A DNA stretch of 44,896 nucleotides from an uncultured Anaerolineales bacterium (GTDB lineage Bacteria; Chloroflexota; Anaerolineae; B4-G1), in assembly GCA_964412395.1 (NCBI GenBank), contig CAYPOY010000002.1:1-44896 (forward strand). The letters run 5' to 3'. The notes beneath the pieces are model-generated. The model did not search any database. It was not told the DNA's origin and saw nothing but the letters and a program-made list of their open reading frames with translations. The translations under genes were made by a program, and so were the position numbers. How positions within the stretch are numbered: the first letter of the stretch is position 1; each line of letters begins with the position of its first letter. Positions 1 through 44,896 of the stretch are shown in pieces.

Positions 1-2
1 AC

Positions 3-65
3 GAACTGGCACCCCTGTTCGACGCCGTGGTCGCCTCGGTCACCTTCTTCGAGCCCACCGAATAG
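3..65 (+). CDS. 3' end of an upstream gene running in from the window edge (…ELAPLFDAVVASVTFFEPTE*)
   Basis: Open frame from position 3 to TAG at 63-65 with GC3-rich codons. A short AT-rich spacer and the RBS of the next gene follow. Confidence 0.6.
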   Translation, partial: ELAPLFDAVVASVTFFEPTE

Positions 66-112
66 GTAGTCAACTTGTTATTTTCAGTTTCAGTTTTCAA
101 GGGAGGTTAACT

Positions 113-3100
113 ATGAAACGGAATGATGTCCCAGTACGCATTCTCCTCATCTGCGCATTGTTGTCAGGCGCGATCCAGATCTGCGCTGCGCCGGCCGTTG
201 AAGCTGACGCACCGGCAATCTCCACAGGAAGACAGAGAATTGAGCAAGAGCCTATAGCAGGCGAAGAAAACGCCATCGTCGCGCCCGTGCCCGTGATCGC
301 GGCAGATACCGGCAATGCGCCGGGCAGCACCACAGGCGCGCGCGAGTTTACGCAGACCTTCCTCGCCAGCAAGGACACCCACGTCGACAGCGTCGCGCCT
401 TCGATCCCGCAAGCCCCTTCGACGAACGGACGCCAATTCACGCAAACGATCTACGGCGGCAGTGATTCGTTCGTGTGCGCGCGCTCGCCGGACACCAATT
501 ACGGCGACGAGAACTATCTCCGCGTGGGCAGGCTAATTTCACCGCCAGAGGACTGCGAAATCCTGCTACGTTTCGACCTCACATCATTACCCGACAATGC
601 CGACGTGCTTACAGCCACGCTAGAACTGTACGCGGACACCGTATCTGGCGGCGTGCATGCCCACGCAGCCTTGAGCGGATGGAAAGAATCGCTGGTCACC
701 TGGAACAACAAACCAGCAAGATCTACCGAATCCGCACCCGCGACGTATTCTGGCGTGGGCTGGCAGCAGTGGGACGTGGAATACTTTGTCCAAGAGTGGA
801 TCACGGGCACACTCCACAACTTTGGCTTCTTGATGGCGCAGGACTACACCGTTTTCGGGCAAACCGACTACCAATCGTTTGCCGCGGGCAATACCTACCC
901 GCCTCGACTGGTTGTCACCTACCAGACAGAAGGCTCGCCGATGATGCTGCCGGTGGAGAAAGACACCTGGATCAACGAAGCGCTGCCCTCCACCAACTAC
1001 GGCAGCGATGACCACCTGCGCACCCGCTGCGACGGCGTCGGCACCGGCACGCGAGCCTACATTCTGTTGTGGTTCGACACGTCCTACCTACCGTCGAACA
1101 TCACCGTCGTCAGCGCAACGCTCGAACTGTACTCAATGATCAATCGCGCGCAGGATGCGGGACTCAACAAGCCGTTATTCTACGAAGACATCTTCCCGGA
1201 CACCATCCGGTCGAGTTGGGAGGAGATGTCGGTCACCTGGAACAGCAAACCGGTGGCTTACGGGGACGATCCACCCTCCCCCTACGACACCGGATGGATG
1301 CAGTGGGACGTCACCAACAGCGCCCAGGGATGGATTTCGGGCACGTTCACCAACTATGGCGTCCAGTTGCGCATCTACAACGACGTCGATCCTGCGGTCG
1401 TCGAATTTAGGGCCCGTCCCGGCGAGTTCGCGCCGCGACTGACCATCCACTACGACCCCCTGCCCCCCGTCTGCGACCCGCTGACGTCCGTCAGAATCAA
1501 TGGGCCGACAGCGGGCAATACCAGCACGGACTACGTCTTCGACGCGCAGGTCACCCCATACGATGCCACCGCCCCGTTCATCTACACGTGGACGGCGACC
1601 GACCAAAGCCCGGTCACCGTCGTCACCAGCGACACGACGCACAGCGTCCAGTTCAACTGGGCTTCGACAGGCACCAAAACGGTCAACGTCACCGTTGAGA
1701 ACTGCGGTGGGACTGCGAATGACACGCACCAAGTATCCATCGAACCGCCATCGCCCACGTGCCCGGTGCCGCTGACCGAACTCACGTTTTACGGGCCAAC
1801 GCAGGGCATAATTGGCGATGGATACACATTTAGGGCGACGACCGCCCCCAAGACGGCCACGCCCCCTGTCACCTTCACCTGGCAAGCCGACGGGCAAAGC
1901 CCGGTGACGGTATCGGGCACGGCGCTCCAGTCGTCGCAGGTCTACACCTGGAGCACGCTGGGCCCCAAGGCGATCACGGTAACCGCCGGAAACTGCGGCA
2001 GCGCCTTCGTCCAGTACCACACAATGGACATCGTGGAGCCAGAGGAGCTACCTGACCTTGACGTCACAACCGCGTGGTACGACTCAGAGGATCAGCGCAT
2101 CGGCTTCCTAATCAAGAACACCGGCGGGAGCATCGCGCCTGCAGGCCACTACGCTACCCTCGATCAGGGCGCAAGCGTGCTCAACGAGAATCTGTGGTTC
2201 CCACACGATCTGCAACCGGGCGCCATCCGCGAAGCCTTCTTCGACGTTGCGCGGACGTGCGCCAGCGATTCCGAGCCTATCAGGATTTGTGCCGATACCA
2301 CGGACCGCGTCGTCGAAGGGGACGAGACCAACAACTGCTGGCAACTCACCTGGCCCTGCGATATGGACCCACCGGCCATCATTTCCGGCCCGACGGTCGT
2401 GACAACCACCGAGAACACGGCCACCATCGCCTGGGAAACCAACGAACCGTGCAGTAGCGAGGTACTTTACGACAAAAGCAGCGTCTACTACAGAGATTCC
2501 AAAGTCACCAGTAGCTTCACGACCGATCACGAAGTCGTCCTCACGCATCTGGATGGCGAGAGTCTGTACCACTTTTACGTCCTCGTCACCGATATGTCCG
2601 GCACATCGGTCAACAGCGACGAAGCGTTCTTCGAGACGCAGGCGGCGGGCTTCGATCCGCCCATCATCACGCACCTGGACACGGTGATGTTCACGCACGA
2701 CTTCTACGATCTCTACGTCATCCAGACTTCGGTGGACGATATCGTTGGGTTGGACCGGATCGAGTTCTACTACAACGGCACGTTGATCAAAACCGAGTAC
2801 TTTTATCCGGGCCACGCGCTCAATGCCTACGCGATCTTTTCACCCTACGACCTGGGTTACACGCGCAGCTCGTTCTTCTCATCCGGGCACATGGCTACCG
2901 TGAAGGCTATCAACACAAACGGCGCGACGACGGAACAGAGCAAGCTGCACGCCCCTTCGACTACACCGAAATACGTTGACGTGTATATAATCACGCCACC
3001 GCAAAACCACACCCTCTACGTGGATGGCGACCCCACCCCCGCCGGCACCACCATCGACGTGATGGTGGAGGCCGCGCAGTTCGAGTGGGGATGCACCTGG

Positions 3101-6100
3101 TCCGGGTACGCGGGAGGGCTGTCCCCCGAAGTCGCGCCGGTCTTCTGCGCCGATGTGGACCAGGCAGCGGACGAGATCGAGCTGCTGCTGGACGGCGTGG
3201 TGGTTGACAGCTACACCCCCGCTTGCGGCGAGTTCGACCACACCTTCACCCTGGACCTTGCGGGCGAGGACCTCGGCACGCACACCGTTGAGGTGGTGGC
3301 CCACGCCAACGACGGGACCACCAACAGCCAACAGCGCACCATCACCATAGCGCAGGGCACGCCAAGCCTCAGTCTGCAAAGGATGGTCTCGCGCGTCGAT
3401 AACTACTTCGAGGTCGTGCTGACGCTCGAGAATCACGCCAACGCGACGTGGAACGCGGATATCGACAGACTCTTCGACAATACGCAGGGGTTCCAGGCCA
3501 TCGCAAAGGGGACGCAACAACCCGGCCTGCTAGCACCCACTGCCGAATGTCAGTATTACACCGTCGATCCCTTCTCCCATAACGGAAGTAGCTTCGTCGA
3601 CTTTGGTAGTGGGATCACCCTGGCACCGGGGGAATCCTGTACCGTTTCTTATTCCGTCGTGCCGGTGTTGCGCGAATATCCAATAGACTACGACATCGGC
3701 GGTACAGGCACCCTCGTCCACTATAACGGCGTTGGAGAAACACTCTTTGCCGCCAGTGGCAACTTGAATAGCGAAGTCGCGGCTGCGTTCAAACAATCGG
3801 ACTACCTCATCGTAACCAACCCCGGGCGACTGGTGGGGCACTATTCTGGCGCCGATGCACTGCTCTCGGAGATGGCGAAACTCGCGAAAATCAAACGCGG
3901 GGCATTGGGGTATCTCGATTCCTACAACGACAAGCAAGTCCTCGACAACCTGGTCGAACCGAGTGGCTACTGGACCACGTCGATGTATGACGACTTCAAG
4001 TCGATCAGAAAGGGCTATATGCTCATCGTCGGGGAAACGGAGATCGTCGGCGCGTGGAACTACACCGGTCTCGACACAGACTGGGAGGATAGCAACGTTG
4101 ACTACGTCTATCACAGTGACCACGATTACGCCAACACCAAAGGCGACGGCGCGCCCGATCTGATCGTCGGTCGCATCATCGGCAACAATCCCGACGAGTT
4201 GCTTAACGCCATCCGCACCAGTATCAACATGACGGTTGGCGCGTGGGAAATGGACCGCTCGCACGCGCTGCTGGTCAGCGGGCGCGGAAAGAGCGTCAAT
4301 AAATTCCGTAGCAACGTCAACAGCCTGGAAGACGATCTACTCAACGACGGAATGGACGTGACCAAACTGCACTGGCGCGACTATCGCTTCCTCTCATCCT
4401 TCGCGCTGGCCTTCCGAGAGTACGACGGATTCGCCGCCGGAGACGTCATCGCCGGGGGGAAAGCCGAGATGGTCGTCGCCAAGCGCACGGGAGATCACTT
4501 TTACGTCCTCGACGCTTATGGCACCGTCGTCAGCACCTTCGACCGCACCTTCGACGAAGGCGACGTCCTCGCCGTAGGCGACGTGGGTTGGGATGACGCA
4601 GCCGAAATCATCATCGGCGACTTTAGCGACGGCAACATCTACATCTACGATTTCGACGGCGGTGCCGCGCTGGGCAACTTTGCTTGCGGCTTCAGTGCAT
4701 TTGACGGACTGACGACGGGCTACGTCAAACACACGGGCAAGGATCAGATCATCTTCGCCGACGCTTCTGCGAACCACATCACCGTCTACAGCCAATATGG
4801 CACATCCCTGCTGGATTTCCCCGCGACCTTCGACACACACAATGGCCTGGCAGCGGGCAACGTGATGACGGGCACCGGCGAGACCACCCGCGATGAAATC
4901 CTGGTCGGCCACGATGACACGATCTACATCTACGACGATGCCGATGGCAGTCTGCTCACCTCCTTCTCCGTCGATCACAACTTTGTAGCCGGGGATCGCC
5001 TGGCTTCCGGCGACGTCCGCGCCACCCCGTCCGGCGCGCCTGTACCCTACCCGCCGGACGAGATCGTCATCGGCGACCGGGACGACAGAGTCTACATCTA
5101 CAACTGGAAAGGCGTCAGGCTGAACGACATCCACGTTGGCGACTTTGAATACTACGACGGTCTGGCCGTCGCGGACGTGACCGGCGACGGCGAAGAAGAG
5201 GTCCTAATGGCCGACCTGGACGACTATATCCACATCATTGATGCCTATTACCCGCGTTCAGCAACGGAAGCATTCAAAGCAAACACATCCGGTCAGGACA
5301 TGATCTACTTCAGCGGACACGGGGGCACAAGTTCGTGGAGTCCAGCCCTGAGCACTGGGGATTTCCCGCTCAACTTCAACAACACCAAACCCTTCGTCTT
5401 CGCGCCTTCCTGTCACACGGGCAACTATGAAGGCAACAACGACAACAGCCTTGCCGAAGCCTTCCTCAACAACGACGCTGCCGTCTACATCGGGGCGACC
5501 GAAATTTCCTCGATCAAGAAGAACGTCGCGATGGGCATCAAGTTCTTCGACCACTGGAACACGAACGAATCCATCGGCTCGACGTTGACGCAAATCGAAC
5601 GCCAGGTCTGGGACAACAACGACTGGTACACCGATATGTGGGAGATGTGGGTCTACGAATACAACCTCTACGGCGATCCCAAGATCGGCACGGATGGCAC
5701 GGTGCTGCCGACATCCAGCCAGTCGCAGACTATGGCACCTGACGCACCCGTCGCGACGCGCGACTTCCACGTCCCGATGTACGAGGTGACCGTCATCGAC
5801 GGAAACGACCACGTAGAGATCCCCGGCGGATCGAACATCATCGCCCAGGGCCACTACGCCGTGCCCTACTGGACCGCGTCCATCAACTACCGGCCCGGCA
5901 CCGTCGTCCAGGACGTCGTCCTGGTGAGTCGCTCCGGACTGACGGTGACCACCGGCCTGAGCATGCCGCTCACGACCATCGACCACGAGTGCGCCGCGTG
6001 TGTGACTAGCAGCGCAGCGGCATCCGCCGTGGCGGAAGATGCCTGGTTCCCGGAGCTCGAAGCCACCCACCACTGGTCGGTGACCGAGGGGGAGAATGGC

Positions 6101-6883
6101 AGCGTCTTCCTGACCATTGCGATGTACCCCTTCTTCTACAACCCCGCCACCACCGACGTGCGCTTCTACCAGGACTTCACCTTCGACATTGAGACGATCT
6201 CCACCGCCGTGAGCCTGCAATCGGTCGACACCGACCAGACCACCTACGTACCGGGCGATAGTGTGTCGGTGACGCTGGTCATCAGCAACGCGGGGATCGC
6301 GCAGGATGTCATCGTCGAAGCGACCATCAAGGCGCATCCCAACACGACCGTCGCCGGGCTGCCGCTGCGCAACCTCCATGACCTCAGCGGCTTGGCCGTG
6401 GCGACCTTCGAATGGGACTCCACCGGCGTCCCGGATGGCGACTACTTCGTCGAGATCAAGCTGCGCAACGCCGGTGGCGACGTCCTCGACCTGGAAATGC
6501 AGGAGTTCACGCTGGGCATCACCGGCGGCGAGGTCACGGCGCTCACCGCCACACCGGCAGCGTTCACTATCGGCGACGCCATCGCCATCACCATGACGTT
6601 CGAGAACACCGGCACCGTGCCCATCACCGGCACCGCCGTCATCCAGGTGCGCCCGGCGGACGCGGTCACCGTCACCGCCGAGTTCACGCACACAATCGCC
6701 AACCTGGCTCCCGGTGCATCCGTCGTCTTCAACGACGCCTGGGATACCACTGGCGCAACGGAAGACGCCTACCGCATCCTGGGTTACGTCAAGTTCAACA
6801 GCATGGCCTCCGCGCCGAAGGAAGTGATGGTCGCGGTGCAGACGCAGGTCGAGGTCTATCTGCCGCTGGTGCTGCGGGAGTAG
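113..6883 (+). CDS. Giant secreted multidomain C25 (gingipain-like) cysteine peptidase: signal peptide, 2x DNRLRE-like, 2x PKD, CARDB, FN3/Ig-like, C25 catalytic domain split by FG-GAP-like repeats, propeptide_C25-like, Ig/CARDB, C-terminal YLPLVLRE
   Basis: RBS GGAGG at ~102-106 and an N-terminal hydrophobic signal. DNRLRE-like repeats: 'PDTNYG…LLRFDL…SATLELY…VTWN…PRL'. C25 hallmarks: DYLIVT, YMLIVGE, SDHDYA…PDLIVGRI, FSGHG (His 5318-5320), PSCHTG (Cys 5411-5413), YIGAT and YNLYGDP. Repeated 'LAxGDV…DEIxxGD…IYIYD' units lie between GRI and GHG. Confidence 0.85.
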   Translation: MKRNDVPVRILLICALLSGAIQICAAPAVEADAPAISTGRQRIEQEPIAGEENAIVAPVPVIAADTGNAPGSTTGAREFTQTFLASKDTHVDSVAPSIPQAPSTNGRQFTQTIYGGSDSFVCARSPDTNYGDENYLRVGRLISPPEDCEILLRFDLTSLPDNADVLTATLELYADTVSGGVHAHAALSGWKESLVTWNNKPARSTESAPATYSGVGWQQWDVEYFVQEWITGTLHNFGFLMAQDYTVFGQTDYQSFAAGNTYPPRLVVTYQTEGSPMMLPVEKDTWINEALPSTNYGSDDHLRTRCDGVGTGTRAYILLWFDTSYLPSNITVVSATLELYSMINRAQDAGLNKPLFYEDIFPDTIRSSWEEMSVTWNSKPVAYGDDPPSPYDTGWMQWDVTNSAQGWISGTFTNYGVQLRIYNDVDPAVVEFRARPGEFAPRLTIHYDPLPPVCDPLTSVRINGPTAGNTSTDYVFDAQVTPYDATAPFIYTWTATDQSPVTVVTSDTTHSVQFNWASTGTKTVNVTVENCGGTANDTHQVSIEPPSPTCPVPLTELTFYGPTQGIIGDGYTFRATTAPKTATPPVTFTWQADGQSPVTVSGTALQSSQVYTWSTLGPKAITVTAGNCGSAFVQYHTMDIVEPEELPDLDVTTAWYDSEDQRIGFLIKNTGGSIAPAGHYATLDQGASVLNENLWFPHDLQPGAIREAFFDVARTCASDSEPIRICADTTDRVVEGDETNNCWQLTWPCDMDPPAIISGPTVVTTTENTATIAWETNEPCSSEVLYDKSSVYYRDSKVTSSFTTDHEVVLTHLDGESLYHFYVLVTDMSGTSVNSDEAFFETQAAGFDPPIITHLDTVMFTHDFYDLYVIQTSVDDIVGLDRIEFYYNGTLIKTEYFYPGHALNAYAIFSPYDLGYTRSSFFSSGHMATVKAINTNGATTEQSKLHAPSTTPKYVDVYIITPPQNHTLYVDGDPTPAGTTIDVMVEAAQFEWGCTWSGYAGGLSPEVAPVFCADVDQAADEIELLLDGVVVDSYTPACGEFDHTFTLDLAGEDLGTHTVEVVAHANDGTTNSQQRTITIAQGTPSLSLQRMVSRVDNYFEVVLTLENHANATWNADIDRLFDNTQGFQAIAKGTQQPGLLAPTAECQYYTVDPFSHNGSSFVDFGSGITLAPGESCTVSYSVVPVLREYPIDYDIGGTGTLVHYNGVGETLFAASGNLNSEVAAAFKQSDYLIVTNPGRLVGHYSGADALLSEMAKLAKIKRGALGYLDSYNDKQVLDNLVEPSGYWTTSMYDDFKSIRKGYMLIVGETEIVGAWNYTGLDTDWEDSNVDYVYHSDHDYANTKGDGAPDLIVGRIIGNNPDELLNAIRTSINMTVGAWEMDRSHALLVSGRGKSVNKFRSNVNSLEDDLLNDGMDVTKLHWRDYRFLSSFALAFREYDGFAAGDVIAGGKAEMVVAKRTGDHFYVLDAYGTVVSTFDRTFDEGDVLAVGDVGWDDAAEIIIGDFSDGNIYIYDFDGGAALGNFACGFSAFDGLTTGYVKHTGKDQIIFADASANHITVYSQYGTSLLDFPATFDTHNGLAAGNVMTGTGETTRDEILVGHDDTIYIYDDADGSLLTSFSVDHNFVAGDRLASGDVRATPSGAPVPYPPDEIVIGDRDDRVYIYNWKGVRLNDIHVGDFEYYDGLAVADVTGDGEEEVLMADLDDYIHIIDAYYPRSATEAFKANTSGQDMIYFSGHGGTSSWSPALSTGDFPLNFNNTKPFVFAPSCHTGNYEGNNDNSLAEAFLNNDAAVYIGATEISSIKKNVAMGIKFFDHWNTNESIGSTLTQIERQVWDNNDWYTDMWEMWVYEYNLYGDPKIGTDGTVLPTSSQSQTMAPDAPVATRDFHVPMYEVTVIDGNDHVEIPGGSNIIAQGHYAVPYWTASINYRPGTVVQDVVLVSRSGLTVTTGLSMPLTTIDHECAACVTSSAAASAVAEDAWFPELEATHHWSVTEGENGSVFLTIAMYPFFYNPATTDVRFYQDFTFDIETISTAVSLQSVDTDQTTYVPGDSVSVTLVISNAGIAQDVIVEATIKAHPNTTVAGLPLRNLHDLSGLAVATFEWDSTGVPDGDYFVEIKLRNAGGDVLDLEMQEFTLGITGGEVTALTATPAAFTIGDAIAITMTFENTGTVPITGTAVIQVRPADAVTVTAEFTHTIANLAPGASVVFNDAWDTTGATEDAYRILGYVKFNSMASAPKEVMVAVQTQVEVYLPLVLRE

Positions 6884-6920
6884 AACGCGGATTGCAGGAC
6901 AGTAACGGACCTGGGGAAAA

Positions 6921-6982
6921 AGACTTCCAAAGTCTGCGACTGAGCAGTAAAATCAAGAGTGTCATCAAGACTTTGGAAGTCT
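6921..6982. repeat. REP-like inverted pair AGACTTCCAAAGTCT / AGACTTTGGAAGTCT (possible terminator or REP doublet)
   Basis: 6921-6935 is the exact reverse complement of 6968-6982, and each unit is itself an imperfect palindrome. The pair lies ~40 bp after the stop of the protease gene. Confidence 0.8.
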
Positions 6983-7063
6983 CCCCCCGCCGTTGAGCCG
7001 TACCGCACGCCGAAAAGCAGACTTACGTCCGCACTCCAAATGAGAGCGTTGGGCTCGTAAGAT

Positions 7064-7360
7064 ATAACTTCCCGTTATTGTTTCGCCTGGCCTGAATATG
7101 ACAACGAATAAAGAGGATTAACCAAATCAGTAGCCGCAAATCTTGGAGGCTGTTTAAAGAATCACAGTTAACCTTGCGAAGGTTGTGAATGGCCCTGAAA
7201 ATAGCGCAATTCCTGGCGAACGAAGATGCTTTTAGCCCGAAATCAGCCTCGAAACCTTCGCAAGGTTGCCCTTTCGCGAATTTTTAAACACGCTCTTACC
7301 AAACAGGGCACCATTCGTTTAATCCTCTTTATTCGATGTCATATTGAGGCAGGAAGTTAT
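7064..7360. mobile_element. Outer MITE-like non-autonomous element with long terminal inverted repeats
   Basis: 7095-7121 (AATATGACAACGAATAAAGAGGATTAA) matches the reverse complement of 7319-7345 at 26/27 nt. Terminal ATAACTTCC (7064-7072) pairs with GGAAGTTAT (7352-7360). The element is AT-rich with no credible CDS. Confidence 0.7.
7146..7295. mobile_element. Inner MITE-like element carrying an AACCTTGCGAAGGTT inverted pair
   Basis: TIRs GAGGCTGTTTAAA (7146-7158) and TTTAAACACGCTC (7283-7295) match at 11/13. Internal 15-mers 7170-7184 and 7253-7267 are exact reverse complements. Confidence 0.65.
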
Positions 7361-8133
7361 TCTTCTACAACAGCGACGCCGGCGGTTCCGCCGATGGCAT
7401 CCACAACTATGCAGCCGTGAGCTTCAAGAGCACGCTCGTGGCCCACAATGAGGATGCCAATTGCACCAACAACGGCGGCACACTGACCTCCGAGGGCTAC
7501 AATCTGGAATTCGGCGACACCTGCGTCTTTACCACCACCGGCGACATCACCGACACCAACCCCCTGCTCGGCCCGCTGGCGGACAACGGCGGCCCTTCGA
7601 CAGGCTCAGGGCAAGCAACCCTCACTCACGCGCTGCTGGAGAGCAGCCCGGCGGTTGACAACGGCGCAATTTCGGGCTATCCTATCACCGACCAGCGCGG
7701 CGTGCCCCGGCCCCAGGGCGGGCGCTGCGACATCGGCGCCCACGAGCACGGCGAGCCGGCGCTTGCTATTGGCAAGGTTGGCCCGGCCCGGGCCCCGGCG
7801 GGCAACACGATCACCTACACGCTGGCGGTGACCAACACCGGCTACGAACTGGCCGAAAGCCTGGTCATCAGCGATGTGTTGCCGGAGGGGGCGCAATACG
7901 TCGGCGGCGGGACGCTGGTGGGGAACGTGGTCAGTCGGACGCTCCCCAGTCTGGCCTGGTGGGGCAATGCAGCGGTCAGCGTGCAGCTCGCTGTCACCGC
8001 GACGGGGACAATCACCAACGACGACTACCACGTCAGCGCCAGCGGCGGTTACAATGCGACCGGCAGCGTGTCCGTGGTCACCACCGTCTACGAGGCTCAC
8101 GAGATCTACCTGCCGCTTGTCCTGAAGAACTGA
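7360..8133 (+). pseudogene. 5'-truncated secreted protein: C-terminal choice-of-anchor-Q-like segment + DUF11-like Ig domain + YLPLVLKN
   Basis: Choice-of-anchor-Q-like 'GYNLE…DTNPLLGPLADNGGP…THALLESSPAVDNG…DQRGVPRPQGGRCDIGAHE' and DUF11-like 'LAIGKVGP…ITYTLAVTNTG…ISDVLP'. The frame continues upstream of the GTG at 7417 (FFYNSDAGGSADGIHNY) to the MITE end, with no signal peptide or RBS. Confidence 0.75.
7593..7616 (+). repeat. CCCTTCGACAGGCTCAGGGCAAGC REP-like unit inserted in frame (encodes PSTGSGQA)
   Basis: Interrupts the usual DNGGPT(L)THAL motif. A related unit lies in inverted orientation at 12809-12833. Confidence 0.75.
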
Positions 8134-8297
8134 AGGGCCAGGCTACCTTGCGGTACAAAACGCTCCAAGCCCCCATCTCGGGGGCGTCCCATGCGACGAG
8201 CGGGTGCCTTTTACGCTGTATTCTTGCCCGCGACGCCCCCGGGGACGGGGGCTGGGAGCACTGGAAAACTGTTTTGCACCGCGAACCAGGCTACCTT

Positions 8298-9779
8298 TTA
8301 TGCCGGCGCTGCCTTCACATAGATCGGGTTGCCCAGCGCCTTCGCCATCAGCGCGGCAGGCTCCTCGTCCAACGGGGCCTCTGGCGGCTCGATGACCTCC
8401 GCCCGCCAGTAGGTGTCACCGGTCACGACGACCTGGCACTCGTAGGCGAAGTCATCGCTGACGATGGGCGCCTCGTGGATTTCCTGCGCGGAGACGAGTC
8501 GCAGCAGGTTCCCCGCCCCGCCCTGTACCCGGCAGTGCAGGCGCAGGCTGGCACCGGGGGGCAGGCACAACTCATCGCCCATCGCGGCCCGCTGCCCACC
8601 GTGGATTCCCTCTGCGGTCAGTTCAAGTCGGGGCCCGGCCGGCCCCTCGGAGATAAAGACGTGCCCGGCGCGGAGGCCAGCGATGATGGCCTCCACTGAG
8701 AGCACATTGGCGTAGACCCAGGTACACGGCGTGCCGATCTCATACCAGCCCAGTTCACCCGTGAATGGCCCCTGGTGCTTGTCGGAGCCGCCCACAGCAG
8801 TGACCCGTTTCCCCTGGCGCAACTGCGCATCCCACACTGCCAACGACTGGTAGTTGGAGACAATCCACGGCGACCCCCAAACTTCGATGCAGTCGGGCTC
8901 GAACAGGTCACCGAATTCCCAGGGCGGGCCTCCCTCCTTGGGATGGTTGACCGAAAAGAGTGCGCCTCGCGCCCGCACCGCTTCCCGCACCCGCGCCATC
9001 TGATTGTCGGTCCAGCAGCGGAACTCGACGAAGCCGTCGGCCGGCCAGTCAACCGGCCAGACATTGGCGTGGCCGTGATAGGTGGTGACCTCGACGCCAG
9101 GGATAAGGAGCAGGTCGGGGGCAGCGTGTCCCGGCAGCAGCCCTTCGGCCTGGCTCAGGACAAGCGGCAGGTGGCTGATCGTGTTGTGCTCGGTGACGGA
9201 GGCGAAGTCGAGCCCCTGGGCGCGGGCTGCTGCCACCAGGTCCGCAAGCGGCGCGGAACCGTCGGAGTGCCAGGTGTGGGCATGCAAGTCACCCCGGTAC
9301 CAACGCGGGCCAGTCCCCGCATACTCCACTCCTGTGCCCCCCTGTTTCCTGCTTCCTGCCTCCTCCTTCCTGCCCCCTGCCTCCCGCCCCTCCAGCGTCA
9401 CAACGACCCGGTAATCGCAGCCCTCAGGAGCGAGTTGATAGAGACCCAGCACGACGTGCCAGGTGCCGGGTTGCACCAGGCCGGCGAGGTAGCCAGGCGT
9501 CGCCTCACCGGCGGCAATGGTGAATTCCTGCCGCGCTGTGCCGCTCCAGCCCCGGAACCCTTTCGCGGTCAGGAACTCGGCCCCACGGGGGTCGAAGAGA
9601 CCGATGTCCACGATGTTGCCCTCCTGCCAGCCCACCTTGTCTCCGCTGAGTTGGCGGCTGACCTGGTAGCGCACACAGAGCCGTGCGACCCCTGGCGGTA
9701 CCTCGAAAGACAGCAGCGGGAACTCGTCCACCGCCTTGTCCACGGCGTCGAAATGGCCTTCTAGCACGATGTCTGTCAT
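8298..9779 (-). CDS. PHP-domain metallohydrolase (CehA/McbA-like family)
   Basis: Motifs 'WYRGDLHAHTWHSDG', 'VTEHN', 'GVEVTTYHGHAN', 'NHP' and 'GGSDKH'. ATG at 9779 preceded by an RBS (GAAGGGAG) is preferred over the 9797 start. Confidence 0.9.
   Translation of the reverse strand: MTDIVLEGHFDAVDKAVDEFPLLSFEVPPGVARLCVRYQVSRQLSGDKVGWQEGNIVDIGLFDPRGAEFLTAKGFRGWSGTARQEFTIAAGEATPGYLAGLVQPGTWHVVLGLYQLAPEGCDYRVVVTLEGREAGGRKEEAGSRKQGGTGVEYAGTGPRWYRGDLHAHTWHSDGSAPLADLVAAARAQGLDFASVTEHNTISHLPLVLSQAEGLLPGHAAPDLLLIPGVEVTTYHGHANVWPVDWPADGFVEFRCWTDNQMARVREAVRARGALFSVNHPKEGGPPWEFGDLFEPDCIEVWGSPWIVSNYQSLAVWDAQLRQGKRVTAVGGSDKHQGPFTGELGWYEIGTPCTWVYANVLSVEAIIAGLRAGHVFISEGPAGPRLELTAEGIHGGQRAAMGDELCLPPGASLRLHCRVQGGAGNLLRLVSAQEIHEAPIVSDDFAYECQVVVTGDTYWRAEVIEPPEAPLDEEPAALMAKALGNPIYVKAAPA
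9341..9389. repeat. Seven degenerate heptamer repeats (CCTGCYT-like) in the coding linker (GREAGGRKEEAGSRKQG)
   Basis: Units cctgttt, cctgctt, cctgcct, cctcctt, cctgccc, cctgcct, cccgccc. Confidence 0.75.
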
Positions 9780-9818
9780 TAGCAACTCCCTTCTCACAGT
9801 CGTCGCTTAGCGACTGGC

Positions 9819-9867
9819 GTTCGTCATTCATCATTCGGCACTCGCCATTCGCTATTCTCTATTCGCC
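9819..9867. repeat. Seven degenerate heptamer repeats (ATTCGCC-like) in the 5' region of the PHP gene
   Basis: Units gttcgtc, attcatc, attcggc, actcgcc, attcgct, attctct, attcgcc. A small palindrome GTCGCT-T-AGCGAC lies next to them at 9802-9814. Confidence 0.75.
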
Positions 9868-9940
9868 ATCTGCAGATAAGGTATTCTCTCCATTCGGCCC
9901 GGCTTGTCAAGTCCCTTGTCCACAACTCCACAGCAGGCAT

Positions 9941-9969
9941 TTTGCTTTCCAGCGCTGTTGTGCTACACT
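9941..9969 (+). promoter_or_regulatory. Candidate sigma70-type promoter (extended -10 TGcTACACT) for the NACHT/TPR cluster
   Basis: TG-n-TACACT at 9961-9969 with a weak -35 (TTGCTT, 9942-9947), ~55 bp upstream of ATG 10025 (RBS AAGGAG). Confidence 0.4.
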
Positions 9970-10024
9970 ATCCGCTGCACGGTCGAGCAAGGAAGGATAG
10001 ATGTGATTCCTGAAGGAGCCTGCG

Positions 10025-10522
10025 ATGTCGCAAGAGGAGAAAGCCAACCTGGAAGGTTCCGGCGCGGTGACGCAGGGAGGCGGTGTTGCCGCCGGGGAAA
10101 GAGGTGTTGCCGCCCGCGAGATACACCGATCAACCGTTGTAACTGGCGACCGTAACGTCGTGACGGTCGTCTACCAGGGCGTGGACATCCCCATCCCCTC
10201 ACCCGATGCAGCAGCCCGCCACCGGGCGGCGCTGCGGAAGCAACTGGATGCCAGCGTCCGCAAACGCTGGGGCGGGATGTCAGCCTACATCCAGGAGGAG
10301 GGGGCAACGCTCCCCATCGAGGCCTCCCCCTACCAGACAGGGCGGCTGGGGCCGAGGGAAAACCTGCTGGGGCTGCTCCACACAGCCGACCGGCTCCTGG
10401 TGCTGGGGGAACCCGGCTCTGGCAAGACGGTGGCGCTGGAACGGCTGGCCTGGGAACTGTGCAACGGCTCTGAACCGGCCATCCCGGTGCTGGTGCCGCT
10501 GTTCTGCTACGACGGCACTTGA
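10025..10522 (+). pseudogene. 3'-truncated NACHT/STAND NTPase with an N-terminal Gly/Ala/Val-rich (amyloid-like) motif
   Basis: Walker A 'LLVLGEPGSGKT' and 'IPVLVPL' are typical of NACHT proteins. The ORF stops before Walker B and has no sensor repeats. N-terminal motif: LEGSGAVTQGGGVAAGERGVAAREIHRSTVVTGDRN. Confidence 0.8.
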
Positions 10523-10602
10523 CAGGCTCCGGCGCTATAGCCGTGGGGACCAGCGCAGTCGCGGCAGGGGCCGGCGGAGTGGCCGATCGTGCTCGCTTGT
10601 AG
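10519..10602 (+). pseudogene. Orphan gene 3' end encoding a further copy of the shared motif (LTGSGAIAVGTSAVAAGAGGVA…*)
   Basis: Not in the ORF track. The frame TTG ACA GGC TCC GGC GCT ATA GCC… TAG aligns codon by codon with the caspase C-terminal motif at 13851-13916. Confidence 0.7.
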
Positions 10603-10611
10603 GGAGAAACT

Positions 10612-12087
10612 GTGACTATGCCTGATAAAAACTCCAGTACGTCTACACAATCTGAGGAAACCCACCGCGAAGAAACTATCGTCAGTGATGTGAAAGATGC
10701 CGCAGTTGCGGTCGGGAAACAGGCCGCTGCTGCCACCAAAGGAGGCATTGCCATCAGTGGCAACGTCGGTGGGGATCTCGTCATCTCTGTCGGAAGCACC
10801 CAGGTTGCTATCCCACGTTTTGTGCAGATCGTGCTTGGCGTCATCGTGCTCGGTGTTCTCCTCTTGGTTGGGGCTCGAGCCTTCGATGCTTACAACGCCT
10901 CTCGTCCTACACCTATAGCACCAATGACGGGTGATTTCAACGTCGCTGTGGCCCAGTTCCAGGTTTATGGCGAGGGCGAGGAGGAATTTGAGGAAGCACA
11001 GGAGTTGGCGCTGGGACTTGCTAATGCTATCGAGCGAGAGATTGATGACCTGGCAGACGAGATTGATGACACCATCCAAATTCGATTTCCTCAAGAGACA
11101 AGAACCATTCAGGGCAGAACCGACGCGGGACGGGCGGAAAATGCCCGCGCACTAGCCGAGGAGATCAACGCCGATATTGTCATATACGGGGTGGTAGAGG
11201 TGAGTGGCCTCACTGCTGTAATCAGACCCGAGTTCTATATCGGCGATAGTGATTTTATGCTAGGCGCTGAGGTAACCGGCCAGTATCGAATGGGACGTGA
11301 GATACAACTGGACAAAATTGACAATAGAACTCTGAGGAATGACGTGGAAGAGATACTGAAGAAACGATTCCGCGTTCTGACCCTTCTAGTCAATGGTCTG
11401 TCTGATTATGTGGTCGGCGAGTACGGAGACGCCGAAACGAGTTTCAATAGAGCCCTGGAGATTGAGGCGTGGGACACCCCTGATGTCATCTACGTTTTGC
11501 TGGGCAACGCCACCATTCAACAGCACGAGTTAGAGAAGGCCAAGGAATACTTCTCAAAAGCTCTGGATGCAAATCCGGACTATGCGCGCGCCTACGCTGG
11601 GCTGGCGACTGTATTTCTCCAGCAGGCCACACCGGACATTCAGAGTGGAACCTATGACTTTGATGTTCAACTTCTTGATAAAGCCTTTGACCATTACCAG
11701 AAAGCTTTGAACAGCGAGGAGCAATCGCCCCTGGCCGACATTCCCACGAAAGTCAGTTTTGGCGTGGGGGATGTTTACATACGCAAAGCCCTGGTTGAAG
11801 AAGCGGCTGGCAATGACGAAGCAAAGGAACAATACTACAGCTTGGCCGGGCAGGCTTATCAATCTGTCATTCAGGATTACGAGGCAGGAAATGAACGGCT
11901 GCAGGAGATAGCCGCGCACGCACATGCTCGCCTAGGGTTGATTCTTGCTCAGAATGGTCAACTGGAGGCAGCTATTGCTGAGTATGAACAGGCGCTCAAT
12001 CTCCTACCCAAGTATGGTCAGAGTAAGGAGTACAGAGCTCTCTACCAGGAAATACTGGACGAACTCAGAGGAACAACTTCAGAATAA
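10612..12087 (+). CDS. Single-pass membrane TPR protein: N-terminal shared motif, TM helix, TolB-N/CsgG-like alpha/beta segment, TPR array
   Basis: Motif AAVAVGKQAAAATKGGIAISGNVGGDLVISVG (aa 30-61) and TM 'FVQIVLGVIVLGVLLLVGA'. Then 'FNVAVAQF…ADIVIYGVV' and TPRs 'AKEYFSKALDANPDYARAYAGLA' and 'AIAEYEQALNLLP'. Confidence 0.85.
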   Translation: MTMPDKNSSTSTQSEETHREETIVSDVKDAAVAVGKQAAAATKGGIAISGNVGGDLVISVGSTQVAIPRFVQIVLGVIVLGVLLLVGARAFDAYNASRPTPIAPMTGDFNVAVAQFQVYGEGEEEFEEAQELALGLANAIEREIDDLADEIDDTIQIRFPQETRTIQGRTDAGRAENARALAEEINADIVIYGVVEVSGLTAVIRPEFYIGDSDFMLGAEVTGQYRMGREIQLDKIDNRTLRNDVEEILKKRFRVLTLLVNGLSDYVVGEYGDAETSFNRALEIEAWDTPDVIYVLLGNATIQQHELEKAKEYFSKALDANPDYARAYAGLATVFLQQATPDIQSGTYDFDVQLLDKAFDHYQKALNSEEQSPLADIPTKVSFGVGDVYIRKALVEEAAGNDEAKEQYYSLAGQAYQSVIQDYEAGNERLQEIAAHAHARLGLILAQNGQLEAAIAEYEQALNLLPKYGQSKEYRALYQEILDELRGTTSE

Positions 12088-12099
12088 AGGAGGCATCAG

Positions 12100-12717
12100 A
12101 TGTCAAGACAGACTTTTCTAGCTGTTTGCATCATTGGGCTGGCGTTGGGACTCGTGCTGATTCACAGCGGTATCTCATCTGCCGCCCGAGCACTTGCTGT
12201 TCCCGGACCCAGCTCAGCGCCTGGCGCGATGTTGGGAAGCGTTGCCGGCACCGGCAAGGAGCCCGAGCCTGTTAGCGAGAATGTGCTTATTGCCACTCCA
12301 ACACCGACATGGAGACGGTACCACATCTATGGGCAAAGATCATATTACCTCATCATCAGGCAGCTTGCGTATACTATAACGGCCAGCGAGAACGATGTGT
12401 GGGAATTGATCAGCATGCCCATAGTACTGCTTGTATTACTCGCGATACAGATTCTGAGGACGTCAATCCTTGGCCGATTTGAGATCGAGACACCGATCTG
12501 GAAGCGACTTCTCAAATGGATCGTCATGTACGGTGTGACCATTACCGTTGCTTTCTGTTTCGCTCTTGGTTTGTGGCCCCTTGTGTTCCCGGTTGGATGG
12601 ACTGTGCTGGACACTGTGAGGCATCTCGTTTTCTGTCGCAGAGAGGGAATTCATCCGATCTATGCAACACCGAGAAAGAAACTCTACGAACTCAAGGGAT
12701 GGGAATGGCCAGAATAG
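12100..12717 (+). CDS. Hypothetical membrane protein (signal peptide + two TM helices)
   Basis: RBS AAGGAGG just after the TPR stop, an N-terminal hydrophobic signal and two further hydrophobic segments. Confidence 0.65.
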   Translation: MSRQTFLAVCIIGLALGLVLIHSGISSAARALAVPGPSSAPGAMLGSVAGTGKEPEPVSENVLIATPTPTWRRYHIYGQRSYYLIIRQLAYTITASENDVWELISMPIVLLVLLAIQILRTSILGRFEIETPIWKRLLKWIVMYGVTITVAFCFALGLWPLVFPVGWTVLDTVRHLVFCRREGIHPIYATPRKKLYELKGWEWPE

Positions 12718-12808
12718 TCAAGGGTGATGTCACCGTTGTCATCCGCGAGCAGTCCGTGGGCGCGTCCACTCTGGACTCTGAAACTCTGAGGCTCTGCCCC
12801 CTGGACGC

Positions 12809-12880
12809 GCCTGTCCTGAGCGTAACCGAGGGACGCAGTGCGGTCGCGAGCAAATTGTAGGACAAGTTGGCAACTTGTCC
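12809..12880. repeat. Intergenic REP cluster: inverted CCTTCG…GCTCAGGACAGGC-family unit and a GTAG-type REP (GTAG + GGACAAGTTG-G-CAACTTGTCC)
   Basis: 12809-12833 is GCCTGTCCTGAGCGTAACCGAGGGA. At 12857-12880 a GTAG tetranucleotide overlaps a perfect 10-bp palindrome. Short ACTCTG repeats lie at ~12769-12797. Confidence 0.7.
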
Positions 12881-12923
12881 CCAACACAAGGAAGGGTGCG
12901 CATATCATACGAAGGAGGTCAAC

Positions 12924-14051
12924 GTGACTGAGCAATTTGCGAACGGTTACGCACTACTCATTGGCGTAGACGAGAACTATGTGGACGGATGGGCTTTGCC
13001 AGACATGGCGAAGGACGTCGAAGCACTGAAAGCGGTACTTGCCCATCCCCAACGATGTGCTTATCCTGAGGACAACGTCAGAACGATCACGGGCCAGGAT
13101 GCCACCCGCCAGGGTATCCTGGACGGGCTGGAGTGGCTGCAAGAGCAGATCCAGGCCGACACCAGCGGCAATGCCACGGCCATCGTCTACTACACGGGAC
13201 ACGGTTGGTGCCAGGGGCAATCCGTACCGTCCGAGTTCTACCTTATCCCCTACGACGTGAGGGAAGGCAAGATCAGGTCACGCGCCCTGCGGGCCACAGA
13301 CTTCGCCGAAGCGGTGGGCGAACTGAAACCTCGCCGCCTGTTGGTGGTGCTCGACTGTTGCCACGCCGGCGGGATGGGTGTGAAAGGGTTGCCGCTGCCG
13401 GCCGGGTACATCGAGGCGGCCATAGCGCCCTCGCTGCTGATGGAGGGAGAGAAATCCGTCGGGCCAGGGGCAAAAGGACTGGAGACGTTGGCGTTGGGAA
13501 GTGGCCGCGCCGTGCTCAGTTCCTCGACCGGGGAGCAGAGTTCCTACATACGCCAGGATCGTAAGATGAGCATTTTCACCTATCACCTGATCGAGGCGCT
13601 CACCGGCCACGCGCAGCCGCAGGAGGGAGCGACCGAGGTGCTCGTCTCCGACGTGATGGGCCACGTCTGGCGGCGCGTGCCGCGGAGCGCCAGGGTCCTG
13701 GGAGTAGAGCAAGTACCGGATTTCCAGGTCAGCGGCAACTTTCCCGTCGCGCTGCTGCTGGGCGGCAAAGGTCTGAGCAAGGGACAGCCAGCGCCCGATC
13801 CACTGGAAACTCTCATTGCCACGACGCCCCGCCCCGTCTACCAGGCCACGTTGATGGGCAACGGCGCTATCGCCCAGGGTGAAGGAGCGGTGGCGGCAGG
13901 GGCGGGCGGGGTGGCCATCGGCGGCAGCGTGCAGGGCAGCGTCATCGTCACTGGCGATGGCACGGGAGCACCATCTGGGCTGTCGCCTGGCCTGGCGAAA
14001 GGAAGACGAAAGGAAAAAGGACAGATTGGGAGGTTTGGATTCGAAAGCTGA
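12924..14051 (+). CDS. Caspase-family (peptidase C14) protease with a C-terminal shared Gly/Ala/Val-rich motif
   Basis: 'YALLIGVD', catalytic 'YYTGHG' and 'LDCCHAG', 'GRAVLSSS…S…SIFTYHLIEAL', 'EQVP'. The start is GTG 12924 after RBS AAGGAGG. C-terminal motif: YQATLMGNGAIAQGEGAVAAGAGGVAIGGSVQGSVIVTGDG. Confidence 0.9.
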   Translation: MTEQFANGYALLIGVDENYVDGWALPDMAKDVEALKAVLAHPQRCAYPEDNVRTITGQDATRQGILDGLEWLQEQIQADTSGNATAIVYYTGHGWCQGQSVPSEFYLIPYDVREGKIRSRALRATDFAEAVGELKPRRLLVVLDCCHAGGMGVKGLPLPAGYIEAAIAPSLLMEGEKSVGPGAKGLETLALGSGRAVLSSSTGEQSSYIRQDRKMSIFTYHLIEALTGHAQPQEGATEVLVSDVMGHVWRRVPRSARVLGVEQVPDFQVSGNFPVALLLGGKGLSKGQPAPDPLETLIATTPRPVYQATLMGNGAIAQGEGAVAAGAGGVAIGGSVQGSVIVTGDGTGAPSGLSPGLAKGRRKEKGQIGRFGFES

Positions 14052-14189
14052 CGCCAGATGACCCGCATTTGGCACGCTTCATCCACCCCGTTGATGGGGA
14101 AGATAACCGGAAACCGGACTGCCGTTCGATCTGTCAATAGGAGTGGGCGCCTTGGGGAACGGGCTACTCTCAAAAACGAGGCGTCTACC

Positions 14190-14909
14190 TCAGTGATAGT
14201 ATGCTTGGGGCTGACCTCTTCCCTGCCCAACGCATTCCTCTGCTAGCCAGTAGTAGCCGTGATGCAGGCCACTCAGCACCGGGCGAGATGAGAGCTTCCC
14301 ATTGACCGGCGGTGTTTCTAACCGCTCTGGTCGGCATGGAATGCCCTGCTCAATGCCCTGGTGCGGTCGGGCACGGTTGAAGTAGGCCATATACTCCTTC
14401 ACCACTCGGTACAGATGCCGTTCGCTGAGAATCAGGATGAGGTCGAGGCACTCTAGTTCTCCGCGAATGCGCTCTACTCCCCAAGTGAGATTCTCCTTGA
14501 CTATTCGCTTGATCAACGCCACAATGTCGTCTATCAACGGCGGTCGGCCTTGCTTTCGCTTGGACTTGGACTTGTGCTTCCACACCCGCCGAAACAAGTC
14601 GCGATGCCAGCGCAAGACGGTGTCAGGCTGGACGATGACCAATGCTTGCCTCCACGTGCGCAACTTGCTTGCCCAAAGCACGAACAGCGCCCGGTCGCGC
14701 CAGGTGAGTTTCGGACGTTTGGTTTGGCGCTCAAGCACGATCAGTTGCTGACGCAGGAGAGCGTTTTCCAGCACCAGTTCCGACTTGCTGCGGGTCAGGT
14801 CCAGAGCTGTGTTCAGGATCAGAGTGTGATTGTTGGGTTTTGTCCATTGGCGGAAGCGCCGCTTGACAATCTGGCAGAGAAGCTGTACACTTTGTCGGAG
14901 AAAGCTCAT
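14190..14909 (-). mobile_element. Internally deleted integrase-core (rve-type DDE) transposase remnant
   Basis: The N-terminal part 'SELVLENALLRQQLIVL…QPDTVLRWHR…GRPP…ENLTWGVERIRGEL' is joined directly to the C-terminal part 'ECLD…YFNRARPHQGI…LSGLHHGY'. The catalytic core between them is missing (junction ~14453). A possible element end lies at ~14985-15008. Confidence 0.8.
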
Positions 14910-15086
14910 GGCCTACCTTTCCGGTTAGGATTTCGAGGCCATGATTCTATCACAGAATGGGGTTGTTGCACACAGTTCTAGAACGGATGTGCTTTTCGGC
15001 CAGGACAGGGGATACCAGTCGAGGTTACCAGCGGGAAGTGCAGGAAGTATAGCAAGGTAGAATTTGCCACGCTGTGTGCGTGCGCA

Positions 15087-15112
15087 CAAAACCCCCAGCA
15101 CGAAGGCTGGGG
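15087..15112 (-). terminator. Rho-independent terminator of the minus-strand defence operon
   Basis: Stem CCCCAGC (15093-15099) / GCTGGGG (15106-15112) with a 6-nt loop, followed on the minus strand by GTTTTGTG, ~110 bp after the helicase stop. Confidence 0.65.
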
Positions 15113-15223
15113 ATTCTGTTCACTCCAGGAGTTACCGCTTGAGCGTCTCCACTGTCACAGCGGCACAGCCTCGGACGTCAGATCCCACGCACAATTGGTC
15201 AGGTGATGGGCCGCCAGCAAAGG

Positions 15224-18200
15224 CTACAACAACGACGCCTGTACAACAACGTCCGGTGGACCCTGAGAAGGTTCCTCCTGATCTGGGGTGCTTGTCAGCA
15301 GGCCCACCAGCCGGGTTGCCTTGTCCCGCAGCACCACGAACCGGCGTCTGAGGGCTTCCCGCGATTGCCCCTGCACCGCCGCATAGAATGGGTCCGTGGG
15401 GCCGGGCCGCAGACCATCCACGTTGACCAGCCTGAGCAACGGCGCAAAGGGGTAACCGTGACGCCTGAGCCCGGTCACTGCTTCCTCGGTGAAGGCTACA
15501 GGCAATGCTTCTTCCGCGAACAATTCGGGCTGCTGCCCCAATGCCAGTTCCACCAACGCCGCCCGGAGTAGTGTCTGGCGGGCCTGCTCCTCCAGCGCCA
15601 GGCGCTCCGCCCGCTGCCGGACCGCCACCACCTGCATCTGTTGCTGCAACAGTGCCGCGTGCTCTCGCTCAAAGTCATCACGTGCTGCTGCTATGGCCTC
15701 TTCCGACCAGGCGACGCTCGGCTTCGCAGCATAGGCCACTTCAAGGTCCGTCACCCGCTCGATTCGCTGCGGGCGGCTCCCGGTGTCGAGGGCGTAGTAG
15801 GCACAAAGGGGCAGTGGCCCTTCTGCCTGGCAACGCAGTATAGGCCCTGCAGAGTCCACGGCCGGCTCCGGCACGGCCCTCAGCAATCCTGTCAGCAACT
15901 CGTTCCCATACGTGAGTAGCCGCAAGGTGTTGGGATGAGCGTCAAACAGGGCCGCGTCGAAAGTCACGGCTATATCGTCCTCGCCGGTGCGCAGCCAGTA
16001 GGCCCGCTCAAATTCGGGATGAGGTTGGAAACGCCCGGCCGAAGAGGGGGACTGCGTGAGCGTGAGTACCCGCTTCAGGTCGTCCAGAGTGACGGGTGAA
16101 GCGGCCTCCAGCAGCGGTTCGCCAGCGACGAGGTATCGATCCAGGTCGAACCCCTCGACCTGGCGGGCGTCTGACGCCTCCCGCAGTTGGTCCAACTCTC
16201 GCGCCAAAACCCGCTCTCGCTCGGCCCCTGGTGTCATGGCCACCGTCTGGATGGCCCGGCCCATCCAGGCCAGGATCGGCTGCAATTCGCCGACGATCTC
16301 TTCGAACCACCCGATGCGGTCCTCCAGCGCCTGGTAGACCCTGGCCTCGACGGTGTCTTCGTAGAAGTAGTGGCGGATCCAGACCTCGCCGTGCACCTGA
16401 CCGATGCGGTCAATGCGGCCGATGCGCTGTTCTACCCGCATGGGGTTCCAGGGCATGTCGTAGTTGATGAGCACGCCGCAGGTCTGCAGGTTCAGCCCCT
16501 CGCTGGCTGCCTCGGTGCCGAGCAATATCTTGATCGCTTCGCCCTGCTGGAAGGCGTTCTTGATTGCCTCTTTGGTGGTCGTCACCCAGGCGATGCCGTT
16601 CCATACCTCGCCGCCCCGCCCGCTGTAGCAGGCCACCTGCCCCCCGTAGACCTGTCGCAGTTGCTCACGTAGGAAGTCCATCGTGTCGGTGTACTGGGTG
16701 AAGATGATGACCGTGTCTCGCTGCCTAAAGATCTCGTCCAAATCGGCCAGCAGCCGCTCCACTTTGGAGTCGTTGCCGCTGAGCCGGCCGAGTTCGGCCA
16801 GGAAGTCCTCGACGTACTCAATCTCGTCTCGAAAGCGGGAGCGGCCTTCCTCGTCCAGCAGTTCGGTGACGTCGGCGCTCAGGTCTTCCTGCTCCAGGTC
16901 ATCCTCGTCCAGGCCAGCCGGCGTACCCGCCACAGCACGGCCCCGCAGGAAGTCCAGGCGGCGCTCCAGGCTGCGACGCACGGCGTAGAAACTACTGGTC
17001 AGCCGGCGGCGGTAGACGGTCATGACGAACCCCAACCCCTTGCGCTCCTCCTCGTACTTGCGGTAGAACTGGCTGATGTATTCCTCGATGCGACGGTACA
17101 GGTTCTGCTCCTCGTCCCGCATCGAGATCCAGACTGGCCTGGGGTCACGGCGGGGTATGGTGGCTTTGATGATGCCTTGCCGTGCGTACTCCCGGAGCAA
17201 ACGGCGGGTGCTGCGGAAGAGATAGCGGCGCAGCGGTGTGTGCCGCCGGGCCATCTCCACTGCCAGGGAGCAGGTCTGCGGCGACAGGTTCTTGAGACTG
17301 GTACCCTGGGTTGAAGCCAGCAGCTTGAGGCGCTGCCAATCAACCAGGCCAAGTTGGGCCTCTGCTTGCCGGGCGAAGGCGGGGTCGAGTTCGCCACCTG
17401 TCTCCAGGAAGTCGCGCACCATGCCGAAGACAAAGTCCCAGTCCGCGTCATCGTCAGGCCGGCGCAGTTCGCGGAAGAAGCGCAGGAAGTTGCTGTCGTT
17501 GGCGCCCCAGCGGCCGCCCAGGCCGAGTACCCGCAGCAGGTCCCACACCTCCAGCGGGTGCACCTGCATAGGGGTGGCGGTCATCAGAAGCAAGCCCTGG
17601 GTGCGATCCTTCAGCCCGGTCAGCAGTTCGAGCAACCGATTGGGCCGGTAGCGGTTAGTCAGAAAGTCCTTGCGACGGGCGTGGTGTGCCTCGTCCACGA
17701 TGACCAGGTCCCACCGGCGGGCCGCCAAGAGATCCGGCTGGCGCTCGCGCCGTTTGGCCAATTGACTGGAGGCAATGAAGATGTCCTCAGCGTCCCAGGG
17801 ATTCGGAACATCCGGTGTGTGCTCCTGGCCGAACACGTCGCGGAAGGTGTGGCCATCGAAGAAGAGGACGTTGAGGGCGAACTTTTCGTACAGTTCCTCC
17901 TGCCACTGGCGGCAGACGGATTTTGGGGCCAGGATCAGGCAGCGGCGGACGCGGCCCGAGAGGATGAGTTGGCGCAACACCAGCCCGGCTTCGATGGTCT
18001 TGCCCAGTCCGACCTCGTCGCAGAGCAGGAAACGCTCTGGGAAGCGGGCGACGATGGTGCTGGCGATGCAGGCCTGATGGGGCCACGGGGTGAGGGCACT
18101 GGTGGCCGCGCCCAGCCAGCGAGCGTTGAGGAGGCGAGGGGCATCGCGCAGGAATTGGAAGAGGACGCGCTCGCGCTGGAGTTCGTCTGTGGTGACAAAG

Positions 18201-18955
18201 CGCTCTCCAGTCTCGACCACCGCCTTCTCTTCCGGCTCTCGCTCCAGCGGGTCCCGCGTGGGCGCCTCGGACGGGCGGTATCTCAGCAACCGCCGCCGCG
18301 CCGCCTCGGGCACCTCCAGCGCGATCCAGCCCGGCTCCTGGACGTTCCACAGCCGCTCGAAGCGGAGGGCGACCTGGGACAGCCACGGCCGGCTGCCGTC
18401 CCAGGAGCGAAAGACCATAAACTGTTCATAGTTGCGCTGCCAGCCGGCGGCCGATTCGTTGACGCTGCCGCTGAAGGCAATTTGATCACCGTAGCGGTCA
18501 GTGAAGAGACCCTCTTTGGGGTGGTAGTAATCCTGGGCCTGGGATGCGGGAAGGGGGCGTCCGTCCAGCCCTTTGGGGAGCACGACGCGGATTTGGAGGC
18601 GGCCGGCGGCGACCATCCAGGCCAGCACCTCCAGGCGGCGGCGCATGACTTCTTCTGCTGGCTCGCTAAGGGCGGCGACCAGCCGCCCGGCCACGACGTC
18701 GTCCAGCGCCTGCCCGCGCTCGATGGCGCGAACGTCGGTCTCGCTCAGTTGGGCGCCGACGAGGAGGCGCATGCTGCCGCCGTGGGCGACGAGCCGAGCC
18801 ACGCCGGCGGCCGCCACGGCCAGGGCGCTGCTGGCGAAGAAGCCGGCCGTGCGGTCGTAGCGGATACTGCACGAGAGGGCCGGGATGTAGAAGTCGTGCA
18901 GCCGGTCGTCGGCCGGGCCGTAGGAGATCTGGAAGTCGTGGTCGCGGAGTCTCAT
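15224..18955 (-). CDS. PLD (HKD)-nuclease-fused SNF2/SWI2-type helicase
   Basis: HKD-like 'YHPKEGLFTD…SGSVNES'. Helicase motifs 'DEVGLGKT', 'DEAH', 'TATP', 'SEGLNLQ' and 'EQRIGRIDR'. ATG abuts the upstream stop codon. Confidence 0.9.
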   Translation of the reverse strand: MRLRDHDFQISYGPADDRLHDFYIPALSCSIRYDRTAGFFASSALAVAAAGVARLVAHGGSMRLLVGAQLSETDVRAIERGQALDDVVAGRLVAALSEPAEEVMRRRLEVLAWMVAAGRLQIRVVLPKGLDGRPLPASQAQDYYHPKEGLFTDRYGDQIAFSGSVNESAAGWQRNYEQFMVFRSWDGSRPWLSQVALRFERLWNVQEPGWIALEVPEAARRRLLRYRPSEAPTRDPLEREPEEKAVVETGERFVTTDELQRERVLFQFLRDAPRLLNARWLGAATSALTPWPHQACIASTIVARFPERFLLCDEVGLGKTIEAGLVLRQLILSGRVRRCLILAPKSVCRQWQEELYEKFALNVLFFDGHTFRDVFGQEHTPDVPNPWDAEDIFIASSQLAKRRERQPDLLAARRWDLVIVDEAHHARRKDFLTNRYRPNRLLELLTGLKDRTQGLLLMTATPMQVHPLEVWDLLRVLGLGGRWGANDSNFLRFFRELRRPDDDADWDFVFGMVRDFLETGGELDPAFARQAEAQLGLVDWQRLKLLASTQGTSLKNLSPQTCSLAVEMARRHTPLRRYLFRSTRRLLREYARQGIIKATIPRRDPRPVWISMRDEEQNLYRRIEEYISQFYRKYEEERKGLGFVMTVYRRRLTSSFYAVRRSLERRLDFLRGRAVAGTPAGLDEDDLEQEDLSADVTELLDEEGRSRFRDEIEYVEDFLAELGRLSGNDSKVERLLADLDEIFRQRDTVIIFTQYTDTMDFLREQLRQVYGGQVACYSGRGGEVWNGIAWVTTTKEAIKNAFQQGEAIKILLGTEAASEGLNLQTCGVLINYDMPWNPMRVEQRIGRIDRIGQVHGEVWIRHYFYEDTVEARVYQALEDRIGWFEEIVGELQPILAWMGRAIQTVAMTPGAERERVLARELDQLREASDARQVEGFDLDRYLVAGEPLLEAASPVTLDDLKRVLTLTQSPSSAGRFQPHPEFERAYWLRTGEDDIAVTFDAALFDAHPNTLRLLTYGNELLTGLLRAVPEPAVDSAGPILRCQAEGPLPLCAYYALDTGSRPQRIERVTDLEVAYAAKPSVAWSEEAIAAARDDFEREHAALLQQQMQVVAVRQRAERLALEEQARQTLLRAALVELALGQQPELFAEEALPVAFTEEAVTGLRRHGYPFAPLLRLVNVDGLRPGPTDPFYAAVQGQSREALRRRFVVLRDKATRLVGLLTSTPDQEEPSQGPPDVVVQASLL

Positions 18956-19737
18956 TTAGACGCCGCCCGCCTGGATGTCCAAACCTAACTGCTGCATAGT
19001 CACCTCCGGCTCCTCCCCCACCGGCACCGTCAAATCCTCGAAGAATGCCAGGCGCATGCGGTCCAGCACTTCCGCCTCGGGGCGGATGAACTTTCCCTTG
19101 ACCTGGGTGCGGGGGATGGCGTTAAGCATTGCCTGCAGGCAAGCCTTGAACGTGCCGTCGGTCAGCAGGCCGGTGCGCTTGAGGAAGGCCTCACACGCCA
19201 GCGCACCGTCTTCTTCGTAGATGAGCATCCCAGCGTGGGCGGCGTCCAGGAGTGTGTCGAAGACGTCCGCCTCGGGGTCGGCCAAGCCCTTGCGGCGGCG
19301 CTGCTTGGGCCCTTGCAGGACGACGAAACTACCCTTCTTGCTGATGACCCGCTTGCGCCGCACCAGGTCCGCCTCGACGTCCAGCCCCAGCGCCAGCGCT
19401 AACTTGCGCGCCTCGTCGGCGGGGAACTGTTCGGCCTTGAAGGCATCCCAGGCCATCAGGTACCAGTCAGTGACGGGATCGAACTGGATCTCGCGGCCCA
19501 GCAGGAGGCCGCGCTTGCGCAGCGCGATGACCTCCTCGCGGGCCAAGTCGAGCGCGGTTTCGGGGCGCAATGGTTTGGGTTGGCCCGTCAGCTCGTCCAC
19601 CTCGAGATGACGGAGAGGACGGGGCCGAAGGTGCTGATGTAGAGGTCTACGCCGCCGACCCCCTGGGCGGCGAACTGGGCCGCCTTCTCCCGCGCCACCC
19701 GCCGCACCCGTGGCTGCAGATCATCCCACCAGACGGA

Positions 19738-19806
19738 GCCCTCGCCCCCCGTCCCCCTCTCCCAAGTTTGGGAGAGGGGGTGCCCCGCAGGGGTGGGGGT
19801 GAGGGC
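19738..19806. repeat. In-frame palindromic REP-like insertion #1 in the methylase (ALTPTPAGHPLSQTWERGTGGEG)
   Basis: Outer stem GCCCTCGCCCCC…GGGGGTGAGGGC with inner stem CCCCCTCTCCCAA/TTGGGAGAGGGGG. Confidence 0.8.
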
Positions 19807-20072
19807 TCTCTTGCGGCAGACGAGCAGGATGGTGCTGGCGGCGGCGTTCTTCTTCGCCTGGTGCAGCGAGTGCTCGGATTCGGTGTGGACGGGCCAGGAG
19901 GCTTTGATGGTGAAACCAGCACCGATGAGGGCCGCCCCCAGCGTGTCCCAGGCCTCCACCCGCTTGTGGGTGAACATGACAGTGAGGATGCCGTCGTCGC
20001 GCAGGGTGCGGTGCATCTCGCGGAAGCAGGCGGCCATCTTGCGCTCGTAGTCCTTTTCGGCCAGGGCCTTTA

Positions 20073-20116
20073 CCCCTCTCCCCCGGCCCCTCTCCCCTCC
20101 AGGGGAGAGGGGAGAG
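20073..20116. repeat. In-frame palindromic REP-like insertion #2 in the methylase (SPLSPGGERGRGRG)
   Basis: CCCCTCTCCCCT-CC-AGGGGAGAGGGG hairpin with a leading CCCCTCTCCCCCGG. Confidence 0.75.
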
Positions 20117-21042
20117 AAGCGGGCCGGATTGGCCACCGCCTCGTCGTCCTTGTTGGTCAGTGCATCGCGGAAGAAGTTGGGGTACAGGTGGCCCACGCTG
20201 CGTTTGAGCCAGACGTAGAAAAAGTCGCTCAGTTCGGCGTACATGACGTTGTCGTAGTAGGGTGGGTCCACGCAGATGAGGTGGACGGAGCTGCTCTCGA
20301 CCTGGCTGAGGTCGGTGGCCGAACCTTGCCAGACTTGCAGGCGTTCGACGGGCGACCCGCCGTCGCTGCCCCACAGGGGAAGTTGAGCTGAAACGGCTAA
20401 TTTGGCCAGGCCTTTGTAGGCATCAAGGACTTGACTAATTGCCCAAGGCAGTAAGTTAGCAGCAGAGTCGAATTCTGCGTGCACCCAGGTCATGGCGAAA
20501 TTGTGCTTGGTGAACGCATGGGCCACTACCTGCCGTGATGGGTGCCATGCTGCTTGTACACAATTGTAGTCTGTTGCCTTATCCAACGCTATGCCCAAGT
20601 ATGTCTGCACCGCTGCCGCCTGTTCCTCGTCCATCTCCCGCCGCATTTCCGAGCCCACCTCCCGCAGCGTCTCCAGGAAGGTGAGCAAGGAGAGGAGTTG
20701 GCGGGGGGAGAAGAAGTCATCCCATCGGTATATGCCGTAGAGACGGTGACCACGGTCGTAGTTAGACACTTCGGAAATCGCCTCGGTCGGCACCAGCCCG
20801 GCCGCCTCCCAGCGGGGCAGGTTGCGGGCCAGGACGGCCTCGGCGCGGCGGACGGCGGCCAGGTCTTCCTCCGCCGGGGGGCGGAAGTCGAAACCACCGG
20901 GGCGCTTGACGGCCACGGCGTAGAGCATCTGCCCCATGCGGCCGGCCTGCGCCTCCCGCTTGATGTAGTCGCCGCCAATCGGCTCGCCGGTCCAGGGTGA
21001 GCGTCCCACCCCCCGCCGGACCGTGCCCTCGTCCGGGTCAAA

Positions 21043-21093
21043 CCCCTCCCCTGTCTCCCCTCCCCTCGTAGGGGAGGGGCCGGGGGTGGGGTG
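21043..21093. repeat. In-frame palindromic REP-like insertion #3 in the methylase (HPTPGPSPTRGGETGEG)
   Basis: CCCCTCCCCT-CGT-AGGGGAGGGG hairpin followed by CCGGGGGTGGGG. Confidence 0.75.
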
Positions 21094-21948
21094 CACAATC
21101 TCGAAGCGGGGCTCGTCCCAGGCGGGGTTGGTCAGGAGGCGCACGGCTATGGGCTCGCCTTTCTTGCTCAGCCACCAGTTGGGGGAGAGGGGCACCGGCT
21201 TGCCGGTAGTGGGGCAGGCCACCGTGCGCGCCCAGAGGTAGGCGAAGATGCTCTCGCCGGGTTGGCGGGGGAAAAAGTCGGCCAGCCGCTTCTCCACCCG
21301 CTCGGCCCACACGTCGCCCCACCTGCGGATGTCCTCGGCCAGGGTCGGGCCGAAGCGGGCCGGGTACTCCAGCGTGGCTTTGAGGATGACCGATGCGACC
21401 GGGTTCAGTTCACCGGCCAGAGCGGTGAAGCCGTAGCGCAGTGCTTCGAAGGGGATGGAGCCGCCGCCGGCCATGGGGTCCATCACCGTGATCTCGCGGG
21501 TGCCCCAGGTCTGCTCCAGCAGGTCGAGCATCGTCTCCAGGTCTTCCTGGGAGGGGTTGACGGTGAAGGCACGCGGAGCACCACCGTAGGGATGCTCCTT
21601 GAGTTTGATGCCTCGCTGCTTGGCCCACTGGATGAGTTTGCGGCCGGCCACCGGGTCGCCCAGGATGCCCAGGAAGCGCAGGAACCAGGCGCGGTAGGTC
21701 TCCTCGGTGGGGAACCTGGCCTGCAGGGAGGCCGCCCAGTTGGGGGACCACTGCGGAAGGAGGCTGGCCAGGATGGCGGCACGGCTGACCGTCAGCGGCC
21801 GGCGCGCCCACCAGACGTGCAGAAAGTACAGCGGTGGCAAGGCGCTGCTGGCGCCGCGTTCGCGCAGGCTCTCCGCGCCGACGGTCTCGAAGGGGAGCCA
21901 GGATTCGATGAGGGTGGGGGGGGAAGTCGAGGTCATCTGTGCCTCCGT

Positions 21949-22776
21949 TTAGTCGGATGGTTGGAGTGTCGCAAGTAGAACTGGCGTCACCGGGTCATAG
22001 GCGAGGGAGACTTGGTACAGTGCCAATAAGCCATCCCCTCGCGCCTCAGTGTAGATCAACGTTCTGTCGTCTAGCCAGCGCGCACTCGCAACCACGTTGC
22101 CGTTTCTTGTCAGCCGCCGTACCAGTGGTCTATCAGTCCGGGCCACAAACAGCTCCACTGCATTTCCTTTTTCATCCCGTTGCTCACCCAAGAAGGCTAA
22201 CCACTCACTGTCTGCCGCCCATTGGGGCGGCACCTGGAGATGAATCTGAAAGACCGTTCCCAATTGGCTGTCTCCGCTGTGGTAAGTGAGATCAAGCACA
22301 TGCCCATCCGGCTCCAACACACGCAGGCTCCGTTCATCGTTCGGCGTGACCGCAAAGAAGGCCAGCCGCTCGTCTATCGGCGAGGGCACTGCCCACCATT
22401 CATCGTAATCGTCCGATTGGGTCAGGTTGACGGGCGTTGCCTCGGGTACGGTTACGTCCAGACTGAACACGTCGCTCGTATTGCCGCCGGAGGATTGAGC
22501 GAAATAGACCGTGCTTGATTGCTGCGTTGAGGCGAATATCTCAAACGGAATCTGTGTGGGGTTGGTGTCAGTGACGAGGGCCTCAGCCGGGCTGTCCGAC
22601 TTGCGCCCGAACAGCGGCTTTGACACGAACGTCAACCCCATGCAGAGTAGTATGATGAATAGGACAGCCAAGGGTAACGTGTACGAGTGCAAGCCCCACC
22701 AAACCTTGTCGAAAACGCCGATCATTGGCGTTGCGGCAGGCTTCCGGGGGCTATCGGATGGTTGCTGGGAGCTCAT
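21949..22776 (-). CDS. Membrane-anchored TolB-like (partial beta-propeller) protein
   Basis: One N-terminal TM, then PD40-like segments 'PVNLTQSDD…VPSPIDERLAF', 'PQWAADSEWLAF' and 'RRLT…ARWLDDRTLIY'. Confidence 0.7.
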   Translation of the reverse strand: MSSQQPSDSPRKPAATPMIGVFDKVWWGLHSYTLPLAVLFIILLCMGLTFVSKPLFGRKSDSPAEALVTDTNPTQIPFEIFASTQQSSTVYFAQSSGGNTSDVFSLDVTVPEATPVNLTQSDDYDEWWAVPSPIDERLAFFAVTPNDERSLRVLEPDGHVLDLTYHSGDSQLGTVFQIHLQVPPQWAADSEWLAFLGEQRDEKGNAVELFVARTDRPLVRRLTRNGNVVASARWLDDRTLIYTEARGDGLLALYQVSLAYDPVTPVLLATLQPSD

Positions 22777-22806
22777 CCATCATTTCCTGAACTGCCGGCG
22801 GTAGAC

Positions 22807-23145
22807 CTAATCAAGTCCTTGGCTCTCGACAATCCGCATTTTCAGACTCTCTATCGTACTCACTACCTGCTGGCGGCCGGGGACATCAGGCGATATCTGA
22901 CCCACAGTTACGGTTAGACCATTGAGTATCGTCTGGGCTTGGTTGTAGTCAGCCTGATTAACCAGATTTCTCGCCTGCTCCAAATGCATCCCTATCTGTA
23001 TTCCTGTCTCAAAGCCAGGCAGGTATCGAGTAGTCTCCTCGTCTCCGCTATAAGCCGGTACACCAGGCAGTTGACCAGACATCATGAAAACCGTAGGCAC
23101 ACCCACGCTCAGGATTTTTTGAAGCCAGCGGATGCCCCCTTTCAT
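22807..23145 (-). CDS. Small hypothetical, possibly exported protein
   Basis: RBS AAAGGAGGTG upstream and an N-terminal hydrophobic stretch. Fits the operon spacing. Confidence 0.55.
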   Translation of the reverse strand: MKGGIRWLQKILSVGVPTVFMMSGQLPGVPAYSGDEETTRYLPGFETGIQIGMHLEQARNLVNQADYNQAQTILNGLTVTVGQISPDVPGRQQVVSTIESLKMRIVESQGLD

Positions 23146-23172
23146 CGCACACCTCCTTTGGTTACTTGTTTG

Positions 23173-24264
23173 TCACGACTCACTGATCGTGGCATTTACC
23201 ACTGTGGATTCTGGTTGAGTCTTTTCTTTGTCAGTTTCCTCTGATTTGTAGCTAAAGATCAAATCTCCCTGGATACGGTCGTGCTCTCTAAAGAAGGCAG
23301 ATGTTTTTTTCCACAGAATACGCTCCTTTGTATACGTTTTGGGGCGTTTGAGCCCCAGTCTCTCGCGAAGGTGCCCCCTGTAGAGCACAAATGCGGTACG
23401 AATGGTGAAGCCCCAACTAAGCGCTCCTTGGATAGATAACAGATAGAAACCAAAGGCTACGGTTGTCGCTAGTCCTAGTTGGAAGAGGACCGGCCCCCAT
23501 TGAAATCCATAGAGTAGCACTTCCACGTATGCCAACTCTACGCCGAAGAGCAGCGTGAGAACCGTCATATTCAGCAAAAAGTCAAAGGTGGCCTTCTCTT
23601 TTTCGATAAAGGGAGCGTAGCCCTCCTGTGTTAGGACGGGTGTCAGATATGGCCAGAGAGTCACCGAATCCATCTCATATAAGTGCCCAGAGTACTCTTC
23701 AGCCGCTGCAATCACGTTACCCAACCGAGTGGGTAACGTGCGCCAGGTTTGATGTTGCGGATGCATCCAGGCCAGTTCAGCAGCTAGCAAGTTCCGTTCA
23801 AGTTCGCACCGCTGTCGTTCAACCTTAGCTCGTTCCCTGTCTTGAGGGGAAGTGGGATTCTCTTCCCGTTTTCGCCACATCTGGATATCGGCATTGAGCA
23901 GCTTTACCTTGGATTGCAGGTACTCGATTCGTCGCAGGTTCGACAGGCGCAAACGCCTTCCCAATGAGAAAGCAAGTAGCGGATATCCCTCGAATAGCCG
24001 AATGATCGAGATATTCAACACAGCCAGAGAGTATCCGATCAGCAAAACGGCAACAACGGCGAGACTGCCCCAGAAGAAAGATGAACTGTAACACTGCAAA
24101 GTGTCATAGACTTCAGTTCCTCTAAGCTGAGGCAGCACGAAAATGGCGTTCAGCGTCACAAACACAGCAGCTGGCAAGATGGCCGACAACCGCAGTGCCT
24201 GGAGCAACAGTGCTAACAGATCTGAAATCGCTTTGACAAATGTTGTCACAGATTTGACCCCCAC
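23173..24264 (-). CDS. Hypothetical multi-pass membrane protein with a central coiled coil
   Basis: Two N-terminal and two C-terminal TM helices flank a coiled coil and the segment 'LPTRLGNVIAAAEEY…YEMDSVTLWPYL'. Composition is more AT-rich than the core operon. Confidence 0.75.
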   Translation of the reverse strand: MGVKSVTTFVKAISDLLALLLQALRLSAILPAAVFVTLNAIFVLPQLRGTEVYDTLQCYSSSFFWGSLAVVAVLLIGYSLAVLNISIIRLFEGYPLLAFSLGRRLRLSNLRRIEYLQSKVKLLNADIQMWRKREENPTSPQDRERAKVERQRCELERNLLAAELAWMHPQHQTWRTLPTRLGNVIAAAEEYSGHLYEMDSVTLWPYLTPVLTQEGYAPFIEKEKATFDFLLNMTVLTLLFGVELAYVEVLLYGFQWGPVLFQLGLATTVAFGFYLLSIQGALSWGFTIRTAFVLYRGHLRERLGLKRPKTYTKERILWKKTSAFFREHDRIQGDLIFSYKSEETDKEKTQPESTVVNATISES

Positions 24265-24273
24265 ATTCTACCC

Positions 24274-24352
24274 TTATTCCCCAGCCAACAGAATCCGCAG
24301 CGCCCGCTGGGCGTTAGCGGCGCTCGCCCCGGCGGTGCATTTGCTGAACCAG
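24274..24352 (-). repeat. Orphan diverged duplicate of the last 25 codons + stop of the ASCH-fusion gene (WFSKCTAGASAANAQRALRILLAGE*)
   Basis: Direct repeat of 28003-28081 with 20/25 identical aa. 21 nt are identical (GCGGTGCATTTGCTGAACCAG at 24332-24352 and 28061-28081). Confidence 0.9.
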
Positions 24353-24366
24353 ACGTGTCAAACTGC

Positions 24367-24846
24367 TCAATCTCGCAGTCTCATGAGCTGGAGCAGCCGC
24401 TGGTCTGAAGTGACAAGATCGCCCTCCTCCCGGCTGAAGGCGGTCGCTGCGTGAACGGCATCGGGCCATTCTATTGGCTGCACACTGCCGTCAGGCATCG
24501 GGACCTCCGGCGGCACCTGACCGAACACCGGGATCAAATCCTCATCCATGGGTTCGACTGAGAACCAATCCGGGGGCTCCTGGAGGAGAGCGGCCAGTTG
24601 ATGCGGCTGAAAGCGTCCCGCCACAATCTCGTCCCATTTGTGCGCCAACTCAACAAAGGCCATCGCTGAGGCCGCCACTATGTAGCGTCCATTTCCATGC
24701 ACAATGCGGTTGATCTGCCGGGCGGTTTCTGGTGGAAGAAAGCGGCTGGTCTGGAATTGTGGTGTGATGCGATCCTCAGCCTGAAAGTATTGGGCCAACA
24801 CATCGGCCAGTGCGCCCGTGTCCAACACCAGGTCAGTCATTGGCAC
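24367..24846 (-). CDS. PIN-domain (VapC-like) ribonuclease
   Basis: The PIN acidic tetrad pattern is present: 'LVLDTGAL', 'SAMAFVEL', 'PDAVHAATA' and 'LVTSDQRL'. Confidence 0.8.
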   Translation of the reverse strand: MPMTDLVLDTGALADVLAQYFQAEDRITPQFQTSRFLPPETARQINRIVHGNGRYIVAASAMAFVELAHKWDEIVAGRFQPHQLAALLQEPPDWFSVEPMDEDLIPVFGQVPPEVPMPDGSVQPIEWPDAVHAATAFSREEGDLVTSDQRLLQLMRLRD

Positions 24847-25261
24847 ACACCTCTCCGTACCAGGCTTCCATCTCGGCGTAGAGTTCGTCCTCCCACCAGG
24901 TCTGCTCTGATGGACGCAGGGTTAAACGCCGTACTGCCTGATCAGGGGGCAACCTCTGTCCGCACACCGCCGGCCACAGACCTGTCACGACGTGCGAGTC
25001 GGAGCGCGCAAAGAGCGCCCGGTTCAGACAATCTACGTCTAACGGAGCTATGTAGAGGCATCCCATTTCCGTTACCGTCTGCCAGCCATTCAGAAACCTG
25101 GCCCAATCCAGACGGCGCCTGCGCTTGACGATGGAAGCGGCTACCTGGAGTGGCTCCATCACGGTGCACAAGAGTAACGCCCCTGCACGCTCGTAAACCT
25201 TTGAATTCTGCACCAGACGTTCTACGTCAGCATGGGAAAGCAGTCTGGTTCTCATGAGCAT
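24833..25261 (-). CDS. Small hypothetical protein (possible partner or antitoxin of the PIN protein)
   Basis: ATG at 25261 overlaps the ATPase TAA (TAATG coupling). The acidic C-terminus 'WWEDELYAEMEAWYGE' overlaps the PIN start. Confidence 0.6.
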   Translation of the reverse strand: MLMRTRLLSHADVERLVQNSKVYERAGALLLCTVMEPLQVAASIVKRRRRLDWARFLNGWQTVTEMGCLYIAPLDVDCLNRALFARSDSHVVTGLWPAVCGQRLPPDQAVRRLTLRPSEQTWWEDELYAEMEAWYGEVCAND

Positions 25262-26649
25262 TATCCCTCCCCCAGCAAATCTGTCCGAACGGGAGGCAGT
25301 GGTTCCAGATCGTATTCTTCCGCAGGCTCGCTGGGGATCTCGGACTCGTAAATGGCGCGCACCTGATCGGCGTGAATCGTCTCCCATCCCTCCCGCACAG
25401 CCCGTTCCAGCACCAGCCGCAGCAGCGTCAGCATGGGGCCAGGTACACCGCCGGAGAGCCGTAGGGCTTCAACCACTGCCTCCTGGTCGAAGGGATGCAA
25501 TTGCCCTCGTTGGTCAGGCGGGGTGCGAAAGTAATCCAGGTAGGCCAATACAAGGGGGACGGCTGTTGCCTCGGCGTCCAACGGGCGGAAGTAAATGGTG
25601 TATGCCTGGGCCGCCCCACCGCTGACGGCGCACACCCGGTCCAGACCGGCGGCCTTCCAGTGGGGTGTCCAGAGTTCCTGTATATAGGGGTGAATGGTCA
25701 ATAGCAGACCGTAGAAGTGGGTATAGACGCTCTGAAAAGGGCCGTCTATGAAAAAGCGGCGCAGGTCGTCTACGAACGCACGCCGTTCCTGGCGGTTCTG
25801 GGGCACGACGATCTTTTCTACCTCATCCACTAACAACAACGTCTGGTAGATTTCAGCCGCCCGGAAGAGCCGCACCAGATCGTCAAAGACCAAAAAGTGT
25901 CCCTCCCGTCGCCAGCGGTAATCACTCTGTCGGGTGAGGAATTGCCGCTCCCAAACATCAGAGGCGTACCCATCGCGGGCCAGCGAACGGGCAATCTTTT
26001 CGCGCACACCGGCCCGGATCAAAACGCGCTCCACATCTGGATCTAGCATAAACATTGTGTTGATACCCTTCTCCTGTAGCCATTGGTTATCTCCCAGGGT
26101 AGGGCCTGGATCCCTCGGGTCAATCTGGGCCAGTATTTCCTCCTGAATCTGTTCAGAGAAGGCGCGCAACCGCCAGATGGCCCAGGCGATACAGTTTCCT
26201 GCGTTGAGTGCCTGGGCGATGAGCCGGGTAAACTGCCAGAACTTGCGTGTGCGCCCACCGCCTTCGGGTATCAGATGAGCCGCCAGCAGCATATAAGCCC
26301 CACCGGTCAGTTGGTCTCCCAAATCGGCCATAATCCGTCGGCGCTGATAATTGAGAAAGGCTGTTTTGCCGATCCCTCGCCCACGCCGGGTGGCATAATC
26401 CATCAATAACGCAATCGGGCGCGGTTCTGGCTGCCCTGGGCGAGGAATCAACAAACGTTCAAACTGTGCCTCTTCGGTCGCTCGCAAATCAGCGCGATAG
26501 ATTTCGCCGTTGCGCCGGGGGTCGCTACTGTCAGGAACGATGGTGGGCGAATCGGGAAAGGGGTTCTGGGTAAGCCCAAATCGAGCATACGGATTCTCCG
26601 CAGCAGGCATTGGCTGGGGACGGCGTAGAAGCGGGTTGCTGATGGTCAC
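25261..26649 (-). CDS. P-loop ATPase (AAA+/STAND-like)
   Basis: 'YARFGLTQNPFP' N-terminus, Walker A 'RGRGIGKT', Walker B 'LLLVDEVE' and C-terminal 'HPFDQEAV…SGGVPG' lid. Overlaps the upstream gene (GTGA). Confidence 0.85.
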   Translation of the reverse strand: MTISNPLLRRPQPMPAAENPYARFGLTQNPFPDSPTIVPDSSDPRRNGEIYRADLRATEEAQFERLLIPRPGQPEPRPIALLMDYATRRGRGIGKTAFLNYQRRRIMADLGDQLTGGAYMLLAAHLIPEGGGRTRKFWQFTRLIAQALNAGNCIAWAIWRLRAFSEQIQEEILAQIDPRDPGPTLGDNQWLQEKGINTMFMLDPDVERVLIRAGVREKIARSLARDGYASDVWERQFLTRQSDYRWRREGHFLVFDDLVRLFRAAEIYQTLLLVDEVEKIVVPQNRQERRAFVDDLRRFFIDGPFQSVYTHFYGLLLTIHPYIQELWTPHWKAAGLDRVCAVSGGAAQAYTIYFRPLDAEATAVPLVLAYLDYFRTPPDQRGQLHPFDQEAVVEALRLSGGVPGPMLTLLRLVLERAVREGWETIHADQVRAIYESEIPSEPAEEYDLEPLPPVRTDLLGEG

Positions 26650-28010
26650 GGTAGACTCCTTTCCCTGCCCTGCGGCATGCGGGCCAGGGCGATCAGGGTA
26701 TGCGGAACGCCTTCCAGGTAGACCGGCCGGCGAAGTTGACCTGCACCACTGCTCTGTTCTTCGCGGATATCTGTCTCGACTGCGACAGACCAGGGGAAGT
26801 CGCGGGCTGGCAACTCGCGCACAATCTGTTCCAGAAAATAGTCAAAGCAGAGAGAACTCAGCCGCAACTGACGGCACACCTCATCACGCACATCCAACAG
26901 CGAAACATATAGAGTGCCGATGTGTGTCGCATAGTGCCGATGCACTGAAATTAATGTGCTCAGAAACGAATCTCGAACGGCTGTCCACGCCGGCCGGTGT
27001 AACCAGAGTGGGTCACCGCCGGGATGTTGAATCCCATTTAGCCTCTCAAATCGTTCCGTCGGAGCCGAAGGGCGAAAGGCGCTGGTGGGGAACAGCAAGC
27101 GACCAGCCACCTGGGGATGCCAGTCAGTATAGAAGATCAGTTCCAGTGCTTCCAGCCGGGGACACCACCCCATAAAAGTGCGCAGGTAGATGGGCGGGCG
27201 GCTCCCTGAGAAGTCCGGCTGGCTGGAGCCATAGGGCACTCTGTCAAACAGCAATCCCACGCTGGCCTCGCGCATAGCCAGTGTCAGACGTGTCCGGGGA
27301 CTGTATGAGGCGGGGCTCTGTTTACGGCGGCTACGGGGCTTGAGGGCGCTCAACCGCTCCCAGGCTCGCTGCACGGCAGATAGCCAGTCTTCGTCGCAGA
27401 TGGGAAAGGCATTAAGGCTGGCATCTCTCGCCCGTTGCGCTGCCGCCAGCGTTTGTTCGCGCAATGCATCGTCCCAGTGGTTGTTATCCCAACTTCGCGA
27501 CGATGGTCGCCAGTCAGCAAGAGGTGCAGGCAGAATGATCTCTCCTTGTCCCTCTGGGTTGATCTGCCATAGGCGGGCAATGAACCAACCGGGGATGACG
27601 TAAACTTGCTGCATCTTAGCAGTCAACAAGCGACGAAAGGCACGGGCATCCTGGCGCGAGAAGGTCAGCGCCCGTTGGCCGTCGGGTGTGATCACGTGCG
27701 GGGCAGTACTTAGCCCTTCTGTGGTTCCCCGGCGCGGCTGTAGCCAGTCAAAGTAACGCAGTTCGCGCATCAGCCGCTCCACGGTACGCGGACTTTGGCG
27801 CAGCACCAGACGCATCTTTTGCAGGCGCTGTCCTAACTCACGTTGGAGCAAGGATACGGTCACCGCCCCGTGTTCTATAGCCAAAGCCAGGGCCTCAGCG
27901 TACAGAGTTAAGTCAGTGAACAGGCCAACTTCACGGCTGCGCGGAGCAGGCCACTCTACAACCATCTGGTTACCCCTTGAGGTTGGCGAAAGGCGGGAAT
28001 CTTTACTCAT
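26646..28010 (-). CDS. Hypothetical protein, possibly with winged-helix domains
   Basis: 454-aa ORF coupled to both neighbours (ATGAGTAA overlap). wHTH-like segments 'RTVERLMRELRYFDWL…HVITPDG' and 'YVSLLDVRDEVCRQLRLS…FD'. Confidence 0.7.
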   Translation of the reverse strand: MSKDSRLSPTSRGNQMVVEWPAPRSREVGLFTDLTLYAEALALAIEHGAVTVSLLQRELGQRLQKMRLVLRQSPRTVERLMRELRYFDWLQPRRGTTEGLSTAPHVITPDGQRALTFSRQDARAFRRLLTAKMQQVYVIPGWFIARLWQINPEGQGEIILPAPLADWRPSSRSWDNNHWDDALREQTLAAAQRARDASLNAFPICDEDWLSAVQRAWERLSALKPRSRRKQSPASYSPRTRLTLAMREASVGLLFDRVPYGSSQPDFSGSRPPIYLRTFMGWCPRLEALELIFYTDWHPQVAGRLLFPTSAFRPSAPTERFERLNGIQHPGGDPLWLHRPAWTAVRDSFLSTLISVHRHYATHIGTLYVSLLDVRDEVCRQLRLSSLCFDYFLEQIVRELPARDFPWSVAVETDIREEQSSGAGQLRRPVYLEGVPHTLIALARMPQGRERSLP

Positions 28011-28899
28011 CGCTCAACAAAATCCGTAGCGCCTTTTGCGCCTGGGACGCGCTCGCTCCAGCGGTGCATTTGCTGAACCAGTAGTACGCCTCCTCGGACG
28101 GCATGGCCCGCAATGCGCCGGAGATAGCCTCAATTCGGTCCATTCGGCTCAGCGGCTTGACCGCCAGGAAGAGAAGCCCTAAGCGCAGGCCGGTCTCCTC
28201 GTCCAGTCGGAAGGGCTTTTTCCGCTCCCGTGAGAGGTCCGTGGCCCTGTAGCCCGCCTTGCGCAGCGCTTCCAGCACGTGGTCGGCCACAGCCCGTAGC
28301 GGGTCGCCGGCGAGCGACACCAACTGCAGGGGCTTTGTTGGGGGAGCATTAGACTCCCGCCCGGCGTTGGCGGCCACTGGCCACTGGTAGAGCGCCAGGC
28401 CGTAGTCGCCGCCACCGTGGGGCGCCACACGCAGTTCGAAGGGCTTTTCGGGGTCGTAGACCGGTGCATCCGGCCGCACGGTGTAGGTTACCCTGGGCGG
28501 CGGTAGTGCTTCCCCCGCTATCACCTCATCGGGCACGTTGAACAGGCTCATACGGCCGCGTATGGAGATCGGCTGGGGCAACCGTTGGGGGTGCTCCAGC
28601 CGCCAACCAAACATCGGGCCGGGAAAGTCGCGCTGGGACAGGTGCTGATCGCGCAGAGTCTCCCACATCGAGTCGTCCAGCGCCAAAACGTCTACCAGTT
28701 CCACCGTGCCGACCAGCGCGCCGCGTACCACTCTTGCCGGATCCAGACCATAAGCCAGACATGCCTCTTCCCGCACCGTCTGACTGGCGTGGATGGCAAT
28801 GCGGCCGCGGTGATTCGTCTTCCAGGTGCGCAACTCGATGGTCTTGCGCCCCCGGAGGATGAGTTCAGCCCAGGGTTGGCGGATGCTGAGTGCTTTCAC
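28003..28899 (-). CDS. ASCH domain fused to the small helical accessory domain typical of DUF499/DUF1156 operons
   Basis: ASCH signature 'MKALSIRQPWAELILRGRKTIELRTW…RGRIAIHAS…GALVGTVEL…WRLEHP…RG'. C-terminal domain 'LDEETGLRLGLLFLAVKP…EEAYYWFSK'. Confidence 0.8.
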   Translation of the reverse strand: MKALSIRQPWAELILRGRKTIELRTWKTNHRGRIAIHASQTVREEACLAYGLDPARVVRGALVGTVELVDVLALDDSMWETLRDQHLSQRDFPGPMFGWRLEHPQRLPQPISIRGRMSLFNVPDEVIAGEALPPPRVTYTVRPDAPVYDPEKPFELRVAPHGGGDYGLALYQWPVAANAGRESNAPPTKPLQLVSLAGDPLRAVADHVLEALRKAGYRATDLSRERKKPFRLDEETGLRLGLLFLAVKPLSRMDRIEAISGALRAMPSEEAYYWFSKCTAGASASQAQKALRILLSDE

Positions 28900-31800
28900 G
28901 ATTCCTGTGCCTCAAACGGTTCGGCGTCCACCACCATGCGCCCAAAGCCCAGCGTGGTGAACACCTCGTGGATGGTCTGGAACTGGTCCGAGCCCACGGC
29001 CAGCCCGTCGGGGAAATCGGCCCGCAGCGTGGTCCTGACCAGCAGTTTGCTGGCCTCCTGGCCGAAGGGGTCTGTGACCTGCTTCAACCGTTTGTAGCGG
29101 TCCCAGCCACCGGTGAAGGTCACGCTCACAGACTCTTCCTCGCCAAACTCGGCGTTGAAGGATTGCTCGACGTGAAACCGGCCCTTGCCTAGTTGCGGGA
29201 TGGCCAGCCCCATAGCGCGGGCCTCGGTTGCGCCTTCCCTCCCCTGGCCCTCAATGCGGGCGAACAGCTGGCGCAGGCTGCTCACCCCCTGGTCGGCGCA
29301 TTGGTCGAGCAATCTCTGAAAGGCTTGGGCCGGCGCGCCCTCCGCGTGCAGTCGAATTGGTGGCGTGATGTCGGGGGCCTCCCGGCCGCAGATGCACTGG
29401 CTGATGGGGCGCTGGCAGACGGGGCAGATGCGTTCACGGCCTTCCTCTCTTTCGGCCTCCTCACCTTTGATCTTCAAACCGACCCGTCTGGCCTCCTCAG
29501 GTGTGTACAAGAAGGCTTCCTCGCTGATCTGGACGGCCGGCACTGGTGAGGATGCACCGTAGCCCACCTCTCCGACGCTGTCATAGTAGACCCATACGCC
29601 CTGGGAGATGCCGTTGCGGATGGTCTTCTTCAGTTGATTCAGGTCCAGCAGAATGCGCAGCCCTAAGCGGCGGGCGAAGGCGCGGCGCAGGTCCTCGGTG
29701 GAGATAGTCACCTGACCCGTGTCCCAGGCTTTGGCCCTGACGAAGGCGGCCGGCAGGGTTGGGTCGTCGGCCGTCAGAACCTTCTGCAACTGCTTCAACA
29801 CCCGCAGCACCACGTTGGTCTGGTCCTGGTTCACCTCGCCCTGGTCCTGAGGCGGCAGGGTCTCCCGGACCAGGTTGCTGTACCGCTGCGGGGCGTCGGC
29901 GCTGGGGTAGTAGAGATACTTGTAGGCTTTGGTGATGGCAACCCGCACGTCCAACTCGGCTGCCTCGGCCATCTTCTTCAGCCGCTTGCGCTGCTCCTGG
30001 TGAAACTCGCGCAACCGCTCGGCGTCCCCAACGATGCGGCCAATGGCCAGGTAGCGCTGGGCCACCCGTACCACGTTTTCCACCTGGTCCTCGTCCGCCA
30101 CCAGGAAGAGCACGTTGTTCTTGTAGGTGCGGTAGCCCTCCAGCGATCCGGCGTGGTCGAAGATGCGCTGCACCAGGTCGGGCGGGGCAGCGGCGCCGGC
30201 CGTGCTCGTCGCTGCGTCGTAGTGCACGATGGCCAGTTTTGGTTTCTCGGCGTCGTCATCCACGTCGCCCGCCTCGCTGGGAAAGTAGACCGGCTTCAGG
30301 TAACCCGTCTTCCACACCTGGCGGATGCGGCGGTCCAGTTCCGCCTTGGCCTTCACCCGACCGACCATCCCCATCTCGTCGGCGATGATTTTGTTCAGCG
30401 AAGGCTCGGTTTTGAAGCGGTAGCGACGGCTGTCCCAGTCGAGGAACCAGCCGCTCTCCACCAGCCGCTCGGCAGCCTTGGTCACCATGGCCGGGTCGTC
30501 GTCCGGTGTCAGCACGGCCAGGGATAGGTCGGCTGGATCCACCCCCGTGGCTATCCCCTGGGTCAGGCTATGGAGGAAGGCGGTCGTGGCCACGCGGCGG
30601 GCGTAAGGGGGCTTCCCCGCCTCGAGCCACGGGGTGTCAATGACCTGCGCGTGAGCCTGGGAGCCGGCGAGTGGGCTGACGATGTCGGCCTCAATGACCT
30701 GCTTGAAGGCCGGGCGGTCCAGACGGCTGGTCAGGTCGCTGGCGATGCCCTCCACCCCCAGGTCGAGGTGAAACGGGTGGATCAGGTAGGTATCAGGAGG
30801 GCGGGTCTCCCACAGGCGGCGGACGACCATCGCCAGAAGGCGCAACGCGCCCCGCGTCTTCTGGAAGTTGGGGATGGTTGAGGTCTTGCGGTTCAGCGTG
30901 GTTAGCAACTCGGGATGGAAGGGGTAGTCCCCGACCATCTCCTCGGCGTACTCAGCACGCAACGCCCGCTGGGGCAGGTTGGCCCCTTGATCAATGACGC
31001 GCCGGTAGTAGTCCGCATAAGCCTTGACGGTCTTGCGGGCTCTGTCTCGATGAGTCGTCTTGAACAGGCGATGTGTCACAATGGCCGCGATCTCCGCCTC
31101 GCCCGTCGGTGTGATGACCCGCTCCTGGCGCGCCGATAATCGCCTGGCCTCGGCCAGTTCCTGGCGCAGTTCCTCCGTCTCCTTGCCGAAGGCGTCGCGG
31201 GAGTCGGCCAGTGTCAGCACCACCACCGTCCGCTCCTTGCTGGCGGCGAATTCGAACAGCGACATGAGGAAGGCCACCGTCTGCTCGGCCAGGTCGGATT
31301 TCCCGGTTGCGGTCGGCACGGTCTTGGCGGCGCGGAGGTGGCGGGCCACCTCGTCCAGCATGATGAGCGTCGGGTCATCTCCGACCAGTTTCTCCAGCAA
31401 GCCAGTGCCCGGCGCGGAGCGGTCATGGTCGCTGCCCGCGGTGTGGGCGTACCCCGCAGCGCCGCCCAGTTGATACGCCAGTTCGCCCCACAGGGTATAG
31501 GTGGTCACATCTCCGTGGTCGAGGCCGTCGCGGGGCTGCAGGTCTGAGCCGACGATGCCGACCACGCGCACCGCGCCACTGGCCGGGATCAGCGGAGCAT
31601 CAACAAAGGATGGCCCGGGCACATACCCCTTGGCCGCGTGGTAGAGAGCGATCAGGTTGTGGGTCTTGCCACCTCCGAAGGCCGTCTCCAGGCGAATGAT
31701 GGCGTTATTGGCTGGCTTCGCGCCCGTCAGCCGGCCCAGCGCCTCGTCGAGCAGGAGTTTCAGCCCTTCGGTGGGGTAAGTATTGTCACAGAACGTGGCG

Positions 31801-31928
31801 GGGTCCTGGTAGACGGGATCAGCCTTGCCCTCTATGACATCTCTCAGGCGGGCGGCGAAGATTTCTTCCCGCAGTTCGCCCTTCAGGACTTCGGATCGCG
31901 GTTCACAACTGTCGAAGATTGTCTTCAC
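28896..31928 (-). CDS. DUF499-family AAA+ ATPase
   Basis: 'NTYPTEGL', Walker A 'LETAFGGGKTHNLIALYH', Walker B 'LIMLDEV', 'YPFHPEL' and 'FQKTRGALRLL'. Small Cys cluster CPVC…CIC near the C-terminus. RBS AGGAG. Confidence 0.9.
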   Translation of the reverse strand: MKTIFDSCEPRSEVLKGELREEIFAARLRDVIEGKADPVYQDPATFCDNTYPTEGLKLLLDEALGRLTGAKPANNAIIRLETAFGGGKTHNLIALYHAAKGYVPGPSFVDAPLIPASGAVRVVGIVGSDLQPRDGLDHGDVTTYTLWGELAYQLGGAAGYAHTAGSDHDRSAPGTGLLEKLVGDDPTLIMLDEVARHLRAAKTVPTATGKSDLAEQTVAFLMSLFEFAASKERTVVVLTLADSRDAFGKETEELRQELAEARRLSARQERVITPTGEAEIAAIVTHRLFKTTHRDRARKTVKAYADYYRRVIDQGANLPQRALRAEYAEEMVGDYPFHPELLTTLNRKTSTIPNFQKTRGALRLLAMVVRRLWETRPPDTYLIHPFHLDLGVEGIASDLTSRLDRPAFKQVIEADIVSPLAGSQAHAQVIDTPWLEAGKPPYARRVATTAFLHSLTQGIATGVDPADLSLAVLTPDDDPAMVTKAAERLVESGWFLDWDSRRYRFKTEPSLNKIIADEMGMVGRVKAKAELDRRIRQVWKTGYLKPVYFPSEAGDVDDDAEKPKLAIVHYDAATSTAGAAAPPDLVQRIFDHAGSLEGYRTYKNNVLFLVADEDQVENVVRVAQRYLAIGRIVGDAERLREFHQEQRKRLKKMAEAAELDVRVAITKAYKYLYYPSADAPQRYSNLVRETLPPQDQGEVNQDQTNVVLRVLKQLQKVLTADDPTLPAAFVRAKAWDTGQVTISTEDLRRAFARRLGLRILLDLNQLKKTIRNGISQGVWVYYDSVGEVGYGASSPVPAVQISEEAFLYTPEEARRVGLKIKGEEAEREEGRERICPVCQRPISQCICGREAPDITPPIRLHAEGAPAQAFQRLLDQCADQGVSSLRQLFARIEGQGREGATEARAMGLAIPQLGKGRFHVEQSFNAEFGEEESVSVTFTGGWDRYKRLKQVTDPFGQEASKLLVRTTLRADFPDGLAVGSDQFQTIHEVFTTLGFGRMVVDAEPFEAQES

Positions 31929-31993
31929 GGGGATCTCCTCCTAACCGCACAGATCGCAACCTTTCGAGGTGTTCTTGGGCCTCTACCGCGGTA

Positions 31994-32022
31994 AGTATAG
32001 TTCAACCCTGGGCATAAGTCAA
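31994..32022 (-). promoter_or_regulatory. Sigma70-type promoter for the DUF499 operon (TTGACT-N17-TATACT)
   Basis: On the minus strand, -35 TTGACT is at 32022-32017 and -10 TATACT at 31999-31994, with an exact 17-nt spacer, ~65 bp upstream of the DUF499 start. Confidence 0.75.
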
Positions 32023-32059
32023 CAGCCGGTGGACGTCAGGGGTTCGTAGGGCGGCCGCG

Positions 32060-32425
32060 ATGAAGCCCGCCACCGTCAACCGCGAACTGGCGTCTCTTTC
32101 GGTCCTCTACCGCCGGGCGGGGGAGATGGGGCAGGTGGAGCGCGATCCCACCCGGTACGGTCAACGGGGTGAAGCAGCAGCCCACGGCGCCGAAGGCCCT
32201 GAGCAAGCAGGCCCTGAACCGCATTCTGCGGGAGGCGCGCAAGTGGAGCCGAAGGGATACCGCACTTCTGGAGTTCCTGGCTGCGACCGGGCTGCGGGCC
32301 TCAGAGGTGGCCAGTCTGATAATAGGTGACCTGACTTCCTGGGCCACAGCCGGTTGGATACGACGGTGCGGTACAGCCGGCCGAGCGAGGAGGATCTGGC
32401 GCAGGCGGCGGAGCGGATGGGGTAG
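32060..32425 (+). pseudogene. Tyrosine recombinase (XerC/D-like) remnant in three fragments
   Basis: 'KPATVNRELASL…DP' then a frameshift to 'PKALS…RRDTALLEFLAATGLRASEVASL…GDL'. An unlisted fragment at 32333-32425 reads 'DFLGHSRLDTTVRYSRPSEEDL…*'. The central HxxR region is missing. Confidence 0.85.
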
Positions 32426-32556
32426 CAGAGAGAAGATGCAATTCACTTCCGAACTAGCCACATCGGCACTCCAGCACATCATCGGAGCGGAGTCGCCCGT
32501 GAATGTTCACGGGCAACTCCAATGCAAGTAGTAACTGTCGGTGTCCCATCCTCTCT

Positions 32557-33378
32557 TTACAGGTAATGCTCTACGCGCTCTTTGTTCCGCCCATTGTCGC
32601 CGTGAATCGGGGCCGGAACCACTGTTGCTAGCCCCCCATGCTGAGTTACCCTTTCCCTCCGACGTGTCTGGGGAACCTGAGCCTGCTGGACTTCTTTGTC
32701 AGATGTCCGCTGGCCCTGCCGCATCAGGGCTACCAGAACTAGCACTGAAGGTACGGCCAGCAGGCAGGCCACAACCAGAGCCGCCACCGACCAACGCCGG
32801 AAACCCTGTGCTTTCTGCTCCTGTTTCGCCAGGTCTACCTCCCACTTCCGCAGGCGGGCCTGCTCTTCGTCGAGATGCGCACGCTCAGTCTGCAGATTCT
32901 CTTGCTCCTGGGCCAGGCGGGCCTGCTCCGCCTGGATGGCAGCCAATCGTTCGGCGATGTCGTTCTCTTTCTCGTTTAGCAGATTGGCTTGCTCGATCAG
33001 GCGTTCCTTCCACGCCTGTAGGGAAGCCGCTTTCTCTTCCAGTTCAGCCTCGCGCCCGTCGAGTGCATCTTGACGCCGGTTCAGTTCGACCTTGCGCTCC
33101 TCAAGTTCGGCCTGATCCTGACCCAGTTCGGCCTCGCGTTCGTCGAGTTCGACCTGACGCTGATCCAGTCCCTCCTGCAAGACAGGAAGGTCTTGGGGGG
33201 GATCGGATCCTTCCCCACCTGCCCCCTGTCCTAGGTCGGACCCCTCAACCTGCGCCAGCTCATCGTCTGGCTCATTGGTCGCCGAGGGGAGGATCTGCGG
33301 ACGGAAGACAGCGATAGCGAGGATACCGCCCAGGAGCACCAGCACAACTGTCAACTTCGTCAGATCTTGCGCTACCAT
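32557..33378 (-). CDS. Coiled-coil membrane protein (TM - long heptad coiled coil - TM)
   Basis: RBS AAGGAGGTG and two hydrophobic helices flanking ~130 aa of 'LDEREAEL/LEERKVEL/LDGREAEL' heptads. Confidence 0.75.
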   Translation of the reverse strand: MVAQDLTKLTVVLVLLGGILAIAVFRPQILPSATNEPDDELAQVEGSDLGQGAGGEGSDPPQDLPVLQEGLDQRQVELDEREAELGQDQAELEERKVELNRRQDALDGREAELEEKAASLQAWKERLIEQANLLNEKENDIAERLAAIQAEQARLAQEQENLQTERAHLDEEQARLRKWEVDLAKQEQKAQGFRRWSVAALVVACLLAVPSVLVLVALMRQGQRTSDKEVQQAQVPQTRRRERVTQHGGLATVVPAPIHGDNGRNKERVEHYL

Positions 33379-33666
33379 CTTGCCACCTCCTTTCGCGCCG
33401 GGAGATATGGGCTACGATGCCACTGCGGTGCCCGGTTCACTCCTATTATAAGGGAATAGCACTTAGATGGCGCTGGCGATTGTTCGTCAGTTTGAGGTCA
33501 GAGAGGCGATCTACGGGGGGTAAGAACTTACAAGTGGCCTATGATTTGCTGACGCAGAGTGAGGCGAATCGGCAACTCGGATGACGCGCCAGAGTGGGGA
33601 TATGTCAGTTTATGACTGTCTGGTGACGAAAGCCGCTCTGTACTGGAGGGGCAAGGGGGAGCCGAG

Positions 33667-35679
33667 TTACGTTCTGTCATCCGACAGAATCTCGCGAAGA
33701 ACCAACTTGTATCCAATCCCGCGGACCGTGCGAATGTACTTCGGATGGCTCGGGTTGGGCTCAGTGTCTTCCCTCAGTCGGCGGATGGCCGAGTTGATCG
33801 TGTCCTTCTCCATGCGCTTTCTCTGTGTAGGGTGAAGGTCCGAGAGATCCAGATCGAACACGTGCTTTGCGATGGCCGATCGTTCGCAGAGTCGATTGGC
33901 GTGGTCATACAGGTACTTGATGAGGCGGAACCCTTGCGGTGTCAGAGTAACCCGTCGCCCTTCAATCCACACCTCTTGATTGTCTACGTCTATCCACAGG
34001 CTATTAGCCGCCTGCGGAGGCAGATCCTGAAGGCGATCCTCCCAGGCGACCAGCCGCTGGCATATCATGCCCATAGAGAGGAGAACATGGGTGAAGACAA
34101 CTGTCTCCTCATTCAAGTACTTCAATTCAGGTTGATAGCCCAGGAAACGCTCCGTGGCGCAGAACAACAGGCCCACCAAGTACGGTTCCATCTCGGAGCC
34201 GGCGACATCCGCAGCCTGAGACCGGATCTGGCCGATGACTCGCAGGGCCTTCTCCACCTCTGGCCTTACATCTTTTGTATCAATTTCCTCTCCAAGATGA
34301 CACGCAGCCAACAAGCGCCTTTCAAGTTCGTGCCGCTCTGCTACATCGGCCCCCGTCAGCATGTCAAACTTGACCGATGCCTCTAACGAAACGAAATCCC
34401 GGACTAGCGGCCCCAGGCCGGTCCTCCCAAAGTCCACCACCCACGTCTGCCCTGTTCTATCTACCAGAATACTCGCCCCATCCAGGCGTCCGTGGGTGAT
34501 CCCGCACAGCGTCGGCGGGCTGGTGGCAATGCGTTCTTCGGACAGGTAGGGCGCGGGGTTGGGATAGGAGAATTCTGTTCCCTCAGGGGGGCGAAAGGTC
34601 AACTTGTGGGGCGAGCAATCCAGGCCCTTGATCCCGGCTGCCAGGGCTGCCCGACAGATGCCGTTGACACGCTTGTCCAATTCTGGCTGAGTAAGAGCTT
34701 TCTCGTCTGGTCCCAGCCACTCCCGGCAGAAGGTCTCCATCGGCTGCTGTTGCTTTTCCCGTTCCTTCTCGTACCAAGGTCGGAGAGTAACCTGGAACAG
34801 GTCCTCTGCTGCTGCCAGAATTCTGTCGGCAGATTGCTGATGATAGAACTCCGTAAGTGTCATGACCTCCTCGATCGCACACCCGCCCAGGCGATACGTT
34901 GCGGCTCCGAAATGGATGGTCTCGGCGGACTTTGTCAGGCTGACGGCCCTGTCCCCTGCCTTGTATGGAACAAACGACCTGTAGCGTTCCTCTTCTGCCT
35001 GGATTTTGACCCTCTGACCACATGCCAAGATGAATTGCTCCTCAGGCCCTCGGGCCGGGTAGGCGAAGGCAGTGAGGAGGATACACCCCTCACGCCGGGT
35101 GAGGATTCGGCCAAAAGTAACCTGGCTGTATTCGTAGAACAACTTCCGGAGCAGATCCTCCAATTCGCCGGCCCGGTCGGGCAGCCACTCTCCGGGTATA
35201 CCAGGGGAAATCAGGCTCACCAGGTAGGGAGGCATGAGTTCATCTTGCCGTCCCCAGCGCATGCTCAGGTTCCAGTTAATGCGTATGTGTTGGACGAAGG
35301 CCCGCTCCACGGCACGTAGCATCGCCTCCGCTCCCTCCTGTTTGGCCAGGAAGTCCACGGCCGGTGGCAGGCCATCCAGGGCTGGGCCAAGGGCTTCCCG
35401 CACGTACTCATAGCTGGGATACCTGGTAAGAATGATCTTGGGTAGGGGGTGGTAGGCTTCCTTCTTGGCGAGGGACAGCCCGCTGGTGTCCTTGTCGTCG
35501 CTTTCGTCTCTCATGCGAACGTCAACAATCGCGACATGTACCCAAGTATGCTCTAGAAGTTGCTGGGCTTGCTCAAGGGATACAGCTTTGTAGACTTCGT
35601 ACTCTGCTGCATCAAGGTACTCGGCTCGGGTATCAAGGAAGGCCAGATCATTGTCTACTATAAGCACCCTTCTGTTCAT
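33667..35679 (-). CDS. Response regulator: REC + degenerate kinase/phosphotransferase-like (TCAD9-like) domain + OmpR-type winged helix
   Basis: Start at ATG 35679 (MNRRVLIVDND). Phospho-Asp in 'AIVDVRM'. Kinase-like 'GITHGRLDGASILVD…WVVDFGRTG…RDFVSLE'. C-terminal 'LTPQGFRLIKYL…IRRLREDTEPNPSHPKYIRTVRGIGYKL'. Confidence 0.85.
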   Translation of the reverse strand: MNRRVLIVDNDLAFLDTRAEYLDAAEYEVYKAVSLEQAQQLLEHTWVHVAIVDVRMRDESDDKDTSGLSLAKKEAYHPLPKIILTRYPSYEYVREALGPALDGLPPAVDFLAKQEGAEAMLRAVERAFVQHIRINWNLSMRWGRQDELMPPYLVSLISPGIPGEWLPDRAGELEDLLRKLFYEYSQVTFGRILTRREGCILLTAFAYPARGPEEQFILACGQRVKIQAEEERYRSFVPYKAGDRAVSLTKSAETIHFGAATYRLGGCAIEEVMTLTEFYHQQSADRILAAAEDLFQVTLRPWYEKEREKQQQPMETFCREWLGPDEKALTQPELDKRVNGICRAALAAGIKGLDCSPHKLTFRPPEGTEFSYPNPAPYLSEERIATSPPTLCGITHGRLDGASILVDRTGQTWVVDFGRTGLGPLVRDFVSLEASVKFDMLTGADVAERHELERRLLAACHLGEEIDTKDVRPEVEKALRVIGQIRSQAADVAGSEMEPYLVGLLFCATERFLGYQPELKYLNEETVVFTHVLLSMGMICQRLVAWEDRLQDLPPQAANSLWIDVDNQEVWIEGRRVTLTPQGFRLIKYLYDHANRLCERSAIAKHVFDLDLSDLHPTQRKRMEKDTINSAIRRLREDTEPNPSHPKYIRTVRGIGYKLVLREILSDDRT

Positions 35680-35686
35680 AAAGCTA

Positions 35687-36538
35687 TCACTCCCCCTTTG
35701 CGAGTCCCTTGACTTCCTGTAGGACGGGCTGTGACTCTGACTTACCCTGACCAAGCCACAGTTCCGTCGCTGCTTCAATGACCTTCTCCTTACAGCTTTC
35801 CTGTCCTTCGGCCGTCGACAGTTCGTCACAGGCAGCCAGCAGGTTGTCAAATCGCCGGGTCTCCAGCAATTCACTATGATACCTGTCCATACGTTTGTTT
35901 GCGGTATCCGCTCGCTTGAAGAAGAGAAGGCTCACAGCTTCTGCTATGACACCGGTAATGGCGCTGGGTATGCCGACTCTCAATATGCCCCCTATCGCCA
36001 GACCAACGCCAGCGAAGATGATAATGATCCCAGCGGTTGAGACACCAAGGCTGGCCCAATAGTTCACCTTTGCCTGTCGTCGTGCGTCCTCGTAGTCCTC
36101 TCTGATCATATCAGAGAGACCATTGAGTGTCTCCAAGAACCTACTCCCAAGCTTCAACACCTTTCGTACCGCTGTCAACAAAGCTTGTGGCCCGTCCTGT
36201 TTGGCTACGAAGTCCACGGCTGGCGGCAAGCCCTCCAACTGCGGACCGAGCGCTTCCCGCACAGCGTCGTATGTTGGAAACCTGGTCAGAATGATCTTGG
36301 GCACATAAGGTGCCACTCTCTTCGCCAAGTTGAGGCCACTAACATCTTTCTCATCGTCGTCATTTATCAGGCGAATGTCTACGATGGCTAGGTCGACATG
36401 TCTCTGCTTGAGAATAGCCCTTGCTTCGCTTGGGTCGAGAGCAGGGATAATCTGATACCCCTCGCGCTCAAGAAACTCCCTCCAGGTTTGCAGAAATTCA
36501 GCGTTGTTGTCTACGAAGAGAATCGTTGTCTTTGCCAT
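35687..36538 (-). CDS. Receiver domain fused to a two-TM domain resembling the TRADD-N-associated membrane domain
   Basis: REC 'ILFVDN…AIVDIRL…AKQ', followed by 'YEDARRQAKVNYWASL', two TM helices and 'LFFKRADTANKRMDRYH'. Confidence 0.75.
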   Translation of the reverse strand: MAKTTILFVDNNAEFLQTWREFLEREGYQIIPALDPSEARAILKQRHVDLAIVDIRLINDDDEKDVSGLNLAKRVAPYVPKIILTRFPTYDAVREALGPQLEGLPPAVDFVAKQDGPQALLTAVRKVLKLGSRFLETLNGLSDMIREDYEDARRQAKVNYWASLGVSTAGIIIIFAGVGLAIGGILRVGIPSAITGVIAEAVSLLFFKRADTANKRMDRYHSELLETRRFDNLLAACDELSTAEGQESCKEKVIEAATELWLGQGKSESQPVLQEVKGLAKGE

Positions 36539-36559
36539 GACAATGCCTCCTTGGTGTGA

Positions 36560-36946
36560 TCAAGGTGGCCACGGAGGCGGCGTCTTGCCCAGTGTGGCCT
36601 GCAATGTGAATAAAATCTCTTCTCTGTCGAGTGACTTTCGAACATAGTCAGTAGCACCAGCCTGGAAAGCCTGGCGAGCTCTCCTCCAGGTAGGTGATGC
36701 CGTAGCAACTATGACTCTAGCATTGGGTCGTTGCACCCGAATGCGAGAGACCAGCAGCGGAACATTCTTGACCGCTGTGGCATCTACGATCACGAAATCA
36801 TAGCTTTGCTGCAAGACAAGTTTGATCGCCTCCCTTTCGTCCCCAGTTTGCAATGAGCCCAGGGGAGTTAAAGCTTCCTCCAGCACTTGGCGCCAGCGAT
36901 GATCGCGTGTTCCGTTAATCAGGAGAAAACGTCCTTGCCTTGGCAT
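36560..36946 (-). CDS. Stand-alone atypical receiver domain protein
   Basis: 'VIVDA…VIVATAS…GATDYVRKS' is present, but the N-terminal acidic pair is missing (LLINGT). ATG 36946 is preferred because the upstream HK frame extends to 36966. Confidence 0.75.
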   Translation of the reverse strand: MPRQGRFLLINGTRDHRWRQVLEEALTPLGSLQTGDEREAIKLVLQQSYDFVIVDATAVKNVPLLVSRIRVQRPNARVIVATASPTWRRARQAFQAGATDYVRKSLDREEILFTLQATLGKTPPPWPP

Positions 36947-36965
36947 CAGTTTTGTCTGTAACTTT

Positions 36966-39900
36966 CTAGGCCTCAAGGGGCAGCCAGACGATTATGGTCG
37001 TGTCCCCCGAGCCGGGGGAACCTACATAAATGCGCCCACCTTAGGTTTGTAGAATGGTCAGGGCCATTAGTAATCCCATCCCCAACCTCTTGGACTCTTT
37101 AATTTGCTCTTTGAAGAGTCTGGGCAGTACGTCATCGGGAATTCCCTTGCCGGTATCGGTGAAGACGATCTCCACGCCACTATTCACCAATCGGGTAGAA
37201 ATGATGAGTTGCTTATCAATAGTCCCCACCATTGCCTCGACTGCATTGTCCACAAGAATGTCAACGACTCGGCGCAACCACTCTGGGCTAGCTTTGACAG
37301 TCACTGCATCGTCCAGCTCAAAGTCAAATCTGTGACGCCCCGACTTGTATGGTTCATTCTCCCACAGCTGACTGATCCGTTCCCGTAACAATCTGTTGAC
37401 AGACACTGATTCCACACCTTCCTCTTCAGAAAGCGGTGGTGTAATCGGCCTCGCCAGAATCTTCTGGGCCTGCCGCTCAATCTTAGCCAGCCGTTCGTGC
37501 ACATTCTTGCTTACCTTTGCTCTGCGCAAATCGGAGCGAAGGAGCCCGATCTCATCCCGAATGGTTATGGCACGCCCTTCTACGGCGTGTCGCCAGGCGC
37601 TGCTGGCCATTCCCATCCAGGCCAGGGCCGTGCTCGCTCCAACGAGCCCCTTTGTTTGTTTCAACTCCTCATACATTTGCTTCAATTCTTCGTACAGATG
37701 GGCATTCTCAATAACCACTGCTGCCTGACCAGCAAAGATGTGCAACAGCCGAGCGTCATCCTCACTGAATGATCTCCCGTCACGTCTGTTGGAAGCCTGG
37801 ATGACGCCGATGTTCCGATTGCCTGCCGTCAGCTTGACTAACAAAGTGTCGCGTAGGCCTGCCTCTTCGGCCAGTTCTTTCAGTCCCAACTCGGCTACTA
37901 AGGGGTACTGCTCAACGCCATTGATAATCAGGTGGTCCTGCGTCTCCCAGACGATACCCGCAGGGCTACCTTGACCTGCGGGAATGCAATACCGTCGGCC
38001 AATTTCATCCGGCACGCCATACATCGGTAACTGGCAAACCAGAGCCTCTTCTGACTTATCATAAAGAAGGATCGCGCACATTTGAGCGCCTACCAACTGT
38101 GCTATGCTCTCGTTAACCTGCTGGTATACCTCATGGATGCTGACCAGCGAACGAATACTCTGTGAAACGCTGTTCAGACCCTCAAGCTCCTTGACTCGCT
38201 GCTGTTCCGCCTGGTATAGACGCGCATTTTTGATGGCAATGGCCGCCTGGGCGGCCAGGGATTCCAGGCAAAGCCGATCACTTTCGTCAAAGGCATTGGC
38301 ATCCGAGTGCTCTACGTTGATCACGCCGATCATCTCTTCCTCAAGCTTGATCGGCACGGCCAGTTCCGAACGGGTTTCCGAGTCATACTCGATGTAGTCT
38401 GGATATTGAGTTACATCATCTACCAGTTGGGACTGCCCAGTCTTGACAGCCCATCCTGTCACACCGATATGCTCGTCTTGTTTCAGGTCGATGTCACCCA
38501 CTCCCCTTTGCAGGCCAGACAAATGCTCCGGTGGATATGCTGCTTCGAAACTCAGCCTGTTTCTCTCCACTAACGCAAGATGGCTGAAACGAGCCCGCTT
38601 ACCGTGAGCGCCCGTGATCCGGCACGCTTGCTCCACGATGCGGTCAAGAATCTCATCCGGGGCCAAAGTGCTGGTCACTGCCTTGCCAGCTTCGTAGAGG
38701 ATTTGCAAAGCGGTGGCTCTCCTTATCGTCTCCTCGTATAGCTGAGCATTGCGGATAGCCACAGCGGCTTGGTAGGCGAAGAGCTCAATGTTAGTGAGTT
38801 CCTCGCCTGTAAAGCGATGGCGGGAACGGTAATTAACGAATATCACTCCGACTTTGCGGTCGCCGACCTTGAGTGGAATACTTACCGACGACTTTACGTC
38901 TTCCCGCCTGACAAAAGCGCCGCTCACTACTGGATCAGATGGGGCATCTTCAGCCACATACGCTCCGTCGAGTGCTAGAATTCTTCGGATCACTGATTCT
39001 CTCACTACCAAGCCAAACTTAAGTACTTCCCCCGTATCTCGCACACCAACCATTGCCGGAGGAAACTCAAATTCATCCCTGATCTGATCATAGGTATAGA
39101 GGGTGACAGCGTCACAGTCAAGAGCATCTTGAGTACCTCCCGCAATCGAGTTCAGGGTGCTCCGCAGGTCCTCCAGCACGCTCACTTCGGCCACGACCCT
39201 TGCAGTGTCACGCGCTTTGCTCACCTGCTCCAGTAACCTGGCTTTCTTAAGGGCCAGGGTTGCTTGATAGGCGAAGGTCTCCAGTGTCCTTCTGCCCTCA
39301 TCTGTGAAACTCCGAGGACGATTGTAATTCACATACAGCACACCGAGCTTCTCATCGCCTATTCTCAACGCTATTCCCTGGAAGCTCTTTGCACCAATGC
39401 TGTCCAGAAGCTCCAAGGTTAAGGGGCCCATGAAGTCATATTGTGGATCAGAGACATCTGTGACCCCTATCCAACCCTGATCCATCACCGTGTCAGCAGT
39501 CCCCCCTTTCTTGGGCTCTCTCTTCCGAAATCTCTCCAGTTCATCTCTATGGATACCATATGCCACTAGTTCTTCTGGGATGAATTGATTACGAATGTTA
39601 TCATAGGACCAGATTGCTGAGGAGTCTGCCTGCAATACCTCCTTAGCACCTTCCACGATCTGTTGCAGGACTTGCTGCAGGTCAAGAGCCCCAGCCATGG
39701 CCTCAGCGGCCTTGCGCATCTGCTCCAGCTTTCGTATTCGCTGGGCTTTGTCGTAGGCAACAGCGGCTTGGTTGGCATAGATCTGCAACGCTGTCTTTTC
39801 CGCTTCTGAAAAGAGACGGGGTGCTGTATGGTGGATCCATAACACACCAATGTTCTTCCCTCCATACCCAAGTGGCAAGCACGCCGCGGCCTTGACACCC

Positions 39901-42614
39901 TGCTCAATCATCTTCGGGTGCACTTCGTTACGTTCAGCAATCGCATCGGAAATGAAGCGAGGTCGTCCGGAGCCCACGACATTCACTGATATTCCATCTG
40001 GCCGTATAGACGTGGCCAGCTCGAGGTTCGGCTCGAAACCTACACTGGCGAGGTAGGTTGGGGTTCCATTTTCATCAACTAGAGTGGCACAAGTTCGCCA
40101 GCCGTTTACAACATCACATGCCTTCTCAACGATGGTGTGCAAGACCCGCTCTGGATCCTGAGGGGCAATAATGGCACTGCTAGCTTCATATAAGGACTGC
40201 AAAAAAGCAAAGGCCCGGGCATTTTCAATGGCGGTGGCAGCATGACTCGCGAAAGCCTCCAGCCGCCGGGCATCGGCAGGAGCAAACTGGCCCGGTCGAG
40301 TGCCGTTCACGTTCAGGAAACCCACTACCTGTCCGCGCACGTTGATAGGCGCGCCGACGTAGGAGTGTATCCATTCCCTGCCTTCCAACACCACCCAATC
40401 GGGGTCAATGGCCGTGTCCGGGATAATGAGCGTCTCTCTTGTCCGTGCCATTTTCAGCAGACCGGGAACCTCGGCGATCGGATAGGTTCTCTCAGCGACC
40501 TGCTCTAATCCCTCATACCCCCGCCAGCGGACTACCCGCGCGATGCTGTTCTCTATCAGCATGATGTTGAAAGCGTCCCCTGCGACGACCCGCTCCACCT
40601 GCTCCAAGATGCGATCCAGCACCTCGTCGAGGTCCAGGGTGCTGCTGACGATGGCTGCTGCTTCTTCCAGCGCCTCAGCCATCTCCCGCTGCTCCCGCTC
40701 AGCTTGGAAGAGGCGACTGTTCTCTATAGCAATGGCAGCCTGTGCCGCAAACGCCTCGGCCAGTCGGACATGTTCCTCGGTATAGAACCCCGGCTGGTGC
40801 TTGTCCAAGGCAATCATTCCGATGAGCCGATCCCCCACCAGCATCGGCGCTCCTAGCCAGCCGTGAATATCGGCCTGAATGTGAGGCTCTTGGGAAAAGC
40901 CCTCGTATTCTGCAGGCGCGTCCGAAACGATGAACGGTGCTCGTCGTTGCATGACCACCCGGTTGGGGTTATCGCCATCTATGGGAAAAGAGATACCCAG
41001 GATGTCTGGCAGGTTGGGGAAACCGCGTCCACCGATGATCTCCAGGCGGTCGTCCTTCAGCAGTTGCACTGAAGCGCTGTCATAGGGCACTACTTTCTGA
41101 AGTTCGCTCAAAATGCGCTCAAAAATCTCCTGCTGGTCGAGGGTGGTGGTAAGAGCCAGTGCCGTCTCCCGCAGGGTCTCGGCCTCCCGCCGTCGCCGGG
41201 ATTCCGCCTCGAACAGCCGGGCGTTCTTGATGGCCAGGGCAGCCTGATTGGCCAGGAAAGAAAGAAGATCCACCTCGTGTTCGCCAAAGCGATGGGGCAC
41301 GGTGCTGTGAACGAAAAGGACACCAATTGCCTTTCCCGAGTGCTGAATCGGGATGCCAGCCATGGAGCGCACTCCCATCTCTAGCAAAAAGGCCTTGGCT
41401 CGCTTGTGTCGAGTCACATCGGGGATGATCACTGGTTCGTTCTTCGTCATGACAAGGGTAGTAAACCCATCTGGACGAGGTTCCTCGACAATGACAGGTC
41501 TCTCAGGAGTCAGCGCAACTCCTCTCTGAATGTAGCATCCTCTCCTCTCATCCCATATCAGAGCTGTGCTTGTCTCTGCCTGAATCAGAGAGGAGGCGCT
41601 CTTGGCAATGCGGTCGAGGACCTCCTCCAAGTCTAGAGAGGAATTAAGGACCACGCTTAGATCATAGAGAAGCCTCATCTCCTCAGCACGGCGTCCGGTC
41701 TCCTCATAAAGCTGAGCATTTTCCAGAGCAATGGCTGCCTGCCCGGCCAGCAACTGCAAAACCTGCTGTTCGTGCGCACCGAAGGTCTTCTGTCGGGTAC
41801 TGTAGGCATACAACACACCCAGGTTTTGGGGCTCGCCTGGGATCGGCACGGCGATGAAGGATTTCACGCCAGCCTGGCGTAAGTTCTCATCCACCTCATC
41901 AATACGAGCGTCCACATCGGGCAGGACAAAAACTTCGCCGGTTCCTATGATCCGCTTAGTGAGTTCCACATCTCGGAGGTGCCGGCGCCACCTCACTGTC
42001 ACGTCGCCCAGCGGGACTACAGGCTCGTACCACACCTGGCCCGTCGCCGGGTTTACCCGGGCTACAGCGCAGGCCTCGGCCCCTGCCAGTTTCGGCACGG
42101 CCTCAGCGATCACTTCCAGCGTTTTTTCTACATCCAGCTCGCTGAGCATAGCCTTGCTAATCTCCAGCGTAGCGGAAAGCAAGTCCCGCTCCCGACGCAA
42201 TCGCGCCTGCTCCGCTGCCATGCGAATGGTCATCCCCAGTTCATCCAGGTTAAGGGGCTTTGCCAGGTACCGGTATGCCCCGGCTCGCAGCGCTTCCAAA
42301 GCCCGCTCCATCCCCCAGCCGGTGAAGATAATCACTTCGGTTTCCGGCCAACGCTCCTTGATCTCTCGCAGAAGTGCGATGCCCGCATACTCCGGCTCCT
42401 CCTCCGGTGCTGGAGCCAGAAGGTCATCAATAAGGGCCACGTCGTATGGTCGCTCAACTTGTGCAAGCAGGCTTCGTGCCTCCTGGAGATCAGCGGCAGA
42501 GTCCACTTCATATCTATGCTCGCGCCGCAGATGCTTCGCCAGCGGGTCACGCAAACTAATCTCGTCCTCTACCAACAGCACCCGCAATGGATAGTTAGTT
42601 ACTGGTTGCTCCAT
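36966..42614 (-). CDS. Hybrid sensor kinase: REC + nine GAF domains + HisKA-like + HATPase, with an in-frame TAA at 37041-37043
   Basis: REC 'VLLVEDE…ALIDD…AKP'. Nine GAF-terminal 'AAxAIxNA'-type helices. H-box 'WRHA', N-box 'LVDNAVEA', G1 'DTGKGI', G2 'LGMGL'. After the TAA the same frame continues GGRIYVGSPGSGDTTIIVWLPLEA* to 36966. Confidence 0.85.
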
Positions 42615-42616
42615 CT

Positions 42617-44896
42617 CTACCCTCCGCTAGCACGATGGTCGTGCCCTGGCGTTTCAGAGCCCGGCAACTCGATCAAGAAGGTGGTCCCAAGGGGTATCAC
42701 GCTCCGTTCTACAGCGATTCGTCCCCCCATAGACTCCGCGATGCTACGAGCGACGAACAGACCCAGCCCGGTTCCTCCTGGCCGGGTGGAGAAACCCAGG
42801 GCGAAGATGCTCTCCCATAGTTGCCGGTGGATGCCAGGACCGGTGTCTATGAAGCGCACCTTGATCGGACAGACGGTGTCCTCCGGCTCCCATGAACTGG
42901 TGACCTCCAGCGCCCCCCAGCCGTCGGAGAACCGTTCCATCTTCTGCGCCACCTGCTGAACAGCGTTCAGCATCACATTGGAGAAGGTCTGTTGCAGCCG
43001 CGCAGCGCTGCCTATCGTTTTGGGCAGGTCTGGAGCCAGTTTGGTGGTGATGCGCACCTTGTGCTTCTGGGCGGTGGGACGAAGCAGCAATTCGGCACGT
43101 CGGATCACCTCATTGACGTCAATCTCTTCTTGCTCCTCGGCGCGGATCAAGTCCCGAAAGGAAACCGTGACGCGCTTCAGGTCCAGGGCGGTTTGCAACA
43201 CATCGTCTATATGCTTTGCCTATCTCTGCGGAAGTCAGCGGATCTGCTTGGATGACATCGTCTCCAACGCGGGGCAACCGCCCATATTCGGCGCGGAGAT
43301 TGCGGATCTGGATCTCGAGACCGGAGATACTGTTGCAGACTTCGTGTCCAAAGCCGGCAGCCAGTTCCCCGCTCAGGAGAAAGCGGTTGATGTCCTGCGC
43401 CCACTGTTCCAGCAGATCACTCTCCAGAGCTACACTGAAGAGAGTAGCCATCGCCCAGGCATCACGCAGCCGGTAGCGGGAGAAAGCGTCCGGCTCCCGG
43501 TGGAACAGGAAGAGCGCATAATGAACCTGCCCCTCAGCCTGAATGGGTACCCCGATACACGACTCAAAAGGAAGCAGATCCAGCAACTTGCTGAACCTCC
43601 GCCGGGCTTTGTGGGACACATGGAGTTCGAAGATATCCCCACCTTCGTAAATCAAGTCTTTGACTGGGCTGTCATCCAGCGAGTACACCGCCTCATGGTT
43701 CAGGGGCAACACGCCAGCCTGGGCAATGATGGAAACCTTGCGGGAGATCGGGTCCGTATGGAAGACAATCGCAGTCTCGGCGCGGGTGAGAGTGTTCAGT
43801 TCCTGAAGCCCGGCCTCAAGCCGGCTGCGTAAGGACGCACTGCTACGCATCTCACGAGACAGAGCCTGGAAAGAGTCAACGGTGCCTCCCCGTATTGGGT
43901 GGGAAGTCGTCAACCGATGGCCTACCAGCATCTCCCCTTGTGCGATCCTGGTCAGGCCCTCCTTGATTTCGCCCAGGTCCAACGGCTTCGCAAAAACTTC
44001 GGTTACTCCCAGTTCCTCCAGTTCCCGGCCTCGTTCGACAATCCACTCTGGAACGCTGATCACAGCCACCGGGCACTCAGGGCTAGTCTCCTTCACCTGG
44101 CGGATAAGGGCCTCCCCATCCTCGCCGGAGAGATCAATGTCCACCAATACCAGGTCGAACCTGGTTTCCTCCAGACGAGTCAGTGCCTGAGTTGGCGATT
44201 CTACACCCTCCGCTTCGCACCCCTGGCGACACAACCATTTCACCAGAGGATTGAGCACCATTTTGCCATCGTCCACCACCAGGATTCGCCCCAGGAAACC
44301 CAGATCGCCCACAGGCTCCTGGACTTCCTCCGGATCTTCATGGTGTTCGGCCTGCCCACGAGAAGCGAGATGCTGGGCGAATTCGATGACCCGAACCTGC
44401 TGCTCCATGCGCCGCCGGATACTCAGTCGCACTCTCTCGGCACGGCGGTTGATGCTCGTGATGACTGCCTCAACCCGGTCGCCAACCCACAGTAATTCCT
44501 CGGGCTCCTCCACCCTCCACAAAGCCATCTCGCGTAAGGGAACGAAGCCATCCACCCCAGGGATGATCTGGATGAACACTCTATCGGGGTTCACGGCTTT
44601 TACAGTTCCAAGGACGACATCGCGTTCCCGGTACTGGCGCTCGAACTGCTTCCACGGATCAGGTTGAAGTCTTCGCACGCTCAATTCCATCGTGCGGCCC
44701 GGCTCAGGTAGAGCCACGACGACCGCCTGAATCTCTTTACCTTTTGACACAACCTGGTGAGGATCCAGGTCGCCCTCCAATGACAATTCCCGACGTCGGA
44801 TGTACGCATGGGTGTCATCTGACAGATGCACAAAGACACCGTAACTCGACTTTATCCATTTGGTGGACAAAAGCGCGGCAATAGGGTAAACTGAAA
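42617..44896 (-). CDS. S1-S1-REC-GAF-histidine kinase, 5'-incomplete, frameshifted at ~43210
   Basis: Two S1 repeats ('YGVFV…YIRRREL…LSVR' and 'GTVK…VFIQI…GFVPLREM…LSIR'), REC 'ILVVDD…LVDI…AKP', a GAF and H-box 'GFGHEV'. HATPase 'NVMLNA…DTGPGI…FSTRPGGTGLGL' is in the next frame (…GKA t IDDVLQTA…). The frame is open to the window edge. Confidence 0.8.

Follow-up and report, generated by a model that had tools for sequence, protein, structure and literature searches.

A receptor gene and a caspase gene in a 44,896-nucleotide stretch of DNA from an uncultured Anaerolineales bacterium (hereafter the window) probably encode an amyloid-signalling-type couple similar to the BASS pairs, in which a single-pass, N-in, non-NLR transmembrane sensor takes the place of the cytoplasmic NLR. 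A short segment near the N-terminus of the receptor matches the C-terminal tail of the caspase, and relatives of the receptor show the same kind of match to their own neighbours. The features of the locus are listed in Table 1.

Table 1. Features of the receptor locus, with positions in the window
Feature	Position	Strand	Basis or remark
Truncated STAND/NACHT gene, 165 codons	10025..10522	+	N-terminal motif ~10040-10165, Walker A region, then stop
Relic of caspase C-tail, 25 codons + TAG	10525..10602	+	reads GSGAIAVGTSAVAAGAGGVADRARL, then stop
Receptor gene	10612..12087	+	ORF of 491 aa from GTG 10612; intact frame
Signalling motif (residues ~28-66), predicted cytoplasmic	10693..10809	+	shuffles, motif profiles, conservation
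Single TM helix (residues 69-96; hydrophobic core 70-88)	10816..10899	+	hydropathy, model
Alpha/beta domain, LpoB/TolB-N-like fold (residues ~105-233), predicted extracytoplasmic	10924..11310	+	domain model
TPR region (residues 239-486), predicted extracytoplasmic	11326..12069	+	Pfam TPR, modelled helical repeats, Foldseek TPR matches
Membrane protein, 205 aa	12100..12717	+	N-terminal signal or anchor, C-terminal hydrophobic helices
Caspase-like protease (Peptidase_C14)	12924..14051	+	Peptidase_C14 E 3.7e-17; C-terminal motif ~13848-13973
Transposase fragment bordering the cluster	14190..14909	-	weak HTH_32 and rve_3 matches, below cut-offs

An earlier note on this DNA had described the receptor as an N-terminal motif without a signal peptide, followed by one TM helix, an alpha/beta domain and TPRs, and both the reading frame and an AlphaFold2 model of the full-length protein (mean pLDDT 81.4, pTM 0.74) bear out this layout. 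Translation probably starts at the ATG at 10618, which gives the 489-aa form found in the protein database (P0001). The sequence of the first 27 residues is hydrophilic and acidic and contains nothing that resembles a hydrophobic signal. The motif that follows is about 40 residues long, rich in Gly, Ala, Val and Ile and poor in Asn and Gln, and is modelled with low-confidence beta strands at residues 47-50, 56-60 and 63-67. The protein contains one strongly hydrophobic segment (residues 70-88, mean Kyte-Doolittle 2.79), modelled as helix 69-96; we count it as a single TM helix and saw no cleavable signal peptide. For the 491-aa product, Pfam and NCBIfam returned TPR families only (in Pfam, TPR_1 at E 1.5e-13 and TPR_2 at E 3.3e-13) and no P-loop, NB-ARC, NACHT or STAND NTPase match, in keeping with the earlier description of a non-NLR receptor. 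The alpha/beta domain, placed at residues 109-233 by the full-length model, matched no Pfam family. The gene is present as a single copy in its own genome, and a scan of genome contigs with this one receptor protein as the query found only one locus.

We compared receptor residues 1-68 with the last 75 residues of the caspase and obtained a local alignment score of 71, with receptor residues 28-63 aligned. Composition-preserving shuffles scored 30.5 +/- 5.2 and none of 2000 reached 71 (z 7.7). Two further copies of the motif lie just upstream, at the N-terminus of the truncated NACHT protein and in the 25-residue relic (10525-10599). The score of the receptor against the relic was reached by 1 of 2000 shuffles, and its similarity to the NACHT copy was not significant (877 of 2000 shuffles reached the score), while the caspase motif aligned strongly both with the NACHT motif (z 8.8) and with the relic (z 7.8; 0/2000 shuffles). 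The receptor copy is thus the most divergent of the four, as had been noticed before. A motif profile built without the receptor, from caspase tails, the NACHT N-terminus, the relic and a fifth copy on contig C288, gave the receptor N-terminus 22.8 bits, compared with a mean of 0.6 and a maximum of 8.0 for 500 shuffles. Because the score lies so far above the shuffle maximum, the possibility raised in the earlier note, that the segment does no better than shuffled Gly/Ala/Val sequence, did not materialize.

A receptor N-terminus that is mere low-complexity Gly/Ala/Val sequence is ruled out by the shuffle controls on both the alignment and the profile. When the motif profile was run against 75,074 six-frame ORFs from the 5.3-Mb genome, it found four copies in the cluster, in the NACHT fragment (E 4e-15), the relic (E 1.2e-5 with a profile excluding the relic), the receptor and the caspase, and a fifth, weaker one elsewhere in the genome (contig C288, E 8.5e-4). 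The motif family has no match in Pfam or NCBIfam. Complex prediction with receptor residues 20-69 and the last 75 caspase residues, run without controls, gave a score of 0.02 (mark 0.32), which counts neither for nor against binding.

The earlier note had asked whether homologues keep the motif. They do: it is retained in other genomes at 40-76% identity, and seven homologues (P0002, P0003, P0004, P0041, P0045, L027 and P0138) each beat 500 of 500 shuffles against the receptor-free profile. Between the window receptor and its 72%-identical homologue at locus L003, the motif is the best conserved segment (82% identity), compared with 40% for the 27 residues that precede it. Against the same locus, dN/dS was 0.11 for the receptor (whole gene), 0.39 for the membrane protein and 0.26 for the caspase; by this sequence measure the receptor gene is under purifying selection. 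The window's own motif class is found in only 7 of 136 family representatives.

The family to which the receptor belongs is much larger than its motif class. Its alpha/beta domain defines 665 cluster representatives at E<=1e-3. In a separate search, a metagenome scan, the query was an alignment of 7 closer sequences. For Pfam, 150 representatives were split into sets with long and short N-terminal regions (long-N and short-N); 13 fragments, whose domain begins no later than residue 40, entered neither set. A TM segment lies within 60 residues before the alpha/beta domain in 131 of 136 representatives. The long-N set (n=68) contains CHAT (20), TIR_2 (11), Trypsin_2 (3), Pkinase (2) and Peptidase_C14 (1), that is, effector domains fused directly to the receptor scaffold, while EAD7 is found in 8 of the 68 short-N representatives. 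Among the genome loci, nSTAND1, EAD1, EAD7, EAD8 and CHAT likewise occupy the N-terminal position on the same scaffold; L042 is an nSTAND1 relative (E 1.6e-122), and in L050 EAD7 is followed by a Gly-rich segment. STAND proteins carry C-terminal sensors, and the TM + alpha/beta + TPR module takes the place of that sensor in fusions with nSTAND1. As far as these sequences go, it is only the N-terminal part of the module that varies, carrying effector domains, EAD adaptors or short beta-type motifs. Since all three occur on one scaffold, the effector appears to be either fused ('all-in-one') or linked by an adaptor or motif.

In 36 of 40 loci the receptor gene is followed by a gene for an exported protein, and 29 of the 40 show a lipobox-like match. 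Pfam results for ten of these downstream proteins were mostly blank (SH3_3 in one, an F5/8-type-C-like domain in another and one sub-threshold LGFP match). BLAST sorted the downstream proteins into several unrelated clusters, so that they are conserved by position and export signal, not by sequence.

A full-length Foldseek search gave TPR proteins only, and the alpha/beta domain was therefore modelled separately (pLDDT 85.1). Its best fold matches, FlgT, TolB-N, LpoB and PelC, are periplasmic proteins, with Z scores of 6.4-8.0 that fall in the tool's 'middling' range. VIA-align gave Z 8.0 for the FlgT ring (8z5n), 7.8 for TolB (1c5k; 103 residues, rmsd 3.0) and 7.4 for LpoB (4q6l; 102 residues, rmsd 3.1); Foldseek matched TolB (4r40) at E 7.4e-4, and a profile search of the PDB reached LpoB at a marginal E of 0.32.

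Lys and Arg residues around the TM helix are not decisive for topology, with 1 before and 2 after it in the window protein and 36 versus 29 in 16 family members. In four variants with two TM segments (P0077, P0124, P0139 and P0162), the loop that leads into the TM segment next to the alpha/beta domain is strongly basic, which by the positive-inside rule places this domain outside. A signal-like N-terminus is absent in 65 of 68 long-N representatives, but with a lenient threshold 15 of 68 show one more hydrophobic segment, which makes their topology less certain. On the strength of the same 65 of 68 proteins, a periplasmic CHAT domain in the fused relatives, as in DdvA, was rejected. The N-in topology proposed earlier is thus favoured indirectly by the fused cytoplasmic domains, the periplasmic folds and the exported product of the downstream gene, but not settled by the charge count. 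We infer that the N-terminus is cytoplasmic and that the alpha/beta domain and TPRs are extracytoplasmic.

In 10 of 13 loci, the segment of the receptor that precedes the TM helix matches the C-tail of the neighbouring protein (z 6.4-17.5; 0/1000 shuffles each), and no such match was found in L006, L008 and L023. The matching segments fall into four unrelated motif classes, each of which matches its own partners only (scores of 49-96 in class and 15-40 across classes). Because L013, L014 and L015 are close kin, these should be read as four independent motif classes and not as ten independent loci. The expectation that homologues would neighbour motif-bearing effectors thus held, with classes that are specific to their pairs. 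The partner effectors are caspases, CHAT proteins or helical proteins of ~130-165 aa with a hydrophobic N-terminal helix. When the small helical partners were examined for a likeness to Bell, Pfam gave a sub-threshold match to HetE-N (E 0.029), and in a protein atlas HetE-N was present in 12-24% of the members of cyanobacterial look-alike clusters; a literature search on HetE-N found nothing relevant.

The window's own locus is rearranged or decaying, with a truncated NACHT gene, a caspase-tail relic and a transposase fragment. The P-loop/NACHT matches of the truncated gene product in Pfam are weak and sub-threshold. Its residues 50-165 share 76% identity with a full-length ORF of 1019 aa (nuclease-like/NACHT/FGE-like) on contig C172, and the remainder of the gene was not found in the genome. 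The gene seems to be what is left of a second receptor, now dead, for the caspase of this locus, and it may have been the original main receptor, since in G151 an NLR lies directly upstream of a caspase bearing the window's motif. The relic lies immediately 5' of the receptor in the same frame, and 62 nt of its DNA align with the 3' end of the caspase gene at 79% identity. Its position corresponds to that of the caspase gene's end in the homologous locus L003; there, the caspase with its terminal motif ends 16 nt before the receptor start and the gene for the small membrane protein comes next. In the window, the caspase gene is found 836 nt downstream of the receptor with the membrane-protein gene between them, and the two genes are not adjacent.

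The intact membrane-protein gene starts 12 nt downstream of the receptor gene. Its product matches no Pfam family and only 3 homologues were found, one of which (P0191) comes from a 2276-bp contig; the contig of the receptor homologue P0002 is likewise 2276 bp long. It is the conserved partner in the closest homologous loci, with a homologue directly 3' of the receptor in L003. Translation of the caspase probably starts at GTG 12924, which is preceded by AGGAGG. Its frame is intact, and TGHG and DCCHAG contain a candidate catalytic His and Cys, which we take to be the catalytic dyad. It scores 93.5 bits against the NCBIfam family 'caspase, EACC1-associated type', under the cut-off of 140, and no EACC1-like family was found among the neighbouring proteins in Pfam or NCBIfam. 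An extra 27-residue tail follows its motif, which the L003 caspase does not have; the tails of caspase homologues bear either the same motif or another adaptor. A promoter and terminator scan of 9700-14300 gave nothing above shuffles.

We propose that the LpoB/TolB-N-like domain and the TPR array would lie outside, probably working with the exported membrane protein encoded just downstream, while the beta-prone juxtamembrane motif inside would be the cognate of the C-terminal motif of the caspase. On sensing an envelope event the receptor would change its oligomeric state, the juxtamembrane motifs would gather and template or capture caspase tails, and the caspase would be activated by induced proximity. 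We infer that the motif forms amyloid, that the cue comes from outside, and that the caspase is activated rather than tethered or restrained.

The same wiring could also run on other chemistry, with the motif as a plain homotypic adaptor, equivalent to an EAD, that acts by beta-strand pairing in a small oligomer without amyloid or prion-like templating. EAD1, EAD7 and EAD8 take the position of the motif in relatives, including the EAD7 that precedes the Gly-rich segment of L050, and the motif is poor in Asn and Gln and its modelled strands are of low confidence. Yet its length, position, gene adjacency and class-specific matching are the criteria that defined BASS motifs, several of which form fibrils (bioRxiv 10.1101/2020.01.06.895854), and on this basis we consider a plain adaptor rather unlikely. 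Activation itself would be in question if the receptor were a tether or brake, its motif keeping the tail of the caspase membrane-bound, either to localise it or to inhibit it as a decoy, while another receptor, originally the NACHT protein, activates. The NACHT motif is indeed nearer to that of the caspase than the receptor motif is, the G151 arrangement pairs this caspase motif with an NLR, and viral RHIM decoys are known in animals (PMC13506858). CHAT, TIR and trypsin-like effectors fused to the same TM-sensor module are hard to read as parts of a decoy, however, and in L003 the caspase adjoins the receptor, on a contig too short to exclude an upstream NLR; we find a tether or brake improbable.

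LpoB and TolB have roles in cell-wall and envelope processes. The receptor might accordingly be an envelope-biogenesis or scaffold protein with no link to signalling, its likeness to the caspase tail having arisen by local recombination that copied the neighbour; the locus is visibly rearranged and a same-frame tail relic lies directly 5' of the receptor. Against this, the motif is kept at the identities given above in other genomes under purifying selection, other, unrelated motif classes carried by this scaffold each match the proteins encoded next to them, and the N-terminal fusions are to conflict-system effectors and adaptors, so that this reading is disfavoured and, in our estimate, very improbable. 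We give hardly any credence to a decaying remnant that has lost its function. The truncated NACHT gene, the relic tail and the transposase fragment would suit it, as would the extra tail of the caspase that is absent in L003, but the receptor, membrane-protein and caspase frames are intact, the dN/dS values of the three against L003 are 0.11, 0.39 and 0.26, respectively, and the candidate catalytic His and Cys are visible in the caspase sequence.

The preferred reading, a BASS-like couple with a transmembrane sensor, suggests that in bacteria a sensor facing outwards can be connected to a cell-death enzyme, in a manner resembling some immune receptors of animals. A broader reading is possible, although we hold it only tentatively: the TM + LpoB-like + TPR module with its exported partner may form a widespread class of outward-looking immune or cell-death receptors in filamentous Chloroflexi, with hundreds of clusters, that senses an envelope event such as phage attack, wall damage or non-kin contact and sets off cytoplasmic effectors (caspase, CHAT, TIR, pore-forming helical proteins), whether by direct action or through amyloid-like templating on the inner face of the membrane. 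If true, this class would be a bacterial counterpart of death-receptor or PGRP-LC/Imd signalling and would include the first transmembrane receptor in prokaryotic amyloid signalling. To our knowledge, the prokaryotic amyloid-signalling systems described so far all start from soluble cytoplasmic receptors, namely NLRs and Agp of E. coli, and an outward-facing receptor family with a linked exported partner would, if confirmed, extend such signalling across the membrane. The triggering cues of these systems are largely unknown, which has been named as the main gap (PMC7889193), and the small ectodomain with its partner would offer a defined place to look for one. The modularity of the scaffold, with its fused effectors, EADs and four motif classes, would also serve as a natural experiment on how motif specificity is coded.

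The closest bacterial parallels are the BASS effector/NLR pairs of filamentous bacteria, themselves comparable to fungal HET-S/NWD2 (Dyrka et al.; bioRxiv 10.1101/2020.01.06.895854). As in these pairs, a short beta-prone motif is found at the effector C-terminus and at the N-terminus of a neighbouring receptor, the families are pair-specific, CHAT, TIR and other effectors are either fused or motif-linked, and the hosts are multicellular or filamentous, including Chloroflexi. This fused-or-motif-linked pattern has been used in NLRs as an argument for amyloid signalling (bioRxiv 10.1101/2020.01.06.895854). Unlike the receptors of BASS pairs, that of the window has no NB-ARC or NACHT domain, and the prediction for it is a membrane-spanning protein whose repeats lie outside; its effector is a Peptidase_C14 caspase.

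In the Bab/Agp antiphage system of E. coli, a non-NLR TPR receptor likewise begins with an amyloid motif, BASS11, to which the C-tail of the effector encoded next to it corresponds, and BASS11 has also been reported with CHAT, TIR and EAD7 (bioRxiv 10.1101/2024.11.07.622273). The effector Bab differs from the caspase in being a small helical membrane-damaging protein, and the part of that report drawn on here does not mention a transmembrane receptor (bioRxiv 10.1101/2024.11.07.622273). The earlier suggestion that a transmembrane TPR input extends the NLR paradigm thus stands for the membrane-spanning design, which is new, but not for a non-NLR receptor with an amyloid motif, which Agp already provides.

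The EAD systems and the membrane-associated EACC1/EACC2 caspase systems are conflict systems of multicellular prokaryotes in which small homotypic adaptors recruit caspase-type effectors, and some caspase proteins have TM helices and extracellular CHASE2 or PBP sensor domains (PMC7159879, PMC8195603). EAD1, EAD7 and EAD8 of these systems are also found on the scaffold of the window's receptor. In contrast to EACC1/EACC2 systems, the receptor locus has no EACC1/EACC2 component, its caspase falls below the EACC1-type cut-off and its adaptor is a short beta motif rather than a helical EAD; the portions of PMC7159879 and PMC8195603 considered here contain no description of a TM + LpoB-like + TPR module. 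Outward-looking modules that reach across the membrane, and TPRs combined with caspase-like domains, are known from DGR-diversified targets with TM regions, which are periplasm-facing sensors (PMC10907252), and from DdvA, an anti-sigma that spans the membrane and has its TPR-CHAT domain in the periplasm (PMC11506125). DdvA has its CHAT domain outside and a sigma factor as output, whereas the protease of the window would be inside and recruited by the motif. LpoB, TolB-N, PelC and FlgT come closest to the juxtamembrane domain in structure; the sequence likeness is marginal and we do not claim functional equivalence.

PGRP-LC spans the membrane and carries its motif on the cytoplasmic side. In the Drosophila PGRP-LC/PGRP-LE-Imd pathway with its cRHIM motifs and in the membrane-bound SRB2 of shrimp, a short amyloid-forming motif of a pattern-recognition receptor assembles with a downstream adaptor, as we propose for the window's receptor and its caspase; they differ from the window in being animal systems with unrelated domains and motifs, and in having a transcriptional output via Imd rather than direct caspase recruitment (PMC13506858). 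PGRP-LC/PGRP-LE-Imd and SRB2 would, by analogy, be the closest match to the outside-in logic proposed here, and the reading as a whole strengthens the case for likening conflict systems of bacteria to the receptor-to-caspase pathways of animals.

The earlier note had described the receptor as an N-terminal motif followed by one transmembrane (TM) helix, an alpha/beta domain and TPRs, and the open reading frame, hydrophobicity, structural model and Pfam searches all bear this out. The protein database entry for it (P0001) is a 489-residue form starting at ATG 10618. Its N-terminal 27 residues are acidic and hydrophilic and lack a signal-like stretch, residues ~28–66 are rich in Gly, Ala, Val and Ile, and the sole strongly hydrophobic segment comprises residues 70–88. 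An AlphaFold2 model based on 18 homologues (mean pLDDT 81.4, pTM 0.74) has an N-terminus that is disordered apart from short strands of low confidence, followed by a long helix (69–96), the alpha/beta domain (109–233) and helical repeats (239–486). Pfam found only TPR families (TPR_1, E 1.5e-13), and no NTPase domain was detected with Pfam or a second family library.

Features of the receptor cluster in the window
Feature	Position	Strand	Remarks
NACHT/STAND gene, first 165 codons	10025..10522	+	N-terminal motif, Walker A region, then stop
Caspase-tail relic	10525-10599 + TAG	+	25 residues, same frame as receptor, directly 3' of NACHT fragment
Receptor ORF	10612..12087	+	491 codons open from GTG
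Membrane protein, 205 residues	12 nt 3' of receptor gene		No known family
Peptidase_C14 caspase	206 nt 3' of membrane-protein gene; ORF 12924..14051	+	E 3.7e-17; motif near C-terminus; start probably GTG 12924
Transposase fragment	Adjoins intact caspase		Closes cluster

The receptor is related to the caspase through its motif. Local alignment of receptor residues 1–68 with the C-terminal 75 residues encoded by the caspase ORF scored 71, a value reached by none of 2000 composition-preserving shuffles (30.5 ± 5.2). A motif profile free of any receptor sequence, which combined caspase tails with the N-terminus of the NACHT fragment, the relic and a fifth copy on C288, another contig of the same genome, gave the receptor N-terminus 22.8 bits; 500 shuffles had a mean of 0.6 and a maximum of 8.0, so that the motif clearly outscores shuffled Gly/Ala/Val sequence. 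Across the 5.3-Mb genome, a scan of 75,074 six-frame ORFs with a motif profile located four copies within 4 kb at this cluster and one further, weaker copy, that on C288 (E 8.5e-4). That last copy is N-terminal in a helical protein of ~198 residues (C288:1827-2495, minus strand), which lies 3' of a large P-loop/TPR ORF and 5' of ORFs that resemble SbcD- and SbcC-type proteins by eye. As the earlier note had remarked, the receptor copy is the most divergent of the four: its similarity to the NACHT copy is not significant (score reached by 877 of 2000 shuffles), whereas the caspase copy matches the NACHT copy with z 8.8 and the relic with z 7.8.

The nearest receptor homologue, 72% identical, is found at locus L003, where a caspase with a terminal motif is followed after 16 nt by the receptor with its N-terminal motif and then by a homologue of the small membrane protein, one of only three in 5.8 billion clusters. 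By this gene order, the relic marks the former end of a caspase gene in the window. Between the two loci the receptor motif segment is 82% identical and the preceding 27 residues 40%, with dN/dS values of 0.11 for the receptor, 0.26 for the C-terminal part of the caspase and 0.39 for the membrane protein. The stretch 10025–10602 looks like NACHT codon 165 joined to the last 25 caspase codons by a deletion, which appears to have taken most of one caspase along with the remaining NLR sequence, an intact caspase copy now lying 3'. The remainder of the NACHT gene was not found anywhere in the genome; a paralogue of the fragment on contig C172 (76% identical) is a full ORF of 1019 residues, by eye nuclease-like, NACHT and FGE-like. 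The ancestor presumably had the NLR gene first, followed directly by those for the caspase, the receptor and the membrane protein, which agrees with another genome, G151, where an NLR sits directly 5' of a same-motif caspase. At that locus (L086, G151:C38 4353-8471, minus strand) a 1003-residue ORF directly precedes a caspase ending in the window's motif class; it has two N-terminal hydrophobic helices, then a Gly-rich segment, and is NACHT-type with an FGE-sulfatase-like C-terminus by eye. Elsewhere in the window, a defence/conflict run (15224-36538, minus strand) encodes a SNF2-type helicase (1243 aa), DUF1156, DUF499 and ASCH/DUF7680 proteins, a TCAD9 response regulator whose output is a winged helix, and a receiver protein that carries the CyanoTRADDas_TM domain.

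We asked whether homologues keep the N-terminal motif and neighbour motif-bearing effectors, and both proved to be so. The window's motif class is present in 7 of 136 family representatives, in the L003 receptor and in L027, a receptor relative with 43% identity from another family. Furthermore, the receptor's pre-TM segment matched the C-terminal 60 residues encoded by the adjacent gene at 10 of 13 loci with a readable neighbour (z 6.4–17.5, 0/1000 shuffles in each); the match was absent at L006, L008 and L023. The matched partners are caspases in the window and L003, a short CHAT-like protein at L019 and, at L009, L013-L015, L017, L018 and L024, helical proteins of 130–165 residues with a hydrophobic N-terminal helix, encoded 5' of the receptor and carrying the matching motif at their C-terminus. 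These small proteins resemble cyanobacterial clusters in which 12–24% of members have Pfam HetE-N, and may be membrane-damaging effectors of a Bell-like kind. Four unrelated classes of motif can be told apart, with receptor-to-tail scores of 49–96 within a class versus 15–40 across classes; since L013, L014 and L015 are close kin, the independent evidence amounts to four classes rather than ten loci. Caspase homologues from the same bacterial class (L056-L084) end in the window's motif class, in other short motifs, in segments that resemble EAD7 by eye, or in helical tails. Among those with other short motifs, L072 (z 13.0) and L078 (z 15.2) match a partner encoded downstream. Some of these homologues are fused into very large proteins (open frames of 1079–3049 residues).

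A query with the alpha/beta domain (161 residues) against 1.84 billion proteins returned 665 cluster representatives at E<=1e-3, of which 175 also passed E<=1e-10. Among the best 149, the domain starts after residue 40 in 136, and 131 of these 136 have a hydrophobic segment within the 60 residues preceding it; within the same class, one such segment alone immediately precedes the domain at 27 of 29 genome loci. Of 401 genomes sampled from the class, 66 matched the domain plus first TPRs (E<=1e-6), some matches spanning the TPR part only. What varies in the family is the segment before the TM helix. Where this segment exceeds 170 residues, in 68 representatives, we found CHAT (20), TIR_2 (11), Trypsin_2 (3), Pkinase (2), Peptidase_C14 (1) and SMEK_N (1), and genome loci added nSTAND1, EAD1, EAD7 and EAD8. 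The 68 with shorter segments (41–170 residues) include eight with EAD7; the other 60 have no non-TPR Pfam family, and many short segments finish Gly/Val/Ile/Asn-rich immediately ahead of the TM helix. At L050, EAD7 is followed by a long Gly/Val/Asn-rich segment and then the TM helix, so that both kinds of adaptor can occur in one receptor. At L042 (E 1.6e-122), L051 and L052 an nSTAND1 NTPase is N-terminal to the TM, alpha/beta and TPR module; these fusions are NLR-like, with a repeat 'sensor' predicted outside the membrane. In them the module occupies the STAND sensor position, which argues for a sensing role.

The charges around the TM helix of the window receptor do not decide its orientation, and the indirect evidence all points to a cytoplasmic N-terminus. 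Domains that require the cytoplasm (an ATPase, NAD+-consuming TIR, CHAT) hold the N-terminal position in relatives, and 65 of the 68 long representatives lack a signal-like N-terminus, although an extra hydrophobic segment is present in 15 of the 68 at a lenient threshold. In four variants with two TM helices, a strongly basic loop lies immediately ahead of the helix next to the domain. Modelled in isolation (pLDDT 85.1), the alpha/beta domain is closest in structure to periplasmic proteins: the FlgT ring (Z 8.0), the TolB N-domain (7.8), LpoB (7.4), PelC (6.8) and GNA1162 (6.7), with a Foldseek match to TolB (E 7.4e-4) and a profile match to LpoB (E 0.32). These scores for a predicted fold are middling, but the methods agree. 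Of 42 loci surveyed, 40 have a downstream ORF by the rule used, a few picks probably being spurious; the gene directly 3' of the receptor encodes a signal-like hydrophobic stretch at 36 of the 40, which are drawn from the window and L003-L052, and a lipobox-like match at 29. Its position is conserved and its sequence is not: the exported proteins form several unrelated clusters, mostly without Pfam families, and may be co-sensors or baits.

Altogether, the receptor is most likely a transmembrane sensor coupled to the caspase by the motif. Its ectodomain, an LpoB-like domain plus TPRs, would report together with the exported partner on some presumed cue at the envelope, and the juxtamembrane motif would couple sensing to the caspase through homotypic assembly, probably amyloid-like. 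The choice between amyloid assembly and a simpler beta-adaptor is one made by inference, as is that between a receptor that triggers the caspase and one that restrains it. As far as computation goes, the overall reading in the earlier note is supported, and the family-wide generalisation goes beyond what its single sequence could reveal.

In their accessible text, a 2021 and a 2026 review describe, for bacteria, only Bell/NLR pairs (PMC7889193, PMC13506858), and a TM, LpoB-like and TPR receptor with a motif pair was not found in the article text searched. Related arrangements are on record: animal membrane receptors with amyloid motifs (SRB2; PGRPs with Imd; PMC13506858), the Aravind group's descriptions of EAD adaptors and of membrane-associated caspase systems whose sensor domains are extracellular (PMC7159879, PMC8195603), and the periplasm-facing sensors proposed for DGR-diversified conflict systems (PMC10907252). 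The receptor is a variation on an already known kind of signalling system, and its pairing with effectors follows the pattern that, in the available text, defined bacterial amyloid signalling sequences (BASS): an effector C-terminus and a receptor N-terminus, encoded by adjacent genes, with 'all-in-one' relatives (bioRxiv 10.1101/2020.01.06.895854).

Follow-up and report, generated by a model that had tools for sequence, protein, structure and literature searches.

The window, the whole 44,896-nucleotide stretch of Anaerolineales DNA analysed here, carries an anti-phage operon in which the end of one core gene occurs twice, once in its working position and once as an orphan, with a cassette of four genes between the two copies. 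We consider this scar to be the probable result of a slot exchange, in which the cassette, together with a foreign tail of the core gene, displaced the native tail and left it behind as the orphan. The scar thus gives a view of how anti-phage operons acquire new genes. The overall interpretation in the preliminary description of this DNA is supported, as regards a hotspot, cassette-free sites, a foreign tail allele, and the lack of a decayed paralogue or an integrase.

On the basis of Pfam, PADLOC and NCBIfam matches and of passages of PMC12839542, the operon is an anti-phage Hma/Type-2 BREX-related system. Its core genes lie on the minus strand, as do all features described below, in the order DUF499 ATPase, ASCH-DUF7680, DUF1156 methylase and PLD-SNF2 helicase. 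The DUF499 AAA+ ATPase (HmaC; 28896–31928) matched Pfam DUF499 at 2.6e-38 and PADLOC HmaC at 5.7e-106, while its match to NCBIfam DUF499_antiphage (7.5e-77) was under that model's cut-off. The second gene (28003–28899) encodes a 298-aa ASCH-DUF7680 fusion (Pfam DUF7680 3.5e-41, ASCH 8.3e-09), homologues of which occupy the same operon position in 24 other loci. The DUF1156 N6-adenine methylase (HmaB) consists of an N-terminal part of 782 aa (19588–21936; Pfam DUF1156 2.2e-14, PADLOC HmaB 8.3e-80) and a C-terminal part (18956–19600), separated by a 25-nt deletion seen in alignment with four relatives. The methylase of relatives is a single ORF of ~960–1080 aa, and its split into two suggests that the window's operon may be decaying. 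The last core gene, the PLD-SNF2 helicase (HmaA/BrxH-like; 15224–18955), has Pfam SNF2-rel_dom and Helicase_C matches, a weak PLDc_2 match, and PADLOC scores of 9.8e-80 (BrxHI/II), 6.3e-74 (PLD_Helicase) and 3.1e-64 (HmaA). A candidate operon promoter, TTGACT-17-TATACT (10/12 matches), was located at 31994–32022, ~65 nt upstream of the DUF499 gene, but is weak evidence because only two promoter-like sites occur in 18800–33500, where shuffled sequence yields 2.7 on average. No convincing promoter or terminator was found between the ASCH-DUF7680 and methylase genes.

The preliminary description reported that the last 25 codons and stop of the ASCH-DUF7680 gene (28003–28081) recur as an orphan (24274–24352), with 20 of 25 residues common to both copies and a perfect 21-nt core (24332–24352 and 28061–28081) at the 5' end of the repeat, all of which was reproduced. 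Translated in its frame (24274–24354), the orphan reads ...RLRD, stop, AV, stop, HVWFSKCTAGASAANAQRALRILLAGE, stop, whereas the ORF at 28003–28899 ends in WFSKCTAGASASQAQKALRILLSDE and a stop; the end allele of the working tail is SQAQKALRILLSDE. The orphan begins 12 nt past the stop of the last cassette gene, u159, and lies 24 nt ahead of the likely start of the next gene, u363. A repeat search recovered the pair as family D3 (24286–24352 and 28015–28081; 67 nt, 81% identity, spacing 3729), and the aligned copies show no similarity once the W codon is passed in the upstream direction. A profile built from 17 full-length homologues matched the orphan with an i-E of 1.1e-10 at model positions 269–294 only, and a six-frame search of the entire 5.3-Mb assembly hit nothing but the gene and the orphan (E 3.1e-6 for the latter). 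The tail duplication is confirmed as real and is not a product of chance.

The two copies agree at 30/33 nt in their 5' part and at 26/42 nt in their 3' part (Fisher p 0.0066). The orphan, of which 24/25 aa are identical to L028 and L030, resembles clade A throughout, with 26–31/33 nt identical in the 5' part and 33–38/42 in the 3' part. The working tail is a mosaic: its first 11 codons are clade-like (24–31/33 over the 5' 33 nt), whereas its last 14 codons are a foreign allele, with only 22–29/42 nt identical to clade A and the best match, 31/42, in another clade (L017). Since the orphan fits the clade consensus and the last 14 codons of the working tail do not, the native tail appears to have been displaced and the foreign tail to have come with the cassette, which supports the earlier proposal of a cassette-borne tail allele. 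That proposal had also placed the crossover at the WFSKCT codons; an exchange inside the tail stands, but the allele switch lies ~11 codons after WFSKC, outside the 21-nt core. The three 5' differences between the copies are all at synonymous third positions and the orphan is undecayed, suggesting either a recent event or copies that evolved as working genes in separate lineages. The 30/33 identity cannot prove one common allele in the window, as identity between species of the clade is equally high.

The gap between the ASCH-DUF7680 gene and the methylase gene, its downstream border, constitutes a slot for accessory genes. The four coupled genes described earlier do lie between the repeat copies, but the slot as a whole holds seven ORFs, the other three being 3' of the orphan. 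These are u363 (23173–24264), by hydropathy a membrane protein with about four hydrophobic spans, for which Atlas neighbours fall in unnamed clusters only; u112 (22807–23145), without a match in a Pfam family search but with similar-sized ORFs at the same position in L019 and L024; and u275 (21949–22776), with a predicted N-terminal hydrophobic span and homologues in L019, L024 and L025. In all five loci having u363 (the window, L019, L024, L025 and L034) it is directly 3' of an ASCH-DUF7680 tail. The tail is followed directly by the u363 module, free of the cassette, in G009/L024, G050/L025 and L034, and comparison of these sequences supports this as the ancestral arrangement and the empty site for the cassette. 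Both modules have a lower GC3 (0.63–0.66 for the cassette, 0.54–0.67 for the u363-u112-u275 trio) than the core genes (0.77–0.87; 0.83 for the DUF499 ATPase gene), while the orphan tail, with a GC3 of 0.78, resembles the core genes.

Comparison of gene content among relatives bore out the suggestion of a hotspot and refuted invariance. Across 19 loci with both flanking genes, most of the loci studied being MAG contigs and kin among them not independent, the slot ranged from 14 bp to 6.1 kb and held at least 11 different gene sets. Five slots were empty (14–163 bp), four held one small gene, nine were of 1.7–2.6 kb, and the window's was the 6.1 kb one. Slot contents among relatives included DarT with Macro, Schlafen/AlbA_2 with HicB, an HD protein and CAP, and none of the window's seven slot genes was present in the closest relatives (ASCH-DUF7680 75–79% identical).

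The search for further tail duplicates suggested in the preliminary description brought out scars in G002/L019, G015/L017 and L030, so that 4/25 loci bear scars, including the window. In the window and G002 the scar is an orphan tail; G015 has an orphan methylase head and, like L030, a short remnant of a foreign tail. L017 and L030 share one cassette, preceded by the same foreign remnant. A six-frame search of 513,454 bases recovered the tail motif 28 times, 25 times as a gene end and otherwise as the window's orphan and at L017 15976–16041 and L030 10906–10971. A scan of 26 sources with profiles of the five core genes gave true orphans in the window, L019 and L017 only, and scars were limited to the slot between ASCH-DUF7680 and methylase. 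The 5' 75 nt of the G002 orphan match its own gene best (70/75; best other 64/75), whereas the 3' part agrees with that gene at 31/53 and with L024, the tail of which natively precedes the u363 module, at 42/53. The left edge of the duplication is at W273 in the window but lies 20 or more codons upstream of that point in G002, so that there is no fixed site.

In a slot exchange, accessory modules would be swapped among such operons at this gap, anchored by recombination in the conserved gene ends, namely the EEAYYWFSKC... tail and the LLESWLPFDAIGAE... methylase head. The u363-u112-u275 membrane module would have been the first occupant of the slot in this lineage, directly after the native tail. 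DNA of another operon of the same kind would later have supplied the four genes and, with them, the final ~14 codons of that operon's ASCH-DUF7680 gene. Homologous exchange, resolved just past the conserved WFSKCTAGASA codons, would have kept the gene whole, and a non-homologous second join 12 nt past the stop of the last cassette gene would have left the native tail, starting with its W codon, stranded ahead of u363 as the non-coding orphan. We infer this order of arrival, as well as the kind of intermediate, which may have been a circle integrated by single crossover or else an exchange that was homologous at one end and closed by an illegitimate join at the other. It counts against the slot exchange that homology-facilitated illegitimate recombination, in its classical form, more often removes recipient DNA than duplicates it. 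A circle intermediate would explain the duplication; none was seen, nor was excision or loss of the cassette through recombination between the repeats.

The order of arrival could conceivably have been the reverse, although we regard this as rather unlikely. The cassette would then have been resident first, and the u363-u112-u275 module would have come later from an operon in which it lay behind ASCH-DUF7680, bringing the last 26 codons of the donor's gene as its 5' flank, with a homologous right join in the methylase and an illegitimate left join after u159. Cassettes do travel with a 5' remnant, given that the same tail remnant and TGGTATAAT precede the 279/290-aa gene in both L017 and L030. 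The constant tail ahead of u363 (5/5 loci), the clade-A-type tail adjoining a u363-like gene in L034, and the undecayed orphan, consistent with recent import, also favour this order. However, it would make the working tail native, yet the last 14 codons of that tail differ at five positions from a clade-A motif that is nearly invariant in 9/10 clade-A relatives. TAGASA is common to both copies, yet occurs in only one of ten clade-A relatives (L030). Moreover, the G002 orphan is its own allele in the 5' part and the trio-linked allele in the 3' part only, a pattern that needs a crossover inside the tail, which the reverse order does not provide.

Integrative islands regenerate the 3' end of their target, be it a tRNA, tmRNA or protein gene, and the window is similar in that its insert lies between imperfect direct repeats of the target's 3' end, the gene being kept intact by the copy that came in. 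The tail might thus serve a site-specific mobile element as its attachment site, with the recombinase encoded elsewhere or lost, the perfect 21-nt stretch at one end of the repeats being the crossover. We consider this improbable. As stated in the preliminary description, there is no integrase in the cassette; Pfam integrase, transposase and recombinase domains are absent from it and from every scanned ORF of the window. Unlike an island, the insert has no fixed crossover position, as the left edges in the window and G002 differ, and it is a co-oriented part of a tightly packed operon. In G015 it is the methylase head that bears the scar, and no tail accompanies the cassette in G008, within a Type I R-M locus, or where its neighbour is PglZ or a further DUF499 gene. 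Furthermore, no coding stretch of the family is more conserved than the 21-nt core, which varies synonymously among relatives.

It is very improbable that the orphan is the last remnant of a decayed second ASCH-DUF7680 paralogue or of a tandem second Hma operon, even though heavily decayed operons are known in L026, L037 and L040. No gene-like remains of a full-length paralogue were found upstream of the orphan: the other 272 codons are untraceable in any frame, the profile match being limited to the tail, and the space is taken by the conserved, intact PIN-like gene, with a C-terminus that is full length relative to homologues. A second copy of the other core genes is likewise absent from the window. 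The least credible explanation is an assembly artefact joining two slot-differing strains at the common 21-mer; the source is a MAG of 529 contigs with 5.9% contamination, core-sharing related organisms occur in the same samples, and loose ends fall at 28064 and 28095 in X3 and X4, but such a join would leave the orphan preceded by the ASCH body rather than by u159, the unrelated genome G002 has an analogous orphan, and a 4010-nt Logan contig from run X1 (21683–25692) bridges u159, orphan and u363 with 0 differences. Further contigs span 26724–29500 (X1) and 27030–28158 (X2); as X1 may be the MAG's own sample, its contigs represent an independent assembler, not an independent sample.

The cassette genes overlap by 4 nt (u454/u462), 1 nt (u462/u142) and 14 nt (u142/u159). 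The first, u454 (26646–28010), encodes an N-terminal winged helix and a large domain without a match. Its true start is probably Met16 at 27965, 37 nt past the ASCH stop and with AAGGGG 7 nt upstream; homologues (188 at E<=0.001, a Pfam domain in none of the 120 listed) align from WPxPRSREV onward only. In its predicted structure (pLDDT 89.9), residues 17–106 matched MarR 2qww_A (VIA Z 11.0, rmsd 2.4, 77 residues). The second, u462 (25261–26649), is a BrxC/BrxD-like P-loop NTPase, with a Walker A motif (GRGIGKT) and an hhhhDE motif (LLLVDEVE) by sequence reading. Its Atlas neighbours bear BrxC_BrxD, AAA_22 and KAP_NTPase, and a distant relative in L049 scored 20.8 bits for BrxC_BrxD, below the cut-off of 22.2. 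The third gene, u142 (24833–25261; ORF listed to 25387, homologues aligning from Met43), encodes a small protein without a match in a Pfam family search. The fourth, u159 (24367–24846), is PIN-like (VapC-like), with a Pfam PIN match (E 0.011, 16.8 bits) under the 23.6 cut-off and PF01850 in 4/29 homologues. It has invariant residues D7, E64, D127 and D146, and its predicted structure (pLDDT 94.7) gave VapC, FitB and PAE0151 as best Foldseek rows (E 1.7e-3, prob 1.00, TM 0.53/0.60).

No PADLOC model (PADLOC-DB 2.0.0) matched any of the four. Their embedding and folds suggest that they are most likely an accessory or backup defence module transcribed from the operon promoter, in which winged-helix DNA binding, a BrxC/D-like NTPase sensor or switch and a PIN-like nuclease effector with a small partner may be combined. 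This defence role draws on context and folds, with the PIN and BrxC_BrxD Pfam scores below their cut-offs.

The cassette forms a discrete unit, the order of its genes being preserved in L022, L053, L054, L056 and L088, while contig ends interrupt it in L055 and L057. Elsewhere it sits in a Type I R-M locus (HsdR ... HsdM; between hsdR and hsdM in L053/L057), after MTase and PglZ, before another DUF499 gene, or alone (G679). Only one other operon, G008/L022, has it after ASCH-DUF7680, where the orphan is absent and the tail agrees with the 3' part of the window's working tail at 27/42 nt. The cassette's donor was not found, the G008/L022 tail being different, which counts against the slot exchange.

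The scar-based mechanism and the four-gene module appear to be new, while Hma embedding and the hotspot were already published in a preprint (Payne et al., 2024; Payne, Hughes, Fineran and Jackson, bioRxiv 10.1101/2024.01.29.577857). Its available passages describe 'guilt by embedding': of 1,485 Hma systems, 931 contained embedded genes, and 376 distinct cassettes were counted. Pairs of an ATPase with PIN were one kind of embedded set, and Type I R-M and BREX loci also hosted embedded genes. The host system (helicase, methylase, DUF499 ATPase) is that of the window, as are co-oriented extra genes between hma genes. However, at most three embedded genes were allowed between hma genes, compared with seven in the window, and the embedded ATPases are of ABC type, whereas u462 looks BrxC/D-like. 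The discussion raises a 'genomic sink' idea and leaves its significance for exploration; those passages give no insertion mechanism, in contrast to the scar-based one proposed here. The Type-2 DUF499-centred BREX-Related system (Nucleic Acids Res 2026, PMC12839542) likewise has a DUF499 ATPase, a DUF1156 N6-methylase, an HKD/PLD-helicase and a small fourth gene, with an ASCH/PUA fusion possible. The fourth gene goes by the name DUF3780 there and by the Pfam name DUF7680 in the window. Auxiliary nucleases (PIN, Schlafen, HEPN, OLD-ABC pairs) are reported within core loci; the words 'recombination' and 'cassette' are absent from the main text, and the supplement may list the module.

A similar architecture is described by Kirchberger et al. 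(Sci Rep 2017, PMC5361080, citing Jackson 2009, Poole 2011 and Koskiniemi 2014) for Rhs, CdiA and T6SS effector-immunity loci, which show C-terminal displacement and orphan arrays. There too, incoming DNA finds its anchor in a conserved stretch of the upstream gene and the new module takes the upstream place; the former 3' piece, along with the downstream genes linked to it, is moved down and retained. The proposed route is homology-facilitated illegitimate recombination, with scarless homologous replacement thought to be commoner. What is displaced in those loci is a variable toxin domain and the immunity gene belonging to it, so that protein function changes, whereas in the window the tail is conserved, the same protein is regenerated, and the gain consists of separate genes behind the tail. 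Finally, the discussion of 10.1101/2024.01.29.577857 describes the EcoprrI hsd locus, in which the PrrC anticodon nuclease is embedded. The proteins are unlike those of the window's module, and the likeness is one of position: PrrC, too, is an effector inside a methylation-based restriction locus, where it is thought to act as a backup, much as the module itself is placed between hsdR and hsdM in L053/L057.

The operon in the window is the Hma system of Payne et al. (bioRxiv 10.1101/2024.01.29.577857), which has been renamed the Type-2 DUF499-centred BREX-Related system (NAR 2026, PMC12839542). All of its genes are on the minus strand, with gaps of -14 to +37 nt, and the three Hma features are present: a DUF499 AAA+ ATPase (28896-31928; Pfam DUF499 2.6e-38, PADLOC HmaC 5.7e-106), a DUF1156 N6-adenine methylase (19588-21936, C-terminal part at 18956-19600; Pfam DUF1156 2.2e-14, PADLOC HmaB 8.3e-80) and an HKD/PLD-nuclease helicase of the PLD-SNF2 type (15224-18955; PADLOC PLD_Helicase 6.3e-74, HmaA 3.1e-64). 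Pfam detected SNF2-rel_dom (4.9e-18) and Helicase_C (9.1e-18) in the helicase, with PLDc_2 at 19.3 bits, under the cut-off of 27. The small fourth gene of such systems is described as DUF3780, sometimes fused to ASCH/PUA (PMC12839542). An ASCH fusion (28003-28899) occupies the expected position of that gene in the window; its C-terminal domain is DUF7680 by Pfam (3.5e-41), and Pfam DUF3780 gave no match to this protein even at E 5. A candidate promoter-like site lies at 32022-31994 (minus strand), and a promoter search inside the slot, the interval between the ASCH-DUF7680 and methylase genes, returned nothing convincing.

The slot of the window holds four ORFs without an above-threshold family (u454, u462, u142 and u159, at 26646-28010, 25261-26649, 24833-25387 and 24367-24846), an orphan copy of the ASCH-DUF7680 tail (24274-24352), and a trio of further ORFs of unassigned function (u363, u112 and u275, at 23173-24264, 22807-23145 and 21949-22776). 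Beyond two stops, the u159 reading frame runs on as HVWFSKCTAGASAANAQRALRILLAGE to a third; the ASCH-DUF7680 gene itself ends in WFSKCTAGASASQAQKALRILLSDE and a stop codon, and its working tail (28003-28081) is marked in the window by the allele SQAQKALRILLSDE. The orphan shares 20 of 25 residues with the working tail and 81% over 67 nt, including a perfect 21-nt stretch at the 5′ end, and the similarity ends abruptly upstream of the W codon. A profile built from 17 homologues matches the orphan only over model positions 269-294 (i-E 1.1e-10), and the 5.3-Mb assembly has the tail in exactly two places, the gene and the orphan. The recurrence of the gene end as an orphan, the observation on which the preliminary description was built, is thereby confirmed.

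Logan contigs of the sequencing run X1, which may be the MAG’s own sample, cover 21683-25692 and 26724-29500 with zero differences from the window; the arrangement is therefore no quirk of the MAG assembler. An excision joint of 24352 to 28082 was absent from the Logan contigs of four runs (X1-X4, of which X1 and X2 are salt-marsh samples) over 21500-29500, but assembled contigs drop rare variants, so this absence says nothing about excision. The single joint found there (21821 to 24289, with a side of 25 nt and 3 mismatches, on a 2787-nt contig) was rejected as a deletion product and is read as another organism’s operon with the tail near its methylase head. A proposed tie between the Asp codon of the terminal ...LLSDE and the overlapping u454 ATG was also dropped, as homologues and a good ribosome-binding site favour a start at Met16.

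For comparison of alleles, the first 33 (5′ part) and the last 42 (3′ part) of the 75 coding nucleotides of the tail were considered separately. The two copies in the window agree at 30/33 nt in the 5′ part and at 26/42 nt in the 3′ part (Fisher p 0.0066). Against the ten relatives of clade A, the window’s group in this comparison, the 3′ part of the orphan matches at 33-38 of 42 nt in eight, with 28 and 30 in the other two (L033 and L035), and as protein it is the clade motif ANAQRALRILLAGE. The working tail is clade-A-like in its 5′ part; its 3′ part matches the clade at 22-29/42 nt and has its best match (31/42) outside it, in L017. These allele matches indicate that, judged by sequence, the working gene is a mosaic with 14 foreign codons at its end and that the orphan, being of native type, is the old native tail. 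It had been proposed that the cassette arrived with its own tail allele and displaced the old one, and this pattern of matches supports the proposal.

An orphan tail in a second genome, G002, gives the same picture more sharply: its 5′ 75 nt agree with the genome’s own gene at 70/75 (best other 64/75), and its 3′ part agrees at 31/53 with its own gene and at 42/53 with L024, a locus in which the tail is natively linked to the u363 module. In both genomes the allele switch falls just after the most conserved stretch, EEAYYWFSKC. The crossover had been placed at the WFSKCT codons; its position inside the conserved tail stands, although the switch in identity comes slightly later than those codons would imply. 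GC3 is 0.77-0.87 in the core genes, 0.63-0.66 in the four cassette genes, 0.54-0.67 in the trio and 0.78 in the orphan, contrasts that support separate origins of core, cassette and trio.

The window was compared with 24 further DUF7680-type loci, ten from related genomes and 14 of 15 from the species collection, mostly Anaerolineae and other Chloroflexota MAGs with some Planctomycetota and Acidobacteriota; L041, which has ASCH only, was left out. Slot length was measured from the ASCH-DUF7680 stop to the methylase start wherever both borders were present. The slot had been suspected to be a variable hotspot, and across these 19 loci, the window included, it ranges from 14 bp to 6.1 kb and holds at least 11 different gene sets: the gap is 14-163 bp in five loci, 350-688 bp with one small gene in four, 1.7-2.6 kb in nine and 6.1 kb in the window. 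Occupants include DarT with a macro-domain protein (L037), Schlafen/AlbA_2-HATPase_c_4 with HicB (L018), an HD protein (L039) and a CAP protein (L023). None of the window’s seven slot genes occurs in its five closest relatives, in which ASCH-DUF7680 is 75-79% and DUF499 about 80% identical. In three loci (G009/L024, G050/L025 and L034) the u363 module comes immediately after the working tail, just as it comes after the orphan in the window, so the predicted ‘empty site’ exists.

Neither PADLOC nor NCBIfam yielded anything useful on the seven slot genes, PADLOC found nothing among the slot genes of L017, L019 and L021, and the Atlas neighbours of u363 are unnamed clusters only. The commonest single slot occupant is a gene of ∼170-190 aa (PRFGxLxPxYxFxLNP...) that recurs in L021, L026, L028, L017, L022 and L027; it belongs to no Pfam or PADLOC family and may be a semi-core part of the clade’s operons. 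The operons of L037 (a Pirellulales MAG), L040 (a Vicinamibacterales genome) and L026 (G027) are full of frameshifts or large deletions, and the decayed L037 operon keeps an intact-looking DarT-macro pair in its slot.

Four of the 25 loci carry scars. Further tail duplicates, which the preliminary description had suggested seeking in relatives, were found in G002, with short remnants in G015 and L030. The order in G002/L019 is ASCH-DUF7680, a 399-aa gene, an orphan tail of at least 45 codons and the u363 module, the orphan being damaged by a TGG-to-TAG stop, a 10-nt deletion and the loss of its stop codon. G015/L017 has, in this order, an orphan methylase head (MTRPNVLLESWLPFDAIGAE..., i-E 3.4e-6), a tail remnant of ∼10 codons (...ARKALWILLVDG and stop) and a three-gene cassette. 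The same cassette occurs in L030, where a similar remnant (...DALRILLADA and stop) lies immediately after the working stop codon. The regions upstream of the two cassettes align, TGGTATAAT box included; tail remnant and box thus precede the cassette in two different operons (L017 15880-16120, L030 10860-11080). Its genes (279/290, 226 and 189 aa) matched no family, and the cassette may bring its own promoter.

The edges of the duplicated piece vary among the window, G002 and G015. A search for the tail motif in six frames of 513,454 bases returned 25 gene ends, the window orphan, L017 and L030, and nothing else. Outside obviously decayed loci, no orphan derived from DUF499, the helicase or the C-terminal end of the methylase came to light. 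In a phylum-wide sample the query matched 35 of 401 genomes (E<=0.01), and the only tail-only match was the window’s own, in a search that would miss remnants of ∼10 codons. The orphan tails and the orphan methylase head are physical scars of insertion events, and they suggest that divergent copies of the same operon recombined, with conserved gene ends as the anchors; across the 25 loci, the ASCH-DUF7680 tail is among the protein’s most conserved parts.

The simplest reading is that a homologous exchange and a non-homologous second join displaced the native tail. The donor would have been another operon of Hma type, carrying the four genes behind its own ASCH-DUF7680 gene, that recombined with the resident operon. 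The homologous exchange would have been resolved at the end of the conserved block and the second join made without homology, 12 nt after the u159 stop, pushing the native tail from the W codon onward downstream along with the older u363 module. The intermediate may have been a circle of tail plus cassette, from which one crossover would yield the duplication directly, or a one-ended homologous exchange with an illegitimate second join, as proposed for T6SS effector-immunity arrays and Rhs loci (PMC5361080). In G008/L022 the same cassette follows ASCH-DUF7680 and there is no orphan, as one would expect if the more frequent route is ordinary double homologous exchange, which leaves no scar.

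Displacement of the native tail has its weak points: the 5′ identity of 30/33 is within the between-species range, the three 5′ differences are all synonymous, the orphan is undecayed, and no donor allele of the working tail was found among the loci compared. The order of arrival could also have been the reverse, with the trio coming later and the orphan as its hitch-hiking flank, much as the L017/L030 cassette travels with a tail remnant, but we think this improbable. A site-specific mobile element is unlikely because Pfam found no tyrosine or serine recombinase among the cassette and slot genes or the window’s large ORFs (in keeping with the earlier remark that the cassette has no integrase), because the differing duplication edges leave no fixed attachment core, and because the cassette is found elsewhere without the tail. 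With caveats on the donor, the 5′ identity and the order of arrival, the original interpretation, displacement of the native tail by an incoming cassette, is supported overall.

It is possible, though we hold the idea only tentatively, that the conserved gene ends bordering the slot act as integrase-free docking sequences for modules circulating among Hma/BREX-related operons. Modules would travel as units carrying a piece of the upstream gene’s tail, as the cassette common to G015 and L030 visibly does, and would enter by host homologous recombination in the EEAYYWFSKC block, the gene always being regenerated and older modules stacked downstream. If true, docking would shuffle immune cassettes in integron-like fashion with no need of a dedicated recombinase, and the stacked orphan tails would be a fossil record as well as a substrate for later loss or exchange. 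Recombination anchored in the gene ends predicts that, in the ∼1,500 Hma systems known, slot borders will be enriched in scars and that stacked modules will be ordered by age, with the newest adjoining the working gene.

Defence genes are documented as embedded in Hma, BREX and Type I R-M loci alike. Embedded genes were reported in 62.7% of 1,485 Hma systems, with 376 distinct cassettes, and why and how embedding occurs was stated to be open (Payne et al., bioRxiv 10.1101/2024.01.29.577857). Auxiliary nucleases inside BREX-Related loci have also been reported, in an article whose main text contains neither ‘recombination’ nor ‘cassette’ (NAR 2026, PMC12839542), and no paper that connects orphan gene ends with embedding in defence operons came up in our literature search. 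The hotspot had been described before; what look new are the scars, the mosaic tail and, for an immune operon, the displacement logic. As in Rhs/CdiA/T6SS displacement arrays, the window and G002 have an orphan 3′ fragment with a conserved piece downstream of the working gene and an exchange point inside a conserved block. Unlike in those arrays, the exchanged 3′ region is not a variable toxin domain with an immunity gene, and the gained genes are separate ORFs. The window further differs from integrase-borne elements that regenerate the 3′ end of their target in having neither a recombinase nor a fixed attachment core. The logic of Rhs, CDI and T6SS effector arrays is now seen in an immune operon.

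The order u454-u462-u142-u159 is kept in every sufficiently long locus (L022, L053, L054, L056 and L088; L055 and L057 are cut by contig ends), and in the window the module lies between genes of a known defence system, in the same orientation. It stands behind ASCH-DUF7680 in the window and G008, between HsdR (EcoEI_R_C) plus an RHH-nucleotidyltransferase gene and HsdM in L053/L057, after an N6_N4 methylase and a PglZ protein in L056, and in front of another DUF499 gene in L054. In G679/L088 it is apparently alone, with u454 broken and HhH-GPD, beta-helix and caspase-like genes as flanks. Across these contexts the cassette shows no definable conserved non-coding flank, tblastn of u462 against plasmid and phage collections gave no match in either, and PADLOC-DB 2.0.0 had no family for any of the four proteins at E<=0.01. 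Homologues of u159 and u454 with 89-90% identity exist (P0002, P0031).

The sequence of u462 contains a Walker A (GRGIGKT) and a Walker B (LLLVDEVE) motif. Its Atlas neighbours are BrxC/BrxD, AAA_22 and KAP, with the BrxC_BrxD family in 10-74% of members; Pfam BrxC_BrxD did not match u462 and scored 20.8 bits (gathering 22.2) for a distant relative in L049. The protein thus looks like a BrxC/D-like P-loop NTPase. The structural model of u159 (pLDDT 94.7) suggests a PIN-like fold with VapC-type best PDB matches: the first 14 Foldseek rows are VapC, FitB or PAE0151 (probability 0.95-1.00, TM 0.42-0.62), the best at E 1.7e-3 and none reaching E 0.001. Pfam PIN scored 16.8 bits, under the gathering threshold of 23.6, precomputed PF01850 was present in 4/29 homologues, and D7, E64, D127 and D146 are invariant in 26 sequences. 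Residues 17-106 of u454 are a MarR/PadR-like winged helix (Z 11.0). Beyond it there was no clear match, and none by Foldseek at E<=0.001; the wide VIA search was dominated by the N-terminal domain, and we make no claim of a new fold for a remainder that the searches barely probed.

In G342 (L049) an Eco57I/MmeI-type methylase carries a fused u454-like domain at its C-terminus; a u462-like gene and a PLD-SNF2 helicase follow, an arrangement that links the u454/u462 pair to methylase-based systems. The order at L049 3552-16728 is a 1963-aa methylase, the u462-like NTPase, a 333-aa gene, an S24-peptidase-like gene and the PLD-SNF2 helicase; the locus may represent a methylase-helicase system of a distinct kind, one that has the u454/u462 pair as a core component instead of an accessory. 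Methylation-based defence loci of four kinds contain or adjoin the four-gene module, for which PADLOC has no model; the module is therefore, by a ‘guilt by embedding’ logic, a good candidate for a new defence system of accessory or backup function. The module looks new, although the supplementary tables of Payne et al. and PMC12839542 might list it.

The methylase gene of the window is broken at 19588-19620 (minus), where 25 nt are absent relative to four relatives (between ...SVIS and EVDE...). The catalytic part of 782 aa ends early and the C-terminal 214 aa are in a separate, overlapping ORF, whereas the relatives’ methylase is a single ORF of about 960-1080 aa; because of this split, the activity of the window methylase is in doubt. 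A palindrome (CCCCTCTCCC-loop-GGGAGAGGGG) at 19754-19779 and 20087-20112 has seven copies in the assembly and none in a reversed control. Both of these copies are in frame in the methylase gene as small insertions (PLSPGGERGRGRG, PLSQTWERGTGGEG) that L028, L031 and L033 lack, and the palindrome looks like a dispersed hairpin repeat tolerated in coding loops.

Three genes directly upstream of the operon (33667-36976, minus) look like a conflict-system cluster. The first encodes a TCAD9 + receiver + OmpR-type DNA-binding protein and the others a receiver + cyanobacterial TRADD-N-associated 2-TM protein and a lone receiver; two of the receiver genes share a repeat of 110 nt (35333-35442 and 36192-36301, 77%). 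Between this response-regulator cluster and the operon lies a 273-aa coiled-coil ORF (32557-33378) with six copies of a 21-nt periodic repeat (33041-33177). On the plus strand, at 10612-14051, a TPR protein adjoins a caspase-like Peptidase_C14 protein, and a caspase-like gene is also found near the four-gene module in G679 (L088 17245-19746).
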